This document shows positions 1-63,836 of a DNA stretch of 63,836 nt, piece by piece (within the stretch, counting starts at the first letter, position 1; the number at the start of each line of letters is the position of its first letter). The notes below the pieces were generated by a model. That model was not told the origin of the DNA. It saw only the letters and a program-made list of their open reading frames with translations, and did not search any database. The DNA comes from a virus (lineage: Duplodnaviria > Caudoviricetes). The stretch covers positions 1 to 63,836 of IMG/VR virus record IMGVR_UViG_3300032285_000409; one strand, given 5' to 3'. The position numbers were made by a program, and so were the translations under genes.

Positions 1-123
1 AGCTGTACGCAGGCAAGGTCACGAACAACGTGGTGCAGGGCACTGCGCGGATTGTGATGACGGACGGGATGCTACGCACATCGAAGAAGTACTTCGTGGC
101 GGGCACGGTGCATGACGAGCAGA
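1..123. repeat. Terminal direct repeat (circular assembly overlap) with 63714..63836
   Basis: First 123 nt are identical to the last 123 nt; the polymerase reading frame continues across the join. Confidence 0.97.
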
Positions 124-266
124 TCGTTGTGGTGCCGGACGCAGAGGTGGAGGACGCTAAGACTTGGGTCTTGGCGCAGATGGTTATGGAACCAAAGTAC
201 ATGCCGGGGATTCCCTTGGCCGCTGACGGTGGTGCACACCGTAGATATGGGTTAGCTAAAAACTGA
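1..266 (+). CDS. polA: Family A DNA polymerase, C-terminal part (continues from 62012)
   Basis: Motif C TVHDEQIV; same frame as the 62012 ORF across the circular join. Confidence 0.93.
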   Translation, partial: LYAGKVTNNVVQGTARIVMTDGMLRTSKKYFVAGTVHDEQIVVVPDAEVEDAKTWVLAQMVMEPKYMPGIPLAADGGAHRRYGLAKN

Positions 267-275
267 AGGAGAAAG

Positions 276-584
276 ATGAAACAAGCAACACTACCAAAGA
301 AAATCAAGGTGGGTGACAGGTGGTACAGCGTCGAGGTCGTTGAGGCCATGCGCGACAAAAGTGAGATGGGCCGTGTCCACTACGACAAGGGCGTCATTGA
401 GCTAGGCAGACGGACACACCACGGTGTGCCGTTCAAGTTGTCAGCGTTGCACGACACGTTCTGGCACGAGGTAACACACGCCATCCTACACAGCATGGGT
501 GAACACCAACTCAATAACCGTGAGGGGTTTGTCGAGGAGTTTGCCAGCAGACTGGCCAAAGCAATTCAATCAGCGAGGTTCTGA
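276..584 (+). CDS. Small HEXXH metallopeptidase-like protein (ImmA/IrrE-like)
   Basis: TFWHEVTHAIL followed by a downstream Glu (EGFVE); RBS AGGAGAAAG. Confidence 0.65.
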   Translation: MKQATLPKKIKVGDRWYSVEVVEAMRDKSEMGRVHYDKGVIELGRRTHHGVPFKLSALHDTFWHEVTHAILHSMGEHQLNNREGFVEEFASRLAKAIQSARF

Positions 585-1252
585 TGACCAATGTGACGTG
601 GAGCCATAGCTCCTTGAAGGATTACGAGGGGTGCCCTCGCCGCTACCATGAGGTGAAGGTGTTGAAGAACTACAAGTTCGAAGACACGCAAGCCACGCTG
701 TACGGCAAGGAGCTTCACGAAGCTGCGGAGTTCTACATCAAGGACGACAAGCCACTGCCGCCGCAGTTCGAGTTCATCAAAGACACGCTTGACGCGCTCA
801 AGGCCAAGCCCGGGCGCAAGTTGTGCGAGTACAAGATGGGGGTGACAGCAGACCTGCGCCCTTGTGACTTCTTGGCCAAGGATGTGTGGGTGCGCGGCAT
901 CGCTGACTTGCTCATCATTGACGACGAGAACCTGACTGCGCGGGTGGTGGACTACAAGACAGGCAACAACAAGTACCCTGATCGGGAGCAGTTGAAGCTG
1001 ATGTCGATGATGGCCTTCGCCCACTTCCCACATATCCGGCGGGTCACATCGGCCTTGCTGTTTGTGGTGAAGAACGATATGGTTAAGTCCAGCATGCTGG
1101 TGGGTGAAGCTGCCGATGCTTGGTGGGATTATCGGGAACGCGTTGCCCGCATTGAACAAGCGCATGCAACGGGCGTATGGAACCCCAAGCCCACGCCACT
1201 ATGCGGCTGGTGCGCGGTCAAGACCTGCGAATACAACACGAAACGGAGCTAA
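584..1252 (+). CDS. PD-(D/E)XK Cas4/RecB-like exonuclease
   Basis: N-terminal SxSSL..Y..CP, GIADLL, VVDYKTG, QL, and C-terminal CGWC..C cluster. Confidence 0.85.
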   Translation: MTNVTWSHSSLKDYEGCPRRYHEVKVLKNYKFEDTQATLYGKELHEAAEFYIKDDKPLPPQFEFIKDTLDALKAKPGRKLCEYKMGVTADLRPCDFLAKDVWVRGIADLLIIDDENLTARVVDYKTGNNKYPDREQLKLMSMMAFAHFPHIRRVTSALLFVVKNDMVKSSMLVGEAADAWWDYRERVARIEQAHATGVWNPKPTPLCGWCAVKTCEYNTKRS

Positions 1253-1254
1253 AC

Positions 1255-1488
1255 ATGACACAGACAAATGGAAAACGCGACTACAAACATGCTTACAAAT
1301 TGCAAAAGAAATCTGGAGAAACAGACGATCAGATTGAGCGTCAAAGAGCGCGTCGTGAATACGACAAGAAGGGCGTGGATCGAGCAGGCAAACACATCGA
1401 CCACATCAAGCCCCTCCGCGCAGGCGGCAAGTCAACACCGGGCAACACCAGACTGCGCAGCCCCAAAGCCAACATGAGCAATAAATAA
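1255..1488 (+). CDS. HNH endonuclease-like protein
   Basis: HIDHIKPLRAGG...GN.R....AN motif; start taken at MTQTNG. Confidence 0.75.
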   Translation: MTQTNGKRDYKHAYKLQKKSGETDDQIERQRARREYDKKGVDRAGKHIDHIKPLRAGGKSTPGNTRLRSPKANMSNK

Positions 1489-1505
1489 AAACACGGAGAA
1501 AGCAA

Positions 1506-3065
1506 ATGGAAATCTTAGAAGACAAAGCTCTGGTCTTCCGCACTCGCAACCCTCACAAATACAAGATCATCCCCAAGCACAAGATCGTTGAGCGCGAGGA
1601 TGGCGGCTACGACGTAGCAGTGTTCTGGGGTCTTGATGAGGTTCGTGTTCTTAAGAACATGGGTGTGCGTGATGTGCCTTCGCCCATCGTTCGGCGCTAC
1701 GACTGGCCGGGCAAGTTCAAACCGATGGCGCACCAGACCGAGACCGCTGCGTTCCTGACGCTCCACAAGAAAGCGTTTGTCTTCAGCGAACCGGGCACTG
1801 GCAAGACACTAGCGGCACTGTGGGCTGCGGACTACCTGATGAAGCGTGGCGAGGTTCGTCGCTGTTTGATTCTGTGTCCGCTGTCCATCATGCAGAGCGC
1901 GTGGCTTAACGACTTGAACAACAGCATCATCCATCGCTCGGCCATTGTCGCGCACCACGCGCAATCTAGTCGCCGCATTGAGATGATTCAGCAAGACTAC
2001 GAGTTCGTCATCTGCAACTACGACGGGCTTAACTTAATCTCACAAGAGATCGTCAATGACGGGCGCTTTGATCTCATCATTGTGGACGAGGCCAACGCTT
2101 ACAAGACCATCACAACCAAACGATGGAAGACACTCAAGTCCATCATGCGCCCTGATACGCTGCTGTGGATGATGACAGGTACGCCTGCATCGCAGTCGCC
2201 TGCTGATGCGTACGGTCTAGCCAAACTGGTGAACCCAGACAACGTGCCCAAGTTCTTCACATCATGGCGCGATCAGGTGATGAACAAGATCACCATGTTC
2301 AAGTGGGCACCCAAGCCCAACGCCCCCGAGATTGTGCACAACGCTTTGCAACCGGCCATCCGGTTCACCAAAGACCAATGCCTTGACCTGCCGCCTGTCA
2401 TCACCATGACGCGCGAGGTGCCACTCACACCGCAGCAGAAGAAGTACTACGACCTGCTCAAAGATCGCATGCTGGTGCAAGCAGCAGGTGAGACCATCAC
2501 AGCGGTCAACGCCGCTGCTGGCGTGAGCAAGCTGCTACAGATTTCCTGTGGCGCTGCTTACACCGATGACAAAGAGGTGGTTGAGTTCGATGCGGCTCCC
2601 AGATTGGGAGTTTTGGAGGAGATTCTGGAGGAGACCACACGCAAAGTCATCATCTTTGCCATGTTCCGCAGCACCATTGTGGGCATCCACAGTCACCTGC
2701 TCAAGAAAGGCATAGCCGCAGAGATCATCGATGGTAGTGTGACAGCCAGCAAACGAGGCGACATCATCCACCGCTTCCAGAACCAACCTGACCCCCGCGT
2801 GTTGGTCATGCAGCCGCAAGCTACCGCCCACGGGATTACCCTAACTGCTGCTGACACGGTGGTGTTCTATGGCCCGCTGATGAGCGTGGAGCAGTACGTG
2901 CAGTGTATCGCCCGCGCTGACCGCAAAGGTCAGAATTCTGACAAGGTTACGGTGGTGCACATTCAGGGTTCGCCCATCGAGAAGCGAATGTTTAAGGCCC
3001 TCGAGAACAAAGTGAGTGATAACTCACTTCTGACCGAGATGTTTGAAACAGAAATAAAGTCGTGA
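1506..3065 (+). CDS. SNF2-family helicase
   Basis: EPGTGKT Walker A, IIVDEA, MTGTP, HGITLT, Q..AR..RKGQ motifs. Confidence 0.92.
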   Translation: MEILEDKALVFRTRNPHKYKIIPKHKIVEREDGGYDVAVFWGLDEVRVLKNMGVRDVPSPIVRRYDWPGKFKPMAHQTETAAFLTLHKKAFVFSEPGTGKTLAALWAADYLMKRGEVRRCLILCPLSIMQSAWLNDLNNSIIHRSAIVAHHAQSSRRIEMIQQDYEFVICNYDGLNLISQEIVNDGRFDLIIVDEANAYKTITTKRWKTLKSIMRPDTLLWMMTGTPASQSPADAYGLAKLVNPDNVPKFFTSWRDQVMNKITMFKWAPKPNAPEIVHNALQPAIRFTKDQCLDLPPVITMTREVPLTPQQKKYYDLLKDRMLVQAAGETITAVNAAAGVSKLLQISCGAAYTDDKEVVEFDAAPRLGVLEEILEETTRKVIIFAMFRSTIVGIHSHLLKKGIAAEIIDGSVTASKRGDIIHRFQNQPDPRVLVMQPQATAHGITLTAADTVVFYGPLMSVEQYVQCIARADRKGQNSDKVTVVHIQGSPIEKRMFKALENKVSDNSLLTEMFETEIKS

Positions 3066-3071
3066 AAGGAG

Positions 3072-3114
3072 TTGCAAACCACAGAAAACTATGTAAACTG
3101 TCTAACCCTTGACA
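3072..3114 (+). promoter_or_regulatory. Sigma70-like promoter (TTGCAA-N16-TAAACT) overlapped by operator TGTCTAACCCTTGACA
   Basis: Intergenic position; the operator-like 16-mer recurs at 51685 and 58643. Confidence 0.55.
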
Positions 3115-3133
3115 ACAAAAAATGGAGAAAGCA

Positions 3134-3538
3134 ATGAGTACCACAGAGGAAGAAGAGGTCATACCACTCGACAGATTGGTTGTGATCCACAGCAAAATCA
3201 AAGGCCGCATCGAGGCGCTCGACAGTCAGATCGCAGCACTCGAAGAGCAGCGCACGGAAGTGCGTATGGCCATCAAAGACCGTATGAAAGCCCAAGGCGT
3301 GAAGACGGTCAGTACCGATTCGGGGACGGTCTCCCTGATTACAAAGACGCGCTACAACACGCAGGACTGGGACTCCTTCAAGAAATTTATTCTTGAGCAC
3401 GAAGTCGTTGACCTGTTGGAGAAGCGCATCGCGCAATCAAATATGGCGACCTTCCTTGAAGAAAACCCGGGGGTTGTTCCTCCGGGCATGAACTCTATTA
3501 CCGAGTTCGACATCCGTGTAACTAAGTCCAGAAAGTAA
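3134..3538 (+). CDS. Conserved phage coiled-coil protein (replication module)
   Basis: RBS GGAGAAAGCA-ATG; coiled-coil N-terminus; DWDSF..FI motif; position upstream of the SSB-like gene. Confidence 0.7.
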   Translation: MSTTEEEEVIPLDRLVVIHSKIKGRIEALDSQIAALEEQRTEVRMAIKDRMKAQGVKTVSTDSGTVSLITKTRYNTQDWDSFKKFILEHEVVDLLEKRIAQSNMATFLEENPGVVPPGMNSITEFDIRVTKSRK

Positions 3539-3546
3539 ACCCCATC

Positions 3547-4506
3547 ATGAGTAACGTAACGCTTTTTAACGCATCCAAAGTACCCGCATTTGCCCGCAAC
3601 AACGAACTGTCTGAGACAGCCAAAGCCCTCACAGGCGGCGGCACAGGCCAGAGCATCAAGCGCATCTCCATCAAAGGTGGTGTGTTCCGTCTGGTCGCTG
3701 GCGGTAAGGAGATGGCATCCATTGACGACCGCCACCTCGATGTCATCATCGTTAAGGCTGCGCCCAAGGTTAGCCGTATCTTCTACGCTAAGTCTTACGA
3801 TGCTGACAACATTGCTGGCCCTGATTGCTGGAGCAACGATGGCGAGAAGCCTGATGCGTCTATCACGAACCCGCAAGCTACCACATGTATGAGTTGCCCT
3901 CAGAACGTGGCTGGCTCTGGTCAAGGCAATAGCCGCGCATGCCGCTACCAACAGCGCATGGCTGTCGTGTTGGAGAACAACCCCACAGGGGACGTGTTGC
4001 AGTTGACGCTGCCTGCTACGTCGATCTTCGGTAAAGAGGAAGGTGACAAGCGCCCCTTACAGGCATACGCCCGCTACTTGGCGCTGCAAAGCCCACCCAT
4101 CAACCCCGAGCAGATCGTCACGCGCATGCGCTTCGACACCAAGGCAGAAAGCCCCAAGCTGTACTTCCAACCGGTTCGCTGGCTGGAGGAGAGCGAGTAC
4201 GAGACGGTGCTGCAACAAGCTGAATCCGCTGATGCACAGCGTGCAGTTGTGATGACTGTGGCGCAGGTCGATGGCGTTAAGGGTAAACCCGCAGCAGCCC
4301 CCTTGGCTATCCCCGGCAAGAACCCCGCAGCTACCAAGGTCGAAGCTGAAGAGGAAGAAGCACCCAAGGCCAAAGCCCCCAAGACCAAGCCCGTAGCCGA
4401 CATGGATGACGAGCCAGAAGTCCGCAAGGCACCCGCCAAGGACACCGCAGTGCCCGCCAAGAAGAGTAAACTGGCAGACATCGTGTCTGACTGGGATGAT
4501 GAGTGA
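3547..4506 (+). CDS. Putative single-stranded DNA-binding protein
   Basis: Beta-rich core with Cys cluster, low-complexity linker and acidic-aromatic tail (SDWDDE); replication-module context. Confidence 0.6.
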   Translation: MSNVTLFNASKVPAFARNNELSETAKALTGGGTGQSIKRISIKGGVFRLVAGGKEMASIDDRHLDVIIVKAAPKVSRIFYAKSYDADNIAGPDCWSNDGEKPDASITNPQATTCMSCPQNVAGSGQGNSRACRYQQRMAVVLENNPTGDVLQLTLPATSIFGKEEGDKRPLQAYARYLALQSPPINPEQIVTRMRFDTKAESPKLYFQPVRWLEESEYETVLQQAESADAQRAVVMTVAQVDGVKGKPAAAPLAIPGKNPAATKVEAEEEEAPKAKAPKTKPVADMDDEPEVRKAPAKDTAVPAKKSKLADIVSDWDDE

Positions 4507-4514
4507 GGCCCACC

Positions 4515-4745
4515 ATGAGTAAAGATATTGCAGCAGAACGCTTCGCTACACCCGTGTTTGTCTTGAACGGCATACCGCACCTACCCCACTACCGCAACAG
4601 CAGCGTGTACGTTGGCCCCGGCTATCCACGCCAGAATCAGAAGTTTTATTCTGAGGAAGAGTTGATGCAGGCCGGAGCCGTCAAATCGTCTGAGTTGTTG
4701 TGGCATCGAGGCACCACGGGCACCATAAGCCCGGGCAATTTGTAA
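4515..4745 (+). CDS. Hypothetical protein
   Basis: ORF with GAGG RBS in the co-oriented gene run. Confidence 0.6.
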   Translation: MSKDIAAERFATPVFVLNGIPHLPHYRNSSVYVGPGYPRQNQKFYSEEELMQAGAVKSSELLWHRGTTGTISPGNL

Positions 4746-4753
4746 GGAGTATC

Positions 4754-4816
4754 GGGGGGAAAGCGGATGCTGGCGCTAATGTGGGTTCATCCACGACCGG
4801 TGCAGCGAGTACCCCC
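4754..4816 (+). ncRNA. Candidate structured RNA with loop-E/sarcin-ricin-like motif
   Basis: G-run/CCCCC closing stem, GAA opposite AGUA, nested UGC/GCA, CUGG/CCGG and GUGG/CCAC stems; intergenic. Confidence 0.5.
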
Positions 4817-4827
4817 ACCTACCAAAT

Positions 4828-5106
4828 ATGGCCTATTCACAAAGAATCATCGACACTGTAATGGCAGCGCCCAAAACCCCCGGCAATCAGTTGGGGCGAT
4901 GGGCTATTCACCTTGACTTCCCTGTCACCAAGATAGCGGAAGCGTTGGGTGTTACACGACAGACGGTCTACAACTGGTTCGAGGGCAAGGACGTGTTCGT
5001 TGCCTACCAAAACCGTGTGGAACTTTTACTAAAAATTATGCAGTCGTCACGCACAGCGGACGAGGCTTGGAGAAAAATATGTCAAGAATACAACCTAGAA
5101 CCCTGA
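4828..5106 (+). CDS. Cro/XRE-like helix-turn-helix regulator
   Basis: VTKIAEALGVTRQTVYNWFEG is a classic HTH. Confidence 0.85.
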   Translation: MAYSQRIIDTVMAAPKTPGNQLGRWAIHLDFPVTKIAEALGVTRQTVYNWFEGKDVFVAYQNRVELLLKIMQSSRTADEAWRKICQEYNLEP

Positions 5107-5270
5107 GTAACAGTGAGCTTATCAGCCTCTGTGTTGATTATCTGGATGATCCTGAAGGTTTCCCCCACGCAGTTCAACACGAGCTACTGCGCCGTTTCAT
5201 TGCGCTTGCGCCTCTCAACGAGTTTCCTCCCAAAGACGAACGCCAACTCGACCTGTTCTTAGACAAGTAA
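5079..5270 (+). CDS. Hypothetical protein
   Basis: ORF with GGAG RBS; C-terminal QLDLF resembles the bacterial beta-clamp-binding consensus QL[SD]LF. Confidence 0.6.
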   Translation: MSRIQPRTLSNSELISLCVDYLDDPEGFPHAVQHELLRRFIALAPLNEFPPKDERQLDLFLDK

Positions 5271-5284
5271 CCTGAAGGATTGTT

Positions 5285-8176
5285 ATGACCCCGCTTGAGT
5301 TTCTAGCGGTAGTCCTGCCGTCCCCGGGTGATGGGTACTATTGCGCGGCAGGATTTACAAAAACAAAGAAGGAGCACAAATATGAGCAATCGTTGGAGAA
5401 CTTACTCGCCCCTATAGGGGCATGGCACAACAAGAAACAAGACTGCTATTTCGCACTGGCGACCTTTGCCGAGGCAGGTAGTCGTGAGGCAACCAACGCC
5501 ACGCACCTGCGCAGCCTGTTCATTGATATGGACGGCTACGCCAGCAAGAAGGAAGCTGCCGCTGCACTTAACGAGTTCTTGGCCAAGACTGGTCTGGACT
5601 TGTTGGGTACGCCCTACATCGTGGGGTCTGGCGGTGGTCTACACTGCTACTGGCCACTGACGGAGGACGTCGAGGTGTCGGAGTGGAAGCCCGCTGCTGA
5701 AGCGCTCAAGCGCCTGTGTAAACAGGAAGGCATGCGCATCGACATGGCTGTGACGGCTGACGCTGCCCGCGTACTGCGGGTGCCTGATACCACCAACTTC
5801 AAGCCCAAGTACGATACGCCGCGCCCAGTGCGCCTACTGGCGGAGGGTGACACCTTCGACTTCCACGTACTGGCTGACCACATCAAGAGCATGCTCAAGG
5901 CTCCAGTACCCACCTTGCCCGGGGCATCGCTGGCCCTGCCGGGGAAGAGGCCGACCAGTGTCACTCCTTCTGCTACGGCGGTTAAGCTGTTTGAGAACAG
6001 CGTGACCAAGTTCAAAACCATCCTGCGCAAAACCAAAGACGGTCAAGGCTGCGGTCAAATCCGACACTACATCGAGAACGCAACTGATGACGAGATGGAG
6101 CCGCTCTGGCGTGCCGCATTGAGCATTGCGCAGAAGTGCGAAGAAGCGCCCAAGGCTGTGGTCTGGCTGTCTGACCTGCACCCGTACGACCACAACCGGA
6201 TGAACCAGAAGTTGCACAGCATCAAGGGGCCATACTCCTGCGTGTCGTTCGACTCTATCAACCCGGGCATCTGCGAGAACTGCCAGCACTGGGGCAAGAT
6301 CACCAACCCGCTGGCGTTGGGGCGCGAGACAGCCGTCAGTGTCGAAGCTAAAGAGATCGAGGTGCCGGACAAAGTGGACGGCAAACCCCGCAAGATGCTG
6401 CGCCCAGAGCCACCCAAGGGCTACGTGTACGGCAACCAAGGCGGTATCTACATCGAGAAGGAAGACACCGACCAGCAAGGCAACGTGAGCAAGCGCCATG
6501 TCATGCTGCTGCCGTACGATATGTTTCCTGTGGACATCCTCAACGAGAACGGTGACCACTTCGTGCTGATGTATGCGTCTCGTAGCAGTGGGTTTGTTGA
6601 CATCAAGCTGCCGCAGAAATGCGTGGCTAGTCCTGACGAGACGATCAAGTTCCTGATGAACAAGAACATCGTGGCTTCGTTCGGTCGGGGCAACGACAAG
6701 AACCTGTTTGATTACGTTCGCGCTTCTGTTGAGAAACTCAGCATGGAGAAGAACCCCATCGTTATCCCGCAGAGCTACGGCTGGCAGGAAGACGACACCT
6801 ATGTGTTTGCAGGGTCTATCTACGCAAAGGACTCCGAGCCTATCGCCGTGCCGATGCAAGGGCTGGAGAACATCGTGGCTAACACCAAGCCCACCGGGGA
6901 ACTGGACAAGTGGGTCAAGGTCATCAATATGATGATCCGCCGCAAGATGTGGGATCACTTAACAATTATGTTATTTGGTGCTGGCGCTCCGCTGATGCGC
7001 TTCACGGGTCTGTACGGCATGACGGTTCACTGCGCATCAAGCGAGTCGGGTACTGGCAAGTCTTTGGCACTGGATACTGCCGCTTCTGTGTGGGGTCACC
7101 CAGTGCACTACCGTACCGGTTCTGGTACGTCTGCTGTGGCTATGCAACAACGCCTTGGCCTGCTGCGCAGCAACCCGCTCATCACCGATGAGATCACCAC
7201 CAACAACCGCGTGGACTTTGAGTGGTTCCCTGCCTTCCTCTTCAGTATGAGCGAAGGGCGCGGCAAAGAGCGCATGGAGTCGGGTGCCAACAAGGAGCGT
7301 CTGAACCTCTCGATCTGGCAGACCGTCGCCATCATGTCCTCGAACCGCCCTGCGGTGGACTATATGACCGGTGCGCGGCAACACTCATCTGAGGGTGAAC
7401 TGCGCCGTCTGTTGGAATACATCATGGACGAGAAGCTCGACTGGTCACCGGAAGAGATCGAAATCATCAAGTCTTTGCAGCAGAACTATGCGGTAGCTGG
7501 CGACGTGTTGGTGCGCTACTTCGTGAACAACGTGGGCTATTTAAAGACGCTGCTGCCCGAGACCGTGCAGCAGATGTACCGGGAGTTCAAAGCGCCCAAC
7601 GACGAACGCTTCTGGATGGCTGGCTGTGCGTGTGCTGTGGCGGCTGGGATTTTGTTCAACAGCAAGCATACCGGGCTGGTGGACATCCCCATGCAGGAGA
7701 TCATCGAGAGCCTGCGCGGTCACATCAGCACCATGCGCTCCAGTATCAAGGGTGGCAAGCGCACCGCCGAGGACGTGCTCAACGGCTTCATTCAAGAGTA
7801 CCAAGGCCGCTTCGTGGTGGTCAAGTTTGGCGAGAAGGCTGGCCCATTGGCGCACTTCCACGACGGTTCGATTGTTGGCAAAAATACAACACGGGCCGAA
7901 GTTATGGGGCGTGTGGAACACGGCGTCACGGCTGGCTGCGTGGACTTCTTCATCGAGGAGAGATTGTTCAAGGCGTACTGCTCGAACATGAGCTTTAGTT
8001 ACACAAATTTGAAGAAACAGCTTGAGGCGTTGTTTACGGTGAGTTATGTTCCGAAGAAAGACATGATGGCCAAGACTGATGCGCCACCGATGCGGGTCTC
8101 AGCCATGAAGATAAGCCGCAAGATCAACGAGCATGAAGAAGCTATTAACAGTCAACTACCCGTGGTCGAAAACTGA
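5285..8176 (+). CDS. Primase-helicase (RepB-like primase, Cys cluster, DUF927/superfamily 3-type ATPase)
   Basis: FIDMD, SGGGLHCYW, RVLRVP.T.N.K primase motifs; SGTGKS Walker A; ITDE Walker B. Confidence 0.85.
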   Translation: MTPLEFLAVVLPSPGDGYYCAAGFTKTKKEHKYEQSLENLLAPIGAWHNKKQDCYFALATFAEAGSREATNATHLRSLFIDMDGYASKKEAAAALNEFLAKTGLDLLGTPYIVGSGGGLHCYWPLTEDVEVSEWKPAAEALKRLCKQEGMRIDMAVTADAARVLRVPDTTNFKPKYDTPRPVRLLAEGDTFDFHVLADHIKSMLKAPVPTLPGASLALPGKRPTSVTPSATAVKLFENSVTKFKTILRKTKDGQGCGQIRHYIENATDDEMEPLWRAALSIAQKCEEAPKAVVWLSDLHPYDHNRMNQKLHSIKGPYSCVSFDSINPGICENCQHWGKITNPLALGRETAVSVEAKEIEVPDKVDGKPRKMLRPEPPKGYVYGNQGGIYIEKEDTDQQGNVSKRHVMLLPYDMFPVDILNENGDHFVLMYASRSSGFVDIKLPQKCVASPDETIKFLMNKNIVASFGRGNDKNLFDYVRASVEKLSMEKNPIVIPQSYGWQEDDTYVFAGSIYAKDSEPIAVPMQGLENIVANTKPTGELDKWVKVINMMIRRKMWDHLTIMLFGAGAPLMRFTGLYGMTVHCASSESGTGKSLALDTAASVWGHPVHYRTGSGTSAVAMQQRLGLLRSNPLITDEITTNNRVDFEWFPAFLFSMSEGRGKERMESGANKERLNLSIWQTVAIMSSNRPAVDYMTGARQHSSEGELRRLLEYIMDEKLDWSPEEIEIIKSLQQNYAVAGDVLVRYFVNNVGYLKTLLPETVQQMYREFKAPNDERFWMAGCACAVAAGILFNSKHTGLVDIPMQEIIESLRGHISTMRSSIKGGKRTAEDVLNGFIQEYQGRFVVVKFGEKAGPLAHFHDGSIVGKNTTRAEVMGRVEHGVTAGCVDFFIEERLFKAYCSNMSFSYTNLKKQLEALFTVSYVPKKDMMAKTDAPPMRVSAMKISRKINEHEEAINSQLPVVEN

Positions 8177-8330
8177 AAGGGGGCAGGGGTTCTTTGTCCC
8201 CTGCCTCGACACGGACGCCATCAAGTTGGCTGGACTGAATGCGGCGCTGACGCACCGCATCCTTAATGCCAAGGCTTACGCTGGCATTAAGGACGGTTTG
8301 ATTGGCGTGTGGTTCTTCAGGCCCGGTTAG
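8133..8330 (+). CDS. Hypothetical protein
   Basis: YPW...GQGFFVP...GVWFFR; last gene of the + arm. Confidence 0.6.
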   Translation: MKKLLTVNYPWSKTERGQGFFVPCLDTDAIKLAGLNAALTHRILNAKAYAGIKDGLIGVWFFRPG

Positions 8331-11300
8331 CAATCAAGTTGAAGCGTTTCAAGAAACGGTCAGCCGTGTCTTGTTTGGCCTTCTCCAACTCCTCCCTGCG
8401 CACTGCTTTTTGAGCGGCTGTAAGGTCGTTGCGGGATTCGAGCCTGCGCATGTCAAGGTTGATGCGCCCAATTGCCTGCTGGTACTGGCCTGCTGCTTGC
8501 GCAGACTGTATCTCAGCGCGGTGGCGTTCAAAAAACTCTTTGGCTTCGTCGGGGCGACCTTCTTTGCGCATGCTGTTGTACGTGTTACGAGCTTGCTCAG
8601 ACGCTTTGGCCAGTCGGTACATGGTGTCGGAATCAGCGCCGCCGTAAGTTTTCTGGAACATACCGCCAAAGAACGGCAGATCAGACGCACGCATCTCAGG
8701 AGCCTCGCCCTTGCCTGCTGGAGCAAAAAGCTGGTTGGCTGCGGCAAACGCCGCCAACGGCCCAACACCCAGATACGCTCGGGTAAGGTGCTCAATCTGA
8801 ACAGGGGACAGCAGCGGAAGGGCTTTGCTCAACTGCTTGGCAAACTCAGTGGTGTTTGAGTTGTACCGTTGCGTAATGTCCAAGTTCTCCATACGCGCAG
8901 ACTCGATGGGTGCACCGCTGAATGTGTTCTTGTTCATCCAGACTTCGTAGACAGGCTTAACCATCTGCGGCAACCCGCTCGATGACCAGCCGGGTATGGA
9001 CTGCAAGAACATATTGCGCACAGCTTCCCACTGCTCTTGGGTGTTGGTCTCTGCCTTCATGGCGTCCACTGCCGCTACTGCCAGCGAGAAGAAGTAACCC
9101 GCCTCGAACGGTGTAGGAATCTTGACGGGTTCATCAACCCCCGGCAAGTGCAGGAAGAAGTTGGTGTACTTGTCCCGAGGACGTGCGTTCTTGAACGTCT
9201 TGTCGTCGTCCATCGCCATCGCATAGAGCAAACCCGTACCAAACAAAAACACGGCGTTGTTGAAGAACTTGCGCTTGATGTCGAGTTGTTCTTGGTACGG
9301 CATCTGGCCTTTGGCGGCTTTGTACAGCACGTTCAAGCCCTGAATCTGCGCGTTCAAGAACGGGATCAGGCGGTTGCCGTACTGCACTACAGGGTTCAAA
9401 CCGCGCTTGTAAAAGTTCATGGACTCCATCGTCATCATGTCTGCCTGAACCTCAGACAAACCGTTGGCAATAGCGTTTTCGTACACAAGCACGCGGGTAC
9501 TAGCATCGGCACGCATTGCCGCCTTGTCCATCGCCGCAAACACTTTGTTCAGCGTTGACTGGTCACGCTCGTCTGCCATTTGCAGCGCAATCTTTGACAC
9601 GTCGTCAGCATCCCCTGTAAAGATACCGCTTTGAATCAAACCTTTTTCAATCAACTTAGCAGCCGTGGCGCTGCTGCCTTGGTACTGGCGAATAAACTCA
9701 CGCCCAGCTTTGGCAACTGCCCGCAGCGGGCCGTAATTCAAACCGGCAGTGAACGAAGATGCCATTGGGTCACGAATCAACTGGCGCAAGATGTAGGGAG
9801 GCATGCGGGTAACACCCGAGCGCAGCACATCAGAGAACGCACTAGCCATTTTCAAGAACGCAGGCAGCGGCAAGTGTGCGCCTTCCATGCTCTTAACCAC
9901 CAGTTCAGCGGGCACACCTTCAGCCAACGTGCCTTTGGTGTCGATCTCAATCCAACGCTTGCCGTTGTCCTTGGGGTCGTTTAAATCAGGCTCACTGTTG
10001 AAACGGAACACTTTGTTACTGGCAGGGCCATCACCTTTGCGAATAGCCATCTTGTCACCGGGCTTGCCGGTAATCGTGTTGACCTCACCTTTGCCTTTAC
10101 CCATTGCCTGCAAACCGTAAGCCACAGACTTCTTGGCCATGTTCGTCAGCGCCATATCTGTCAGCAGCAACGTGTTGCGATACAGCGACTCGTTCAGGGG
10201 CATGAGCTTTTCTTCGCCACCTTTGAGTGCGTTGAGATACGGTTGGTTTTTGATGTCGCCAATGCTGACAGACACATCGTCCGAGAAAACCAACTCAGCC
10301 ATACCGTTATCACGCACGCGGTAGAAAGGCACATAGTCGCCCTCACGCAACAACTTGGCAGCCAACGCTTTGGGGATAGCGCCGGACTCAGCCGCAAAGT
10401 TAATAAGCCCCTCGTTGTATGCGTTGTACTTATTGCGGACGTTTTCAAGCGCAGCTTTGAGCGCAGGGTCAGCGTTAACTTGGTTCATCACGGCCTGAAG
10501 TTCTTCTTCAGTCACGCCCAAAGCACCTGTATCAAGACGCGATACACCCTTGTTCAACGCACGGTGTGCAGCCAAATACGAGGTAGCAAGGTTGACTTTG
10601 GCCTGTGGCGTATCTCTAGGAACGTCAGCTATGGCTTTCAGCACATCTTTGCCGGAGTTTTTGTTGGTGCTGCGAACACCGTAAAAACCTTTTTCGTCTT
10701 TGTAAAACTCCAACGGCCCACTGTTCATCACCGTAAATACCTGCGGCAATTTTTGGTCAGCTTTCAGTACGTTGTACATTGCCTGCTCAAACAGCCTGTC
10801 ATCCCCATGTTTGAGAACTTCGCGCAATCCAGCACGCATATCCACGCCCTGCATTTCAGCTTCGAGGGCTACGTTGTTACCCATGCGCTCTTTAAAGGTC
10901 TTGGGCTGGGCAATGATTTTTCCAGCCAGAGCGTCGAGCGGCGATGCCGCCTGTGCAGCCGATGCTGCTGCAACGGGGGCGCTGATCTTTTTGGATGGCA
11001 GGTATAGCTGCTCAACCAGCTTGCTGGCTTGTTCGCTGGTGGTCTTGATACCAACCAAACGCATCAAAGCAGAGAACATGCGCAAGTACCAAGGCTTCTT
11101 GTCCAATAGAGCACGGAACTCGGCATTGGATTGCACCTCAGACACAAACTCTTTCAAGTTCTTGCGGGCATACTGGCCTTCAAACTTGGGGTCTTTCTGC
11201 ACTTGTGCGTGCATGGCAGCAAGCTCTTGCTTGGCCTTGCGCTGGTCAGGCGTCAACTCAGCATCTGGCATCTCCAACGCACGCATGGTGGCAGCGTGGG

Positions 11301-14300
11301 TCACTTCGTGGATGATGTCTTCTTCCGACAGTTCTGCCGGACGGAAGATAACCGTGTTGGTGCGTGGGTCGTACGCCGCAGGGATAGGTTCGCCTTTGTC
11401 CGTCAGGTTAGGATCAAACGCTACCTTGGTGCGCAGAACAAACGGGCGCAGTGCTTCGGCGTTTTTGCGAATCAACGGGTTCTCAGAGGCTTTCGACAGG
11501 CTGTCCAGCGCATCCAACAGACGCCCATCAAGCAAGGCTTCTTCGGTCGGCAAGTCCACCATCGTGCGGGTAGCTGTGCTGTACTGCACAGGCTCAAGCT
11601 CGTTGTATACGTCGCCAACGGCCTGTTCAGCCCTAGTAACGGGCGCTCCCTCAAGGTCTTGCGTAACCGCTTCGGCAGCTTCTTCTGTAGCCGTAGGCAT
11701 CGTGGCCTTGAGCTTTTCGCGCTCATGCGCCCGCATCATGTCGTCAATACGCTTCTCAATGCGGTCACGAGCATCCACGGCAGCGTCAAAGTCAGACTGT
11801 GCCAAGGCAATACGGGCCGCATCGTTAGCTTGTTCAGCTTCATCCAAACGGGTAGCCGCTGCGCGGATGTCCGCCTGCACTTCACGAAGGTTTTCACGCT
11901 GGGCAATGATGGCCAATGTCGGGCCGCTGCCAAGCAAACGCTCACCTTCAGCCACACGAGCATCAATCTCCGACTTGCTCAAGTTGGTCGTGGCTTCTTT
12001 GTACTTTTCTTCAAGCTCGTCTTTGCGCTTGCCCTTGGCTGCGGACAGTTGTTTTTTCAACGTAGCCAAACTAATGGCGTTGGCGGCATCCACGGAAAGG
12101 TCAAACGTGCGCAGACGAACAGCGCCAACTTGTGTTGGGCGGTTGCCTTTGCCAATTGCTTCACGCGATTCAGGCGTGCCAGTAACAAACTGCGACGGGG
12201 CTTGTTTGCTTGTGCGAACCACCGGGCCTTCACGACGACGCGCACTGCGGGTACCGGGTGCAACGGGTTGCGTAGCCTCACGAGCCACAGCTTCGCCGGG
12301 TTCAATGGGGGTAGTAACTCGTTCGCCAAGCTCTTGCACTTGTTGCACTTGGCGTTCAAAGTCTTGAACACGCAACGTAGCACGGCGCACAGCCACAGGA
12401 TCGCCAGACTTGCGGGCGTCTGCCAGTTCTTTTTCAGCAATACCCAGCATCTTGCGGGCGTTGGTGCTGGCAGCTTGTGCCAGCTTGGCGGTCGTGTCAA
12501 TCTCGCGGCGGACACCGGGCAAACCCAAACCTTCACGAGCACGTTGCAGCGCAGCGCGTTCTGCGGCATCGGATGTCGTAGCCTCTTCTTCTGCCAAAAG
12601 TTTGGCCCTGCGTTCAGCTTGCAACTTCTCAGCCGCATCGTCCAGCTTCTTCTGCATACCCTTCTGGGTGCGCACAAGCTCGTTGATCTTGGCGTTGAGC
12701 GCAGGCATTTGAGCCGTCAACCCCGCCAACTTCTCGCCTTCTTGAATCAGCGTCTGGCGTAAGTCGTTGCCAAAAGTCTTAAGCAACGTAAGCTGCTCGG
12801 CTCGGGCAACCATGTACTTCTGCTGCGTCTCACGATGCTCACCGCTCAAGAAGTCAGAGTACTTATCAAACGCCTGATCTATCTTGAACTGCGCGTTAGA
12901 AAGTTTGGCCGCAGTAGTACCGGTATAGGGCGCGGCATAGATAGCGTCATGTTTGGCTTGTGCGTCTTGCACAGCTTGATAGAGTTTGCTGACCTCTGTC
13001 TCGGCAAACGTAATGTCCGCAGCCGCTTCTACCACCTTCTTGTTGGTGTCGGTGATGAGGGCGTTGAACTTGTCAGGCGCAACATCTTTGTACGCCTTCT
13101 CAACATTCTTGAAGTTGTCTGCCACTTCGGGATGCGCGGCATCCAAAGCCGTGCGTAGCTTAGACAGTTCTTCATCGGTAGCCGTAGCCACGTTCTCTGG
13201 ATACACTTGTTTGAGCGTACCTTCCAATTGTTTGTACCGTTCCGACGCCTTGGCAATTTCTTTCTGCAAATTGTTGCGCTTGGTCTCGGTGCTTTCTGCC
13301 AACGAACCCAAGTCTCTTACGGGTTGCGCAAAAGTTTTCTGTGCCTCTACGACAGCGGTGTGTGCTTTTTCAACCTTGTTTGTGGGCGACAGCGTTTGTT
13401 TTGTCTTAGCAACCGGTTTGAGACCCCAGCTTGACAGCTTTTTAGGTTCAGTGCGGACGTTGCCATAAACATTTTTGTAACCCTTACCTTCGGTAAGACG
13501 CTTTGCTTCGGCTGTGCCGGGCGCTTCTCCGGCAATAACTGCCTGTTGCTGCTCGTACGCACGCGCACGCGATTCCAGCTTATTAATTTCAGCTTGCACT
13601 TTTTCTTGTTGGACAAGCGTCTGCTGCAACGCGGCTCGAACTGCTTTTACGTTCTTGCCTTTTACTAAGTTGTTGAACTTTTTGATGTCTCGTTCAAGCT
13701 GCTGGTAGTACGCTTTGTCCGCAGGCGTTTCTTGCTTTTTCTGCGGGTGCTGTACGCTCAAAATTTTGATTAGCTCGGGTGCCATGCCAGCGGTCTGATC
13801 GGTTTCAACCCGATGGATGTCAAGCTCTTCTTGTTTCTGAACGGCAACCTGTCGCAAGTACCTTGTAGGGTCACCCGCTTGGTCAGCAATAGCGCGGCGC
13901 AGGCTCTCTTCTTCGTTGCGCAAGTTCACCAGTTTTGTGAGCGCCGTTTTCAAAGCCGCTTCTTCTACAGGACGAACACCAGCTTTGCGTTCAAACCCGG
14001 GCAATGTGCGTTGCTTACGTGAAACTTCTTCTTGCTGGCGATCAGCTTCGCGCTGCGCTGCAAAGGCGTCGTAGCGTTCACTGACTTTGCCGGACACGCG
14101 TTCCAGTTCTTTTTCAGTGCGCTCGATTTCGTCTTCAATGTTGCGCAGGCTGGGTGTGTCTTTGGAATACTTGTCCACCAAAGCCTGAAGCTGTGGCGTT
14201 TGTGCAATCTGCTGGCGACGTGTCAGGTCTTGTTTGATCTGGTCACGGCGGTCGTACAAGTCTTTGAGGTCTGCACGGATGCTGTTGGCTTCGCCTCGAA

Positions 14301-17001
14301 CTTCTTCCAACGGGCCAAACAAGTCGGTTTGTTCTTCGGCACGGGCACGGGGCTGCGCCAAATCGGATGCGCGGTTGTACGTTGCACGAATGTTGGCAAT
14401 GTCACGCTGCAAAAACTCACGCAGTTCTTTCAGGGCACTAAGCTCCAGAACTTTTTCTTTGTCCGTGGGACGGCCAGCTTTTTGAATGCGCTCGTTAAGT
14501 TCTTCAAGATTCTCTTGGGCACCGCGCAGCTTTGTCAGTTGTTCTTGCGCTGCCTCAATAGGCGACAACTGTGCAGCAGTCGGAGCGGGTGCTTGTCGGA
14601 CAGGGCGCTTCTCACCAGCACGCACAATGCGGCTGGGTGCTTCCGTTGGCTGAACGGCACGGGGCAACAAACGGTCAATCAGATCTTCAACACGGGCGTT
14701 AATTAACTGCGTGTTGCTCGGGCCTTCTTCTGCGCGGGTAACACGGGAATACTTTTGCCCAAGCTCAATGCGGCGCTGCACATCATCCAAGGCCGCTTGC
14801 TTGGCCTTCAGTTCCAAGTTTGTGTTGGTCGTATCAGTGCCAGCTTTTTGTTCTGCCTGCGCTTGCTTCTGCAAACCTTTGATCTCATCCTGCAACGAGT
14901 CACGCACGCGCTCCCGATCCATCTGGTACTCAACACTGTCAGGCTTGAGTCGCAGTTTTTGCCAGTCCTGATTGTGGTTGTGGGACATGGTGAGCGTTGT
15001 GCCTTTGCGCACCACCTTGGTGACATCAAAGTTTTTGAGCAAGTCTCGGGCTTGCTGCAAGTCACGCTCTTTGCGGGCTTGTTTAACAGCCGTTGAACCA
15101 AACTCAGGTTCTTTGTAGGCGGCAATCTTTTGCAAACCAGCCACTTCGTTGCGCACTTTTTCACGCGCTTGGCGGGAATCTGCAATAGCGTTGGCAATCT
15201 CAGCATCACGTTGCGCCATCTGGGCTTGTGTGTCGGCTGAAAAAAAGTCGGGCTGACGCTCTAGTTCTTTCAGTTGCACCAGTTTTGAACGCAGCTTGGC
15301 GGCATCTTCTGGTTGTGACACCCCGAGTTCTTGCAGTTTGGCAATTTCATTGCGCAGCTTGTTAGCATCGGCCTTGGGCGCGGCAACGGTTGTCTTTGCC
15401 ACAAACGGTTCAAACTTTGCCAGTTCTTGTTGGGCGTTAGAGTAGCGGTCAAAAGAGTCCAGCGCCGCTTGCATCTCGTCCGGCGTTTTGGCATCAGCAA
15501 GGTTCTGCTGCGCTTGCTCAACATACTGGTTCAAACGGGCGTTTGTTGCGGCGTAATCTTCTTGCGACGGCACCAGTTTGCTGATTGACTGCTCCAAGTC
15601 GTACCGCTGGTTGGTCAGAATCTGACGCTCTTGCGGTGTTGTGGCAGCTTTGATCTTGGCATCCAACTCACCCGCTTGATCTGCCAACCGTTGCACTTGC
15701 GCCATAGGCGTCAGGTCTTGGACTTCAGGCGCACCAAACAAATCTTGCTGGGCACCGGGCTGTTTCATGATCTCAGCACGGCGGGCGTCTTCTACTTGCT
15801 GCGCTTCCTGCGCCTGTATTTGTGGCAGCACGGAGCGGTAGTTTGCTACTGCTTCACTGAACTCAGGGGATGCTTTGAGTTGGGACAGCTTTTGGCGGGC
15901 CTCCCGCACATCTGCTTGCGCAGCAAAATCGTTTTTGGCAGGCTTTACGTCTGCCTGTTTTTGCAACTCTTCAATCTGCTTTTGCAAATCGTCGTAAGTA
16001 GTTTTAGCCTGCGTCACAAACTCAGGGGTTTGTTTGAAGGCTTCTTTCTCAGCGGCTTGTTGATCAGCCAACTGCTGCGCCTGTTGATCTGCGGCAACCC
16101 TAGCTTGTTTGGCAACGGCAGCTTCCTGTCCAGCTTGTTTGCTGCGCTCCACGTAACGACCGGCAGGGGCCAGCGCACCGCCAAGGACGGCACCGCCTAT
16201 CAAACTGTCCCAGTACTCGTTGCGGGCTTTTTCGTCGGTCAGGTTCAAACCTGCCTGCATGCGCTCAAGAACCTGTTGTCCGGCTTCCGTCAGGCCTTCA
16301 GCCCCCATAGCCGTACCGGTGGCTTTGGCGTAGTCCGTTGCCACTTTGGACAAGGCTTGCTTGGCAATTTGTTCTGCGCCTGCGTCGGTGACTTGTTTGC
16401 CCGCAGCACCCATGATGCCCCGAATACCCGGAAGCATTTTGAAGCTGACAATATCAAGGGCTGCTTGAGGAACCGCCGCCAGAGCAGCAGAACCAAGCTC
16501 GGTCTGCCCGAGCTTTTTGCCCTCTTCCATTTGACGCGATATGTTGGAGCCGGTGAACTGCGCAGCAGAAGCCAAACCAGCCAAACCCAAACCAGCCGCA
16601 CCGGGGGCTAAACCCGCAACAACGGGCGCTGCCATGTACGGCAGTGAGCCACCCAACAGTTCTTTGACTTTTGTGAAAGGCGCTTCACCAAAGGTTTCAG
16701 TGGGCTTGAAGGTTTTCTTTTTGTACTCTTCTTGCTCTTGGATGTACTTTTCGGCAGCAGCCTCATCCATCAAGCCAGTACGTCCGGCAAGCGCGGCAAC
16801 GTCGCCTTTAAGTCCGGCAATGCCTGCTTTGAGGGCTGGTGTAAACCCTGACTGGGGTTGTTGCGCTGGGGCAGTTTCTTCTTTCTGCAACCCAAACGCG
16901 TCAGGGTACATGCGCTTGGCACGCTCCCAAGTGTCTTCGGGAGTTTCCCCCTCGCGGATCGTTACTGTGGAACCGTCTGGAAGCGGAAGTGCTTTTGCCA
17001 T
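8317..17001 (-). CDS. Large polyvalent virion/ejection protein (HEXXH peptidase domain; LPD38-like C-terminus)
   Basis: 2894 aa, long coiled coils, IIHEVTHAAT, C-terminal PFLNAQIQG / KIPTPFEAG; last gene of the ejection block. Confidence 0.7.
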   Translation of the reverse strand: MAKALPLPDGSTVTIREGETPEDTWERAKRMYPDAFGLQKEETAPAQQPQSGFTPALKAGIAGLKGDVAALAGRTGLMDEAAAEKYIQEQEEYKKKTFKPTETFGEAPFTKVKELLGGSLPYMAAPVVAGLAPGAAGLGLAGLASAAQFTGSNISRQMEEGKKLGQTELGSAALAAVPQAALDIVSFKMLPGIRGIMGAAGKQVTDAGAEQIAKQALSKVATDYAKATGTAMGAEGLTEAGQQVLERMQAGLNLTDEKARNEYWDSLIGGAVLGGALAPAGRYVERSKQAGQEAAVAKQARVAADQQAQQLADQQAAEKEAFKQTPEFVTQAKTTYDDLQKQIEELQKQADVKPAKNDFAAQADVREARQKLSQLKASPEFSEAVANYRSVLPQIQAQEAQQVEDARRAEIMKQPGAQQDLFGAPEVQDLTPMAQVQRLADQAGELDAKIKAATTPQERQILTNQRYDLEQSISKLVPSQEDYAATNARLNQYVEQAQQNLADAKTPDEMQAALDSFDRYSNAQQELAKFEPFVAKTTVAAPKADANKLRNEIAKLQELGVSQPEDAAKLRSKLVQLKELERQPDFFSADTQAQMAQRDAEIANAIADSRQAREKVRNEVAGLQKIAAYKEPEFGSTAVKQARKERDLQQARDLLKNFDVTKVVRKGTTLTMSHNHNQDWQKLRLKPDSVEYQMDRERVRDSLQDEIKGLQKQAQAEQKAGTDTTNTNLELKAKQAALDDVQRRIELGQKYSRVTRAEEGPSNTQLINARVEDLIDRLLPRAVQPTEAPSRIVRAGEKRPVRQAPAPTAAQLSPIEAAQEQLTKLRGAQENLEELNERIQKAGRPTDKEKVLELSALKELREFLQRDIANIRATYNRASDLAQPRARAEEQTDLFGPLEEVRGEANSIRADLKDLYDRRDQIKQDLTRRQQIAQTPQLQALVDKYSKDTPSLRNIEDEIERTEKELERVSGKVSERYDAFAAQREADRQQEEVSRKQRTLPGFERKAGVRPVEEAALKTALTKLVNLRNEEESLRRAIADQAGDPTRYLRQVAVQKQEELDIHRVETDQTAGMAPELIKILSVQHPQKKQETPADKAYYQQLERDIKKFNNLVKGKNVKAVRAALQQTLVQQEKVQAEINKLESRARAYEQQQAVIAGEAPGTAEAKRLTEGKGYKNVYGNVRTEPKKLSSWGLKPVAKTKQTLSPTNKVEKAHTAVVEAQKTFAQPVRDLGSLAESTETKRNNLQKEIAKASERYKQLEGTLKQVYPENVATATDEELSKLRTALDAAHPEVADNFKNVEKAYKDVAPDKFNALITDTNKKVVEAAADITFAETEVSKLYQAVQDAQAKHDAIYAAPYTGTTAAKLSNAQFKIDQAFDKYSDFLSGEHRETQQKYMVARAEQLTLLKTFGNDLRQTLIQEGEKLAGLTAQMPALNAKINELVRTQKGMQKKLDDAAEKLQAERRAKLLAEEEATTSDAAERAALQRAREGLGLPGVRREIDTTAKLAQAASTNARKMLGIAEKELADARKSGDPVAVRRATLRVQDFERQVQQVQELGERVTTPIEPGEAVAREATQPVAPGTRSARRREGPVVRTSKQAPSQFVTGTPESREAIGKGNRPTQVGAVRLRTFDLSVDAANAISLATLKKQLSAAKGKRKDELEEKYKEATTNLSKSEIDARVAEGERLLGSGPTLAIIAQRENLREVQADIRAAATRLDEAEQANDAARIALAQSDFDAAVDARDRIEKRIDDMMRAHEREKLKATMPTATEEAAEAVTQDLEGAPVTRAEQAVGDVYNELEPVQYSTATRTMVDLPTEEALLDGRLLDALDSLSKASENPLIRKNAEALRPFVLRTKVAFDPNLTDKGEPIPAAYDPRTNTVIFRPAELSEEDIIHEVTHAATMRALEMPDAELTPDQRKAKQELAAMHAQVQKDPKFEGQYARKNLKEFVSEVQSNAEFRALLDKKPWYLRMFSALMRLVGIKTTSEQASKLVEQLYLPSKKISAPVAAASAAQAASPLDALAGKIIAQPKTFKERMGNNVALEAEMQGVDMRAGLREVLKHGDDRLFEQAMYNVLKADQKLPQVFTVMNSGPLEFYKDEKGFYGVRSTNKNSGKDVLKAIADVPRDTPQAKVNLATSYLAAHRALNKGVSRLDTGALGVTEEELQAVMNQVNADPALKAALENVRNKYNAYNEGLINFAAESGAIPKALAAKLLREGDYVPFYRVRDNGMAELVFSDDVSVSIGDIKNQPYLNALKGGEEKLMPLNESLYRNTLLLTDMALTNMAKKSVAYGLQAMGKGKGEVNTITGKPGDKMAIRKGDGPASNKVFRFNSEPDLNDPKDNGKRWIEIDTKGTLAEGVPAELVVKSMEGAHLPLPAFLKMASAFSDVLRSGVTRMPPYILRQLIRDPMASSFTAGLNYGPLRAVAKAGREFIRQYQGSSATAAKLIEKGLIQSGIFTGDADDVSKIALQMADERDQSTLNKVFAAMDKAAMRADASTRVLVYENAIANGLSEVQADMMTMESMNFYKRGLNPVVQYGNRLIPFLNAQIQGLNVLYKAAKGQMPYQEQLDIKRKFFNNAVFLFGTGLLYAMAMDDDKTFKNARPRDKYTNFFLHLPGVDEPVKIPTPFEAGYFFSLAVAAVDAMKAETNTQEQWEAVRNMFLQSIPGWSSSGLPQMVKPVYEVWMNKNTFSGAPIESARMENLDITQRYNSNTTEFAKQLSKALPLLSPVQIEHLTRAYLGVGPLAAFAAANQLFAPAGKGEAPEMRASDLPFFGGMFQKTYGGADSDTMYRLAKASEQARNTYNSMRKEGRPDEAKEFFERHRAEIQSAQAAGQYQQAIGRINLDMRRLESRNDLTAAQKAVRREELEKAKQDTADRFLKRFNLIANRA

Positions 17002-17050
17002 GTTTTCACCAAATTTTTATGGGTAGCAACGGGCTACCGAACCGTGTAAA

Positions 17051-18709
17051 TTATGGGCGAGATTTGCCCGTAGCGTCAACTGCTGCCGGTGGTTTTGACC
17101 CCAGCATTGAGATTTGTTGTATTTGTTGGTAGTACTGTTGCGGCGTCAACATGTTGCCTGCCGTTGTGTCTTTACCAGCCCATGCTTTAAGGTAGTCTTC
17201 GTACGCCTGCTGCATAGTTTTCTTACCGGCTTGAATCTGCGCAACGACTTCCAGACCGGATTTTAATTTGGCTTGCTCAGTGTTGCCAGTACCCAACATC
17301 ATGGCTGTACGGGCTTCGCCGGGCAACATACCAGCAATGTCTTTTTGGCCCTGCACAGTCATAGCAGTGCGTTTGTTCTGTTGTTCTTGTTCAAACACAG
17401 TTAAACGGTTCTGCGACAGTGTTTTGAATACGTCTGTGGCCTGTTGCTCGTTGAGTTTCCACTTATCAGTCAAAGCAGCAACACCCAACTGTTCAGCTTC
17501 AATTGCTGGTTGTTTAATTCTTTGTTGTGCCGCACGACGTTCTTTGTCGTTCATGGTGTTTTCTGTGCGGCGGTATTCTTCAATGCGCCCAAACGCATCA
17601 TCTAACTTGTCTCGTGCTTCAGCCAAATCTTTAAGACCAGCTTTGTACGACTTCAAGCCCACAGTAGCGCCCGCGCCAATATTTTGCAGTGCGTATGGGG
17701 AAGACCCGCCCATGATCGCAAGTCCGGCTTCAATCAAAGCCATTGGCCCGGTTTGAGATTCTTCTTTACCAAGACGTGTTTCGCGCTCTTTCAGTCGCGC
17801 TTCACGGTCTGTAAACGCTTCACCGCGTTTGGCAATATCCGCTTCGAGTTGTGCCAAACCTTCTTTTTCCGCAGCTTCTTTGAGGTTGGCAATACGGGCG
17901 TACCCTTCGGTAAGCTGTGTGGGAACCGACATATTTTGCCCAGAAGCAATAGCTTCGCGTTGCTTTATTGCAGCTTCGGGGGTTAAAGCAATATCAGAAA
18001 TACCACCAGTACGGGGAGCCGCAGGAGCCGCAGGAGCCGCAGGGGGTGCGGGCGGGGTTGGGGGAGGCGTTATTTGTTGCGTTTGTTGGTTTGCACTAGC
18101 GCTGGGGCCAGCCGCAGGAGGTGTCTGGCTGGTGTTTGCCGCAGGCGGAAGAGTTATTGCAGGCGCTGGAGCAGCCGCTGGTGCGGGGGTTTGTGCTTTA
18201 TCCGGTGCATAGTTTTTTGCCGCGCCGCGTTTAGGAGCTTTTTTTGCTTCTTCAAACAAACGCCAAAGCAAAGGCATATCTTCTTGCGAACCTTCTTGCG
18301 GAGTTACGCCAAGTTGCGTTGCTCCGGGGCCAAAACCGGGAATTGCATAAGGCGAACCTGCCGAAGGCATCTGAACTAAACCCTGACTCTGATACCGTGG
18401 AACTTCGCCACCCTCATCAAACGCCACGATGCCGCCTGTAGCCATGCCTTGCAGATTTTGAGCCGGAAGCTGACCGATACCCACGTTTTCGGGCATAGGC
18501 TGTGCCATGCCTGCCAGTTCTTGGTCAACAACTTTGGGTTGCTGGGGCGCGTTCATCTGTGCGCCAGTACGGATTTCTTTACGGCGGTTGGCTTCAGACA
18601 AGGCAAGCGACACGATGTACGGGTCGCTCTTGTTCATCTGGGCGTAACGCTGTAATGCCGCGTCAGGCATGCGGGCCATTTGTGCTGTGATCTGGTTGAC
18701 GTTAATCAT
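17051..18709 (-). CDS. Internal virion (ejection) protein
   Basis: Helical, Pro/Ala linker, tandem MATGG/FDEGG motifs; position in the ejection block. Confidence 0.6.
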   Translation of the reverse strand: MINVNQITAQMARMPDAALQRYAQMNKSDPYIVSLALSEANRRKEIRTGAQMNAPQQPKVVDQELAGMAQPMPENVGIGQLPAQNLQGMATGGIVAFDEGGEVPRYQSQGLVQMPSAGSPYAIPGFGPGATQLGVTPQEGSQEDMPLLWRLFEEAKKAPKRGAAKNYAPDKAQTPAPAAAPAPAITLPPAANTSQTPPAAGPSASANQQTQQITPPPTPPAPPAAPAAPAAPRTGGISDIALTPEAAIKQREAIASGQNMSVPTQLTEGYARIANLKEAAEKEGLAQLEADIAKRGEAFTDREARLKERETRLGKEESQTGPMALIEAGLAIMGGSSPYALQNIGAGATVGLKSYKAGLKDLAEARDKLDDAFGRIEEYRRTENTMNDKERRAAQQRIKQPAIEAEQLGVAALTDKWKLNEQQATDVFKTLSQNRLTVFEQEQQNKRTAMTVQGQKDIAGMLPGEARTAMMLGTGNTEQAKLKSGLEVVAQIQAGKKTMQQAYEDYLKAWAGKDTTAGNMLTPQQYYQQIQQISMLGSKPPAAVDATGKSRP

Positions 18710-18716
18710 GTTTGCC

Positions 18717-20546
18717 TCACGCCATTTTCATAAGTGCTAAGTCTGCCAGACCGGCAGCGGTATTGTCTTTGGCTGGTTTAATTTTCTCAAAGTTCTTGGG
18801 CAGACCACCCTTTTTACCGCCAGCCAATCTGTATGCGCCTGCACCTGCAAGACCCAAACCAGACAACTGAGACAAAGCGCTGGGTGCAGCTTGGTAACTT
18901 TGCGTGGTGGCAGTCTGTAACGGCAGACCGCGCAGCATCGAGTTCATAAACGCCAACTGCTGTTGCGGGTACTGCTGCGTGTTAGCGTAATTCTGAATAG
19001 CTTGGTTGAGCACGTTTTGGTTATATGCCTGCTGTTGCTGACCAAATTGGTTTTGCAAACCAAGAATACCTTGCTGTGCTTGTAACTGCTGACCACCCAA
19101 GTTGCCCAAAGTGCTGGCACCTTGGAGTGCGGCCTGTGCACCTTGAAGACCCAAACCTGCACCATATTGGCGAGACTGTTCTCCAAGTTGTTGTCCAGCC
19201 AGACCGTACTGCGCACGTTGTTGGGCTGCGGTCATTGCTTGACCTGCACCAAATTGACGCGACTGTTCTGCTGCTTGTTGCGCGGCTTGCAACGCCTGCT
19301 GGTTAGCCAACTGAGCTTGAAGGTTTTGACCAGCGCCCAACTGTTGAATACCTAACTGAGCGCCAAGATTCTGTTGACCAACAGTCAGACCAGCCTGTTG
19401 ATTAGCCAGCGCCGCTTGCAACGCCTGTTGGGAGTTCATGCCCTGTGCCTGCAACTGAGCGGCTTGGTTCTGCACTGCGGCTTGCTGTTGGTTGTTCAGG
19501 TTAGCCAACGCCATCTGAGCGCCGGTCTGAGTACCTAATTGTTGGATACCTAACTGAGCGCCAAGGTTTTGCTGGCCTACAGTAAGCCCTGCTTGTTGAT
19601 TGGCAAGAGCAGCTTGCATGTTGGCTTGCTGCTGCGCGTTGAATTGCTGTTGGGCATTCTGGAACGCGGCTTGCTGACCCGTGGCTTGGATGTCGCCCAT
19701 CTGGGTAGCCAGATTACGCTGGCGCTCTGCTTCCAACAGACCTGCGCGGGAACCACCAAAGGCACCAGACTTAACGGCCTGACCGGCCTGCTGCGTACCA
19801 GCAATATCAGATGCACGCTGTGCTTCGCGTTTCTGAATGTCCACCACATTCTGCATGTAGGGAGACATGTACTGACCGACGTTCTCGCCAGTGTAGGACT
19901 GCGTGCCAACTTGTTGGGCTGGCCCCATTTGGAACTGCTGCAAGTTAGGGTTGTAACCAGTCTGTGCAGCTTGCATCTCGGGAGTACCAACACCCATCGC
20001 ACCAACGCGCTCGGCTGGCCCCATCTGGTATTGCTGCAACTCAGGCGCTTGTGCTTGCGCCATCGAGAACTGACCGGGTGTGTACTGACCGGGAGCGCGG
20101 AATTGGTTGCCAAATCTACCTGCTTGGTAGTTTGTGCCCAAGGCTTGTTGTGTAGCTTGCGCTGCCGCATTAGAAGCATCGCCAATCTGGCCGGGCGTTT
20201 GTAGCCCAGCTACGCCTTGATACGCCTGCAACTGTAAAGGATCAAACCCAGCAAACGCGGACTGCGCGGCTTGCATTTCCCCAGCGCCAAGACCTGCGCC
20301 TTGCTGCCCAAACGCTTGGTAGGGTTTGACGCCTGTAATGTCTGTGCCGCCCTGCGCGTTTTGCTGGGTGTTAAACAACTGCTGCTGAGTAGCGCCCAGC
20401 ATAGTTTCTACGTACGGACGTGCGTACTCAGGGACATTGGTGTTTTGAACCGTGGTGTTAGAGGGGCCACCGCCACCACTACCGCCGCCACCCATTAGAT
20501 AACCGCCCATAGGCAGCAAGCGTTGTTTTTCACGCAGGATATTCAT
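18717..20546 (-). CDS. Gln/Gly-rich DNA ejection (pilot-like) protein
   Basis: GGGGSGGGG near N-terminus, GAFGGSR motif, repeated ANQQAGLTVGQQNLGAQLGIQQLG. Confidence 0.65.
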   Translation of the reverse strand: MNILREKQRLLPMGGYLMGGGGSGGGGPSNTTVQNTNVPEYARPYVETMLGATQQQLFNTQQNAQGGTDITGVKPYQAFGQQGAGLGAGEMQAAQSAFAGFDPLQLQAYQGVAGLQTPGQIGDASNAAAQATQQALGTNYQAGRFGNQFRAPGQYTPGQFSMAQAQAPELQQYQMGPAERVGAMGVGTPEMQAAQTGYNPNLQQFQMGPAQQVGTQSYTGENVGQYMSPYMQNVVDIQKREAQRASDIAGTQQAGQAVKSGAFGGSRAGLLEAERQRNLATQMGDIQATGQQAAFQNAQQQFNAQQQANMQAALANQQAGLTVGQQNLGAQLGIQQLGTQTGAQMALANLNNQQQAAVQNQAAQLQAQGMNSQQALQAALANQQAGLTVGQQNLGAQLGIQQLGAGQNLQAQLANQQALQAAQQAAEQSRQFGAGQAMTAAQQRAQYGLAGQQLGEQSRQYGAGLGLQGAQAALQGASTLGNLGGQQLQAQQGILGLQNQFGQQQQAYNQNVLNQAIQNYANTQQYPQQQLAFMNSMLRGLPLQTATTQSYQAAPSALSQLSGLGLAGAGAYRLAGGKKGGLPKNFEKIKPAKDNTAAGLADLALMKMA

Positions 20547-20971
20547 ATCAACACCTCAACAAGAGTGTTACGCGGTTCAAAGTTATAGCGTTTCCAAAGA
20601 CGCACAATCGACTCTCGACCATAGCCTTGGATTTTCGTAGCCCCGCGCAGTTTCAAAATAGTTTTCAGTTGCTCAAACGTGTCTTTGCTTGAGATCAACT
20701 TGCCGCCAATAGCCGTCACAAACGCCACCCGGTGCAGAGGGTAGTTGATAAAAGACACCGTAGCGGCACCTTGAATCTGCCCTTCATCCACTGCCACCAG
20801 CAGCAACCACTGCCCGCTGGTCAAATACATTTGAATGTGGCTCACGTTATAAGAGTGCGCCCACTCAGGAAAGTCATGCCCTTTTTCCAACGCGTCGGCT
20901 AAATAGCCCTCGACCAACGGCCAGACTTGCTGGACAGTGTTGGTGTCAACGTGTTGGATTTGTACGCTCAT
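20543..20971 (-). CDS. GNAT-fold protein in the ejection block
   Basis: FVTAIGG, GATKIQGYGR...RLW pattern; position typical of podovirus GNAT-like genes. Confidence 0.55.
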   Translation of the reverse strand: MSVQIQHVDTNTVQQVWPLVEGYLADALEKGHDFPEWAHSYNVSHIQMYLTSGQWLLLVAVDEGQIQGAATVSFINYPLHRVAFVTAIGGKLISSKDTFEQLKTILKLRGATKIQGYGRESIVRLWKRYNFEPRNTLVEVLI

Positions 20972-22056
20972 GCTGGCAGGTATTTAGCGGCGCTGGTATC
21001 TTTAGCCATCTTACCCTTACCGGTGGTTTTTCCACGAGCTTTTTGCACACGATCCATCATGGCGTACAACTGCTTGGCACCAGCGTCGGTAGACCCGTTA
21101 CCCAGTTCGGACACGATGCGGGCGGGCACTACAAACTCACCGTCAGCCAAACGTGCGGGTTGACGGTTGCCGATAGTAGCGGGGATGGAATCTGATACGC
21201 CATCGCCGGGGCCGCGAAGTAAGCGCCCACCATCAGAGTAACCGCCCAAAGACGCGATACCACCGCCAGCCAAACGCTCTTGACCGGTATAGGGGTCTAC
21301 ATTTGTTTCCTCTGTGCCGGACAGCACATTCTGAGAAACGGGCGTCTGGTATGGCGTAGCGTATGCAGCGGTGTGCATGTTAGCCATTGGGAAACCTGTG
21401 TTTGCACCGGTAGCGTTTTGATTGGACATTTGCTCCACGGGGCCGCCGCCAGCGTAGGATTTGTAAGAATACGGGGTGTATGCGCTAGGGTCGTAGCGGA
21501 ATTTGCTCAACGGGCCTTCGTACTTTTCTTGGCCGGGAGGAGCGCCGTAACGCGAACGCTCTGCACGCATGCCTTCCATCAAGCCAGCACCACCCCCAGC
21601 AATAGCCATTTCTTTGCCGGTCAAGTCTCTACCACTACTGAGGAAATCCGCAATCCCGCCACCTGTTGTAGCCGGTGCTGCCGAAAGACTGGCTGGGGGT
21701 GGGGTGTACAAAGGTGCAGGGGCTGCACCAACGGGTGCCGTAAACCCGCTGGTTGCACTGTTTGTTAAGTTTGCTGCTGTGTCAAAAGCGGGATTTAAGC
21801 CACCGAGACCGCCGGTATTGTTCATTATGCTGGCGTAAGGGCCAGAACCCCCAGCCGCACCAACTTTGCTGGCTTCGGCTGCGGCATTCACCGCTTCGGG
21901 CGTGGCAGACATCAAACCGCCAATACCGCTCATGGCTCCGCCAGTCAGGCCGCCCATAAGCGCACCGCGCATGGGATCGCCACCAGTAACCGCAGATGTG
22001 CCTGCACCAATCACTGCGCTGTATAGCGCCGCTTCTCCAATACCGCCATCAGCCAT
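20968..22056 (-). CDS. Internal virion protein
   Basis: Gly-rich hydrophobic N-terminus; GPGDGVSDSIPA...LADGEFVVPA C-terminal motif. Confidence 0.6.
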   Translation of the reverse strand: MADGGIGEAALYSAVIGAGTSAVTGGDPMRGALMGGLTGGAMSGIGGLMSATPEAVNAAAEASKVGAAGGSGPYASIMNNTGGLGGLNPAFDTAANLTNSATSGFTAPVGAAPAPLYTPPPASLSAAPATTGGGIADFLSSGRDLTGKEMAIAGGGAGLMEGMRAERSRYGAPPGQEKYEGPLSKFRYDPSAYTPYSYKSYAGGGPVEQMSNQNATGANTGFPMANMHTAAYATPYQTPVSQNVLSGTEETNVDPYTGQERLAGGGIASLGGYSDGGRLLRGPGDGVSDSIPATIGNRQPARLADGEFVVPARIVSELGNGSTDAGAKQLYAMMDRVQKARGKTTGKGKMAKDTSAAKYLPA

Positions 22057-22090
22057 GATGTGCTCCTAAAAGTGTGGTCATTTTACGCAG

Positions 22091-22417
22091 TTATGCCTTG
22101 ATACGTAAGGGGTAGCTAGTAGCAACACCCCCAGAAGTGTCGTAGTAAACGTCCCCAGAACGCAAATTTGCAAAGTCGGCCTGTGTTGGCAGACTAATTT
22201 TTTGTTGGCCGGGATTTGTACTATCCGGTTGCGCAAAAGTCATTGCCGTAATAACCGCCGTTGTGCCTACGCCCTGAGATGCGGCAATCATTGGGGCGGG
22301 GTTGTCAAGCTGCGCAAAATACAAACGTAGCACATTGTTAAGTTGTTCTATAAACCTTTGGTCGTATTCGACAGGCGCTGCTGGTAAACGCGGGGCAACG
22401 GTGTTTTTTTGCGCCAT
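22091..22417 (-). CDS. Hypothetical virion-associated protein
   Basis: LP.AP.EYD...LRLYF motif; directly downstream of the nozzle gene. Confidence 0.55.
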   Translation of the reverse strand: MAQKNTVAPRLPAAPVEYDQRFIEQLNNVLRLYFAQLDNPAPMIAASQGVGTTAVITAMTFAQPDSTNPGQQKISLPTQADFANLRSGDVYYDTSGGVATSYPLRIKA

Positions 22418-22419
22418 AC

Positions 22420-24450
22420 TTATCTCCTGCCGTCCGGTGTAACGTCAAGGCGCGGAGAGCCAAGCTGCCAAGCCACGCCCAGATTGCTGGAACCTACTTT
22501 GAACGCCATCTGACGTCCACGGATACGCACGTAGACCTGCTGGGTGAACTGCTGCACGTTATATGTGCGCTGGCCCGCATAGTTGTTCACGCTGACAACC
22601 GCAGGATTGTCCGATGAGCCGTAGTTGGCACCGGGGTTTGTGCGTGGCAGCACAGTGAAATTCACCTGCGGCGCAGCGACGTTGGAGCCGTCAAAGGTAA
22701 TGTCGGGGATCAGACGCCAGACGAAGCCAAAATTATGGCCGTCGCCAATATCAAAATCAGAAGACTGAACATAGGAGGTAATGGGAGAAGCGGGCGTTGT
22801 GGTGCCATCATCGTTGCCGCTCTCGTGGTAGATCAACTGACCATTGTAGCCCGCAGCCATCGGGTTCTGGCGCAGAGGGCTGTCTCTCCACGCGGTTCGT
22901 GCCATCGTGCCGTAATACCAAGTGCGCTCAAGGTGGTTATAGATAACGTACTTGTCCACGGTGGTGGAGTTGGCCGAGCAGTAGTACCACCAAATTTCGT
23001 TGTAGCCCTCGTTGGTACCAGCAAAAACTTGGTAGCCTTGGTCAAGGTTGATGTCATCAAAGATGTACTGACGCAAGGCGCAAGGCAGCGTTTCCACACG
23101 GCCTGAGTACATATAGAACTTATCAGCGCCCATCCAGTAGGTTACGTTGTTTACCGTAATGATGGCGTTGGGGCCAATGATGGAGATGTTGTCACCCATG
23201 ATCTGGAAGCCCCAGACATAGGGAGCGCCCAAATACTGCATGGAGTAGATGGCGGCGTCGGTCAGCACCAAAATTTCTTGGCGGGTCTGAATAGCGGTGA
23301 CAATTTGCGAACCGGTACTCAAGCGGTAACCACCGGCCTGATTGGTAATTTGCGGTAACCATGTGCTAAAAGATTCTTGGTCAGACCAACGAATCTGCAT
23401 GGGGTCAAGCACTGTTGTGGCATACACACCCGTGGGGTCATTGCAGCCAAACGCAATCGTAAAGCGTGAAGCATCCGAAGTAGCTACAAAGTTAACCAAA
23501 GACGGTGTAGTTGCGTCACAAACAATAGATGATCCACGAACAGATACTGTTCCACCGGCGGCAATAACTTGTCCACGGTCATAGTTTGTGGGTGTGACAT
23601 TAACCGCCCAGTAATACATGGGGCCATTTTGGGCACAAAAAATCAAGTCTTCGCCAAAGTTTGATTGACTCCAAAGGCGCAAGTTAACGCCAATTCCGGT
23701 TGCGGCAGATAAACCCCAGCCCGTACTTGTAGCGCCTGTAGTGGCACCACCCCAACCACCAGCACCCCAACCCGTAGCCACAACGAAAGTTTCGGCACCG
23801 CTGTTAATTTGGTACGTAAATGTGGCTGACACTGCGGGTGTTGAACTTGCCGATGCTGTGCCAAGCACTCGAATGGTGTAGGCGTTATTGCTGACAATAG
23901 TTTGAATTTGGTATTCGGCTTGAAGCGTAGCGGCTGTGATACCGTTAACCGTGCCGGACACGCTCGTAATACAAACAAAGTCTCCTGCTACAGCGCCGTG
24001 GGCTGGGTCGTTAACAGTGATGGTTGTGTAGCCACCGCTATTGGTTGCGGTGCTGGTGGTAAAGGCGTTTGCAATAGCTGTGTCTGTCTTACGAATTGGC
24101 GTTACATCGTAGAAGCTGCCATTGACAGAGTTTTGAATGTAGTACTTTAGATTGGTGCCTAAAGCAACCAAATTGTTCCCAGCCAGTGTGACCCAGTTAA
24201 AAAGCGCCCGGCAAGTGCCCCAAAAAGAACCGGTGGGTGGCGTAGCGGCGGTAGAAGTTCCACCCGCAACAAACGTACCTGTAGGTACGGGCGTGTATGC
24301 AGTGCCAGTATCTTTGACCCAGCCGCCCAACTTCTCGGGGTAGCCGGAACGGAAACGGATTTTGTCGCAGTCAAACCAACCGCCCTCGTTGGAGAGAGTG
24401 GTGCCTTCGCGGTTTACGCCGGGTCTGAATTGGAGTTTTTGTAAGGGCAT
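22420..24450 (-). CDS. Tail nozzle / packaged-DNA stabilization protein (P22 gp10 or T7 gp12 analogue)
   Basis: 676-aa beta-rich protein; IRWSDQE, EIWWYY, C-terminal DGRR; synteny. Confidence 0.7.
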   Translation of the reverse strand: MPLQKLQFRPGVNREGTTLSNEGGWFDCDKIRFRSGYPEKLGGWVKDTGTAYTPVPTGTFVAGGTSTAATPPTGSFWGTCRALFNWVTLAGNNLVALGTNLKYYIQNSVNGSFYDVTPIRKTDTAIANAFTTSTATNSGGYTTITVNDPAHGAVAGDFVCITSVSGTVNGITAATLQAEYQIQTIVSNNAYTIRVLGTASASSTPAVSATFTYQINSGAETFVVATGWGAGGWGGATTGATSTGWGLSAATGIGVNLRLWSQSNFGEDLIFCAQNGPMYYWAVNVTPTNYDRGQVIAAGGTVSVRGSSIVCDATTPSLVNFVATSDASRFTIAFGCNDPTGVYATTVLDPMQIRWSDQESFSTWLPQITNQAGGYRLSTGSQIVTAIQTRQEILVLTDAAIYSMQYLGAPYVWGFQIMGDNISIIGPNAIITVNNVTYWMGADKFYMYSGRVETLPCALRQYIFDDINLDQGYQVFAGTNEGYNEIWWYYCSANSTTVDKYVIYNHLERTWYYGTMARTAWRDSPLRQNPMAAGYNGQLIYHESGNDDGTTTPASPITSYVQSSDFDIGDGHNFGFVWRLIPDITFDGSNVAAPQVNFTVLPRTNPGANYGSSDNPAVVSVNNYAGQRTYNVQQFTQQVYVRIRGRQMAFKVGSSNLGVAWQLGSPRLDVTPDGRR

Positions 24451-24458
24451 CGTGAGTC

Positions 24459-24935
24459 CTACGACAAGAACATGGCGCGTTCGTCAATGCGACGATTTTG
24501 CAGCCCTTTGAGTATTTTGCCACCCGCCATGCAATACTTCAACAGTTCTTCTGCCGCTCCCGCTTTATCTCCGCGATTAAGTTTCGCACGGAGCGTACTA
24601 CGCTGTAGTGTGCCAAGGCCGACATTAAAAGAAAAAGATACAAGGCAATCATACATGCCTTGTGTGAGTGGGACAGTGGCCAGCTTTCTAACACCCGATT
24701 CAAAACGAGCCAAGTCTGCACGAAGTATTCCATTCACTTCTTCGGCAGAAAAAACTCGGTCATCTTCTGGGCGTAGTCGGTAGCCATCTCTTGCATCAAT
24801 TCGTAAAACTGCTTGATCCGGGTAAAGTACATGTCCAACTCCTATTGTCCAAAGTTTTGCTGGGCAGCGGTAAGGCTTATTCCTTACGCCTTCGTGGTGG
24901 CGGATGACTGCAATGGCTTTGTCACTGATCTGCAT
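24459..24935 (-). CDS. Endolysin, GH24 lysozyme
   Basis: HEG.R..PYRCPA..WTIGVGH catalytic region; SF.FNVG; GL..RR..E. Confidence 0.92.
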   Translation of the reverse strand: MQISDKAIAVIRHHEGVRNKPYRCPAKLWTIGVGHVLYPDQAVLRIDARDGYRLRPEDDRVFSAEEVNGILRADLARFESGVRKLATVPLTQGMYDCLVSFSFNVGLGTLQRSTLRAKLNRGDKAGAAEELLKYCMAGGKILKGLQNRRIDERAMFLS

Positions 24936-25078
24936 TATCGTACCGCCATGAACAACCCAATGTTAGAAAATGCGTAACCTGCGTACATCAGCCCACCGCC
25001 TACGTTTCCTTTATATATCTGCTCTAGCGCGATATATGCGTAAATTAAGCCGACGAGAACAATGAGGGGTGCACTCAT
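24935..25078 (-). CDS. Small two-TM membrane protein (47 aa, not in ORF track)
   Basis: Translated by hand: MSAPLIVLVGLIYAYIALEQIYKGNVGGGLMYAGYAFSNIGLFMAVR; overlaps the start/stop of both neighbours. Confidence 0.6.
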   Translation of the reverse strand: MSAPLIVLVGLIYAYIALEQIYKGNVGGGLMYAGYAFSNIGLFMAVR

Positions 25079-26058
25079 TCTGCAAACAACCTGCCTCTGA
25101 AATAGGCTTTGCCGTTGTCCCGCACAGCACAGAATTCTGGGTGGAGCAGCATGCCGTCAGCCCATGTTAACACAGCGAAGCCAGATTGCCAATTGAATCC
25201 GGGTTTGCTCAAGCGGTAAGAAAATTCGTCCTGATCCTCATCAGCCAGCATCCCCGTCTTCACCCCAAAATGGGTAGACTTAAACCCTTTATGGGCTTTT
25301 GCACCAAGTTCGTGCGTATGGCCTGTGACTACAGTACAGCCACCCTTGAGTGTGTCATTCCATCCTGAGTGGATGCCAGAGTGCCAGTCATGGATCACCA
25401 CACAATCATCATTGATGTCGATGCGTTCCGAGTCCGTCCAGTGGGGCAAGTGGTCTTTCAACAAGAACCCGCCAATGCCCTCAAACTCTGGCACCTGACC
25501 AGACAGTCTAGTCTCAAAGCGCATGTCGTGGTTGCCGTAAGTTCGCAGTAAGTGAGCGCCGGGTGGTCGAACTTTTTCAATGTCGCCAAGACGTTCCTGC
25601 ACCGCTTCGAGTTCTTGTTTGACGGTAGGCGCTTTTTTCCAACCAATGCGGCTATGACGGGAGATGGTTCCCCCATCAAGGATGTCCCCGTTTAGAATGA
25701 TGGCTCGGATGTCCCTGCTATATTCTGCGACCACGTTACACAGGGCTTTGTGTGCCACAGGAATAACGCCGGGAGAGTAGTGGGCATCCGACCCAATAAT
25801 AACCATGCCGCTGTCGATGCTGAACTTATTCACCTCCTTGCGGGAGGACATGATTAAGTTGCCGGTTTTGTGGTTGTGCTTTGGCGACCCCCGAGTCTCA
25901 AGCGCAGGCAAAACTACTTTTTGTTTAAATTCAACCCGCTTGCGCCGAGCATACACTGCGCGTTCGCCCATGTTCAAAATTCTAGAAATCTCAGACGCAG
26001 ATGGGTGTTTTTGCCATAGCGCGACGAATTCGGCATCTGTTAAGATAGGTTTTCCCAT
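25075..26058 (-). CDS. Calcineurin-like metallophosphoesterase with N-terminal HTH-like segment
   Basis: SDAH, NGDILD, GNHD, H, GHTH motifs. Confidence 0.88.
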   Translation of the reverse strand: MGKPILTDAEFVALWQKHPSASEISRILNMGERAVYARRKRVEFKQKVVLPALETRGSPKHNHKTGNLIMSSRKEVNKFSIDSGMVIIGSDAHYSPGVIPVAHKALCNVVAEYSRDIRAIILNGDILDGGTISRHSRIGWKKAPTVKQELEAVQERLGDIEKVRPPGAHLLRTYGNHDMRFETRLSGQVPEFEGIGGFLLKDHLPHWTDSERIDINDDCVVIHDWHSGIHSGWNDTLKGGCTVVTGHTHELGAKAHKGFKSTHFGVKTGMLADEDQDEFSYRLSKPGFNWQSGFAVLTWADGMLLHPEFCAVRDNGKAYFRGRLFAE

Positions 26059-26408
26059 TTTTTTCCCAAAAGTTTTTCAAGCACGTTGATGACACGATGT
26101 TCTTCATTCTCCATCCGCGCATCGTTATTGCTGCGGGCGGTTTGAATGAGTTCGTAGAGGAAAACATGAAGCACTTCATGCAGTGCTGTCATTGAGAGTG
26201 ACTGAGAGTCTATGGTTGTTCCGGCAAAATCCCCTAGTCGCAGGGTTGCCAGTCTGGCTCCGTCGTCCATCTCGACGGAAGCCATTGCGTTCTTGGCGGG
26301 CTTGGTTCCCCGTTCAATTCGCCAATCATGCAAGTTCAGGAGGGTCTGCCAACGCTCGATGTGGGCGTCAAATTCCTTGGCCTGCTCTTTGTTGGGGATG
26401 TTTTTCAT
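26040..26408 (-). CDS. HEXXH metallopeptidase-like protein
   Basis: ALHEVLHV plus downstream EEH. Confidence 0.6.
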   Translation of the reverse strand: MKNIPNKEQAKEFDAHIERWQTLLNLHDWRIERGTKPAKNAMASVEMDDGARLATLRLGDFAGTTIDSQSLSMTALHEVLHVFLYELIQTARSNNDARMENEEHRVINVLEKLLGKKWENLS

Positions 26409-26442
26409 GGTTCAATTTTGATAGCAAACCATGACGGATACA

Positions 26443-26718
26443 TTACACCTTCACATCCACATGGCTCATTGTTTCATTGTGGGCACCATTTTTTAGCGCA
26501 TTTGCACCCAAATAGGCTTCTTGCGCTTGTCTGACCCTGTCCCATTTAGCCGCTTCCAACCGTTGTGTTTCACGCTGCTGTTCCACGTTCTGAATGGTCT
26601 GACGGTTCATCTTTTGCAGATTTTTCAAGTTTTCGTGATGGCGTACTTGCGCCTGCTCTTGATAACGCTGCGCGTTAATAAAGCCGTAGTTCTGTGGGAC
26701 AGAATTTGTGACTTTCAT
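26443..26718 (-). CDS. Hypothetical protein
   Basis: ORF coupled to the holin stop; Gln-rich helical. Confidence 0.55.
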   Translation of the reverse strand: MKVTNSVPQNYGFINAQRYQEQAQVRHHENLKNLQKMNRQTIQNVEQQRETQRLEAAKWDRVRQAQEAYLGANALKNGAHNETMSHVDVKV

Positions 26719-27230
26719 TTTCCAAACGCACGGCCCCCGAAGTGGAATGCGATGATGCTGGCGAACAGGGCTTGGGTGTCGTTGTCCCAAAGCTGGTCGG
26801 CAAGCTCGTTAAAAGATGCGCCAGAAACAATACCATGATAAGCAAGGCAGGCGTCGATCCCGACAAGGAGAAAGAAGAATCCGTAGGTAATAACCGGGCG
26901 AACGCTGGCGCGTAAGTCTTTCATCCATGTGCTTGTCCCTTCGTTCAAGGCTGTGTCGTGGGCGTACACTGCTTGCATCTCAGCTTGTTGGGCGCTAATC
27001 AATGACTGCTTCTCAGCCGACTTCGTTTCTATTTCAAGTTGTTGGGTATGGATATGCTCAACCCGTTCTTGAGCCTCAAAGCCCAATTTCCGCAGTTGCA
27101 TCTCACGATCAACCTGCAATTGAGCCAAGTCAAATTCGTGTCTTTTGTCCTGACGATCTTGTAAGAAGTCGAGTAACTTTGGCAAGCCGCCCATTAGGAA
27201 GGAAATTAAGGTTGAGAGCAGAGTAAGCAT
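26715..27230 (-). CDS. Holin-like membrane protein (3TM family)
   Basis: W...LRASVRPVITY and F.FGGR..K motifs; hydrophobic segments. Confidence 0.7.
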   Translation of the reverse strand: MLTLLSTLISFLMGGLPKLLDFLQDRQDKRHEFDLAQLQVDREMQLRKLGFEAQERVEHIHTQQLEIETKSAEKQSLISAQQAEMQAVYAHDTALNEGTSTWMKDLRASVRPVITYGFFFLLVGIDACLAYHGIVSGASFNELADQLWDNDTQALFASIIAFHFGGRAFGK

Positions 27231-27490
27231 TATTTCTCCAGTGCTTTAGATAACAGATACCGCCACTGTGGCGTGTCGGCTGTCCCCATCAAATCCGGGC
27301 TGTTGTTCCACAGCCAAGTCAGTTGTTCTTCGGTGCATTGACTGTGTGTAATCCACCAGATAGCAAAGCTGTGACGTTCGCTGGGGTTGTGAATTGTCCG
27401 AGCTTTGTACTCGAACGCCGCTATATCGCAGCCCCTTGGTTTCGCTGCTACCAAACCAAACAGAAGGAGTAGTAACAACGTCCATCTCAC
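27230..27490 (-). CDS. Small secreted protein (signal peptide, 2 Cys); possible antiholin
   Basis: MRWTLLLLLLFGLVAA signal-like N-terminus; located in the lysis block. Confidence 0.5.
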   Translation of the reverse strand: MRWTLLLLLLFGLVAAKPRGCDIAAFEYKARTIHNPSERHSFAIWWITHSQCTEEQLTWLWNNSPDLMGTADTPQWRYLLSKALEK

Positions 27491-28197
27491 TTTGCCATCT
27501 CTGTTGCAGCAAGGTTTATACGGGTCTTGACTGCGCCTAAGTCTGACGGTTCTTCGGTGAAACCAACGCTGATATAGCCCTCAAAAGCTCCCATCTCGGG
27601 AGGAACACCACCTCGGCAGATGTATTTGACGCCGTTCTTGGCTTCCCAGTCAGAGGTCTTGCCGCTCACTTCCAGTTTGTCGCAGTGAACTTCCCCGTTC
27701 ATCATGGCTACCACCGAGGCATTGCGCTGGGGGTCTTTCCCAAACAAAGTGGAGTTGTACCCGTCAAGCAAGTTGTCGCGGCCTTTGGCGTTGTACGCCA
27801 GCAGCGTAGTTCTGCCATTAACCACAAGCACCACTTTATGCACCACCACGGTCTGCGCTTCCAAGTCTTTTTGCAGCACCTGAGCAACATGCTCCAACAC
27901 TTTGACTTCTTTCATCTGCGCTTCGTGCTTGGCGTTAGTGATGGCATTCAGAATTACCACCCGGCTATCCCATACCAAGGCCGCAGTGCCCAGCACCAGC
28001 GTCAACACAATGACTGCCACCAGCTTGAACGGACTGTCCACCCATTTGATGAGGTCGATGGCTTGCGCCACCATTGTGGTCTGGGTCTTGATGGGTTTGG
28101 CTGGGGTAGCTACCTTGGGCGCAGCGCGTTTAACCGGAGCCTTTTTAGCTGCCGGTTTCTTGGCTGGGGTTTTAGCTGGCGTCTTGGCGGTAACCAT
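27487..28197 (-). CDS. Single-TM protein with GAF-like C-terminal domain; possible T4 T-type holin
   Basis: Basic N-terminus, one TM (LVAVIVLTLVLGTAALVW), C-terminal YICRGGVPP..GAFEGYISVGF. Confidence 0.45.
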   Translation of the reverse strand: MVTAKTPAKTPAKKPAAKKAPVKRAAPKVATPAKPIKTQTTMVAQAIDLIKWVDSPFKLVAVIVLTLVLGTAALVWDSRVVILNAITNAKHEAQMKEVKVLEHVAQVLQKDLEAQTVVVHKVVLVVNGRTTLLAYNAKGRDNLLDGYNSTLFGKDPQRNASVVAMMNGEVHCDKLEVSGKTSDWEAKNGVKYICRGGVPPEMGAFEGYISVGFTEEPSDLGAVKTRINLAATEMAK

Positions 28198-28199
28198 TA

Positions 28200-30044
28200 T
28201 TAACGAAGCTCAACCCAAAAACCACCGGTAAGAGTTTTATTACCTGAAACAGAATAGACTGAACCCGGTGGAACAATGGCCGATAAAGTTGCACCAGCCG
28301 CTCCGTTGGTGGTGTCACCATTGGCGTAACTTACTAGAACACTGTCTACAGTTAAACTAGAATTAGAACTTGCGCCTACGTTAGCTAAGAAAACATTCAC
28401 CATAATGGGCTTACCTGTACTATTGGTGTAGTCGGTATTTTTAGCGCGGCTAGCAGTAACATCTTGCCAAGTCTGGCCCCAACCCAAACCCATGTTTTGC
28501 ACGTAAGCCGTGGTCGCAATCTTGGTGCTGTTATCACCGTTGGATTGCGTAGTACCGGTCGCGCCTGAACTTACAGTAGTTGAAACCGTTGTAGCGGTGG
28601 TTGCGTTCGTGGCGTTTGTAACTGCTGTAGAACCAATAGCCGACGCAATCTGAGCGCCCGTAGCCGCAGTAAACGCCGATGTGCCGTTGCCATAAGCAAC
28701 ACCTGTCAGGGTGGAGACTCCAGAGCCGCCGTTGGCAACTGGGAGCGTACCTGTCACACCGGTAGTTAAGGGTAAACCCGTAGCATTAGTTAGTACTGCT
28801 GCACTTGGTGTACCAAGGTTGGGGGTTGTCAGAGTGGGACTGGTAGACAGGACGTTATTGCCCGAACCGGTAGAAGAGGTCACACCCGTACCGCCCGATG
28901 CAACAGCCAAGGTGGTCGACAAACCAGCAGCCGTACCGGTTGTATTTTGATTTAACGTAGGAATGTCCGCTGCCACGATGGCACGGAAAGTTGGTACCCC
29001 TGCGGAACCATTGGGTGCGGCAAGGACATAGTTGGCAGTTTTGCTGGCATAGGGGTTGGTGGTGTCGCCGTAACCAGAAGCCAAGCTGATAGCCGGAGTT
29101 GTACCGCCCGAAGACACTACGGGAGATGTGCCAGTAACCGAAGTAATTGTGCCGCCCGAACCTGTAGCAGAAATTGTGATGGCCCCAGAGGTATTGGAGA
29201 TGGAGACGCCCGACCCGGCAGTCAGCGTAGTCCGGGTGAAGCCCGTACCGTTGCCAATATCCAAAGCACCGTTGGCCGGAGTAGTTGTCAGACCAGTACC
29301 GCCGTTCGCAATTGGCAGCGTGCCTGTCACCCCAGAAGTCAAAGGCAAACCTGTCAGGTTAGTGGCTGTGCCGCTAGAGGGGGTTCCCAATGCACCACCG
29401 TTAACCACAGGAGCGCCAGCAGTACCGACATTCACCGCCAGTGCAGTGGCTACTCCGGTACCCAAACCTGACACGCCGGTAGAAATTGGCAAACCCGTGA
29501 CGTTGGTCATGACCCCAGAGGCAGGAGTGCCGAGTGCGGGAGTTACCAGCGTAGGACTGTTAGACAATACTGTGCTACCCGTACCAGTAGAGGTGGTCAC
29601 GCCCGTACCACCGGAAGTCACTGGCAAGGCAGTATCGAGACTGAGCGCGGCCATGTGGTTGGTGGCCACTACAACGTCGGTGCCGTTGTTGACCAAAGAC
29701 ATCTTTTTGCCTGCGGGGACGGATACACCGGTCTGACCGCTAACCTTGACCGTGATGGCGCTGGCTGTGGCGTTGTAGATGAAATACAACTTCTTTTTAG
29801 CAGGCACTTGGACTGTGCCGCCACCCGTGCCGGTGAACTCGATGAACATGTTACGGGCCGTGCCGTCCGCGCCATCGGGGATTGTGATGACATCAGTGCC
29901 ACCTGTGCAAGCGTACTGCACGTAACCAGAAATACTCTGCTCAAGCAGAGTGCCCAAATTTGTATTGGTCGTGGTGCCCCATGTACCGGCTTGTTCGCCC
30001 GTACCGATCAGGGTAAGGCCAAGGTTGGTTGAATACGTACTCAT
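28200..30044 (-). CDS. Tail fibre protein
   Basis: STYS.NL.L.L...[11 protein letters not shown]-terminus; LP.ANGGTG and LGTP.S...TN.TGLP repeats; C-terminal [10 protein letters not shown] domain. Confidence 0.8.
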
Positions 30045-30053
30045 TTATTTTCC

Positions 30054-33000
30054 TTACGTGTCGATTGGCGTCCAGCCCGGGTTTTGGGATATGTCGATCA
30101 CCGTCCAGCCTGACGACTGGGCATTATTGATATTTTGCCAGTTAGCGGTCTGGCTGTCATCTATCACGTTCCAAAGATATGCGCCAATCACGGAATCCAA
30201 AGCCGTGGCGCTATCCACAAAAGCGGCATTGAGGACGCCGTTAGATGCGGGACTGTCGATGGCTGTTATGGCTTCCTGAACCTGTGGTTTGAACACCGAG
30301 GGGGCAACCAACGTCACGTCCGTCACCGTACCAGTCTCAGCAATCTGGCCCAAGAAGTTCATCAAGGAGCTGGTCAAATCGCTGGCTGTAGCGGTTTCAG
30401 ATACACGGCCCACAAAGATAACGACTGACCGGGTTGTATCTGTGGCTGTAGCGGTTTCGGCGATTGCGCCAGTGGTTGTACGGTTAGCAGCGGGGCTGTC
30501 CGTTGCCGTGGCTGTCTCTGCCACACTGGGCTTGAATATGTTGTTGGCTGTGCTAGTCGCATCAGTAGCCGTGGCTGTCTCCGCAAGGCTTGGATTAAAC
30601 GTATTGTTGGCTGTGCTGGTTGTGTCTGTGCCTGTGGCTGTTTCTGCAAGGCTTGGATTAAACGTATTGTTGGCTGTCAGTGCTGCGTCTGTAGCTGTGG
30701 CAGTTTCTGACAGAGAAGAAGTTAAGTACAATCCACCCAATATGATGTCCGTGCTTGTAGCAGTTTCTGCCACGCTTGGGTTGGCTGTGTATTGTGCAGA
30801 CTGAGCGTCAGTTGCTGTAGCGGTTTCGGATACGCTTGGGTTAGCCGTGTATTGGGATGAAATGGCGTCCGTACCCGTGGCTGTCTCAGCCGTAGCAGGG
30901 TTGAACGTGTTGTTGGCTGTCAGCGTGGTATCCGTTGCTGTGGCCGTTTCAAAAATAATTCCGGCAAACGCAAACTGACTGGCTGTTGTATCTGTAGCTG
31001 TGGCCGTCTCAGCAATGTTGCTGCTGATTAGGAATGTCGTCGATACCGTGTCCGTGCCCGTAGCTGTTTCTGCCACTTGGGCCAGCAAAGTTAAAACGGA
31101 AGAAAGCGCATCAGTTGCCGTTGCGGTTTCGGACAGGCTGGAGTTAAAAGTGCCAGTAGTAGAAACGCTGTCTGTGGCTGTAGATGTCTCAGCGATGGTT
31201 GACAAGAACGCTTGGATCGCAGCAAACGCATCGGACGCTGTGGCTGTTTCAGACAGGCTGGAGTTGTAAGTTGTTCCACCCGGTGTGTAGATGATGAAGA
31301 TCATGCCCTGACCACCAGCACCGCCAGCATTTACGCCTGTAGTTGCACTATTTCCACCGCCACTGCCACCCGCACCATAAGCCGTGCTTGCTCTACCCGG
31401 CTGGTTTCCACCGGGGCCACCAGCACCGCCGCCACCGCCTACAGTGCTGGAAATTTCAATGCTTGAACCGCCAACAGCGCCCAAGTTACCGTTAGCACCA
31501 CCACCACCTCCACCACCGTTTGTACCCGCAGTGCCTGCTGCATTGGTACCGCCAATACCACCACCTGTGCCGCCAAAATTGTTACCGCCAGTACCGCCTA
31601 CGTTAGATGCGCCTGCCGTACCAGCGGAACCCCCGCCATTACCCCCGCCACCGCCGCCAGCAGATAATGAAATATCGGAAGTACCAGCGCCACCTGCCCC
31701 ACCTGCACCGTTGGGGCCAGCAGAACCTCCGCCACCACCGCCGCCACCGCCAGTACTACTAACGGTAGTGATACCCCCTGCGCCACCGTTACCACCTGAA
31801 TAAGTGCCAGTGCCCCCTGTTCCACCTACAGAAGTTGGGGTTGCAGTTGTAGAACCGCCACCACCACCTGTTGCAGTTTGAGCATTAAATGTGGTTGTGC
31901 CGCCACTGCCACCCGTACCACCGGCCGAAGTCCCTGCTGTACCCGCAGCACCTACGGAGTAAGCAATAGCGCCTGAAAGCGTCTGATTGGTCAGTACGCG
32001 ATAACCACCACCACCACCTCCGCCACCCGCAGCTTTATTGGTAGCACTTGTGTAGCGTGATCCACCACCGCCACCGCCACCACCAATCAAGTGAATGGTG
32101 TTATTTGAACTATTCCAATCAGCAGGAACTGTCCAGCTTGAGCCTGACAAAAGTAAGTAAGCTACGACCGTGGAAGCAGCAAACAAGATGCCGCTGTTGT
32201 TACCTGAATTAGTAGAGTTTGCCCCTGCGTACCATTTGTAAGGCGCTGTACCGTTTGTAGCAAATGGGGTGAATGACAGGTCTTGGACATTGAGGTAGTC
32301 AGTGGATACTGTGCCACCGCCTGTGAGGGCAATCGTTGCTTGTGTACCTGCTGTAGAGCTATTAAGCGTCAACAAATTTCCCGCTATACCTGCCGCTGTA
32401 AATGCTGCCACTGTGGTTGTCGTAGATGCAGGAAACGTAATTGTTGTTGCACTAGTAGCTGTGTAAGTTGCGGTAATGTTGTTAAAAGTATTTGCACCAG
32501 TAATGGTCAAAGCACCAGCTCCGCCATTGTTAAGCGTACAGTTATAAGTAGCACCATTACCATTAAATGTTTTAGCAGATGCACTTGTAAGGCTAATTGT
32601 TCCAGTACCTGTTCCAGCTGTGCTAGTAAATCCCGTTGAATTACCATTAAATGGATTTACACTAGCAGAACTAAGAAGCAAAGTTCCACCATTAAATGTT
32701 AAATTTTTTGTTCCTGCTGTTATTGAAAAAGCAGCAATTAAACCAGATAATGTTAATGTTTTACCATTTAGATCAAGCGTTCCATTTCTAAGTGAAAATG
32801 CGCCTGCGCCCGAAGCGGTTGATAATAACGCATCTTGTAAAGTAACCGTACCTGATGGCGAGTTAATTACTAAACCTTGAGTAAATGTAATACCAGCGCT
32901 TGTGATTTGCTGCGTAATACGTCCACTAAAAAACATTTGACCCGTACCACTCAACGTAGTGCCAGTTCCGTTAATCCAGTTACCGTAAATTGCAGGTGTA

Positions 33001-36000
33001 CTCGAACTTGTAGCCAGCGTCATTGTGTTGCTGGTACGGGCAGACATATCTATCGTGCCAATGTTGTAGTTGGCGTTGACGGTGACGGTTGCTGCTGAAT
33101 TAAGTCCAGTTGATTGAAAAATTGCCGTATCTTGGGCAAGAGGAAAATTGTTGATGGCTGGTGTACCACCGCCCGTTGTTGCCCAGCCAATTGCACCGCC
33201 CCAGTTACCACCAGCAGCAAGATTCCAATATTTGTTTACACCAGCGCCAAACGTAATACCGCTGTTGCCTTTGCAGTCACCAAGGCGAGTGCCTGATGCT
33301 GGAGCCGCTGCACCTGCAATCGTGATGTCTTGGAAGTCAGTATCTGTAAAAGATACCGCAGCGCAAGTTAATGTGCGCGCTGTGCCTACTGTGTCTGACT
33401 GCGCAAACGTGCGCATTGTTGCATCTGTACCAGCGGCAAGCGTAAAAGTTCCGTTAATGGTTTGATTTGCGCCAAATGCAACAGGTTTTACACCGGCTGC
33501 CGTTGTGTTATTAATAGTTAAATTATTAAACGTGTTAACACCAGTAATTGTTGTTGTGCTAATTGAAGTTGCTGTACTGGTTACGTTGTAATATGTTTGT
33601 CCACCGCCAGCAAATGTTGCAGGAGTAACAGATAAATTTATTTGAGATGTGCCAGCATTTAAGGTTCCGCTGGTATAACTAAAAGGTGTAGTAGTACTTA
33701 AAGTTATTGTTGATGCATTAAGTGTTAATGTGCCGCCACTAACCGCAATTCTCCCTGATGAAACAGCATAATTACTTGCAGAAGTGCTAAATGTTCCACT
33801 AGTTACTGTAATAGAATTTGTAGAATTATTTATTGCACTTCCAAGCGTCCAACCGCCTCCTGCACCATTAAAATTTATATTGCAATTTAAGGTTGTGCCA
33901 TTGGTTGTAATGGTTTTTCCTGTGGCTGTAGCATTAAATGTTATGCCACTGCCCGCTGCATTCCACACCGTAGCTGCCACCAATGACATCGACCCGCTAA
34001 TGGCAAACGATGGCACAGTACCATTACCAAACGTCACCGTACCTGCTGACACGGTAATATCGTTACAAGTCAAAGCACCCGTACAGGTGACTGTGTAGGT
34101 AGTTGCTGAATCAAAGAATACGTTGTCTTGCGGAATTGGTACCGATGCGCCACCACTGCCACCTGATGTAGCAGACCAGTTAGTTGTAGAGGTTGTGTTC
34201 CATGTACCTGCACCGCCAACCCAGTAACGGCTTCCAAAAGTAAAATTCCAACCAGTGTTGTTACCACCGTTGGTTGATGCTATTGCGTTCCACGTTGCTC
34301 CGCCTGTGGCAGTGGAGTAGCTAATGGATGTGTAATATGCAGCAACAGTTCCAGAAGCTTTGGACAGCGTGAAGGCCGATGTGGTCGTGCTGCCCAGCGT
34401 TAACGTACCTGTAGAAGTTCCCGTTGCTGAAAAGTTGCTTACTGTGGTGGTTGTGCCAGCGGTGAAGGTAATAGCCGTTGCACCAGTCGTTGTATACGTC
34501 GCGGTAATGTCGTTGAACGTATTTGCGCCAGAGATGGTCAAAGCTCCCGCGCCACCTTGGTTCAAGGTGCAGTTATAGGTAGAGCCACCGCCAACAAATG
34601 TTTTGGCGCCTACAGAAGTAAGTGTAATTATACCAGTTCCCGTGCCTGCCGTGGTTGTAAATCCGGTTGGCGCAGCATTGTTAAAAGGTGTTGTAGCCGA
34701 GGCAGCAATTGATAATGTTCCGCCATTAAATGTTATATTTTTTGTTCCAGCGGCAGTAATAAAACCACCATTTGCATTAGATATTGTGTAGGTTTTACCA
34801 TTTAAGTTTAATGTGCCGTTAGTAAGTGTAGTTGTTGGGCCTAAAGTGCCATCATTTGTAAAGTTATCTTGAAATGTTATTGTGCCGCCGGGGGAGTTAA
34901 AGATAACATTAGTAAATGTTTGCCCAGATGTGGTAATTGATTGACTTCCACGACCTGAGAATGTAGTGGTTCCATTTGAAAATGTAACACCTGTACCTAA
35001 AATCCAGTCCCCTGATATATTCATTGCTGCGCTACCAGCACTCAATGTCATTGTGTTGGTTGTGCGGGCAGATGTATCAAGAGTACCAACGTAATAACTG
35101 GAGTTAACAGTAACAGTGGCTCCTGAATTTAATCCGGTAGCTTGAACAATAGCTGTGTCTTGTGCGAGAGGGAAATTGGTTGTTGCAGGAGTTCCACCGC
35201 TTGATGCCGCCCAAGCCACATCACTCCAGTTGCCGCCAGCAGCAAGGTTCCAATAAACAGTTTTAGCTGCGGGGAACGTAATACCACTATTACCTTTACC
35301 ATCTCCAAGGCGTGTACCTGTAAATGGTGCTGCTGCGCCTGCGCCTGTGATGTCTTGAAAATCAACGTCAACTAAAGATACAGCAGCGCAAGTTAATGTG
35401 CGGGTTGTACCAATTGCATCTGTTTTAATTACCATTCGGTATCCAGCATTTGCATTGCCAGCAAATGTAAGGGTGCCGTTAACGGTTTGGTTAGCACTTA
35501 AAGTTAAGCTACCAATACCAATAGTTGCAGTTCTTGGGTTAACTGTTAAATTGTTAAATGTATTTGCACCCGTAATTGCTGGGCCTGTAGCTACCGTGCT
35601 TGTATTTCCAGTAAAAGATACGTTGTAATAAGTTTGACCACCACCAGCAAAAGTTACTGCGTTAGTAGCAGAAAGATTTATTTGCGAAGTTCCAGCGGTA
35701 ATAGTTCCGCTGGTATATGTAAATGGTGTGGCGTTTGTTAATGAGACTGTTGAACCATTTAGCGTTAATGTTCCACCTTGAACAGTAATTTGAGTGCCTG
35801 TTAGCGCATAATTGCTTGCGGATGTGCTAAATGTGCCAGCAGTACAAGTAATAGAAGAACTTGTTGTTAGCGCACTACCAAGTGTCCATGCACCACCCGA
35901 ACCATTGAAAGTTAATGCGCCTGATAATGTAGTGCCATTAGTGGCAATTGTTTTGCCTGTGGTTGTGGCATTAAAAGTAATTGCACCAGTGGCACTCCAT

Positions 36001-36845
36001 ACTGTGCCAGCCAGCAAAGACATAGAGCCGCTGATAGCAAATGTGGGTGTGGTACCTGTAGAAAATGTTACCGTACCTGCTGACACAGTAATGTCTCGGC
36101 AAACCAAAGCACCCGTACAGGTGACTGTGTAGGTGGTTGCTGAATCAAAAATTACGCTGTTTGATGCTGTGGGTACAGGTTGTCCACCCGTACCGCCTGA
36201 TGCTGTTGCCCAGTTAGTTGTTGTGGTTGTGTCCCATGTACCTGAACCACCAACCCAATAGCGATCACTTGGAATAAGCGAAATAGAAACTGCCGCCAAT
36301 GTGCTAGACGCTGAAACCGTAGCAGTTCTAGCAGTTGTAGTGCCCGCAGCAGCTTGTGCCTCATCAACAACCAATATGCCATTTACTGTGCCAGTAGAAG
36401 CTGAACTAACTCGGCTGGTTGTTGAAACTGGAGCAACCCATGTCGCTGACGTTGGAGTACCACAATAAAAACTTATAACGTATTCATTCGTGACAGTTGT
36501 TGTGCCTGTCAATGTGGCTACGGTTAATCCTGTTGCCGTGTTGATGGTTGTGGCAATGTCAACGCCAGTAGAACCACGATAAGCAACCATGACAGCGCAA
36601 GTGCTTGCGCCAGCTACAGTTAGTGCAACAGAAGCTTCAGATGCCGTTGCTGTCTTTGTATATACGTTTAAGTTGTTGCCGCCAGCCTGACTTCTTTGAC
36701 GAGTCCATCCAGATGGTGTTGTTGGTGTCGCAGAGCCTGTAGTAGTGATAATCAAAATATCACCAGCCGCATAACCTGTAGGTACAGGCACAGTCGGGTT
36801 AGTACCCGTGACTACAGCACCAGCAGCAACAAACGAAATTGGCAT
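30054..36845 (-). CDS. Giant Thr/Gly-rich tail fibre/adhesin (2263 aa)
   Basis: Duplicated beta-helix-like RYWVGG modules, glycine-rich domain, C-terminal AETATATD repeats. Confidence 0.8.
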   Translation of the reverse strand: MPISFVAAGAVVTGTNPTVPVPTGYAAGDILIITTTGSATPTTPSGWTRQRSQAGGNNLNVYTKTATASEASVALTVAGASTCAVMVAYRGSTGVDIATTINTATGLTVATLTGTTTVTNEYVISFYCGTPTSATWVAPVSTTSRVSSASTGTVNGILVVDEAQAAAGTTTARTATVSASSTLAAVSISLIPSDRYWVGGSGTWDTTTTTNWATASGGTGGQPVPTASNSVIFDSATTYTVTCTGALVCRDITVSAGTVTFSTGTTPTFAISGSMSLLAGTVWSATGAITFNATTTGKTIATNGTTLSGALTFNGSGGAWTLGSALTTSSSITCTAGTFSTSASNYALTGTQITVQGGTLTLNGSTVSLTNATPFTYTSGTITAGTSQINLSATNAVTFAGGGQTYYNVSFTGNTSTVATGPAITGANTFNNLTVNPRTATIGIGSLTLSANQTVNGTLTFAGNANAGYRMVIKTDAIGTTRTLTCAAVSLVDVDFQDITGAGAAAPFTGTRLGDGKGNSGITFPAAKTVYWNLAAGGNWSDVAWAASSGGTPATTNFPLAQDTAIVQATGLNSGATVTVNSSYYVGTLDTSARTTNTMTLSAGSAAMNISGDWILGTGVTFSNGTTTFSGRGSQSITTSGQTFTNVIFNSPGGTITFQDNFTNDGTLGPTTTLTNGTLNLNGKTYTISNANGGFITAAGTKNITFNGGTLSIAASATTPFNNAAPTGFTTTAGTGTGIITLTSVGAKTFVGGGSTYNCTLNQGGAGALTISGANTFNDITATYTTTGATAITFTAGTTTTVSNFSATGTSTGTLTLGSTTTSAFTLSKASGTVAAYYTSISYSTATGGATWNAIASTNGGNNTGWNFTFGSRYWVGGAGTWNTTSTTNWSATSGGSGGASVPIPQDNVFFDSATTYTVTCTGALTCNDITVSAGTVTFGNGTVPSFAISGSMSLVAATVWNAAGSGITFNATATGKTITTNGTTLNCNINFNGAGGGWTLGSAINNSTNSITVTSGTFSTSASNYAVSSGRIAVSGGTLTLNASTITLSTTTPFSYTSGTLNAGTSQINLSVTPATFAGGGQTYYNVTSTATSISTTTITGVNTFNNLTINNTTAAGVKPVAFGANQTINGTFTLAAGTDATMRTFAQSDTVGTARTLTCAAVSFTDTDFQDITIAGAAAPASGTRLGDCKGNSGITFGAGVNKYWNLAAGGNWGGAIGWATTGGGTPAINNFPLAQDTAIFQSTGLNSAATVTVNANYNIGTIDMSARTSNTMTLATSSSTPAIYGNWINGTGTTLSGTGQMFFSGRITQQITSAGITFTQGLVINSPSGTVTLQDALLSTASGAGAFSLRNGTLDLNGKTLTLSGLIAAFSITAGTKNLTFNGGTLLLSSASVNPFNGNSTGFTSTAGTGTGTISLTSASAKTFNGNGATYNCTLNNGGAGALTITGANTFNNITATYTATSATTITFPASTTTTVAAFTAAGIAGNLLTLNSSTAGTQATIALTGGGTVSTDYLNVQDLSFTPFATNGTAPYKWYAGANSTNSGNNSGILFAASTVVAYLLLSGSSWTVPADWNSSNNTIHLIGGGGGGGGSRYTSATNKAAGGGGGGGGYRVLTNQTLSGAIAYSVGAAGTAGTSAGGTGGSGGTTTFNAQTATGGGGGSTTATPTSVGGTGGTGTYSGGNGGAGGITTVSSTGGGGGGGGGSAGPNGAGGAGGAGTSDISLSAGGGGGGNGGGSAGTAGASNVGGTGGNNFGGTGGGIGGTNAAGTAGTNGGGGGGGANGNLGAVGGSSIEISSTVGGGGGAGGPGGNQPGRASTAYGAGGSGGGNSATTGVNAGGAGGQGMIFIIYTPGGTTYNSSLSETATASDAFAAIQAFLSTIAETSTATDSVSTTGTFNSSLSETATATDALSSVLTLLAQVAETATGTDTVSTTFLISSNIAETATATDTTASQFAFAGIIFETATATDTTLTANNTFNPATAETATGTDAISSQYTANPSVSETATATDAQSAQYTANPSVAETATSTDIILGGLYLTSSLSETATATDAALTANNTFNPSLAETATGTDTTSTANNTFNPSLAETATATDATSTANNIFKPSVAETATATDSPAANRTTTGAIAETATATDTTRSVVIFVGRVSETATASDLTSSLMNFLGQIAETGTVTDVTLVAPSVFKPQVQEAITAIDSPASNGVLNAAFVDSATALDSVIGAYLWNVIDDSQTANWQNINNAQSSGWTVIDISQNPGWTPIDT
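30180..31270 (-). repeat. Coding tandem repeats, 20-21 aa unit (S[LV]AETATATD)
   Basis: More than 15 imperfect copies visible in the translation. Confidence 0.85.
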
Positions 36846-36848
36846 GCG

Positions 36849-37025
36849 TTACTCTTGCGGAACTTCTTCAACAGGGGGAGCGGTAATCAAAGCCAGCCAG
36901 TTATCCAAGCGTTGCTGTTTCATGGCTTCAATTTCAGCATCACTGGGCATTTCTGCATCATCAGGAAACCACAAAGCGTCTGCAAATTTGCCGTACTGGG
37001 TTTCAAATTCAAAGTCGATTTTCAT
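36849..37025 (-). CDS. Small tail-fibre-associated protein
   Basis: Acidic 58-aa ORF directly upstream of the fibre gene. Confidence 0.55.
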   Translation of the reverse strand: MKIDFEFETQYGKFADALWFPDDAEMPSDAEIEAMKQQRLDNWLALITAPPVEEVPQE

Positions 37026-37040
37026 GGAAATCACCAAGTA

Positions 37041-37070
37041 AAAACACCCGCGCTGGGCGGGTGTAGTTTA
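37041..37070 (-). terminator. Intrinsic terminator
   Basis: ACACCCGC/GCGGGTGT stem followed by a T-run on the - strand. Confidence 0.6.
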
Positions 37071-37089
37071 GCCTATGCAAGCCGAGCTA

Positions 37090-37668
37090 TCAACCAGCCA
37101 AGCTCAGTGTGTAGGTCACGTTGAGCGTATCACCGGAAGCCACCGAACGATCACCCGGTGCCGAAAAGTCAGCAGCCGAGAACAAAGTGCCGGTCGTACC
37201 AGATTTGGTACTGTTGCTAACCAAGAACGCGCCGCCCACAGTGGAGGTAGCGTTGATGTTGAACACAGCCACAGAAGCCGAGTTGGTAGCCACTGAGGGG
37301 TTAGCAGTCGTTGCGGTAGCAAACGTGCAAGTGGGACGGGTCGCGTTGCTGTAAGGCACCACTTCAGTCCAGCCAGCGTGCGAAGCCATTGTGTCACCAG
37401 CAGCGGGAGTGTTAGAAGCACCTGCACCGTACAGGCCGATGTACCAAGTGGTGATCTGGGTCACGCTGGTCAAGGCGGTACCGCACATGTATTGCAGACC
37501 TTGGTTGACCACGAGGTTGTGGTTCTCGTCTTCCCACTTCAGCTTGCCATCCTTGTCATAGCACTGAATGGTAAACTTGCCCATAGCCATCATGGCTTCA
37601 CCGGCACCTGTACCGGCAATCAGACCGCTGGAAACGGTGTCTGTGGATTTAACTTTTTCAATAGACAT
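37090..37668 (-). CDS. Virion structural protein
   Basis: NLVVN.G, GTLFSA..F, GDTL.VTY motifs; RBS AGGAG. Confidence 0.65.
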   Translation of the reverse strand: MSIEKVKSTDTVSSGLIAGTGAGEAMMAMGKFTIQCYDKDGKLKWEDENHNLVVNQGLQYMCGTALTSVTQITTWYIGLYGAGASNTPAAGDTMASHAGWTEVVPYSNATRPTCTFATATTANPSVATNSASVAVFNINATSTVGGAFLVSNSTKSGTTGTLFSAADFSAPGDRSVASGDTLNVTYTLSLAG

Positions 37669-37678
37669 AATTCGCTCC

Positions 37679-38101
37679 TTATGCGAGTCGTATGATTGCT
37701 GATGTGTTGGTGCTTGCGGGGAACTGCACCGTGAACGTGTTAGTGGAAGTTTTATCTGCGCCAAAGTCTAGCACGCAAACGGTTGGATTACCACCCCCAA
37801 CCTTGTAAATCAAAGCCCCACGGGCTGTGATTGCACCTGTCCAAGCCGCGTTGGAAAAGTTAATGTACGCCACTGTGCCCGAAGTTCCCGTAGTAGGAGT
37901 CTGAGATACAGTCAGCGTCGTGCCGCCAGCTACATAGCTACCGCCCGTTGCTTCATTGGCAGAGGTGTATGCCGCCGTAGTTGGCCCTAACGTGGCGTTG
38001 CCGTTGTACAGCGCGATCTTGAACGTGTCCGTCGTGAAGTTGTACGAGCCGTTCATCATGCCTGTCTTGAAGGCGTTGGTTGCGGTTTGCTGAATTGCCA
38101 T
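37679..38101 (-). CDS. Virion structural protein
   Basis: FKIALY, ARGALIY, VLDFG.DK motifs. Confidence 0.65.
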   Translation of the reverse strand: MAIQQTATNAFKTGMMNGSYNFTTDTFKIALYNGNATLGPTTAAYTSANEATGGSYVAGGTTLTVSQTPTTGTSGTVAYINFSNAAWTGAITARGALIYKVGGGNPTVCVLDFGADKTSTNTFTVQFPASTNTSAIIRLA

Positions 38102-38817
38102 CAGACGACCCCGTTATTTTGAGGCAGTGGCGCAACACGCGCCTGACCGTTGCGGTACGCATCCGATCTCTCAAGGCCGTCGCCCAGACGTTTAGCCAGA
38201 CCAAGCGCTTCCATGTACTTGTTGTTGTACAGAGCTATCAAGTCTTGCTCACCCTTCATGAAGGTGTAGGCTTCCACCAAACAACCATACAGCAACACAG
38301 TATCAAAGTTGTCGCCCAACCAAGATGTGCCCGCAGTTACAATTGAGGCTGGGTAGTAGTAATAGTGCAACTCAACACCATACACCGCATCAGGCGTAGG
38401 GCCAAGAATGAACGACAACTCATTGGTGATGGTGGTGCCAGAGGTTGTTGGGCCAAACAAAGCATAGTACTTGGGAATAGCCGTGTCTGTAGGAGTCGGA
38501 TACGCCTGCCTGATGAAGTTCACGTCTTTGTTCAGCAAATACTCGTATGCGCCTGTAGCGTCAATCACTGCCATCGAATACACCGACAAAAAGTCCCCCG
38601 GGCAAGAAAGGTACTTGTTATTGGTGGCTGTAGAACCTGTGACGTTCTTACGCAGCGAAGGAAACTGAACCGAGTTGTATATGCGTTGTTCAGCCTGCTC
38701 GATGATGCGGTTAATCTGTTGAGTAGATGTAACCGCTGAACCATCAGCAAGGTACGTATCGGGGAACTGGTTCTCCGTATACGCCTGAATAGCCGTAACA
38801 AGCTCGGTATAAGTCAT
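38101..38817 (-). CDS. Head-tail adaptor-like protein
   Basis: I.QAEQRI, PKYYA, GPTPD..Y.VELHY, LLYG.L.EA motifs. Confidence 0.65.
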   Translation of the reverse strand: MTYTELVTAIQAYTENQFPDTYLADGSAVTSTQQINRIIEQAEQRIYNSVQFPSLRKNVTGSTATNNKYLSCPGDFLSVYSMAVIDATGAYEYLLNKDVNFIRQAYPTPTDTAIPKYYALFGPTTSGTTITNELSFILGPTPDAVYGVELHYYYYPASIVTAGTSWLGDNFDTVLLYGCLVEAYTFMKGEQDLIALYNNKYMEALGLAKRLGDGLERSDAYRNGQARVAPLPQNNGVV

Positions 38818-39032
38818 GCCATCGGGCCTCGGGACATCAGACCTTTAGTGGCTGCGCCAGTACCGCGCATCTTGATGCCGCTGGTTTTCATACCGTTGTA
38901 GTCGTTGCTGTGCTCATTGGCAACAGCCACGTTGGCATCTTTGAGGTGCTTTTTGTTAGGCACTTCTTTGAGCACAGACGCAGGAGCAGAGGCAGGCACA
39001 GGACTGCCGGGAGTTTTCTTGCTGGTGGCCAT
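38814..39032 (-). CDS. Small basic protein
   Basis: KTSGIKMRGTGAATKG..RGPMA. Confidence 0.6.
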   Translation of the reverse strand: MATSKKTPGSPVPASAPASVLKEVPNKKHLKDANVAVANEHSNDYNGMKTSGIKMRGTGAATKGLMSRGPMA

Positions 39033-39033
39033 A

Positions 39034-39219
39034 TTAACCCCCGCGCTGGTTGGCTGCACGAGACAGGTTACGACCCATCTTCATGCGATCCATGCTGGTG
39101 GGGCCACCGGCTTTGAGTTTCAAAGTGGTGCCTTTACCGCCTTTGTGCTCTTGTTTGTCGTGCTGTTTGAAAGCCTTCTTAATGAGGGCTTTATCTTGTG
39201 CCAAGTCTTTCTTGTCCAT
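39034..39219 (-). CDS. Small basic protein
   Basis: Lys-rich; RBS AGGAG; LKAGG motif. Confidence 0.6.
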   Translation of the reverse strand: MDKKDLAQDKALIKKAFKQHDKQEHKGGKGTTLKLKAGGPTSMDRMKMGRNLSRAANQRGG

Positions 39220-39229
39220 TTTCGACTCC

Positions 39230-39619
39230 TTATGTCGTTGCAATTGTAACTGTACCAATTTCCACGCCAATCACCAAGTAATTTGGCGTAAGCCCTGCAT
39301 CATTTAAGCTAGAACCGCCAACAGGGTTCCAACCCCACTGGAAGTCCCTGCTGCCTTCGCCCGGATAACCGTCAGTCAACAGACCAGACTGCGTGTAGCT
39401 GATGTCTGGACGCGGATCGCGCACACCCTGCGGATCATCCACTGGGTACATGCCCAACTGCAACTGCGGCTGGTCTGGATCCCAGCAAGATGGGCAGACC
39501 TTGAGGTTGAACACCTTGGTCTTGATGATTTCCTTCTTGAGTTCGTGCAGTTTGAAGCGAAACCCACAACGGTCACACTCCGCAATCGAGAACTTGCCAG
39601 AAGAAAACCGATTGCCCAT
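39230..39619 (-). CDS. Zn-finger-containing virion-region protein
   Basis: CDRCG...VCPSC; DPQ...PRP. Confidence 0.65.
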   Translation of the reverse strand: MGNRFSSGKFSIAECDRCGFRFKLHELKKEIIKTKVFNLKVCPSCWDPDQPQLQLGMYPVDDPQGVRDPRPDISYTQSGLLTDGYPGEGSRDFQWGWNPVGGSSLNDAGLTPNYLVIGVEIGTVTIATT

Positions 39620-40570
39620 TTAGTAGGCACTCCCCACGTACTGACGACGCGGCACCAAACGCACGGCTGCGGTCTCACGGTCTTGATCTGCGGCCAACTG
39701 CCACGCCTCATCGTACTGCTGCTTGAGCACGCCCAAACGATCCATAGCACCGGGCACTTTGAGCGCGATGTAGTAGGCCAGACCTGCCACCATGCAAGGC
39801 ACGAAACGGAACGGCACATCCATAATGTTCACACCGCCACCGGCATCCTGCACGCGACGCATGCGCCAGTACACGAACTGGTAGGTGATCCCGGGATTGG
39901 GGGTAGGCCACACAGTGATGGACTGTTTCTGTGCCAGCTTGATAGCATCGCTTGTTGCGTGCGTTGTGGCTGTGGTGCCGTCCTGACCACGAGTGCAGTT
40001 GAGCAGGTACGCAGGCGTAGCGCCGCTGGCTGGGGTTGTTTCGTTAAAGCCAATCAGTTCCGAGCCGATCTTGATGAAACCGGCAGTGGGCACACCCACC
40101 AAGGAAGTGATTGGGATGCTTGTATCTGTGGCAGAAATGCCTGCCTGCAAGGTGCCCACAAGGGTGGAGTCCTGCGCCGTCAAACGCTGAATCCAGACCT
40201 GAATTGGACGGCCTTGGATGAGTTTGTTGGGGATCGTGGCATAGGTCGGCATGCTGATCCGTGTGATGGTCAGGTCTGCTTGGTTGTTAGCCACATTGGC
40301 GTTAGTGCGGATCACATGATCGAGCACATCCACCGTGTCATCTGGCAGTGCGTAAGTGGGCTGGCCTTCGGAGAGCGTGATGGTGTTTTGCTCAAACGTC
40401 CACATGTTCACGCCACGGTTGGCCCAGTCAGCAAACAGTAAGTTCAAAGACCGACGTGCCGTGCGCAGGTCGTAACCCGTGCGCAACTCCGAGCCACAAC
40501 GCTCAAACGCCTCCTCGACCAACTCAGACAGGTCGAGGTTAAAGCCAGAGGTGCCGGAGGTTTGTGCCAT
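39620..40570 (-). CDS. Head-tail connector / tail tubular protein A-like
   Basis: EEAFER.G...ARRSLN....WANRG.N.W; P.RF.PC...GLAYY. Confidence 0.7.
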   Translation of the reverse strand: MAQTSGTSGFNLDLSELVEEAFERCGSELRTGYDLRTARRSLNLLFADWANRGVNMWTFEQNTITLSEGQPTYALPDDTVDVLDHVIRTNANVANNQADLTITRISMPTYATIPNKLIQGRPIQVWIQRLTAQDSTLVGTLQAGISATDTSIPITSLVGVPTAGFIKIGSELIGFNETTPASGATPAYLLNCTRGQDGTTATTHATSDAIKLAQKQSITVWPTPNPGITYQFVYWRMRRVQDAGGGVNIMDVPFRFVPCMVAGLAYYIALKVPGAMDRLGVLKQQYDEAWQLAADQDRETAAVRLVPRRQYVGSAY

Positions 40571-40573
40571 AGC

Positions 40574-40753
40574 TTACTTCTTCAGACCTTTGAGGGTTTC
40601 AGCCAGACGTGCGCGTTGGCTTATCTTACCGGGCTTCTTAGCCGCTGCTGCCAGTTTCTTGGCAGGGATGGGTTCACCCTTTTTGGCACCAAGCTCAGAG
40701 CGCAGGGCACCGGGCTTTTTGATTGCGTCTTTGATCCAGTTCTTAGTTGCCAT
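40574..40753 (-). CDS. Small Lys-rich protein (59 aa, not in ORF track)
   Basis: Translated by hand: MATKNWIKDAIKKPGALRSELGAKKGEPIPAKKLAAAAKKPGKISQRARLAETLKGLKK. Confidence 0.7.
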   Translation of the reverse strand: MATKNWIKDAIKKPGALRSELGAKKGEPIPAKKLAAAAKKPGKISQRARLAETLKGLKK

Positions 40754-41034
40754 TATCTAAACCCCGCTGTTTTCTTTGCAATCGCTTTAGGCTGGGCTAC
40801 GAACTGTTTCCCAGCTTTTTTGCCTGCACGCTTCGCCTTGGTGGTAGCTGCGTACTCGGCAGCACTCAAGGACTTTATTGCCTTCTCAGGCAAATACCGC
40901 TCACCAGTTTTGCTCGACGGCTTTCCACTCTTGGTGCGCCATTTCTGGTCGCCCCAGTCTTTGAGGGATTGCTGCGGCGCTTTCACATCAGTCCTTGTAC
41001 CCACCACCAGCGGCTTTATACTTCTTGGCCACAA
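40753..41034 (-). CDS. Small Lys-rich protein
   Basis: SLKDW..QKW.TKSGK...ERYLP; true start uncertain (may be further downstream). Confidence 0.65.
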   Translation of the reverse strand: MWPRSIKPLVVGTRTDVKAPQQSLKDWGDQKWRTKSGKPSSKTGERYLPEKAIKSLSAAEYAATTKAKRAGKKAGKQFVAQPKAIAKKTAGFR

Positions 41035-41263
41035 GCTGCGCTTTGCGTGCTGACCACTGGCCAGCGCCTGTGCCTTGAGTTGCTGCGGCTTTTACCTGCG
41101 AAACAATCCGCTTGCGCAGACCGGGCTTGGTGTAATTGCCAGCAGCATTGACCTTACCGCCTTCCGCATATTGCGTGAAGTCAGTATCGTCGCGGCGTGC
41201 TTTATGCACACCCTTGGGCATTTTGGAGGGGGCGATCGCCCCCATCCCACGGCTTGCCATCAT
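40988..41263 (-). CDS. Small basic protein
   Basis: YAEGG, NYTKP.LR, GQWSARKAQ..A..YK..GGGY. Confidence 0.7.
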   Translation of the reverse strand: MMASRGMGAIAPSKMPKGVHKARRDDTDFTQYAEGGKVNAAGNYTKPGLRKRIVSQVKAAATQGTGAGQWSARKAQLVAKKYKAAGGGYKD

Positions 41264-41264
41264 A

Positions 41265-41597
41265 TTAGCACTTGGCCATGCCGCCTTTTTTCATAACCAT
41301 GCCACCTTTTTTCATACCCAGAGGCTTGCCCATTGGGGACATCTTGACCTCTTTACCTTTGGTCTTGCCCTTTTGAGCCATGCCGTCGCGGCTAGGGGCT
41401 GCGGTCTTGACTGCGCCCATCTTTGCTTTGGTGATGTTTTTCTCTGCCATGATTCCACCTTTAGAAAATTTGCGGCCCTTGTCCGCGTTGGAAAAATCTT
41501 TGCCCACAGATTGTGGGACACCTACTTTCTTCGCAAAAGCCGGGCTATGCGCCACGGCTTCCATGAAGTTGTGCTGCTTTTTACTGCTGCTCGGCAT
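41265..41597 (-). CDS. Small basic protein with repeated MKKGG motifs
   Basis: S.KQH.FM.A.AH.P.FAKK.G.P; FSKGG, MKKGG x2. Confidence 0.7.
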   Translation of the reverse strand: MPSSSKKQHNFMEAVAHSPAFAKKVGVPQSVGKDFSNADKGRKFSKGGIMAEKNITKAKMGAVKTAAPSRDGMAQKGKTKGKEVKMSPMGKPLGMKKGGMVMKKGGMAKC

Positions 41598-41793
41598 CTT
41601 TTGACATCTTTTTCATGCCCACCAACACCGAAAACTCTTTGCCGGTCACCATCTCTGTGATGCGCATACCAGTCCAAACGATGGTAAATAATGCGGCAAC
41701 TGCTGGCAAAAGTTCTGCCAAAGTTCCCACGACCGTTATAACCGACAAGCCATCGCCGACTTGTTTAACAATTTCAGCGGTTTCGGGTTTCAT
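41581..41793 (-). CDS. Small membrane protein
   Basis: Hydrophobic stretch LPAVAALFTIVWTGMRI. Confidence 0.6.
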   Translation of the reverse strand: MKPETAEIVKQVGDGLSVITVVGTLAELLPAVAALFTIVWTGMRITEMVTGKEFSVLVGMKKMSKDAEQQ

Positions 41794-42113
41794 ACCATCC
41801 TACCTTTGGTTTTACCCTTAGTGGCGATGCCATCGGCGGCTTTGATATACCCCCCTTCAGCGCAATTCCAAGCCCGCAAAGACTTGTTGATGCGGCTGTC
41901 AGGATCGTTGGCGGTTTTGGCGGAGGTCAGCTTGGCTTTCATGCCCTTCATCCGGGCACAAAACGAGTCGCGCCGGGAGCCACCTTCGGGTTGCGGGGCT
42001 TTCAGCCCCGGCTTGCCCGGGTTTGCTCGGTTGTAAGAGGCGCGGCCCTTGGCGTTCAAGCCACCGGACTCCGACTTCCCTTCCTTGCGCTGCCATGCTG
42101 GGGTCTTAGCCAT
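41790..42113 (-). CDS. Small basic protein
   Basis: GGLN.KGR.SY, RR.SFCARM.G, SRINKSLR.W.C. Confidence 0.7.
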   Translation of the reverse strand: MAKTPAWQRKEGKSESGGLNAKGRASYNRANPGKPGLKAPQPEGGSRRDSFCARMKGMKAKLTSAKTANDPDSRINKSLRAWNCAEGGYIKAADGIATKGKTKGRMV

Positions 42114-42396
42114 AATAAACCGTGATTGAAGCGATGCCTGTGAGCGTGGCGTAGATGTTGGTAGAGAACTTAACGCCCTCCCCCGGCACCAGCGTGTAGA
42201 ACGAGTTTGGATTGGAGTTAGATGGGATGTCCACCTCAATCAAAGTCGTTCCGCCTGAACCGCCATCTTTGAGCAAAAGCGTGCCCGCAGTACTGGCTGT
42301 AGCGCAGATCGAGAAGCCCTTGACACGCGCAGCCTGTCCGAAGACAGAGCCGGACGCGTTCAGGTGCGCCGATTTGACGTCATATTGCATCGTCAT
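42106..42396 (-). CDS. Small virion-region protein
   Basis: Beta-rich, PGEGVKF motif; RBS AGGAG. Confidence 0.6.
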   Translation of the reverse strand: MTMQYDVKSAHLNASGSVFGQAARVKGFSICATASTAGTLLLKDGGSGGTTLIEVDIPSNSNPNSFYTLVPGEGVKFSTNIYATLTGIASITVYYG

Positions 42397-42409
42397 GATG
42401 CACTCCTAA

Positions 42410-42892
42410 TCAGTTCTGCTGACCGACAGGGTAGCCCACGCCGTCAGAGCCACGCACAGTGTATGTAACCACCAAAGTACCTGCACCAGCCGTCACGGTA
42501 GTGCCGCTTACGGTGTAGGTCACAAACACGTCAGTTGTGCCTACGTTGCTCATCAGTGCCAAGTTAGCAGCAGTAGTCGTAGCAGTCATGGTGTACAAAC
42601 CAGCGGTGCCGCTGGTAGGTGTGATCGTACCAATGGTGGTAGAGCCAACTTTGATAGTCAGAGTGGGGGACGTGCCGTTGAAAGCAGTGGTGTCAACATA
42701 CAGTTGAACAGCCGTAATCAGTGAACCTGCGGGGAGTGCAGCCAGATTAGTGGCAGTTGTTTCGGCGTAAGTGACGGCTTTGCTTTGCAAAACAATGCTG
42801 GAGCCGGTGTTACGAGTGGTGGCGGCGGTAGTGCCGGTGGTGTCTTTAATGGTGCCCAGAAGCCACGGGCCGAGGTGTGTTGCGAATCCCAT
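42410..42892 (-). CDS. Capsid-associated structural protein
   Basis: Thr/Gly-rich beta protein (LPAGS.I) downstream of the capsid gene. Confidence 0.6.
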   Translation of the reverse strand: MGFATHLGPWLLGTIKDTTGTTAATTRNTGSSIVLQSKAVTYAETTATNLAALPAGSLITAVQLYVDTTAFNGTSPTLTIKVGSTTIGTITPTSGTAGLYTMTATTTAANLALMSNVGTTDVFVTYTVSGTTVTAGAGTLVVTYTVRGSDGVGYPVGQQN

Positions 42893-42980
42893 GATGGGTT
42901 CCTTTCATGCGTTGGGGTACGTCTATCTGCATGAGGTCAGCCGGGCCTGTCAGACGTACCGGAGAGTCCCGGTTTGAAGC

Positions 42981-43016
42981 AATATACTCCAAAAGAAAAG
43001 GGGGCACAAGCCCCCC
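42981..43016 (-). terminator. Intrinsic terminator overlapping a TTGTGC-N17-TATATT promoter
   Basis: GGGGGC/GCCCCC stem plus T-run on the - strand; promoter hexamers read through the hairpin. Confidence 0.6.
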
Positions 43017-43019
43017 GCA

Positions 43020-43241
43020 TTATTTTTCTTCCGCTTTGTCAGTTTCTTCGTCTTCGACTTCGACTTCTTCGTCGTCATCTTCGTCTTCAGCATCTTCGAC
43101 GGTTTCATACTCACCAAGCCATTCGACCGAGTCTTGCCACTCAACAAAAGCCTGCATGACGTTAACGATACTAAAGTCACTTGTTTCAATGGTGATTTTG
43201 TTATCGCCCCACAAACCAAATTCAATTTCAACTTTGTACAT
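43020..43241 (-). CDS. Very acidic small protein (moron-like)
   Basis: C-terminal half almost all Asp/Glu; flanked by terminators on both sides. Confidence 0.7.
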   Translation of the reverse strand: MYKVEIEFGLWGDNKITIETSDFSIVNVMQAFVEWQDSVEWLGEYETVEDAEDEDDDEEVEVEDEETDKAEEK

Positions 43242-43310
43242 TTTTAACCCCAGTTATTGCAGCAAAAGCACCGCAAACTTATGCTATGCAAGAAAAATGA
43301 CAAACAAAAG

Positions 43311-43334
43311 AAAAGGGGGCCAAAGCCCCCTTTT
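43311..43334 (-). terminator. Intrinsic terminator after the major capsid gene
   Basis: AAAAGGGGGC-CAAA-GCCCCCTTTT hairpin. Confidence 0.85.
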
Positions 43335-43345
43335 CAGACAAACGC

Positions 43346-44275
43346 TTACGCGCCTGCGGAACCCCAGATGCCGAGGGGATCAGACCAGCCGAAGCTGTAA
43401 CGCTCACGAGCCTTGTAACGGACGTTGCCGGTATCAAAGTCGCCGTCCATCGAGTTAGCCAAAGGCATACGCTCGAAGTGCTTCAGGCCGTTAGGCACGT
43501 CAGTCAACAGGAACCAACCGTTTGTGTCGGTCAAGAAGTGGTTGACAGAGTAGCCTTCGGGGATAGCGCCCATCTGTTTCAACGCGTTGATGTCGTTGTC
43601 AGTGGTGCCAACACGCAGTTCGGTGTCCAGCAGACGCTTGGCCACGAACATGAGTGCCGGAGGCACAATCATCTTACGGGGCTTGGCAGCGATCAACAGG
43701 CCACGCTCATCAGTCCATGCAGCGATCTGGATCACGGCATTTTCCAACGAAGTCTCGTTGAGGTCAACGCCCACGGTGGGGCTGTTGTAGTTCACACCAC
43801 CGTTAACGAGTGGGTGACCAACGCGGGTGCTGGAGCTATTGTTACCGAACAAGGTAACGCCGTCACCGCCGAGGTAAGAGCCGTTGAAACCGTTGTTGAT
43901 AACGGCGGCAGCTTTCACCTGCTTGGTGTAGGCCATAGCGCGGGCCAGAGCTTTGGTGTAACGAGCAGACAGGCTGTCGTACAGGTTGTCTTCGATTGCC
44001 TCTTCGGTGATCGAGAAACCCAAAGCGATGGTCTCGTGGCTGTAACGCGCAGTGAATGCCTCTTGAGCATTGTCGTACGCGATAGCTGCGCCCTCGTTCT
44101 TGACGGGAGCAGAGCCAAAGCCAGCCAGCTTGGTCTCTTCTTCGAAGCTACGCTCAGATTTCTCTGTTTCGTAGATTTCTTTGTGCTCTTCGCCGTAACG
44201 AGCGTATTCCATACCGAACAAAGCGTTCAGACCGGGCAGGAGTTCTTTAAGTAGTTGCGAACGTGAAATAGCCAT
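43346..44275 (-). CDS. Major capsid protein (HK97 fold, Mu gpT-like)
   Basis: MAISR.QL.KEL.PGLNALFG.EY; YKARERYSFG.SDP.G; strong RBS and downstream terminator. Confidence 0.88.
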   Translation of the reverse strand: MAISRSQLLKELLPGLNALFGMEYARYGEEHKEIYETEKSERSFEEETKLAGFGSAPVKNEGAAIAYDNAQEAFTARYSHETIALGFSITEEAIEDNLYDSLSARYTKALARAMAYTKQVKAAAVINNGFNGSYLGGDGVTLFGNNSSSTRVGHPLVNGGVNYNSPTVGVDLNETSLENAVIQIAAWTDERGLLIAAKPRKMIVPPALMFVAKRLLDTELRVGTTDNDINALKQMGAIPEGYSVNHFLTDTNGWFLLTDVPNGLKHFERMPLANSMDGDFDTGNVRYKARERYSFGWSDPLGIWGSAGA

Positions 44276-44288
44276 TTTAATTTACTCC

Positions 44289-44909
44289 TTAGACGCCAGT
44301 GGCGAAGTAGTACGAGTGCGTACCGAAGTTGAACTTGACGATCAAATCGGGGTACGCATCGGTTGCAGTCTCTTCCACAAAGTCCACCACACGCATAGCG
44401 AGAGTGGCAGTAGAGGCCAAAGAGCCGCCGTTTGAGCCAACCACGAGGTTGACAGACGAGTTGCCAGTGGAAGTGCTGCCACCAAAGTTGCCCAAAGCAG
44501 CGTTCTTACCGATAGCGCCGTAGGCACCGTTGGTCAGAGAGCCGAAAGCGGCAGAGCCTTGCACTTGGAACAGCGCATCTGGATCTTCAGTCACACGGAT
44601 GTACACGTCAGTGTAACCAGCGGAGATTGCACCAGCGGGGCAGAACTGAGCGTACTGCGGCTGATTCAGACCGGGGGTCACATAACGCACGCCAACGCAA
44701 ACACCAACGATACCGGCAGTGGTGCCAGCAGTGGGGGTCGCGGTCAGCGATTGGGGGTTACCAGCAGAGGTAAGCTGGACGATGTCGCCATTGTAAATAG
44801 CGTTGCTGTTGTTGGTAGACAACTTGTATTCGCGGAACGCACCCGCGAAGACCTGACCGCCGATCAAATTGATCGGACGCAGGCCGTAAGGCGTAGAGGT
44901 CGATGCCAT
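44289..44909 (-). CDS. Capsid decoration/cement protein
   Basis: PYGLRP, I..GD.V, DPD..F.VQ motifs; directly upstream of the capsid gene. Confidence 0.65.
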   Translation of the reverse strand: MASTSTPYGLRPINLIGGQVFAGAFREYKLSTNNSNAIYNGDIVQLTSAGNPQSLTATPTAGTTAGIVGVCVGVRYVTPGLNQPQYAQFCPAGAISAGYTDVYIRVTEDPDALFQVQGSAAFGSLTNGAYGAIGKNAALGNFGGSTSTGNSSVNLVVGSNGGSLASTATLAMRVVDFVEETATDAYPDLIVKFNFGTHSYYFATGV

Positions 44910-44924
44910 TTAAGGACTCCTTTG

Positions 44925-45377
44925 TTACTTTGAACCTGAACCAAAACCCGCACCACGACTGGATGACGACTTACGGTCGGCAAACAGCGGCATGCGCGGA
45001 TCGTTGTTTCGCATGAAGTGGTTATCCACTGAGTCCATCTGGTTCTGAGCTTGACGGTTGTAGTACTCGTCACGGGCTTCCGCCTGTTCTTTGACCATCT
45101 TGCAAAGCATGAGGCCACCGATCTCGACGTTACCTGTGACAGCATTGCCAACAAGCATCAGTTCTGGATGGTCTACTGCCTTCACCGGCTCCCAGCCTTC
45201 GCGCATCTTACGAGACACGTTGGTTGGTTCGGCCTGTCCCAGCACATGTGTCGCTACCCAGCGATACACGTAGCCCGGTTCAGGTGTCGGGTCTGGCAAT
45301 GAGGTGGGCGGTACGTATACAGCCCGGGCAGTTTTTTCGCGCGACGCCATGTCACGATTAGTACGGTTTTCAGCCAT
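44925..45377 (-). CDS. Conserved head-module protein
   Basis: YRWV, REGWEPV, IGGLMLCK motifs. Confidence 0.65.
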   Translation of the reverse strand: MAENRTNRDMASREKTARAVYVPPTSLPDPTPEPGYVYRWVATHVLGQAEPTNVSRKMREGWEPVKAVDHPELMLVGNAVTGNVEIGGLMLCKMVKEQAEARDEYYNRQAQNQMDSVDNHFMRNNDPRMPLFADRKSSSSRGAGFGSGSK

Positions 45378-46329
45378 TTTGATTCTCCAATTTAGCAACT
45401 TCAGCAGCATACTGCTGGGGGGTCAATCCATATTTCTTAGCCAGCGCAATTTGCGTGTGGGTAAGCTGAATTTTCTTTGCACCTGACGAACGAGACGCAG
45501 GTGCAACCACCGATGCTGGTTTTCTCGGAGCATCACCGGACTTCGGCTTGTCGCTGTTACCACCGAACATATCAGGGAACGTAGACTTCATGCGAGCGTC
45601 AATTTGCTCGAAATATTCATCACTTCGCGGGTCAAGACCCGAATTGACTAGTTTTTGGTGCAGCCCTAGTGCGTAGCTGGTGTATTCCTCAAACCCGTTT
45701 GAGCCAAACCACTGGTTTTTTGCCTGCCAGCGCAGCGTCTTTTCGTCGGCCTGAACTCGTTGAGTTTGGATTTGTTGTGTTTGTACCTCATCTCTGTCAT
45801 CTTGTAAAGGGGGTGCTTTGAAATTTTTCGCAGCATTCACCTTCATCTTGGCATCCATGACAGCTTCTTGGGCAGAAATGATGGCATCGGTGTCAAACGA
45901 TTCCTGTGCTGCCTTCAGACTGCGGCGGGCCATCTCCAGTTCTTGGTCAGCGGCTGTTTGCAAAGTCGCTGCGTATTGCTGGGTGCCTGTGTCCACGTAC
46001 TGTTTGAGCCGTTTGTTCTCCTCCAACATGTGTTGTGCAAGACGCTCAAGCTCTTGCTTCTCACGCGCCAAAGCCTCTTTGGCCCTGCGCTCGTCGTGAC
46101 GGGCATGGGTCAAGTCCTTGATGCGCTTCTTTACGCCTGCGGAGTAGTTCTCGATCTCGTCGTCGGTGGGGTCTTCTACCTCCCTGTCCAGCGGTTTGCG
46201 GCCTCTGTCCTGTTCGGGGGTGTCATCGACAATCTCAATCTCGATGTCTGCTTCTCCCCCTTCAGCCAAAGCTGTGGGGGTCTCGTTCTCAAGTTCGTCG
46301 GGGAACTTGAACTGATCGTTACCAGCCAT
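45370..46329 (-). CDS. Capsid scaffolding protein
   Basis: Acidic N-terminus, coiled coil, W...N.WFG, C-terminal A.K.GLT...YA. Confidence 0.7.
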   Translation of the reverse strand: MAGNDQFKFPDELENETPTALAEGGEADIEIEIVDDTPEQDRGRKPLDREVEDPTDDEIENYSAGVKKRIKDLTHARHDERRAKEALAREKQELERLAQHMLEENKRLKQYVDTGTQQYAATLQTAADQELEMARRSLKAAQESFDTDAIISAQEAVMDAKMKVNAAKNFKAPPLQDDRDEVQTQQIQTQRVQADEKTLRWQAKNQWFGSNGFEEYTSYALGLHQKLVNSGLDPRSDEYFEQIDARMKSTFPDMFGGNSDKPKSGDAPRKPASVVAPASRSSGAKKIQLTHTQIALAKKYGLTPQQYAAEVAKLENQNG

Positions 46330-46339
46330 TTCCTACTCC

Positions 46340-46774
46340 TTATGCGCGGGTTAAACCGCGAGGGTCTTGCACAACACACTCCACCTGATCGTCGTTAATC
46401 ACGCGGAACTCTTTGCCGAAAATCTTGAAACGCGTACCTGTGTAGGTGCGAACAAGAACAAAGTCGCCTTCCTTGCACCATGCTCCGGTGGGGAATCGTT
46501 CGGGGTCTTTGTAAGCGGATGGGCCTGCACGCAGAACGAAAAGCACGGTTGTGGCGTGTTCTTCTTGGCGCATGGTCGCCATGTCTCGAACCAAATCAAG
46601 TGACGTACCAGCAATCTTTTCATCGACTTCAGGCACAACACACAACAGCTTGTGGCCTACCGGGGTGGGCAACGCACTGGCTTTGGCTTCGTTGTCAGCA
46701 TCCTCATCGGGCATATCGACCGGTTGGATGTGGTCAGGCAACTGAATGCCCGGAGGCAGGAGGATTTCACTCAT
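46340..46774 (-). CDS. GroES-like co-chaperonin
   Basis: P.G..LL, GP.AY.D..RFP.G.WCK.GDFV, G.EFR.INDD.V..VV. Confidence 0.75.
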   Translation of the reverse strand: MSEILLPPGIQLPDHIQPVDMPDEDADNEAKASALPTPVGHKLLCVVPEVDEKIAGTSLDLVRDMATMRQEEHATTVLFVLRAGPSAYKDPERFPTGAWCKEGDFVLVRTYTGTRFKIFGKEFRVINDDQVECVVQDPRGLTRA

Positions 46775-46961
46775 CTGATTTCTCTACTTTCTCTGCAAGG
46801 TCGATGATGTAACGCTCTGCGACTGCGAGACCCTGAATCACGCCGCAGAGTTTTTGGTATTCCTCGAAGGAACGGCACGAACCACCAGCCAAATCATCGG
46901 CATAGTTGTTCATGTCTTTACGTATTTGTTCGCGCAATACGCGTGCGAAGTCTTGGATCAT
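46767..46961 (-). CDS. Hypothetical protein (between portal and co-chaperonin)
   Basis: G...SFEEY...CG.I.GL motif. Confidence 0.65.
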   Translation of the reverse strand: MIQDFARVLREQIRKDMNNYADDLAGGSCRSFEEYQKLCGVIQGLAVAERYIIDLAEKVEKSDE

Positions 46962-49402
46962 TTAGAGGGCTTCTCCTTGGGTTGGTTAATTTCTCGTTCT
47001 GTTTGCTTGAATTGGCCAGCTTTGGCCAGTGCGTCAACCTGAAGTTTGCGGTTGTCGTATTTGAATTGACCGGCCTTGTTCATGGCGTCGATCTGCATCT
47101 TGCGCTCCTCCAGAGCCAGACGTGCTTGCTCAATCTGATTCTTGGCTTGCATGTCCTGCGCTTTGATCTGGACTTCCTGCTGCTTGATCTGCAACTCTTG
47201 CTGCTGCATCTGCACAAGCGGGTCTTGCTGTTGCTGCTTGGCCTGCTGTTGAGCGGCTTGCGACTGGCTTTGCTGGAGCACTTGTTGTGCAGCCTGCGCC
47301 ATCATGGCTGACAACTGCAACTCCACTTCCGGTGGTAGCTTCTCGTCCTCGGGTGGCAGGGGCATGCCCAACTGCTGCTCGATCTTCATGCGGTAAGCGA
47401 AGCCAACGTGCTCGGCAACGTGCGCCATCATGGCACCCTGAATCTGCTGCGCCTTGGGATTCTGACCGATCAATTGCATGACGGTTGGGTCTTGCATGGC
47501 CGACATGTGTACCTTGATGTGGGACTCATGGTCTTGGTACTTGAACGCCTTGAGCGGCTCCATCTTGAGAGCGGCCATATTCTCAGACACAGGGTCTTTG
47601 GGCTTCTGGTCGTCTGGCAACGGCACCAGCTTATCCGGGTTCTTGATGCCCAACACCTCCAACATGCGACGGTGCAACTGCGGCAGGTCGTAAATGTCCG
47701 GTGCCATCTGCGCCATCTGAATGACGGCTTGGTATTGCACCACACGCTGGGAGAGGGTGGCTGCGTTGGGGTCGCTGACGGGGATGATGTCAACGTGAGC
47801 ATAGTCCGACTTACGAGCTTTACGTGTGCCAGTATCTGGCTCGTAGTTGTAGTCCGGGTCGGTGTAGTCCTCAATGATGTCGGTGAGCAGACGCAACTCT
47901 TGCTTGAAGCTGTAGTGCAGACGGGACTGCACGGCGGTCATCACCTTGAGGGTGCGCTCCAAAATTGCCAGTGTTGTGCCCACCGGCGCTTGAGCAGACA
48001 TGTCGCCAATTTTCACATCTGCTGTGGCAGCGAAGCGACGGCCTTCCTCGACAATCTTGTCCAGCAACCCCGCCAAGACGGTGCTTGGCTCTTTGTACGG
48101 CAGCGGGAGAATGTTGTCTCTTAATGCTCCCGATCCCAGATCAACGTCTCGGAACTCACCCGGGGCAATGGGCGTGTCATCACCCTTAATGCGAAGCCCA
48201 CGCGTCTTAAGTCCGCCGGGCAAGTTAGACAACGTGCCTGCATCAACCAGTTGGCGGATGATAGATGTGGCCGATTTGGCGAAGCCGCCAATAAGATGGA
48301 AAAGACCGAACCCGTACGCTCCGAAGCCGGGGATGTACTGGTAGTGCACGAAGTGCTGGCGTTTTGCCCGCAGGTCGTCGTCTTCTCTCCAGTTTCGTCG
48401 GATGGCAAGGACATCGTTACTTCCTTTGATGAGGGTCACAACATACGGCAGCATGATCCCGGTGGGTTCATCGTCGTCGTTCTTATCTTCGAACCCTTTC
48501 AAGTCCAAGTCAACATGAACTTCGTACAGGGTATAACGGTCGTCGTTAAGGTCGCTGAAGCCCGTCTCTTTGTCCTTGGCTTTCTTGATGTCGTCCTGCT
48601 GCGCCTTCAGAGGATCAGGCAGGTCAAAGTCACGGTAGAACCCAGCCTGCTGCAACTTGATGATGTCGTTCTTGGTCTTGCGCATGACGTGGGTCAGGCG
48701 GTAGCAAGTGTCCAAGTCTGTGGTGCCGTACGGCAGGATGATGTCCTCTGCGGGGATGAACATACTCACCTGACGGCCAAGGTTGGGGTCGTAGTACACC
48801 TTCTTGAACGCCGAGCCAGTCGCAGGCAGGCTCCAGAGCATGCGCTCATGTTCAGGTCGGAACTCGCGCATCACATCTGTTAGCTCGTAGTTCAAGTCCT
48901 CCTCAACACGTCGAGCAGCTTCTTTCTTCTCGGTGGTTTCTTTGCCCAAGATTTTTGTACGCACGGGGCCTTGTGCCGGGAAAGTCTCGGTGATGGTCTC
49001 TGACTGGAACCGCACCACGGCTTCTGTAATCATGGGGTGGAACACACCACAAGCGCCATCCCACGGCTCTGTACGATCTTCGTACTGCAAGCCCAACAGC
49101 TTCAAACCTTCGGTGTAGGACTTCTCCCACTCCTTGCGGCTGGCTTTGTCCTGATCTATGTCGCCCACCAAGTCACCGGCCATGCTGGCAAGGGCGCTCT
49201 CGTCCATCTCCTCGGCCAAGTTGGCGTTGAACTCGTCTTCGTCTTCACCGGGGTTGATGCTGATGTCCAGATCACCAGCGTGGATGTTGACCGCCTCGGG
49301 GTCAATGATCTCAATCTCTATCGGTTCAGCGCCGCTTTGGTCAGCCAAGTCCTCGATGCCCTGCGGTGCCTGATTCAGCGCCTTATCTATATTAGTAGCC
49401 AT
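46958..49402 (-). CDS. Portal protein
   Basis: 814 aa directly after the terminase; GSAFKKVY; Gln-rich C-terminal coiled coil like the P22 portal barrel. Confidence 0.88.
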   Translation of the reverse strand: MATNIDKALNQAPQGIEDLADQSGAEPIEIEIIDPEAVNIHAGDLDISINPGEDEDEFNANLAEEMDESALASMAGDLVGDIDQDKASRKEWEKSYTEGLKLLGLQYEDRTEPWDGACGVFHPMITEAVVRFQSETITETFPAQGPVRTKILGKETTEKKEAARRVEEDLNYELTDVMREFRPEHERMLWSLPATGSAFKKVYYDPNLGRQVSMFIPAEDIILPYGTTDLDTCYRLTHVMRKTKNDIIKLQQAGFYRDFDLPDPLKAQQDDIKKAKDKETGFSDLNDDRYTLYEVHVDLDLKGFEDKNDDDEPTGIMLPYVVTLIKGSNDVLAIRRNWREDDDLRAKRQHFVHYQYIPGFGAYGFGLFHLIGGFAKSATSIIRQLVDAGTLSNLPGGLKTRGLRIKGDDTPIAPGEFRDVDLGSGALRDNILPLPYKEPSTVLAGLLDKIVEEGRRFAATADVKIGDMSAQAPVGTTLAILERTLKVMTAVQSRLHYSFKQELRLLTDIIEDYTDPDYNYEPDTGTRKARKSDYAHVDIIPVSDPNAATLSQRVVQYQAVIQMAQMAPDIYDLPQLHRRMLEVLGIKNPDKLVPLPDDQKPKDPVSENMAALKMEPLKAFKYQDHESHIKVHMSAMQDPTVMQLIGQNPKAQQIQGAMMAHVAEHVGFAYRMKIEQQLGMPLPPEDEKLPPEVELQLSAMMAQAAQQVLQQSQSQAAQQQAKQQQQDPLVQMQQQELQIKQQEVQIKAQDMQAKNQIEQARLALEERKMQIDAMNKAGQFKYDNRKLQVDALAKAGQFKQTEREINQPKEKPSK

Positions 49403-49410
49403 GTTTACCC

Positions 49411-50946
49411 TTAGTAGTACGCCACACGGCGCTGCTTGAAGAATTTCGGTTCGTCTGGCTCGTCAGAGTCCAGAGCGATGAACCCACCTTGCCGGAAGCG
49501 CAGCAGGGCTTGAGATGTCGTATCCACGAAGTCGTCGTTCTCGCCGTTGGGAAAGGACGCCACCTCCTCGATCACCTCCCGCGCCCAGCGGGTGTCCGGT
49601 GCCCACACTCTACCCGAAGCGAACAAGTCCGCCACCGCGTTGAGTCGCACAATCTTATCGTTTCCCCGGCTAGGCGTAAACTCCTGCACCGGTATGCCCA
49701 TCGCCCGTAGCTCTTGGATCAGTGGTGCACCAGCAGCCTTCTTCTCCACAATGAACGCATCCGGCTCCCACTCCTTGTAGTGCTTGAGCGCCGTGGTCTT
49801 GAGTTCTGGGAACGCCATCCTGTCCTTGAACGCGTCTAGCAGAATGACTTGTGCCTGATCGCGCTCTTCCTCGTTATAGAACACACCCCACGTTGTGCAC
49901 GCGGAATAGTCGGCTGTCGTCTTGGCTTCAAACGCCGTGTCCCATGACTGGATGATGTACTCGCAGGTGGGCGGCTTGTCTGACGGCCATGTTCTCCACC
50001 TACTACGCGCAATGATCGCTGCGTTGTTGGACACCGGGTTCTGCATGTACTGGGCGTTCCAGTACTGGGGATCCATCGCGGCCTTCTTCTGCTTGAGCGA
50101 CTCCAGCGGCCACTGCTCTGGCCAGAGCGATTTCTCGTTTGGCTCGTCTTCATTCAGGATGGCGGGTAGCTCCACCAACTCCCACGGATCAGACTCTGGG
50201 TTCTTGGTCTGGTAGTCCAGTAAGCGCCCCGTCAGGTCGAGCTTAGACCAGCGCGTCATGATGATAATGATCGCGCCTCCCGGCATCAGACGTTGTAACG
50301 GCCCTGTTTGGAACCACGACCAAGCGGTGTCGAAAGCGAGTCGAGAGTTGGCCTTGACGTCCTGCTCCGAGTGAGGGTCATCAATAACGAACAAATCAGC
50401 GCCACGACCAGCAAGAGCACCACCGACACCAGCAGCGTAATATTGACCGCCAGCGCTTGTAGACCACTTACCAGCAGCTTTTTGATCGTCTGCCACCTGA
50501 GTTCTGGGAAAAAGCTCATGGTATTCCTCACCGTCAATCAGATTTCGCACCCGGCGACCGAAGTCTTCCGACAAACCTGCGGTGTGCGTACCCATAATGA
50601 TCTTCTTCTCAGGGAAATTCCCCAAGAAAAACGCCGGGAACAAGTAAGAGGAAAACTCAGACTTACCCATACGTGGCGCAATGTTGATAATCACCCGCTT
50701 TTTCTTGCCGGAAATCACATCACTGAAGATTCTGGCGAGTTTCTTGTGGTGCGGCCCCACCTTGAACCCGGGATACACGGATTTTGCGAATGCAAGCATA
50801 TCTGTGCGGGCGCTGTCTTTGATTTTGTGTTCTTCCGCCTTGTCGAGCATCTCCAAATACTCGAGTTTCTCCAAGGGCGACATCTTCCCAATGTTCTGGA
50901 ACAGCGCGGAGGCTTGCTCAGGCGTCAGTGGTGGATTCGTCGTCAT
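49411..50946 (-). CDS. terL: Terminase large subunit
   Basis: APRMGKS Walker A, IDDP Walker B, MTRW, SWDTA, DDFVD nuclease motifs. Confidence 0.95.
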   Translation of the reverse strand: MTTNPPLTPEQASALFQNIGKMSPLEKLEYLEMLDKAEEHKIKDSARTDMLAFAKSVYPGFKVGPHHKKLARIFSDVISGKKKRVIINIAPRMGKSEFSSYLFPAFFLGNFPEKKIIMGTHTAGLSEDFGRRVRNLIDGEEYHELFPRTQVADDQKAAGKWSTSAGGQYYAAGVGGALAGRGADLFVIDDPHSEQDVKANSRLAFDTAWSWFQTGPLQRLMPGGAIIIIMTRWSKLDLTGRLLDYQTKNPESDPWELVELPAILNEDEPNEKSLWPEQWPLESLKQKKAAMDPQYWNAQYMQNPVSNNAAIIARSRWRTWPSDKPPTCEYIIQSWDTAFEAKTTADYSACTTWGVFYNEEERDQAQVILLDAFKDRMAFPELKTTALKHYKEWEPDAFIVEKKAAGAPLIQELRAMGIPVQEFTPSRGNDKIVRLNAVADLFASGRVWAPDTRWAREVIEEVASFPNGENDDFVDTTSQALLRFRQGGFIALDSDEPDEPKFFKQRRVAYY

Positions 50947-51514
50947 CTGGTTTTGCTTCTACGTCCAACACATCGGCGTCGCTCACGTTCATGAACTTGG
51001 CCAGCTTCTCTTTGAGCTTCTTGTCGATCTCGTCTGCCGTCATTTCAGTCTTCTTGACCTCAATTTTCTCGGTGAACAGCCCGACTTCCGTGACTTTGCC
51101 CAGCAAACCAAGCGCCTTCAGGCGAATATTGGCGTTGGGGTGTTGCGTTTCTTCCACAAGTTTGGCCACAGTGTACCCGCGCAGTTCTTTGGCCTGCTGT
51201 ACAAACTCCCAGTCATAGGCGGTGAGCATGCCGACCAGATGTCGGACGGCCTCGGGGGTCTTGATCTCAGCTAACTGGTGGTGGGTGTGGGCGTCGGGGG
51301 CTGCGGTGACGACACTATTAAATGCTTGGCGTGCAGCCTCTGTCTCTAAACGGGTGGTTACTTGGTCAACATCAACAGCGCCAAGGGCTTTGAGCCAGTC
51401 GGCGGTTTGTAATTTGGCATCAATGACTTCGACCGCACTGACTTTATCCACAGGCACGGCAACGCCGGGGTGAGCGCTCACTTCGGGTTCAAAGTCTAAC
51501 AAGTGTTCCAGCAT
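50918..51514 (-). CDS. Putative terminase small subunit
   Basis: Directly upstream of terL; RLKAL.LLGK...GLF.EK.EV motif. Confidence 0.65.
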   Translation of the reverse strand: MLEHLLDFEPEVSAHPGVAVPVDKVSAVEVIDAKLQTADWLKALGAVDVDQVTTRLETEAARQAFNSVVTAAPDAHTHHQLAEIKTPEAVRHLVGMLTAYDWEFVQQAKELRGYTVAKLVEETQHPNANIRLKALGLLGKVTEVGLFTEKIEVKKTEMTADEIDKKLKEKLAKFMNVSDADVLDVEAKPDDDESTTDA

Positions 51515-51559
51515 TCCACGTCCTGACAGTTGCGTGCGTTTGCCCCCGCACGGGTGGGG

Positions 51560-51588
51560 TTGTGAAATTCTTATGCGTAATGTAAACT
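51560..51588 (+). promoter_or_regulatory. Sigma70-like promoter for the small RNA
   Basis: TTGTGA-N17-TAAACT. Confidence 0.6.
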
Positions 51589-51594
51589 AAAACT

Positions 51595-51680
51595 GAGTGG
51601 GTGCGCAAGCATTTGCTTTCTCCTCGGTTGGGTTACTCCTCCGTTCAACCCCGGCTGCGTATGCGGACGGGGTTTTTTTT
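51595..51680 (+). ncRNA. Candidate anti-RBS small regulatory RNA
   Basis: Bracketed by promoter and terminator; 51610-51624 is the exact reverse complement of AGGAGAAAGCAAATG at 54173 and 54328. Confidence 0.6.
51649..51680 (+). terminator. Intrinsic terminator
   Basis: CCCCG...CGGGG stem followed by T8. Confidence 0.8.
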
Positions 51681-51684
51681 CGCC

Positions 51685-51700
51685 TGTCAACCGTTAGACA
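51685..51700. promoter_or_regulatory. Operator-like 16-mer TGTCAACCGTTAGACA
   Basis: Reverse-orientation copy of the motif at 3099 and 58643. Confidence 0.55.
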
Positions 51701-51982
51701 AAGGTATTTTTGGAATTTTTTAAAAAATTTTGGGGTGGGTATAGGTAGTTTTACGTAGTCTTTGCTGGGGTTTTGGGGCTGGTTTGTATAAGGTTTTACA
51801 AAATACTGGGTGCGGGTGGGGAATAGTGTTTCGGGTCGGTACCGGCTTCGCTACATAAAGGGGTTGGTGGGGGTACGGTGGGGTTATCAGATGGGGCTTT
51901 TTGACCTTCCCCAGACCCCCGTTATGTTTAACTGAAGGTGTTGATGCACTCTCGCACAACATAACCAACTGGAGAAACTTCC

Positions 51983-52411
51983 ATGACTATTCGTACTATC
52001 GCTAAATCAATCGGTGCACAAGAACGTAACACCGAAGCCGCTATGTCCACACATATCAAGGCATACACCAAAGCCAAGCCCGAGGCGCAGGCTGAGATGC
52101 GCCGCGACTATCAGGTGGGCTACATCGCAGGCAGGGGCAAGGTGAGCATGGCTGAGTCAGAGAGAATTCTCTCTAACGGCAAAGGTGCGGCTTGTGAGAG
52201 CGAGGCGCACATCAAGCTCATCGACCAAGCCACCGCCTCATTCAACTACTGGTTCAAGTCCACGCCCAAGCAGGCAACGACGACGAGCCACGCACGCATC
52301 AGCAAGCAACATCGTGAGGCGGCTACCAACTTCCTTGCCGAGTTTGAGGGCGAGACACTGCAAGAGCAAATCAACGCCGCTATCGCAGTCTTGCGTGCAA
52401 TGACCAAGTGA
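51983..52411 (+). CDS. Hypothetical early protein
   Basis: First ORF of the + arm; RBS GGAG. Confidence 0.7.
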   Translation: MTIRTIAKSIGAQERNTEAAMSTHIKAYTKAKPEAQAEMRRDYQVGYIAGRGKVSMAESERILSNGKGAACESEAHIKLIDQATASFNYWFKSTPKQATTTSHARISKQHREAATNFLAEFEGETLQEQINAAIAVLRAMTK

Positions 52412-52548
52412 GTTTTTTCAACCAAGCGGTACAGCGTGGGCTGGCCGCTGTTCCCTTTCGTGTCCAACGAGAATCGTAATGCGAACACAAACGCAAATCA
52501 TTATCAATCCGTGGGACACACTGTCCCACCAAACTTAGGAGAAATCAA

Positions 52549-52764
52549 ATGTGCTTCAACACTCAACCCACCGTTAAAGAAGTCGGCATCTTGTCCCTGC
52601 GTGGTCAAGACTATCACTGCCAGCGAATCACCTATGGCACACGCCATCACATCCATGTGTTCCGCAAGGGCGAACTGCACAAGCACGGCTTGGTGTTCAC
52701 CACGCAGGCAGAGTACCAGCACTGGCTCAAAGGCTTAGGCAAACAACTCGAACTGTTCAATTGA
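52549..52764 (+). CDS. Hypothetical early protein
   Basis: RBS AGGAGAAATCAA-ATG; ends in QLELF. Confidence 0.65.
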   Translation: MCFNTQPTVKEVGILSLRGQDYHCQRITYGTRHHIHVFRKGELHKHGLVFTTQAEYQHWLKGLGKQLELFN

Positions 52765-52783
52765 GAGAGAATTCTCTCTGTCT

Positions 52784-53102
52784 GGGGTGTCCGCAAACTA
52801 AAAAATTTGGACAGCACTGGCGGTATCGTGCAACCCGCATGGATACTAGCGTTTCCAAAAAACTGTCCATACTATCTATCTATTTCTAATCTTTTATATA
52901 TAGATAAGAGTGTTTACCCACGGACACCCCAACAACTTTGTCCGCCTTAGCTTTTCTTTGTCTAACCCCTTTGCTCTTTCGCAAACCGATAGATACTTGG
53001 GACAGTTGTGCCTTTTCTGTCCCGCAAACCGCATGAATACTGGCGTCGCAACTATCCAACAACCCTGTCCAAATTTTTTAGTTTGTGGTAACATCGGACA
53101 CC
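52784..53102. other. Nested inverted/direct repeat region; candidate replication origin
   Basis: 21-bp perfect inverted repeat, inner imperfect inverted repeat, 18-bp direct repeats, AT-rich core. Confidence 0.5.
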
Positions 53103-53124
53103 TTCTTAACTAAAGGACTTTAGT

Positions 53125-54093
53125 ATGGACAATTTACTACCAAAGCTCGTTGCCATGAGCCACAACGATGCACACAACTACCTAATGAGCCTTGACCTGC
53201 CCGTGGATTTGCGGGTGTCGCTGGCTGAGAAGGTAAGCGCATACCGCAAGCTCAAAGGCAAGGCGAACAAGCAAGCCAAGCTCACGCAGGTCTACCACGC
53301 AGAGCTATGGCATCGGCTCATTGCCCCGCTCAAATACGAACTTAGTAACGCCAAGGTGGGACGTGAACTAAAAGACTTTAGTGATGCACCCGAAAGACAC
53401 AAGGCGTTCAGCGAATACATCACGCTCATGGAGAAGCTGTTGGCTGGCTTGCAGAAACTTCAGATAGACGAGGGTAGCAAAGCCAGCGTGTCGGTGTTCG
53501 AGCGTGGCAACGCCGACCCCAAGGCGCGTACTGAGTACGCCAAGACACCGGCAGAGATAGCCCAAGCGCGAGAGCTACCCAACAAGGGAGCGCATTGGAC
53601 GAACTGGATAAACGAGCGCACCAAGAACCGCATCCGCGAGTTGTTCGACGGCATCCCATACACCGGCAAGAAAAGACCTGTGCCGTTTGCCTACCGCATA
53701 CCACCTGCGATGTTCAAGCGTGACCTTGCCGCCTTGCAAAAGCGCACTATCAAAGAGTATGACATTGCCAAGCAGGAACTAGAGATGCTACGCAAAGCGA
53801 TGGATGTAGCCACGCCCGAGCAGTATGAGCAAGAGGTCAAGCTCGATGACACCTTGAGGCGTATGCAGTTCGTGCTCAAACACATCACATATCACATGAA
53901 GAACGAACCTCTGCCCCCAACATGGCACGGACTTGCGCACCTGTATGAACCGCCAACAAAGCCGGTAGAAAAGCTGGTCGAGGACTGGGACAACGAAGAC
54001 AACCTGATTGAAACCTTGCGGCTGGCACTTCAGCTTGTTGAGCCTGAACCACCCAAGAAAAAGACAAACCGCCCCAAGCGGTACAGAACTTAG
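53125..54093 (+). CDS. Hypothetical protein (322 aa)
   Basis: Long helical ORF with AGGA RBS. Confidence 0.75.
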   Translation: MDNLLPKLVAMSHNDAHNYLMSLDLPVDLRVSLAEKVSAYRKLKGKANKQAKLTQVYHAELWHRLIAPLKYELSNAKVGRELKDFSDAPERHKAFSEYITLMEKLLAGLQKLQIDEGSKASVSVFERGNADPKARTEYAKTPAEIAQARELPNKGAHWTNWINERTKNRIRELFDGIPYTGKKRPVPFAYRIPPAMFKRDLAALQKRTIKEYDIAKQELEMLRKAMDVATPEQYEQEVKLDDTLRRMQFVLKHITYHMKNEPLPPTWHGLAHLYEPPTKPVEKLVEDWDNEDNLIETLRLALQLVEPEPPKKKTNRPKRYRT

Positions 54094-54184
54094 AGAGAAA
54101 TCTCTCTGACGTACTGGCATGGCTACGCCGCTCACCATGCCGGTACTACCTCAACGAGCGGCACCTGAAACTAGGAGAAAGCAA

Positions 54185-54343
54185 ATGAACGAAGAACTTA
54201 TTGACGCTGTTATCGAGCAGATGATGCTCGACATTCAGGCAGACGACTGGACTGCCATCGCTGAGTTATTGAACCGCACACACGAGGACGTGCTCGTAGC
54301 GTTCCTGTCTGACTGCGGTATGCCCGAAGGAGAAAGCAAATGA
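54185..54343 (+). CDS. Small acidic early protein
   Basis: RBS AGGAGAAAGCAA-ATG. Confidence 0.65.
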   Translation: MNEELIDAVIEQMMLDIQADDWTAIAELLNRTHEDVLVAFLSDCGMPEGESK

Positions 54344-54540
54344 ACAACAAACACTTAGCCCAACAGCTACGCAACAGCCTGTTCGCAGACCGAGGCACAG
54401 ACCTAGAGCAAGCGTTCAAGGACGCCTACCACCTCATCGACAGGGGCATCACCCCTCGTGACCGCATCAGTGCATACACCGCACTGCACATCGTCATCAA
54501 CACGATAGCCAACAAACTAACCGAAGGAGAAGAGAAATGA
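54340..54540 (+). CDS. Hypothetical early protein
   Basis: RBS AGGAGAAAGCAA-ATG; ATGA overlap. Confidence 0.7.
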   Translation: MNNKHLAQQLRNSLFADRGTDLEQAFKDAYHLIDRGITPRDRISAYTALHIVINTIANKLTEGEEK

Positions 54541-54710
54541 AATACAGAGCAACGCTTGTCGCTACCTGCTACCAAATCGTAGAGGTCGAAGCCCCATCAA
54601 AGGAAGAAGCCGCACGTCTCATGCTCAATGAGTTCGTAGGCGTTGATGCTGAGTGTGCACAGCTACATATTGACGGTGGCTGGCGCAACATCGAAGAAGT
54701 TAAAGAGTGA
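54537..54710 (+). CDS. Hypothetical early protein (57 aa, not in ORF track)
   Basis: MKYRATL...VEVEAPSKEEA; ATGA overlap; RBS present. Confidence 0.65.
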   Translation: MKYRATLVATCYQIVEVEAPSKEEAARLMLNEFVGVDAECAQLHIDGGWRNIEEVKE

Positions 54711-54784
54711 ATCAAGAGAGAAACCTCTCTGACGCCCAGTCGGGCGGCGTTCAAGCCCGACACTAGCAACTTAGGAGAAACCAA

Positions 54785-56188
54785 ATGAGTAACTATGACA
54801 ACGACGTTATGCGCGAAATCATGCGCAATACCATCCGCATCCTCAAACATGGCGTTGAGGTGCGCGACGAGCAAACACGGAGGTGGACATACACCTGCCG
54901 ACCACGCACTTGGTTCAGCAACCTTGCCTATCGCTTCGACTTCCATAAGGCTGTATGGGACGCAGTCATTATGACCCGTCCTCGTGACTGGCAACAGCTT
55001 GTGCTTGAGTATCCACACAAGGCAGAGACTGACCCCAACCGCATCGCTTACACACGTGATGAGCGTGCAGGCGAGGCCGATAAGCAGACGGTGACTACCA
55101 TCGGTAAATACTTGATGCGCCACTTCGACCTGCCTGACCACGAGATACGCGACATCGTTGCACGCTACACCAGCAAGGGCGAGATGTATTTCGTACACAC
55201 AGTCGACGAGATGGTGCACGTGGTCAACAACGGCCCGCACTCATGTATGAAGTGGAGCAGCCGTGGCGGTGTCAACTGCGACGACGGTATCAGGCGGCAT
55301 CCGTATGCGGTGTATGCCCCCAAGTATGGCTGGCACATGGCTGTTCGCAAGGACGGTGATGAGATTGTCGGTCGTGCTCTGTGTATCAGCAACGACGACG
55401 GCAAGTACTGGGTGCGCTCGTTCAAGAAGGGCGAGAGTTACAGCTACACCGACGAGATGCTCGAGGCATGGCTCAAGTCTCAAGACTACAAGCACGAGAG
55501 TGGGTATATCGAGGGGCAGAAGATTGCCAAGATTCCCGCTGAGTGTGGCTACCTTGCACCGTACCTCGACGGTGATGCTCAGTGCGTGAGCGATGGCGGT
55601 GACCACCTGTTCATCGAGGAGCGTGGTGATTACAGCTTCAACGAGACGCAAGGCTATGTCAGTGATGGCAACGACAAGGTCGAGTGCGAAGACTGTGGTG
55701 ACATGGTCGACGAAGACGAGTACTCCTACGTGGGTGCTTACGAAGACCGATGCGTGTGTCACAACTGCATGGAGAACAGCTACACAAGCGTCATATCCCG
55801 CAACGGGCGGGAGCGTTACATCCATGACGATGACGTTGTTTACGTCCAGTCTCAAGATGCGCACTACGACGTCAACTACCTGTCCACCAACAGCATCGTC
55901 GAGCTTGACAACGGCGACTATGAGCACATCGACAATGCCGTGTGTGTTGACGATACGTGGTATCACGTCGAGGATGAGCGCGTTGTCTGCGACCACCAAG
56001 GTGACTACCAGCTACGTGAGAACTGTTCACAGCTACACGATGGCGAGTGGGCGTTAGATGACGAGTGCTGGTACTGCGAGGGGTCGCAGGAGTACTACCT
56101 GTACGAGGACGAAGACCCTGTGTACGTTGATGGTGATATGTACCACCCCGACCATGTGCCAACAAGCGAAGAGAACCAAGGAGAATAA
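54785..56188 (+). CDS. Uncharacterised protein with SCM/GRAL/PYLD domain and acidic Cys-rich repeats
   Basis: HSCM, GRAL, APYLD motifs; CEDCG...CHNC. Confidence 0.7.
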   Translation: MSNYDNDVMREIMRNTIRILKHGVEVRDEQTRRWTYTCRPRTWFSNLAYRFDFHKAVWDAVIMTRPRDWQQLVLEYPHKAETDPNRIAYTRDERAGEADKQTVTTIGKYLMRHFDLPDHEIRDIVARYTSKGEMYFVHTVDEMVHVVNNGPHSCMKWSSRGGVNCDDGIRRHPYAVYAPKYGWHMAVRKDGDEIVGRALCISNDDGKYWVRSFKKGESYSYTDEMLEAWLKSQDYKHESGYIEGQKIAKIPAECGYLAPYLDGDAQCVSDGGDHLFIEERGDYSFNETQGYVSDGNDKVECEDCGDMVDEDEYSYVGAYEDRCVCHNCMENSYTSVISRNGRERYIHDDDVVYVQSQDAHYDVNYLSTNSIVELDNGDYEHIDNAVCVDDTWYHVEDERVVCDHQGDYQLRENCSQLHDGEWALDDECWYCEGSQEYYLYEDEDPVYVDGDMYHPDHVPTSEENQGE

Positions 56189-56190
56189 CC

Positions 56191-57342
56191 ATGAACAAAC
56201 ATTCAATGCTTTACAAAACCCTAGCGCGTGCCTTGTCCATCAAGCGCCCGCATAACTCCATCGGTACGCAAGAGCTAACCGCTTGGCTCATCAACAACGT
56301 ACCCAAGACACTACGCACCAAACCTTTGGTCGATGCCGCTGGCAATCTGCATATCGATGCACGACAAGGCAAGCACAACAGGACTCTCTTTGTCGCTCAC
56401 GTTGACACGGTGCACCGCATCGCTGGCCCCAACAAGATACGCAAGACCAACACCATGTGGTATGCCCACGCTGACGCGCCTCTCGGTGCAGATGACGGTG
56501 CTGGCGTCGCCATGCTTATGCACTTGCTTCACGGCGGGGTACCCGGGTACTACATCTTCACGCAAGGCGAGGAGTGTGGCGGCATTGGTGCTACGCACGT
56601 TGCCGAGCACAAGAAGAAGCTACTCAAAGAGTTCGACCGTGCCATCGCGTTCGACCGTCGTGGTATCGACAGTGTGATTACTCACCAAGGGTATGGCCGC
56701 TGCTGCTCCGACAAGTTTGCGCAGTCACTCGCTGACCAGCTTAACGACGACATGACGCTCATGTATATGCCCGACGACACAGGTGTGTACACAGATACCG
56801 CAGAGTTCACTGACATCATCCCCGAGTGCACCAACATCAGCGTAGGCTACTACTCTGAGCACACAGTCAACGAGAAGCTCGACATCATCCACCTCCAGCA
56901 GTTAGCCAACCGCTGCCTGCTCATTGACTGGGACAACCTGCCAACCGACCGCGACCCTTCTGTGCACGAGAGCAAATGGCACAAGTCGTGGGGTTCGTGG
57001 GACTACGCGTCCCACGATGACAAGACATGGGACAAGGGCTGGCAAGACAAGATGTGGACGACCAGTGTCAATAACTCTTTTGACCCTTACGCAGACGATG
57101 ACGAGTACGACCGCGAGGTTTTGCGTGAAGCCATCTACGATGCGCAAGCTGGCTTCATGGATTACCTGATTGAACTCATGTGCGACTCGGTGTATCCTGA
57201 AGACCCAGACCTAGCACGCAAGTTTATCAATCCGAAGGACTTGACCGAGGAACTACTCACGCAAGCGATGGAGTGGTCAGACACCTATGACGTTGACACT
57301 GTGTTGTCTTCGCTCTTTGACGCATCGCACATCGAGGCTTAA
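56191..57342 (+). CDS. M28/M20-clan zinc peptidase
   Basis: AHVDTV, GADDGAG, GEECGGIG, FDRRG, GYYSEH motifs. Confidence 0.85.
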   Translation: MNKHSMLYKTLARALSIKRPHNSIGTQELTAWLINNVPKTLRTKPLVDAAGNLHIDARQGKHNRTLFVAHVDTVHRIAGPNKIRKTNTMWYAHADAPLGADDGAGVAMLMHLLHGGVPGYYIFTQGEECGGIGATHVAEHKKKLLKEFDRAIAFDRRGIDSVITHQGYGRCCSDKFAQSLADQLNDDMTLMYMPDDTGVYTDTAEFTDIIPECTNISVGYYSEHTVNEKLDIIHLQQLANRCLLIDWDNLPTDRDPSVHESKWHKSWGSWDYASHDDKTWDKGWQDKMWTTSVNNSFDPYADDDEYDREVLREAIYDAQAGFMDYLIELMCDSVYPEDPDLARKFINPKDLTEELLTQAMEWSDTYDVDTVLSSLFDASHIEA

Positions 57343-57403
57343 TGAATACCGTGGCCCCTGCGGTTCAGGGGTAATTTATGTTCGTAACTGAAGGAGAAAG
57401 AAA

Positions 57404-58372
57404 ATGGCTCACGAAATTAGCTTTAACAATGGCGTCGCTCAATACGCATCCACCCAGCGCGAGTGGCATGGCCTTGGTCAGATGATGACCGCAGGTGCAT
57501 CCATCGAGGATTGGCAGAAGCAAGCAGGCATGGACTACCGTATCCAGCGCAGTGTCATCCGCTACGCCACGGAGAGAAACCTCTCTGACGCATCCGCGTT
57601 CCGCACAGTCAACGACAAGCACGTCTTGTTCCGCTCTGATACAGGCGATGCACTGGGTGTTGTCAGCGAATCGTACAAGGTGGTGCAGCCTGCCGATGTG
57701 CTGGAGTTCTTCCGCGAGTGGGCAGACCAAGGCGGCTTGACGCTGGAGTCTGCGGGTGTCCTGTTCGGTGGTCGCCGTTACTTCGCCACGGCCAAGCTGT
57801 GCGATGCCGTTGCCATCGACGGTGCTAAAGACAGAGTGGTGCCCTATGCGCTGCTCTCAACCTCGGCTGACGGTTCGCTGGCAACTGAGTGCAGGTGGAC
57901 AACGGTGCGCACGGTGTGCAACAACACGCTGACGATGGCGCGTAAGGGCGAGGCTACCTACAAGGTGTCGCATCGCTCTGTGTTCAAGCCCGAGGATGCC
58001 AAGGCTGCGGTGGAAGCTGCGCATGAGGAGTTCGGTGCGTTCATGACGATGGCGCGTGACCTTGCCAACATCAAGATGGAGCGTGAGCGTGCTGAGTCTC
58101 TGACCGTGGCGCTGTTGATGAAGTCGAGTGAAGAGGTGGCGCGTGAGAGTGCTGCGTTCACACGCATCATGGACTTGTTCAATGGCGCAGCTAAAGGCTC
58201 ATCGTTCGAGACCGCACACGACACGGCATGGGGTTGGCTCAACAGCGTGACCGAGTACGCTGACCACCACGTACGTGCACGTAGCGACGAGAACCGCAAG
58301 GCATCCGCACTGTGGGGGCCGGGCGATACACTCAAGAACAAAGCGCTCGAGTTGGCGCTGGCACAGGCTTAA
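57404..58372 (+). CDS. DUF932-family protein
   Basis: WHGLG, LGVVS..Y..VQ, ESAG.L.GG, VRTVCNNT, TAWG..N.VTEY.DH. Confidence 0.85.
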   Translation: MAHEISFNNGVAQYASTQREWHGLGQMMTAGASIEDWQKQAGMDYRIQRSVIRYATERNLSDASAFRTVNDKHVLFRSDTGDALGVVSESYKVVQPADVLEFFREWADQGGLTLESAGVLFGGRRYFATAKLCDAVAIDGAKDRVVPYALLSTSADGSLATECRWTTVRTVCNNTLTMARKGEATYKVSHRSVFKPEDAKAAVEAAHEEFGAFMTMARDLANIKMERERAESLTVALLMKSSEEVARESAAFTRIMDLFNGAAKGSSFETAHDTAWGWLNSVTEYADHHVRARSDENRKASALWGPGDTLKNKALELALAQA

Positions 58373-58411
58373 TTAACAGGGGGCTTCGGCCCCCACAACT
58401 AGGAGAAAGTG

Positions 58412-58573
58412 ATGGACATGGGACAAATCAAACGCTGGTTCATGGAGAACGTCGACGATGACTTTGATGCCGTTGAGGAGGAGATGTCACGCGTTGCCGA
58501 GGAGATGGTCGATGCCGAGTTCGACCGCATAGCAGAGGAGAAAGCAGATGCTAAATCTAAGAGAGAAAGTTGA
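58412..58573 (+). CDS. Small highly acidic protein (53 aa, not in ORF track)
   Basis: MDMGQIKRWFMENVDDDFDAVEEEMSRVAEEMVDAEFDRIAEEKADAKSKRES; RBS present. Confidence 0.55.
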   Translation: MDMGQIKRWFMENVDDDFDAVEEEMSRVAEEMVDAEFDRIAEEKADAKSKRES

Positions 58574-58637
58574 ACGGTTGGTGTTTCTACTGGGCATGGT
58601 CGTGCTTGCGCTCGACCTGTTCTATTGGAGACCTTAA
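58548..58637 (+). CDS. 29-aa single-TM peptide (not in ORF track)
   Basis: MLNLREKVERLVFLLGMVVLALDLFYWRP; RBS GAGGAGAAAGCAG-ATG. Confidence 0.6.
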   Translation: MLNLREKVERLVFLLGMVVLALDLFYWRP

Positions 58638-58642
58638 TTTTA

Positions 58643-58681
58643 TGTCCAACGCTTGACAGACCTCGGTCTGTCGAGTAATCT
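58643..58681 (+). promoter_or_regulatory. Promoter TTGACA-N17-TAATCT with operator TGTCCAACGCTTGACA over the -35
   Basis: Near-consensus hexamers at 58653 and 58676. Confidence 0.7.
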
Positions 58682-58702
58682 AGCAACTCTAGGAGAAAGT
58701 AA

Positions 58703-58861
58703 ATGAACACAAATGCACTGCGCCACGTGCGCCAGCTATGGAACGTAGCCTACGTTCCTCGTGAAATCAACCGTGCCAACCAACTTAAGTGGGTGCGCTC
58801 CGTGCGCCTGCTCGGGGACAAGTGGCTACTTGCACAGTACGTTCAAAAACTGGAGCACTGA
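58703..58861 (+). CDS. Hypothetical protein (52 aa, not in ORF track)
   Basis: MNTNALRHVRQLW...KWVRSVRLLGDKWLLA; RBS AGGAGAAAGTAA-ATG. Confidence 0.65.
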   Translation: MNTNALRHVRQLWNVAYVPREINRANQLKWVRSVRLLGDKWLLAQYVQKLEH

Positions 58862-59044
58862 GTGTCTTACAAACGTGGGCGTGACATGCTCACCCCTGCC
58901 GAGGTAGAGCGACGTCTTTATGGCGCTCCTTTACCCGACATCAACCGACCACCACCGCTAACCAGCATAAGTGCTGGAGCCGCCGAAGCGCGTGCCACCC
59001 TTGAAAAACTAATGAAGGCTAATCAACCGAAGGAGGAAACTGAA

Positions 59045-59689
59045 ATGCCTGATATGCAGACCGCACTCTTGAGCGCTATTAGTAACTGGGACGATGAACC
59101 CAACCCACGACCAACCACGGAGAAAACCATGACACAACCCGCAGTACAACCCGCAGAGAAAAAACCCTTGTTCACCATCACAAACAACATCAGCCGCGAG
59201 ACATTCAACTGTGTGCGCGATAACCCCGGCTGCACCTACAAACAGATTGAAGGTGTCATCAAAGGCAAAGGACTCAACGTCAACTCAGTCTCGTCGCTGC
59301 TCTCGCAGATGTACAAGCAAGGCATGATTGCCAAGCAAGGCAAAGGCGGCAAAGCTACCTACTTCCCCCGCCTCAAAGAGTACGTGCCCATCAAAGCCAC
59401 AGCCACGCTGCGCAACATGGCGGCACGCCAAGCAGCCGCAGCCAACGGCATCGCCGCGCTCAAGCCCGCTACTAAAGCAAAGCCCTTGGGTGAGCAGCTA
59501 CGCGACAAGCTCGAGGAGAAACGCACAAGCCCACTTGCACACGGCGATGACGCAGCCGCGTACACACAAGCAAAACAGTCACGCATGGTGCTGCTCACCA
59601 CACAAACGCCACAACAGATTCTCTCAAGCCTCAACATCTTGCAAGCCCGCGCCTTGTACGACGAGTTGAAGAAAGTGTTTGGAGGTTGA
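59045..59689 (+). CDS. Winged-helix-like DNA-binding protein (start uncertain)
   Basis: F..VRDNPG.T..QI...G....SVSSLL.QM...G.I pattern; RBS AGGAGG. Confidence 0.55.
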   Translation: MPDMQTALLSAISNWDDEPNPRPTTEKTMTQPAVQPAEKKPLFTITNNISRETFNCVRDNPGCTYKQIEGVIKGKGLNVNSVSSLLSQMYKQGMIAKQGKGGKATYFPRLKEYVPIKATATLRNMAARQAAAANGIAALKPATKAKPLGEQLRDKLEEKRTSPLAHGDDAAAYTQAKQSRMVLLTTQTPQQILSSLNILQARALYDELKKVFGG

Positions 59690-59690
59690 T

Positions 59691-59933
59691 ATGAATGATC
59701 TTATCGAAGCAATTGCTGGCGTTATTTTTTGCTTGGCTGCGCTTGCCGTACCTGTGGCGGGCATCATCTGGCTGGTTGAGGTGTACGAAGAGAAGCAGTG
59801 CAACACCTACAGCCAAGTCACCGCCCGCGCTACCCAGTACCGCACAGGTATGTGCTACATCAAAGACGGCGGTGAATGGTACGCATGGAGCGAATACAAA
59901 AGCCGCAACGCAACGACAGGGGTGAAGCCATGA
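59691..59933 (+). CDS. Small membrane-anchored protein
   Basis: N-terminal hydrophobic helix followed by two Cys. Confidence 0.6.
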   Translation: MNDLIEAIAGVIFCLAALAVPVAGIIWLVEVYEEKQCNTYSQVTARATQYRTGMCYIKDGGEWYAWSEYKSRNATTGVKP

Positions 59934-60148
59934 TGGACTTAACAGTTATCGGTTCTGCGCACCTACTCGAAGAACCCAAAGGCGCTAACGGTGGAACCCC
60001 GCCAGTCATAGAGCAACCCGTAGCTTGGATTAGCAGGGAATCCCTGTGGCGATTGAAGCAAGGCGGCAACCATGCTGGTGTAGTCCCTGTCCATGCCAAG
60101 CGTAGCAACACATCGTACATAGCCCTGTATGTTAAGGAGGTCGCATGA
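59930..60148 (+). CDS. Hypothetical protein
   Basis: PVAW...LY motif common in phage accessory proteins; ATGA overlaps. Confidence 0.55.
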   Translation: MMDLTVIGSAHLLEEPKGANGGTPPVIEQPVAWISRESLWRLKQGGNHAGVVPVHAKRSNTSYIALYVKEVA

Positions 60149-60447
60149 CCGATGACCTTGTTTTACGTTTGAGAAAACGCGCAGAAATCCGCCGCCAAAT
60201 CGCAGACAGGAAGAGCGTGCAAGAGGGCAAGCCCGACCGCATATCCGACCTACTGGAAGAAGCTGCAAACGCACTGGAGCAAGCAGAAAAGCCTCAAGTT
60301 TGGGCTGGCGTTGACTTTGACATTAAAACTAAACCACAGCGTGAGTGGGTTGGGCTGACTGCTCAAGAAGCGGCTGATTGCTGGACAACTAGCGCAACAC
60401 AAACGTGGAAAAATTTTGAAGCCAAACTCAAGGAGAAGAACACATGA
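60145..60447 (+). CDS. Hypothetical protein
   Basis: RLRKRAEIRRQI..RKSVQEG.PDRI.DLLEEAA; WVGLT...EAKLKEKN. Confidence 0.65.
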   Translation: MTDDLVLRLRKRAEIRRQIADRKSVQEGKPDRISDLLEEAANALEQAEKPQVWAGVDFDIKTKPQREWVGLTAQEAADCWTTSATQTWKNFEAKLKEKNT

Positions 60448-60668
60448 AAATAAAAGCACTCATCCAACTGTTAAAAACCCTTGACCCTGAGATGGAAATC
60501 ATGCGGCATGGGTACGAGGGTGGTGTGGATAGCGTCACCCAAGTTGTTGTTGAACAGGTGGCTTTAGACGTCCATTTGGAGGAGTGGTACTACGGCAACC
60601 ACGAAGTCATTGACGAAGATGACAAATATCCCGGTAAGGAAATTATCAGCGCTGCAATTGTGTCTTAA
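60444..60668 (+). CDS. Hypothetical protein
   Basis: MK.K.LI..L..LDP....GYEGG. Confidence 0.65.
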   Translation: MKIKALIQLLKTLDPEMEIMRHGYEGGVDSVTQVVVEQVALDVHLEEWYYGNHEVIDEDDKYPGKEIISAAIVS

Positions 60669-60727
60669 ATGAAAAATATCCCGGTAAGTAAATTATCAAC
60701 ACCGCAGTTTTATTTTAAGGAGAACCC

Positions 60728-60964
60728 ATGAAAACAATTGTTCACGTTAACCAGCACGTCATCAAATCCAACCGGACAAATGGCGAGAACAACCCTGTGC
60801 TGACGGTCAAGACCTACAAGTCCAACACCTACGCGCATGAGGTTGTGATCCACGGCCCGAGCCGTATCATTTACAGCCCGGACAAGCCACTGTCTTGCGG
60901 TGCGCACGTTTGGATTGAGACCGAAGCCCCCGTCGAAACTTTCACAACAGAGGAAACTGTATGA
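60728..60964 (+). CDS. Conserved phage protein
   Basis: HVNQH.I..N, Y.PDKPLSCGA.VWIET. Confidence 0.7.
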   Translation: MKTIVHVNQHVIKSNRTNGENNPVLTVKTYKSNTYAHEVVIHGPSRIIYSPDKPLSCGAHVWIETEAPVETFTTEETV

Positions 60965-61158
60965 ACCCCTTATATGAACTGGAACAACCTTTATTGCAAG
61001 CCGCTACTATGCCGGACGATTTGCGCCTGCTGGTCAAGGTCAATGCTGCGCCGGAAGAGTATTTAGCTTTGGCCACGGTGTACGATATTAAGTTCACACA
61101 TTTGTGGGACTTGTTCGAAGAAGTCTTGCGCACAAAAAAGGAAAAGCCCGGTGTTTAA
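60961..61158 (+). CDS. Hypothetical protein
   Basis: Coupled ORF in the co-oriented run. Confidence 0.55.
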   Translation: MNPLYELEQPLLQAATMPDDLRLLVKVNAAPEEYLALATVYDIKFTHLWDLFEEVLRTKKEKPGV

Positions 61159-61429
61159 ATCACGCTACTGGCCCGGCACCAACATCCTCAAGAGTACGAA
61201 CAACGACTTCAACTGGCAGCAGCGGGAGTCAAAGTTGATGGAAGTCATGTCCGATCACATACAGCGTTCGCAAGCTGGCAAAGCAGGCGCAAAGACTCGA
61301 GCGGAGATTGGCGCAACTAGGGGTGAGCCTTACTACATGACGCCCTTGGAGAAGGCGTTTCAGAAAACCTTTACCACTTACAGCAAGGCAGTGCCCAGTG
61401 TGTTTAACGGCAAAGGTAAAAAGGTATGA
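61151..61429 (+). CDS. Hypothetical protein
   Basis: Coupled ORF in the co-oriented run. Confidence 0.55.
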   Translation: MFKSRYWPGTNILKSTNNDFNWQQRESKLMEVMSDHIQRSQAGKAGAKTRAEIGATRGEPYYMTPLEKAFQKTFTTYSKAVPSVFNGKGKKV

Positions 61430-61716
61430 CCACGCCAGAAGTTAAAGTAAAAAAGCAGATACGCAAGATACTCGATGAGCATGGCGCATACTACGCCATG
61501 CCTATCGGCACGGGCTACGGCAACTCAGGCGTGCCCGACTTCTTGGTCTGCTGTGGCGGTGAGTTCCTTGGTATCGAAGCTAAGGCAGGCAAGAACAAGC
61601 CCACGGCGCTGCAAGAGGCACACCTTCAGCGCATCAGGGATGCAGGGGGCAGGGCGCTTGTCATCAACGAAGACAACCTACACGAACTAACAGAGGTACT
61701 CAAATGGATGAAATAG
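61426..61716 (+). CDS. VRR-NUC nuclease (Holliday junction resolvase-like)
   Basis: PE..V, GVPD, IEAKA, T.LQ...L..I...GG. Confidence 0.88.
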   Translation: MTTPEVKVKKQIRKILDEHGAYYAMPIGTGYGNSGVPDFLVCCGGEFLGIEAKAGKNKPTALQEAHLQRIRDAGGRALVINEDNLHELTEVLKWMK

Positions 61717-62015
61717 ATTTACACGAGATGCGATCAGCATCAATGACCGAAGCCGAACTCGAGGCGCATATTGCCTCGATGTCAGTTGCCGAGAAGCAAC
61801 ACTTCAAGCTGCTGATCTGCACGCTGGCCCGATGCTATGGCGAGAAGCCTGAGTTTCAAGGGTTGGTCTTACTGGGTATACCCGAGAAGGCAGCATGCAG
61901 CGTGTTGTCTTTGAACTGTGAAGAAATGGAGGGAGCCAGAATGTTGCAAGCGGCCACTGATTTTTTCAGCTTTATCAATACCCAAGACGCACCCCCAAAG
62001 GAGATGTTTAATTGA
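61704..62015 (+). CDS. Hypothetical protein
   Basis: ORF between the nuclease and the polymerase. Confidence 0.6.
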   Translation: MDEIDLHEMRSASMTEAELEAHIASMSVAEKQHFKLLICTLARCYGEKPEFQGLVLLGIPEKAACSVLSLNCEEMEGARMLQAATDFFSFINTQDAPPKEMFN

Positions 62016-63836
62016 CCAGACCTTACGACCAAATAATGGCGGTGGATTTTGAAACTCGCTGGAGTAGCAAAGACTACACGCTGTCCAAAATGACAACCGA
62101 GGAGTACATACGTGACAACAGATTCAAAGCCTTCGGCGCTTGTGTCCATGTATACGGAAGCGACGAGCCAATTAGATGGGTTAGCGGACGAGAGCTACCT
62201 GAGTTCTTTTCTGGAATCGACTGGGGACGAACCGCAGTGCTTGCGCACAACGCACAGTTCGATGTATCCATTATGGAGTGGGTCTACGACGTACACCCCT
62301 GCTTCATCTTCGACTCGCTATCAATGGCACGAGCTTTACGGGGCGTGGAAGTTGGCAACAGTCTCGCCAGACTTGCAGCAGATTTCTCTCTACCCGCAAA
62401 GGGCACAGCGGTTTATTCAACTGATGGAGTTCACGAGTTGGAACCGGGAGTTGAACGAGAACTCGCTGAATACTGCAAGCATGATGTGTTTCTGTGCGAA
62501 GAGATATTCAAACGGTTGGCTGTTGCCTATCCATCGTCGGAACTCAGACTTATTGACATGACGCTGAAGATGTACACGCGGGCTTGCCTCGAGCTTGACA
62601 CCGCTATGTTATTCAAAGCACTGACCGAAGAAGGAGAACAACGTGAAGGACTTTTACAGAGGCTCGGCGTGGAGGAGGCTGAACTGGCTTCAAACCCGAA
62701 GTTTGCTGCCCTACTTCAATCGCTCGGGGTGGAACCCCCGAAGAAAACAAGTAAAACTACCGGGAAAGAAACACTCGCGCTGGCTAAAAACGACGCCCTC
62801 TTCCAAGCGCTCCTCAATGGTGAACGTGAAGACATTGCCATTCTTTGTCAAGCGCGTCTTCGGGTTAAATCTACCACCGAGCGTACTCGAGCACAGCGTT
62901 TCCTCGACATCAGCCAGCGTGGCCCACTCCCAGTTCCGCTTTCGTACTATGGTGCTAAGTCAGGGCGCTGGTCAGCGGCTAAAGGAAGTGCCATCAACAT
63001 GCAGAACCTCAAGCGAGGTAGCTTCCTGCGCAAAGCGATTATGGCTCCCGAAGACCATCAACTCGTCGTGGGGGATCTCTCACAGATTGAACCGCGAGTA
63101 CTCGCGTGGCTTTCGGATTACCACGAAATGCTCGACATCTTCCGGTCAGGCGCTGACCCTTACGCGGCGTTCGGTGCGCAGATGTTTAACATACCCGGAC
63201 TTAATAAGGAATCGCATCCCGATCTACGGCAGTCTGCGAAAAGTGCGCTCTTGGGCTGCGGTTATGGCCTCGGTTGGGCTTCGTTCGCGGCGCAACTACT
63301 CGTCGGCTTTCTTGGTGCGCCGCCCGTCAGATACGACAAAGCGTTTGCGAAGAAACTTGGCGTGGATGCAGCGTACGCTGATCGATTCTTAGAGTGGGAC
63401 GACAACGTCAAGAAGATGTTGGAGATTCCCCACACCTGTACGCAGAAAGAGTTGGTCACCCACTGCCTTGCAGCCAAGAAGATCATCGACATCTACCGCA
63501 GCACCGCGCACCCCGTGGTGGCCTTCTGGGACATGCTGGGTGGGCTGATCGAAACTTCTCTTGCGGGCGGCAAGGAGTTCGTGTATAAATGTCTTACCTT
63601 CAAAAAGGGGGAGATAGTGCTGCCTAATGGCATGTCACTGCTGTACCCCGACTTGCGTCAGCAGAAGGACGAGAACGGTAGGAGCCAGTGGGTATACGGG
63701 CCAGACGCTACCAAGCTGTACGCAGGCAAGGTCACGAACAACGTGGTGCAGGGCACTGCGCGGATTGTGATGACGGACGGGATGCTACGCACATCGAAGA
63801 AGTACTTCGTGGCGGGCACGGTGCATGACGAGCAGA
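62012..63836 (+). CDS. polA: Family A DNA polymerase with 3'-5' exonuclease (655 aa, ends at 266; absent from the ORF track)
   Basis: Translated by hand: VDFET, AHNAQFD, YCKHDV exonuclease motifs; DLSQIEPR motif A; RQSAKSALLGCGYG motif B. Confidence 0.93.
   Translation, partial: MTRPYDQIMAVDFETRWSSKDYTLSKMTTEEYIRDNRFKAFGACVHVYGSDEPIRWVSGRELPEFFSGIDWGRTAVLAHNAQFDVSIMEWVYDVHPCFIFDSLSMARALRGVEVGNSLARLAADFSLPAKGTAVYSTDGVHELEPGVERELAEYCKHDVFLCEEIFKRLAVAYPSSELRLIDMTLKMYTRACLELDTAMLFKALTEEGEQREGLLQRLGVEEAELASNPKFAALLQSLGVEPPKKTSKTTGKETLALAKNDALFQALLNGEREDIAILCQARLRVKSTTERTRAQRFLDISQRGPLPVPLSYYGAKSGRWSAAKGSAINMQNLKRGSFLRKAIMAPEDHQLVVGDLSQIEPRVLAWLSDYHEMLDIFRSGADPYAAFGAQMFNIPGLNKESHPDLRQSAKSALLGCGYGLGWASFAAQLLVGFLGAPPVRYDKAFAKKLGVDAAYADRFLEWDDNVKKMLEIPHTCTQKELVTHCLAAKKIIDIYRSTAHPVVAFWDMLGGLIETSLAGGKEFVYKCLTFKKGEIVLPNGMSLLYPDLRQQKDENGRSQWVYGPDATKLYAGKVTNNVVQGTARIVMTDGMLRTSKKYFVAGTVHDEQ
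63714..63836. repeat. Terminal direct repeat, identical to 1..123
   Basis: Direct comparison of both ends. Confidence 0.97.

What the first reader, a model, noticed from the sequence alone, without database searches (positions are those of the whole stretch)
51560..51680. Candidate phage small RNA complementary to a shared RBS+start-codon 'address' on more than ten early genes
Seen: a TTGTGA-N17-TAAACT promoter (51560-51588) and an intrinsic terminator (51649-51680) bracket about 86 nt on the + strand that have no evident coding role. The core, CATTTGCTTTCTCCTCGGTTG (51610-51630), is the reverse complement of CAACCGAGGAGAAAGCAAATG. Translation starts matching it: 54173 and 54328 (15/15, AGGAGAAAGCAAATG), 1495 (helicase, 14 nt), 58535 (16 nt with one G-U), 58691 (AGGAGAAAGTAAATG), 57392 (AGGAGAAAGAAAATG, DUF932), 54773 (AGGAGAAACCAAATG), 52537 (AGGAGAAATCAAATG), 3124, 58401, 267 and 51971. 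Many are preceded by (C)AAC[TC], which would pair with the RNA's GGTTG. The - strand structural-gene starts I read (e.g. AGGAGTAAAT, AGGAGTCC, AGGAGCAC) lack the AAAGCAA extension. Established: trans sRNAs that cover the SD and AUG block translation. Inference: one phage RNA silences the early/replication regulon through a standardised RBS, acting as an early-to-late switch or maintaining a dormant state.
Basis: partly seen in the sequence, partly recalled or inferred. Interest (0 to 1): 0.9.

Follow-up and report, generated by a model that had tools for sequence, protein, structure and literature searches.

The report
Phage copy of a host anti-RBS small RNA
This freshwater phage and its many uncultured relatives carry a small RNA gene that looks like a diverged copy of a regulatory RNA of their likely bacterial hosts, with an exposed stretch that can cover ribosome-binding sites, best of all those of the phage's own early genes.

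Summary
Window 51560-51680 (+) carries a conserved promoter, an RNA of about 86 nt and an intrinsic terminator, between the terS-like late gene (-) and the early genes (+). All 76 related IMG/VR loci that kept at least 200 nt upstream of terS carry it (58 distinct RNA sequences). The layout is a 5' stem-loop, an invariant unpaired UUCUCCU, a second hairpin that covaries, then the terminator. The 13-codon minus-strand ORF is not conserved: 34 of 58 sequences lack a start codon.

The RNA is not an isolated invention. Rfam's best weak match is RF02278, the Betaproteobacteria toxic small RNA family (NcS27/S17), whose unpaired CU-rich sites pair with ribosome-binding sites. A model built from phage sequences alone hits 86 of 121 genomes of the family of a Limnohabitans-labelled MAG. 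Of the 12 best bacterial hits, 8 pass RF02278's own threshold.

The phage seed differs from the host seed (UU(U)CUCCU against UGUCUCCU). It fits GGAGAA, which marks 69% of GGAG-type early starts in the window, 18% of late ones and 6% in a host-family sample.

That the RNA silences the early regulon is plausible but unproven. Seed/RBS covariation within the phages is weak, a structure-aware test did not beat shuffles (5 of 30), and I found no RNA data.

The parts
51560..51565 (+). -35 element TTGTGA of the small-RNA promoter
   Evidence: TTG lies 16-19 nt upstream of the -10 hexamer in 58 of 58 distinct relatives' sequences; sequence read.
51583..51588 (+). -10 element TAAACT
   Evidence: The -10 hexamer is TACACT in 27, TATACT in 26 and TAAACT in 5 of the 58 distinct sequences. 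Bacterial RF02278 copies have the same TTGCAx-N17-TAyACT layout.
51595..51680 (+). Predicted small RNA of about 86 nt. The start is inferred as 7 nt after the -10 element; the end is in the U run.
   Evidence: Fold. Covariance-model hit at 51609-51678: 33.9 bits with R1 and 54.7 bits with R2. No transcript data exist.
51595..51618 (+). 5' stem-loop SL1. Its 3' arm GCAUUUGCUU carries the near-invariant UUGCUU.
   Evidence: Predicted in all 58 sequences. The 6 nt before the core have a mean unpaired probability of 0.13. Insertions in relatives sit in the SL1 loop. Covariation of SL1 was not tested.
51618..51624 (+). Invariant UUCUCCU core; 51619-51624 is predicted unpaired. Complement of AGGAGAA.
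   Evidence: Present in 58 of 58 distinct sequences. Mean unpaired probability is 0.84 and exceeds 0.5 in 58 of 58.
51625..51643 (+). Second hairpin SL2 (CGGUUGGGUUACUCCUCCG)
   Evidence: All 6 model pairs show compensatory changes among 51 distinct aligned rows, and 89.5% of cells are paired.
51647..51680 (+). Intrinsic terminator: GC-rich hairpin plus eight U
   Evidence: Fold. In the terminator helix 6 of 8 pairs show compensatory changes and 95.3% of cells are paired.
54173..54187 (+). Candidate target: RBS and start of the 52-aa early ORF; 15 of 15 complementary
54328..54342 (+). Candidate target: RBS and start of the 66-aa early ORF; 15 of 15 complementary
1494..1508 (+). Candidate target: RBS and start of the SNF2-type helicase gene; 14 of 15
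58691..58705 (+). Candidate target: RBS and start of the 52-aa early ORF; 14 of 15, and the best structure-aware score
57392..57406 (+). Candidate target: RBS and start of the DUF932 gene; 14 of 15
54773..54787 (+). Candidate target: RBS and start of the 467-aa early ORF; 14 of 15
52537..52551 (+). Candidate target: RBS and start of the 71-aa early ORF; 14 of 15
58536..58550 (+). Site complementary to the RNA, 14 of 15 (the mismatch would be a G-U pair); it is uncertain that a gene starts here
50918..51514 (-). Context: terS-like first late gene (198 aa), transcribed divergently from the small RNA
   Evidence: It lies upstream of terL (PHROG 38) and portal. It has no family match itself. 407 relatives were found in IMG/VR.
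51983..52411 (+). Context: first early gene (142 aa), about 300 nt downstream of the terminator
   Evidence: Its relatives form the largest early protein cluster, present in 29 loci.

Best explanation
Window 51595-51680 (+) is an independently transcribed small RNA of about 86 nt. It runs from a sigma-70-type promoter to an intrinsic terminator. It is a diverged, phage-borne relative of the Betaproteobacterial 'toxic small RNA' / double-hairpin family (Rfam RF02278; NcS27/bdhR1 in Burkholderia, S17 in Bordetella) and was probably captured from a Burkholderiales host.

Like that family, it most likely works by base-pairing its unpaired CU-rich stretch with Shine-Dalgarno regions, which keeps ribosomes off the mRNA. 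In the phage the seed reads UUG-CU(U)-UCUCCU where the host copies read UUG-UCUCCU. It therefore fits AGGAGAA(A)G, the RBS type of the phage's own early genes, so those genes are the most likely targets.

Shown here: the gene's conservation, its structure, its strand, its kinship with RF02278 and the early-gene RBS bias. Inferred: transcription, pairing, repression and any timing role.
For: Conservation:
- All 76 related loci with at least 200 nt upstream of terS carry the unit, giving 58 distinct RNA sequences.
- TTG plus a TAnACT hexamer is present in 58 of 58.
- Each of the 57 sources searched holds exactly one covariance-model hit (56 with R1; L052 with R2).

Structure:
- 93.0% of cells are paired, against 68.6% in shuffles and 38-55% when partners are slid.
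- 12 of 14 pairs have compensatory changes.
- 146 cells changed on both sides, against 44.8 expected; 0 of 500 shuffles reach this.

Strand: 41 G-U cells against 3 A-C cells, plus the U run.

Seed: UUCUCCU is invariant and unpaired (mean probability 0.84).

Kinship with RF02278:
- RF02278 is the best Rfam match in the window (18.9 bits) and appears in 5 of 10 relatives (21.7-30.6 bits) at the same place and strand.
- The phage-only model R2 hits 86 of 121 genomes of the MAG's family (best 57.8 bits) against 20 of 141 phylum-wide (best 42.2).
- 8 of the 12 best bacterial hits pass RF02278's 50-bit threshold and 4 score 46.5-49.7.
- The bacterial copies share the promoter type, 5' stem, unpaired CU stretch, hairpin, UUyAG spacer and terminator.

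Mechanism of the family (passages read): the CU-rich unpaired regions are the reverse complement of RBSs, 55-80% of predicted interactions fall at starts, and ncS27 overexpression slows growth (PMC5688073). S17S pairs at RBSs and directly represses BP2158 in a lacZ translational fusion (PMC11722255).

Early-gene fit:
- GGAGAA follows in 18 of 26 early against 3 of 17 late GGAG-type starts in the window (p=0.0016), and in 114 of 224 against 10 of 62 in relatives.
- In phage early starts GGAGAA outnumbers GGAGAC 19 to 0 of 27 and 127 to 4 of 240. In the host-family sample the counts are 6 and 10 of 93.
- Predicted binding is stronger for early than late starts: duplex medians -17.8 and -14.7, p=0.0014; cofold medians -9.2 and -5.7, p=0.00012.
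Against: - No expression data; no RNA run was listed.
- The window and its relatives do not reach RF02278's gathering score.
- Within the phages the seed does not track the RBS. Four lineages with the shorter seed still have mainly AGGAGAAA starts, and their own seed ranks 8th of 14. The overall permutation p of 0.024 is not phylogenetically independent.
- The extended 15-nt match needs the 3' arm of SL1, which is predicted to be paired.
- With intramolecular structure counted, 5 of 30 shuffled RNAs reach the observed number of strong early interactions.
- The early/late contrast could reflect stronger or more A-rich translation signals rather than an RNA target.
- The start-site sets are heuristic. 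The host sample is 240 kb from GC-rich genomes, not from the true host.
- The perfect RBS cassette precedes at least 13 unrelated small-protein clusters. Cassette shuffling could produce that pattern too.
Confidence: 0.5

Rival explanations
1. Same small RNA, but aimed at the host. The phage carries a mimic of the host's NcS27/S17-type regulator to repress host mRNAs (transport, carbon and amino-acid metabolism) during infection. The match to its own early RBSs is a by-product of any CU-rich anti-SD seed.
For: Cellular family members repress many host genes at their RBSs, and overexpression attenuates growth (passages in PMC5688073, PMC10987360, PMC11722255). The phage seed keeps UCUCCU(C), shared with the 12 host copies. 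Weak within-phage covariation and the shuffle result fit a generic anti-SD seed.
Against: The phage-specific CU(U) insertion is fixed in 58 of 58 sequences. It moves the fit away from GGAGAC, the type matching the host seed, towards GGAGAA. GGAGAA is rare in the host-family sample (6 of 93) and dominant in phage early starts. The host genome is unknown, so no host target could be sought.
Confidence: 0.28
2. The unit acts in cis or at the DNA or transcription level. One option is a strong divergent promoter that competes with a terS promoter sharing the palindromic -10 region. Another is a leader plus terminator that gates read-through into the early region. A third is an antisense RNA to a late leader that starts further upstream.
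For: The -10 region is palindromic in relatives (AGTATACT, AGTGTACACT). A TTGCSM-N18-TACAyT arrangement can be read on the terS strand. The unit sits in the divergent control region beside a conserved palindrome and conserved G-rich blocks.
Against: A purely cis role does not explain an invariant unpaired seed flanked by freely covarying hairpins. It also does not explain kinship with a trans-acting host family whose copies lie at unrelated chromosomal sites. The terS-strand -10 reading is poor. Three relatives (L009, L016, L045) tolerate an insert of several hundred nt between the terminator and the downstream blocks. No antiterminator gene was recognised, though I did not search for one systematically.
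Confidence: 0.08
3. The site is simply a minus-strand RBS with a short leader ORF (13 codons in the window) ahead of terS.
For: The window has AGGAGAAAGCAAATG followed by a 13-codon ORF on the minus strand.
Against: 34 of 58 distinct relatives have no ATG, GTG or TTG 4-10 nt after the AGGAG. The 24 that do have ORFs of 10-29 codons with dissimilar peptides. G-U pairs and the U run point to the other strand.
Confidence: 0.02

Closest known systems
Rfam RF02278, Betaproteobacteria toxic small RNA / 'double-hairpin' sRNAs (B. cenocepacia ncS03, ncS05, ncS27 = NcS27/bdhR1, ncS62; Bordetella S17)
   Same: - Promoter type, a 5' stem in the long forms, an unpaired CU-rich stretch complementary to RBSs, a hairpin, a UUyAG-like spacer and an intrinsic terminator.
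- Best Rfam match in the window, and present in 5 of 10 relatives.
- A phage-only model retrieves true members.
- Size 57-92 nt in Burkholderia (PMC4603805 passage) against 79-141 nt here.
   Different: - Scores are 18.9-30.6 bits, below the 50-bit gathering score.
- The seed has a 2-3 nt CU(U) insertion (UUGCUU(U)CUCCU against UUGUCUCCUC).
- The hairpin sequence is not the conserved CCACC/GGUGG of the host copies.
- It is encoded by a phage next to terS, one copy per genome.
- Hfq dependence and processing are unknown.
Neisseria NmsR/RcoF sibling sRNAs (Rfam RF02877)
   Same: CU-rich unpaired stretches complementary to RBS regions (PMC5688073 passage). The bacterial relatives of the phage RNA give sub-threshold RF02877 hits of 39-40 bits.
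   Different: No RF02877 hit for the phage RNA itself at the E-values listed. The Neisseria RNAs are tandem cellular genes.
Phage RNA repressors that cover an RBS: P1/P7 c4 RNA, P22 sar RNA (recalled, not read here)
   Same: A short phage RNA that blocks translation initiation by pairing over an RBS.
   Different: Those act on one operon, and sar is a cis-antisense RNA. No Rfam C4 match reached its gathering score in the window. The candidate here has many dispersed trans sites.
T4 RegA and RegB (recalled; the review PMC3014915 was seen only in a search listing)
   Same: Post-transcriptional shut-down of many early mRNAs through their translation-initiation regions or SD sequences.
   Different: Those are proteins (a repressor and a nuclease); here an RNA would do the job.
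Phage-encoded trans sRNAs aimed at host genes, e.g. bioRxiv 10.1101/2024.10.31.621285 (title and start of abstract seen)
   Same: A lytic-cycle phage small RNA acting post-transcriptionally.
   Different: That RNA is reported to act on host replication machinery. I did not see in that listing any kinship with a host global sRNA family.

Membership tests
Rfam RF02278 (Betaproteobacteria toxic small RNA / NcS27 / S17) | Scores at or above the family's curated gathering score (50 bits) | tested here: not met
   Window 18.9 bits. Relatives: L039 30.6, L040 29.8, L059 23.2, L023 22.0, L008 21.7. The other 5 of the 10 relatives searched had no RF02278 hit listed.
Rfam RF02278 (Betaproteobacteria toxic small RNA / NcS27 / S17) | Architecture: unpaired CU-rich stretch complementary to RBSs, then a hairpin, then a Rho-independent terminator; long forms carry a 5' extension | tested here: met
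   The family description comes from passages of PMC5688073 and PMC11722255.
Rfam RF02278 (Betaproteobacteria toxic small RNA / NcS27 / S17) | Reciprocal detection: a profile of the candidate sequences finds accepted members | tested here: met
   R2 was built from 56 phage hits only. It hits 86 of 121 genomes of the MAG's family. Of the 12 best hits, 8 score 56.1-68 bits and 4 score 46.5-49.7 bits against RF02278. The phylum-wide control gives 20 of 141, best 42.2 bits.
Rfam RF02278 (Betaproteobacteria toxic small RNA / NcS27 / S17) | The seed block conserved in cellular members (a 27-nt 5' region reported as 100% conserved in PMC11722255; UUGUCUCCUCCAC in 11 of the 12 host copies read here, UUGUCUCCUCC in all 12) | tested here: not met
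   The phage has UUGCUU(U)CUCCU followed by a lineage-specific hairpin in 58 of 58 sequences. I did not see the paper's figure with the 27 nt.
Rfam RF02278 (Betaproteobacteria toxic small RNA / NcS27 / S17) | Hfq-dependent repression of translation by pairing at RBSs; RNase E processing of the long form | not testable with these tools
   Needs experiments.
Cis-antisense phage RNAs (lambda OOP, P22 sar type; recalled) | An overlapping transcript on the opposite strand that is the target | tested here: inconclusive
   No transcript data. A terS-strand promoter can be read either inside or beyond the unit.
P1/P7 c4-type immunity RNA (Rfam C4) | Match to the Rfam model | tested here: not met
   No Rfam family reached its gathering score in the window. 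C4 is not among the weak hits.
Minus-strand leader peptide | Conserved start codon and reading frame | tested here: not met
   34 of 58 sequences lack a start codon; lengths and peptides differ in the rest.

The most novel reading that the evidence does not exclude
A widespread clade of freshwater phages captured a global anti-RBS small RNA of its Burkholderiales host. It re-tuned the seed by a 2-3 nt insertion to a standardised RBS cassette, AGGAGAA(A)GCAA(ATG), that fronts its interchangeable early genes. One RNA would then throttle the whole early and replication programme, either as a timer or as a link to the host's starvation state. The cellular homologues accumulate on growth arrest, so the link would amount to RNA-controlled hibernation.
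Probability: 0.3. Interest if true: 0.85.

Novelty: new variant of a known kind. Interest (0 to 1): 0.62.

Why it matters
If the RNA is expressed, this is a case of a phage borrowing a host global regulatory RNA, not a protein-coding auxiliary gene, and changing its seed. In searches for the Rfam accession, for the names 'toxic small RNA', 'double-hairpin' and NcS27 together with 'phage', and for anti-SD phage sRNAs, I found no report of a phage-borne member of this family. I also found no phage RNA proposed to address a whole early regulon through a shared RBS.

The finding gives a directly testable model of RNA-based temporal control, or host-state sensing, in an abundant uncultured freshwater phage group. 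It also gives a host clue for that group (Burkholderiales, possibly Limnohabitans). The paired host and phage seeds, with their matching RBS types, form a natural specificity experiment.

Tried and rejected
- The consensus scanner found neither the promoter nor the terminator in 50800-52600; I relied on folding and conservation instead.
- MAFFT plus RNAalifold on 41 full-length RNAs recovered only 3 invariant terminator pairs, because the variable hairpins were misaligned. I replaced it with a covariance model seeded from 3 sequences. That alignment is fitted to the model, so the pair counts lean towards the structure.
- DNA search of the GenBank phage collection with 51400-52100 found no match.
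- The nearest cultured phages by TerL (about 50% identity: DSL-LC04, 023Pt_psg01, HTVC027P) have a different layout upstream of terL and no R2 hit at E up to 10.
- Rfam at gathering thresholds found nothing in the window.
- RNA evidence: no RNA holder listed. Read laying was not used, because only DNA contig runs were offered.
- RF02278 searched in the Limnohabitans-labelled MAG: best hit 16.3 bits, not over the cut-off. The MAG is incomplete at 1.9 Mb, so this says little.
- Seed/RBS covariation within the phages is weak.
- No single orthologous early gene always carries the perfect site. The 40 sites of 418 candidate starts are spread over at least 13 protein clusters.
- The cofold-based test against 30 dinucleotide shuffles of the RNA was not significant (5 of 30). 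The plain duplex test was: 0 of 300 full shuffles, and 3 of 300 shuffles that kept CTCCT.
- A nut-like or Q-like leader reading was considered from memory only. It was not pursued for lack of a testable protein partner.
- The three cultured Limnohabitans phages (76, 39 and 41 kb; PMC12195039, outline and section 3.3 read) do not match this 63.8-kb genome in size. Their sequences were not compared.
- Kimelman et al. 2012, the source of the 'toxic' name, is not in the searchable library and was not read.
- Supplementary files of papers were not opened. The figures and tables with the sRNA alignments of PMC5688073 and PMC11722255 may bear on the seed comparison.
- Only the best 80 of the 407 terS-related IMG/VR stretches were kept by the tool and examined.
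Full report
Setting. The window is a whole 63,836-bp virus record, 53% G+C. Plus-strand genes run 51983 -> 63836 -> 1 -> 8176: many small ORFs, an SNF2-type helicase, a DUF927 protein and a DUF932 protein. Minus-strand genes run 51514 -> 8317: a 198-aa terS-like gene, terL, portal, and two giant ORFs of 2263 and 2894 aa. The finding lies in the divergent gap 51515-51982 between the two blocks.

Check of the observation.
- TTGTGA at 51560-51565, 17 nt, then TAAACT at 51583-51588.
- A GC-rich hairpin at 51649-51672 followed by eight T.
- 51610-51630 is the reverse complement of an RBS plus ATG.

The simple scanner called neither signal. Folding gives the terminator and two upstream hairpins. AGGAGAAAGCAAATG with at most 2 mismatches occurs 9 times against 0.16 expected, and 0 of 100 shuffles reach 9. 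Eight matches are on the + strand at ORF starts. The ninth is the minus-strand copy inside the candidate RNA. AGGAGAAA occurs 11 times on + and once on -. The listed sites are as stated. The proposed extra pairing of GGUUG with upstream AAC(T/C) is not convincing, because GGUUG is one arm of a hairpin whose sequence is not conserved.

A conserved gene.
- The terS-like protein has 407 relatives among 419 candidate stretches in IMG/VR; the tool kept the best 80.
- All 76 loci with at least 200 nt upstream of terS show the same unit on the strand opposite terS. With the window that gives 58 distinct RNA sequences.
- In 58 of 58, a TTG lies 16-19 nt before a TACACT, TATACT or TAAACT hexamer.
- With the start placed 7 nt after the hexamer, the RNA is 79-141 nt long, median 90.
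- A covariance model seeded from three relatives finds one hit in 56 of 57 sources. The rebuilt model finds the missing one, L052, and scores the window at 54.7 bits at 51609-51678. There is no second copy in the window.

Structure and strand. Every sequence folds as:
- a 5' stem-loop, SL1, whose 3' arm is the near-invariant (A/G)UUUGCUU;
- an unpaired core;
- a second hairpin, SL2;
- a short U-rich spacer;
- a terminator hairpin and U run.

The heptamer UUCUCCU is present in 58 of 58. Its mean unpaired probability is 0.84, above 0.5 in all 58, while the six bases before it average 0.13. Extra hairpins in some relatives sit inside the SL1 loop.

On the model-fitted alignment (51 distinct rows, 14 pairs), 93.0% of cells pair, against 68.6% in 500 shuffles and 38-55% when partners are slid. 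Twelve of 14 pairs show compensatory changes. There are 146 cells with changes on both sides against 44.8 expected, and 0 of 500 shuffles reach this. Because the alignment is fitted to the model, these numbers lean towards the structure.

G-U cells outnumber A-C cells 41 to 3, so the structure works better on this strand (93.0% against 87.3%). On the terS strand, 34 of 58 sequences have no start codon 4-10 nt after the AGGAG. The remaining 24 have ORFs of 10-29 codons with unlike peptides. The 13-codon ORF is therefore not a conserved gene.

What it is related to.
- No Rfam family reaches its threshold in the window.
- With permissive settings, the best match at exactly this place and strand is RF02278, the Betaproteobacteria toxic small RNA: 18.9 bits against a gathering score of 50.
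- The same family appears in 5 of 10 relatives searched, at 21.7-30.6 bits.
- A terS relative, with a truncated copy of the RNA beside it, lies on a 1.7-kb contig of a MAG titled uncultured Limnohabitans. This is only a hint of the host.
- The model built from phage sequences alone matches 86 of 121 genomes of that MAG's family at E up to 0.01, best 57.8 bits.
- In a sample of the whole phylum it matches 20 of 141, best 42.2 bits, next 34.7.
- Of the 12 best bacterial hits, 8 score 56.1-68 bits against RF02278 and 4 score 46.5-49.7.
- These bacterial copies have the same plan: TTGCAx-N17-TAyACT, a 5' stem-loop, unpaired ...UUGUCUCCUC, a CCACC/GGUGG hairpin, UUyAG, and a terminator.
- They are not prophages of this phage type. 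The terS search of 185,579 species genomes found only the one MAG contig.

I conclude that the phage RNA is a diverged relative of this host family, most simply a captured gene. It fails the family's own score threshold, so I file it as a variant, not a member.

What the family does. I read passages, not whole papers.
- In B. cenocepacia the four RF02278 'double-hairpin' RNAs are 57-92 nt long with terminators (PMC4603805).
[quoted passage not shown] 55-80% of their predicted interactions fall around gene starts. Overexpressing ncS27 slows growth, and expressing the complement of its CU-rich region does the opposite (PMC5688073).
- A review describes NcS27 as conserved in Burkholderiales and as balancing metabolic shut-down on nutrient deprivation (PMC10987360).
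- Bordetella S17, which the authors relate to RF02278, is Hfq-dependent. RNase E processes it to a short form that begins at the C/U-rich region. It pairs at RBSs and directly represses BP2158 in a lacZ translational fusion (PMC11722255).

Are the early genes the targets? Evidence for:
- The phage seed differs from the host seed by a fixed 2-3 nt insertion. It reads UUG-CU(U)-UCUCCU in 58 of 58 phage sequences against UUG-UCUCCU in 12 of 12 host copies. The complement therefore changes from GGAGAC(A) to GGAGAA(A)G.
- GGAGAA follows 18 of 26 early against 3 of 17 late GGAG-type starts in the window (Fisher p=0.0016). In relatives the counts are 114 of 224 against 10 of 62.
- GGAGAC occurs in 0 of 27 and 4 of 240 early starts.
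- In 240 kb sampled from 12 genomes of the host family, 93 GGAG-type starts gave 6 GGAGAA and 10 GGAGAC.
- Predicted binding is stronger for early than late starts. Duplex medians are -17.8 and -14.7 (p=0.0014), with 12 of 38 against 4 of 43 at -20 or lower. Cofold medians are -9.2 and -5.7 (p=0.00012), with 17 of 38 against 6 of 43 at -10 or lower.

Evidence against:
- Within the phages the seed does not follow the RBS. Lineages with the shorter seed still have mostly AGGAGAAA starts, and their own seed ranks 8th of 14 in four of them. The permutation p of 0.024 rests on related genomes.
- AGGAGAAGCA starts occur only in two related loci.
- The longer 'address' lies in the paired arm of SL1.
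- 5 of 30 shuffled RNAs do as well in the structure-aware test.
- The perfect cassette precedes at least 13 unrelated small-protein clusters (40 of 418 candidate starts). That fits a regulon address, but equally fits shuffling of gene cassettes.
- My start-site sets are heuristic. The host sample is GC-rich (57-71%) and is not the true host.
- No RNA run was listed.

Verdict. The element is very probably a real small-RNA gene, present throughout a large uncultured phage clade. It is a new, phage-borne variant of a known host family of anti-RBS regulators. That it silences the phage's own early genes is the best-fitting target hypothesis. I put it at about even odds together with the general mechanism, and at about 0.3 in the strong 'regulon switch' form. 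Host mRNAs are the main rival. Cis-acting readings and the minus-strand ORF are unlikely.

Literature coverage. Searches for phage sRNAs with anti-SD seeds, and for this family together with 'phage', found no phage-borne member and no regulon-wide anti-RBS phage RNA. The library does not hold all journals.

Noticed in passing
window 51685-51700, and the same place in most related loci: An imperfect palindrome, TGTCAACCGTTAGACA (TGTCTAACGTTAGACA in many relatives), lies directly after the small-RNA terminator. An AT-rich palindromic stretch (about 51707-51735) follows it. Both are conserved across relatives; they may be an operator or origin-like element.
   Followed up: partly
window 51794-51831 and 51860-51885: Two strongly conserved G-rich blocks (TTTTACAAAATACTGGGTGCGGGTGGGGAATAGTGTT and GGGGTTGGTGGGGGTACGGTGGGGTT) lie between the small RNA and the first early gene. 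Between them is a variable stretch. They contain a repeated GGTGGGG-like word. They do not fit sigma-70 spacing, and their function is unknown (iterons, an unusual promoter or another RNA). Seen.
   Followed up: no
L009 about 2932-3004; inserts at the same place in L016 and L045: Three relatives carry an insert of several hundred nt between the small-RNA terminator and the palindrome. In L009, ARAGORN calls an odd tRNA-like gene with a four-base anticodon there, and Rfam gives a weak tRNA-Sec-like hit.
   Followed up: partly
window early region and L001-L080 early flanks: The same RBS cassette, AGGAGAAAGCAA(ATG), fronts many unrelated small early proteins: 40 of 418 candidate starts, spread over at least 13 protein clusters. 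It looks like a portable junction, so module shuffling at a conserved RBS is possible.
   Followed up: partly
window 51570-51590 and relatives: The -10 region of the small-RNA promoter is palindromic in relatives (AGTATACT or AGTGTACACT). On the terS strand it can also be read as TTGCSM-N18-TACAyT. That would make two overlapping divergent promoters.
   Followed up: no
just upstream of the terS ATG in many related loci (for example L036, L033): The conserved inverted repeat GCGCAT...ATGCGC abuts the terS start codon, with the likely SD in its loop. It may be a translational operator for terS. The window has a different GC-rich hairpin there (51520-51560).
   Followed up: no
window 8317-17001 (-) and 30054-36845 (-): Two giant late ORFs of 2894 aa (LPD38 polyvalent-protein domain near the C-terminus) and 2263 aa (no Pfam match).
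   Followed up: no
L084 (1.7-kb contig of a MAG titled uncultured Limnohabitans): A terS relative (83% identity in the best segment), with the small RNA beside it, was binned into a Limnohabitans MAG. The small RNA's bacterial relatives are also enriched in that family. Together these give a host hint for this uncultured phage clade.
   Followed up: partly
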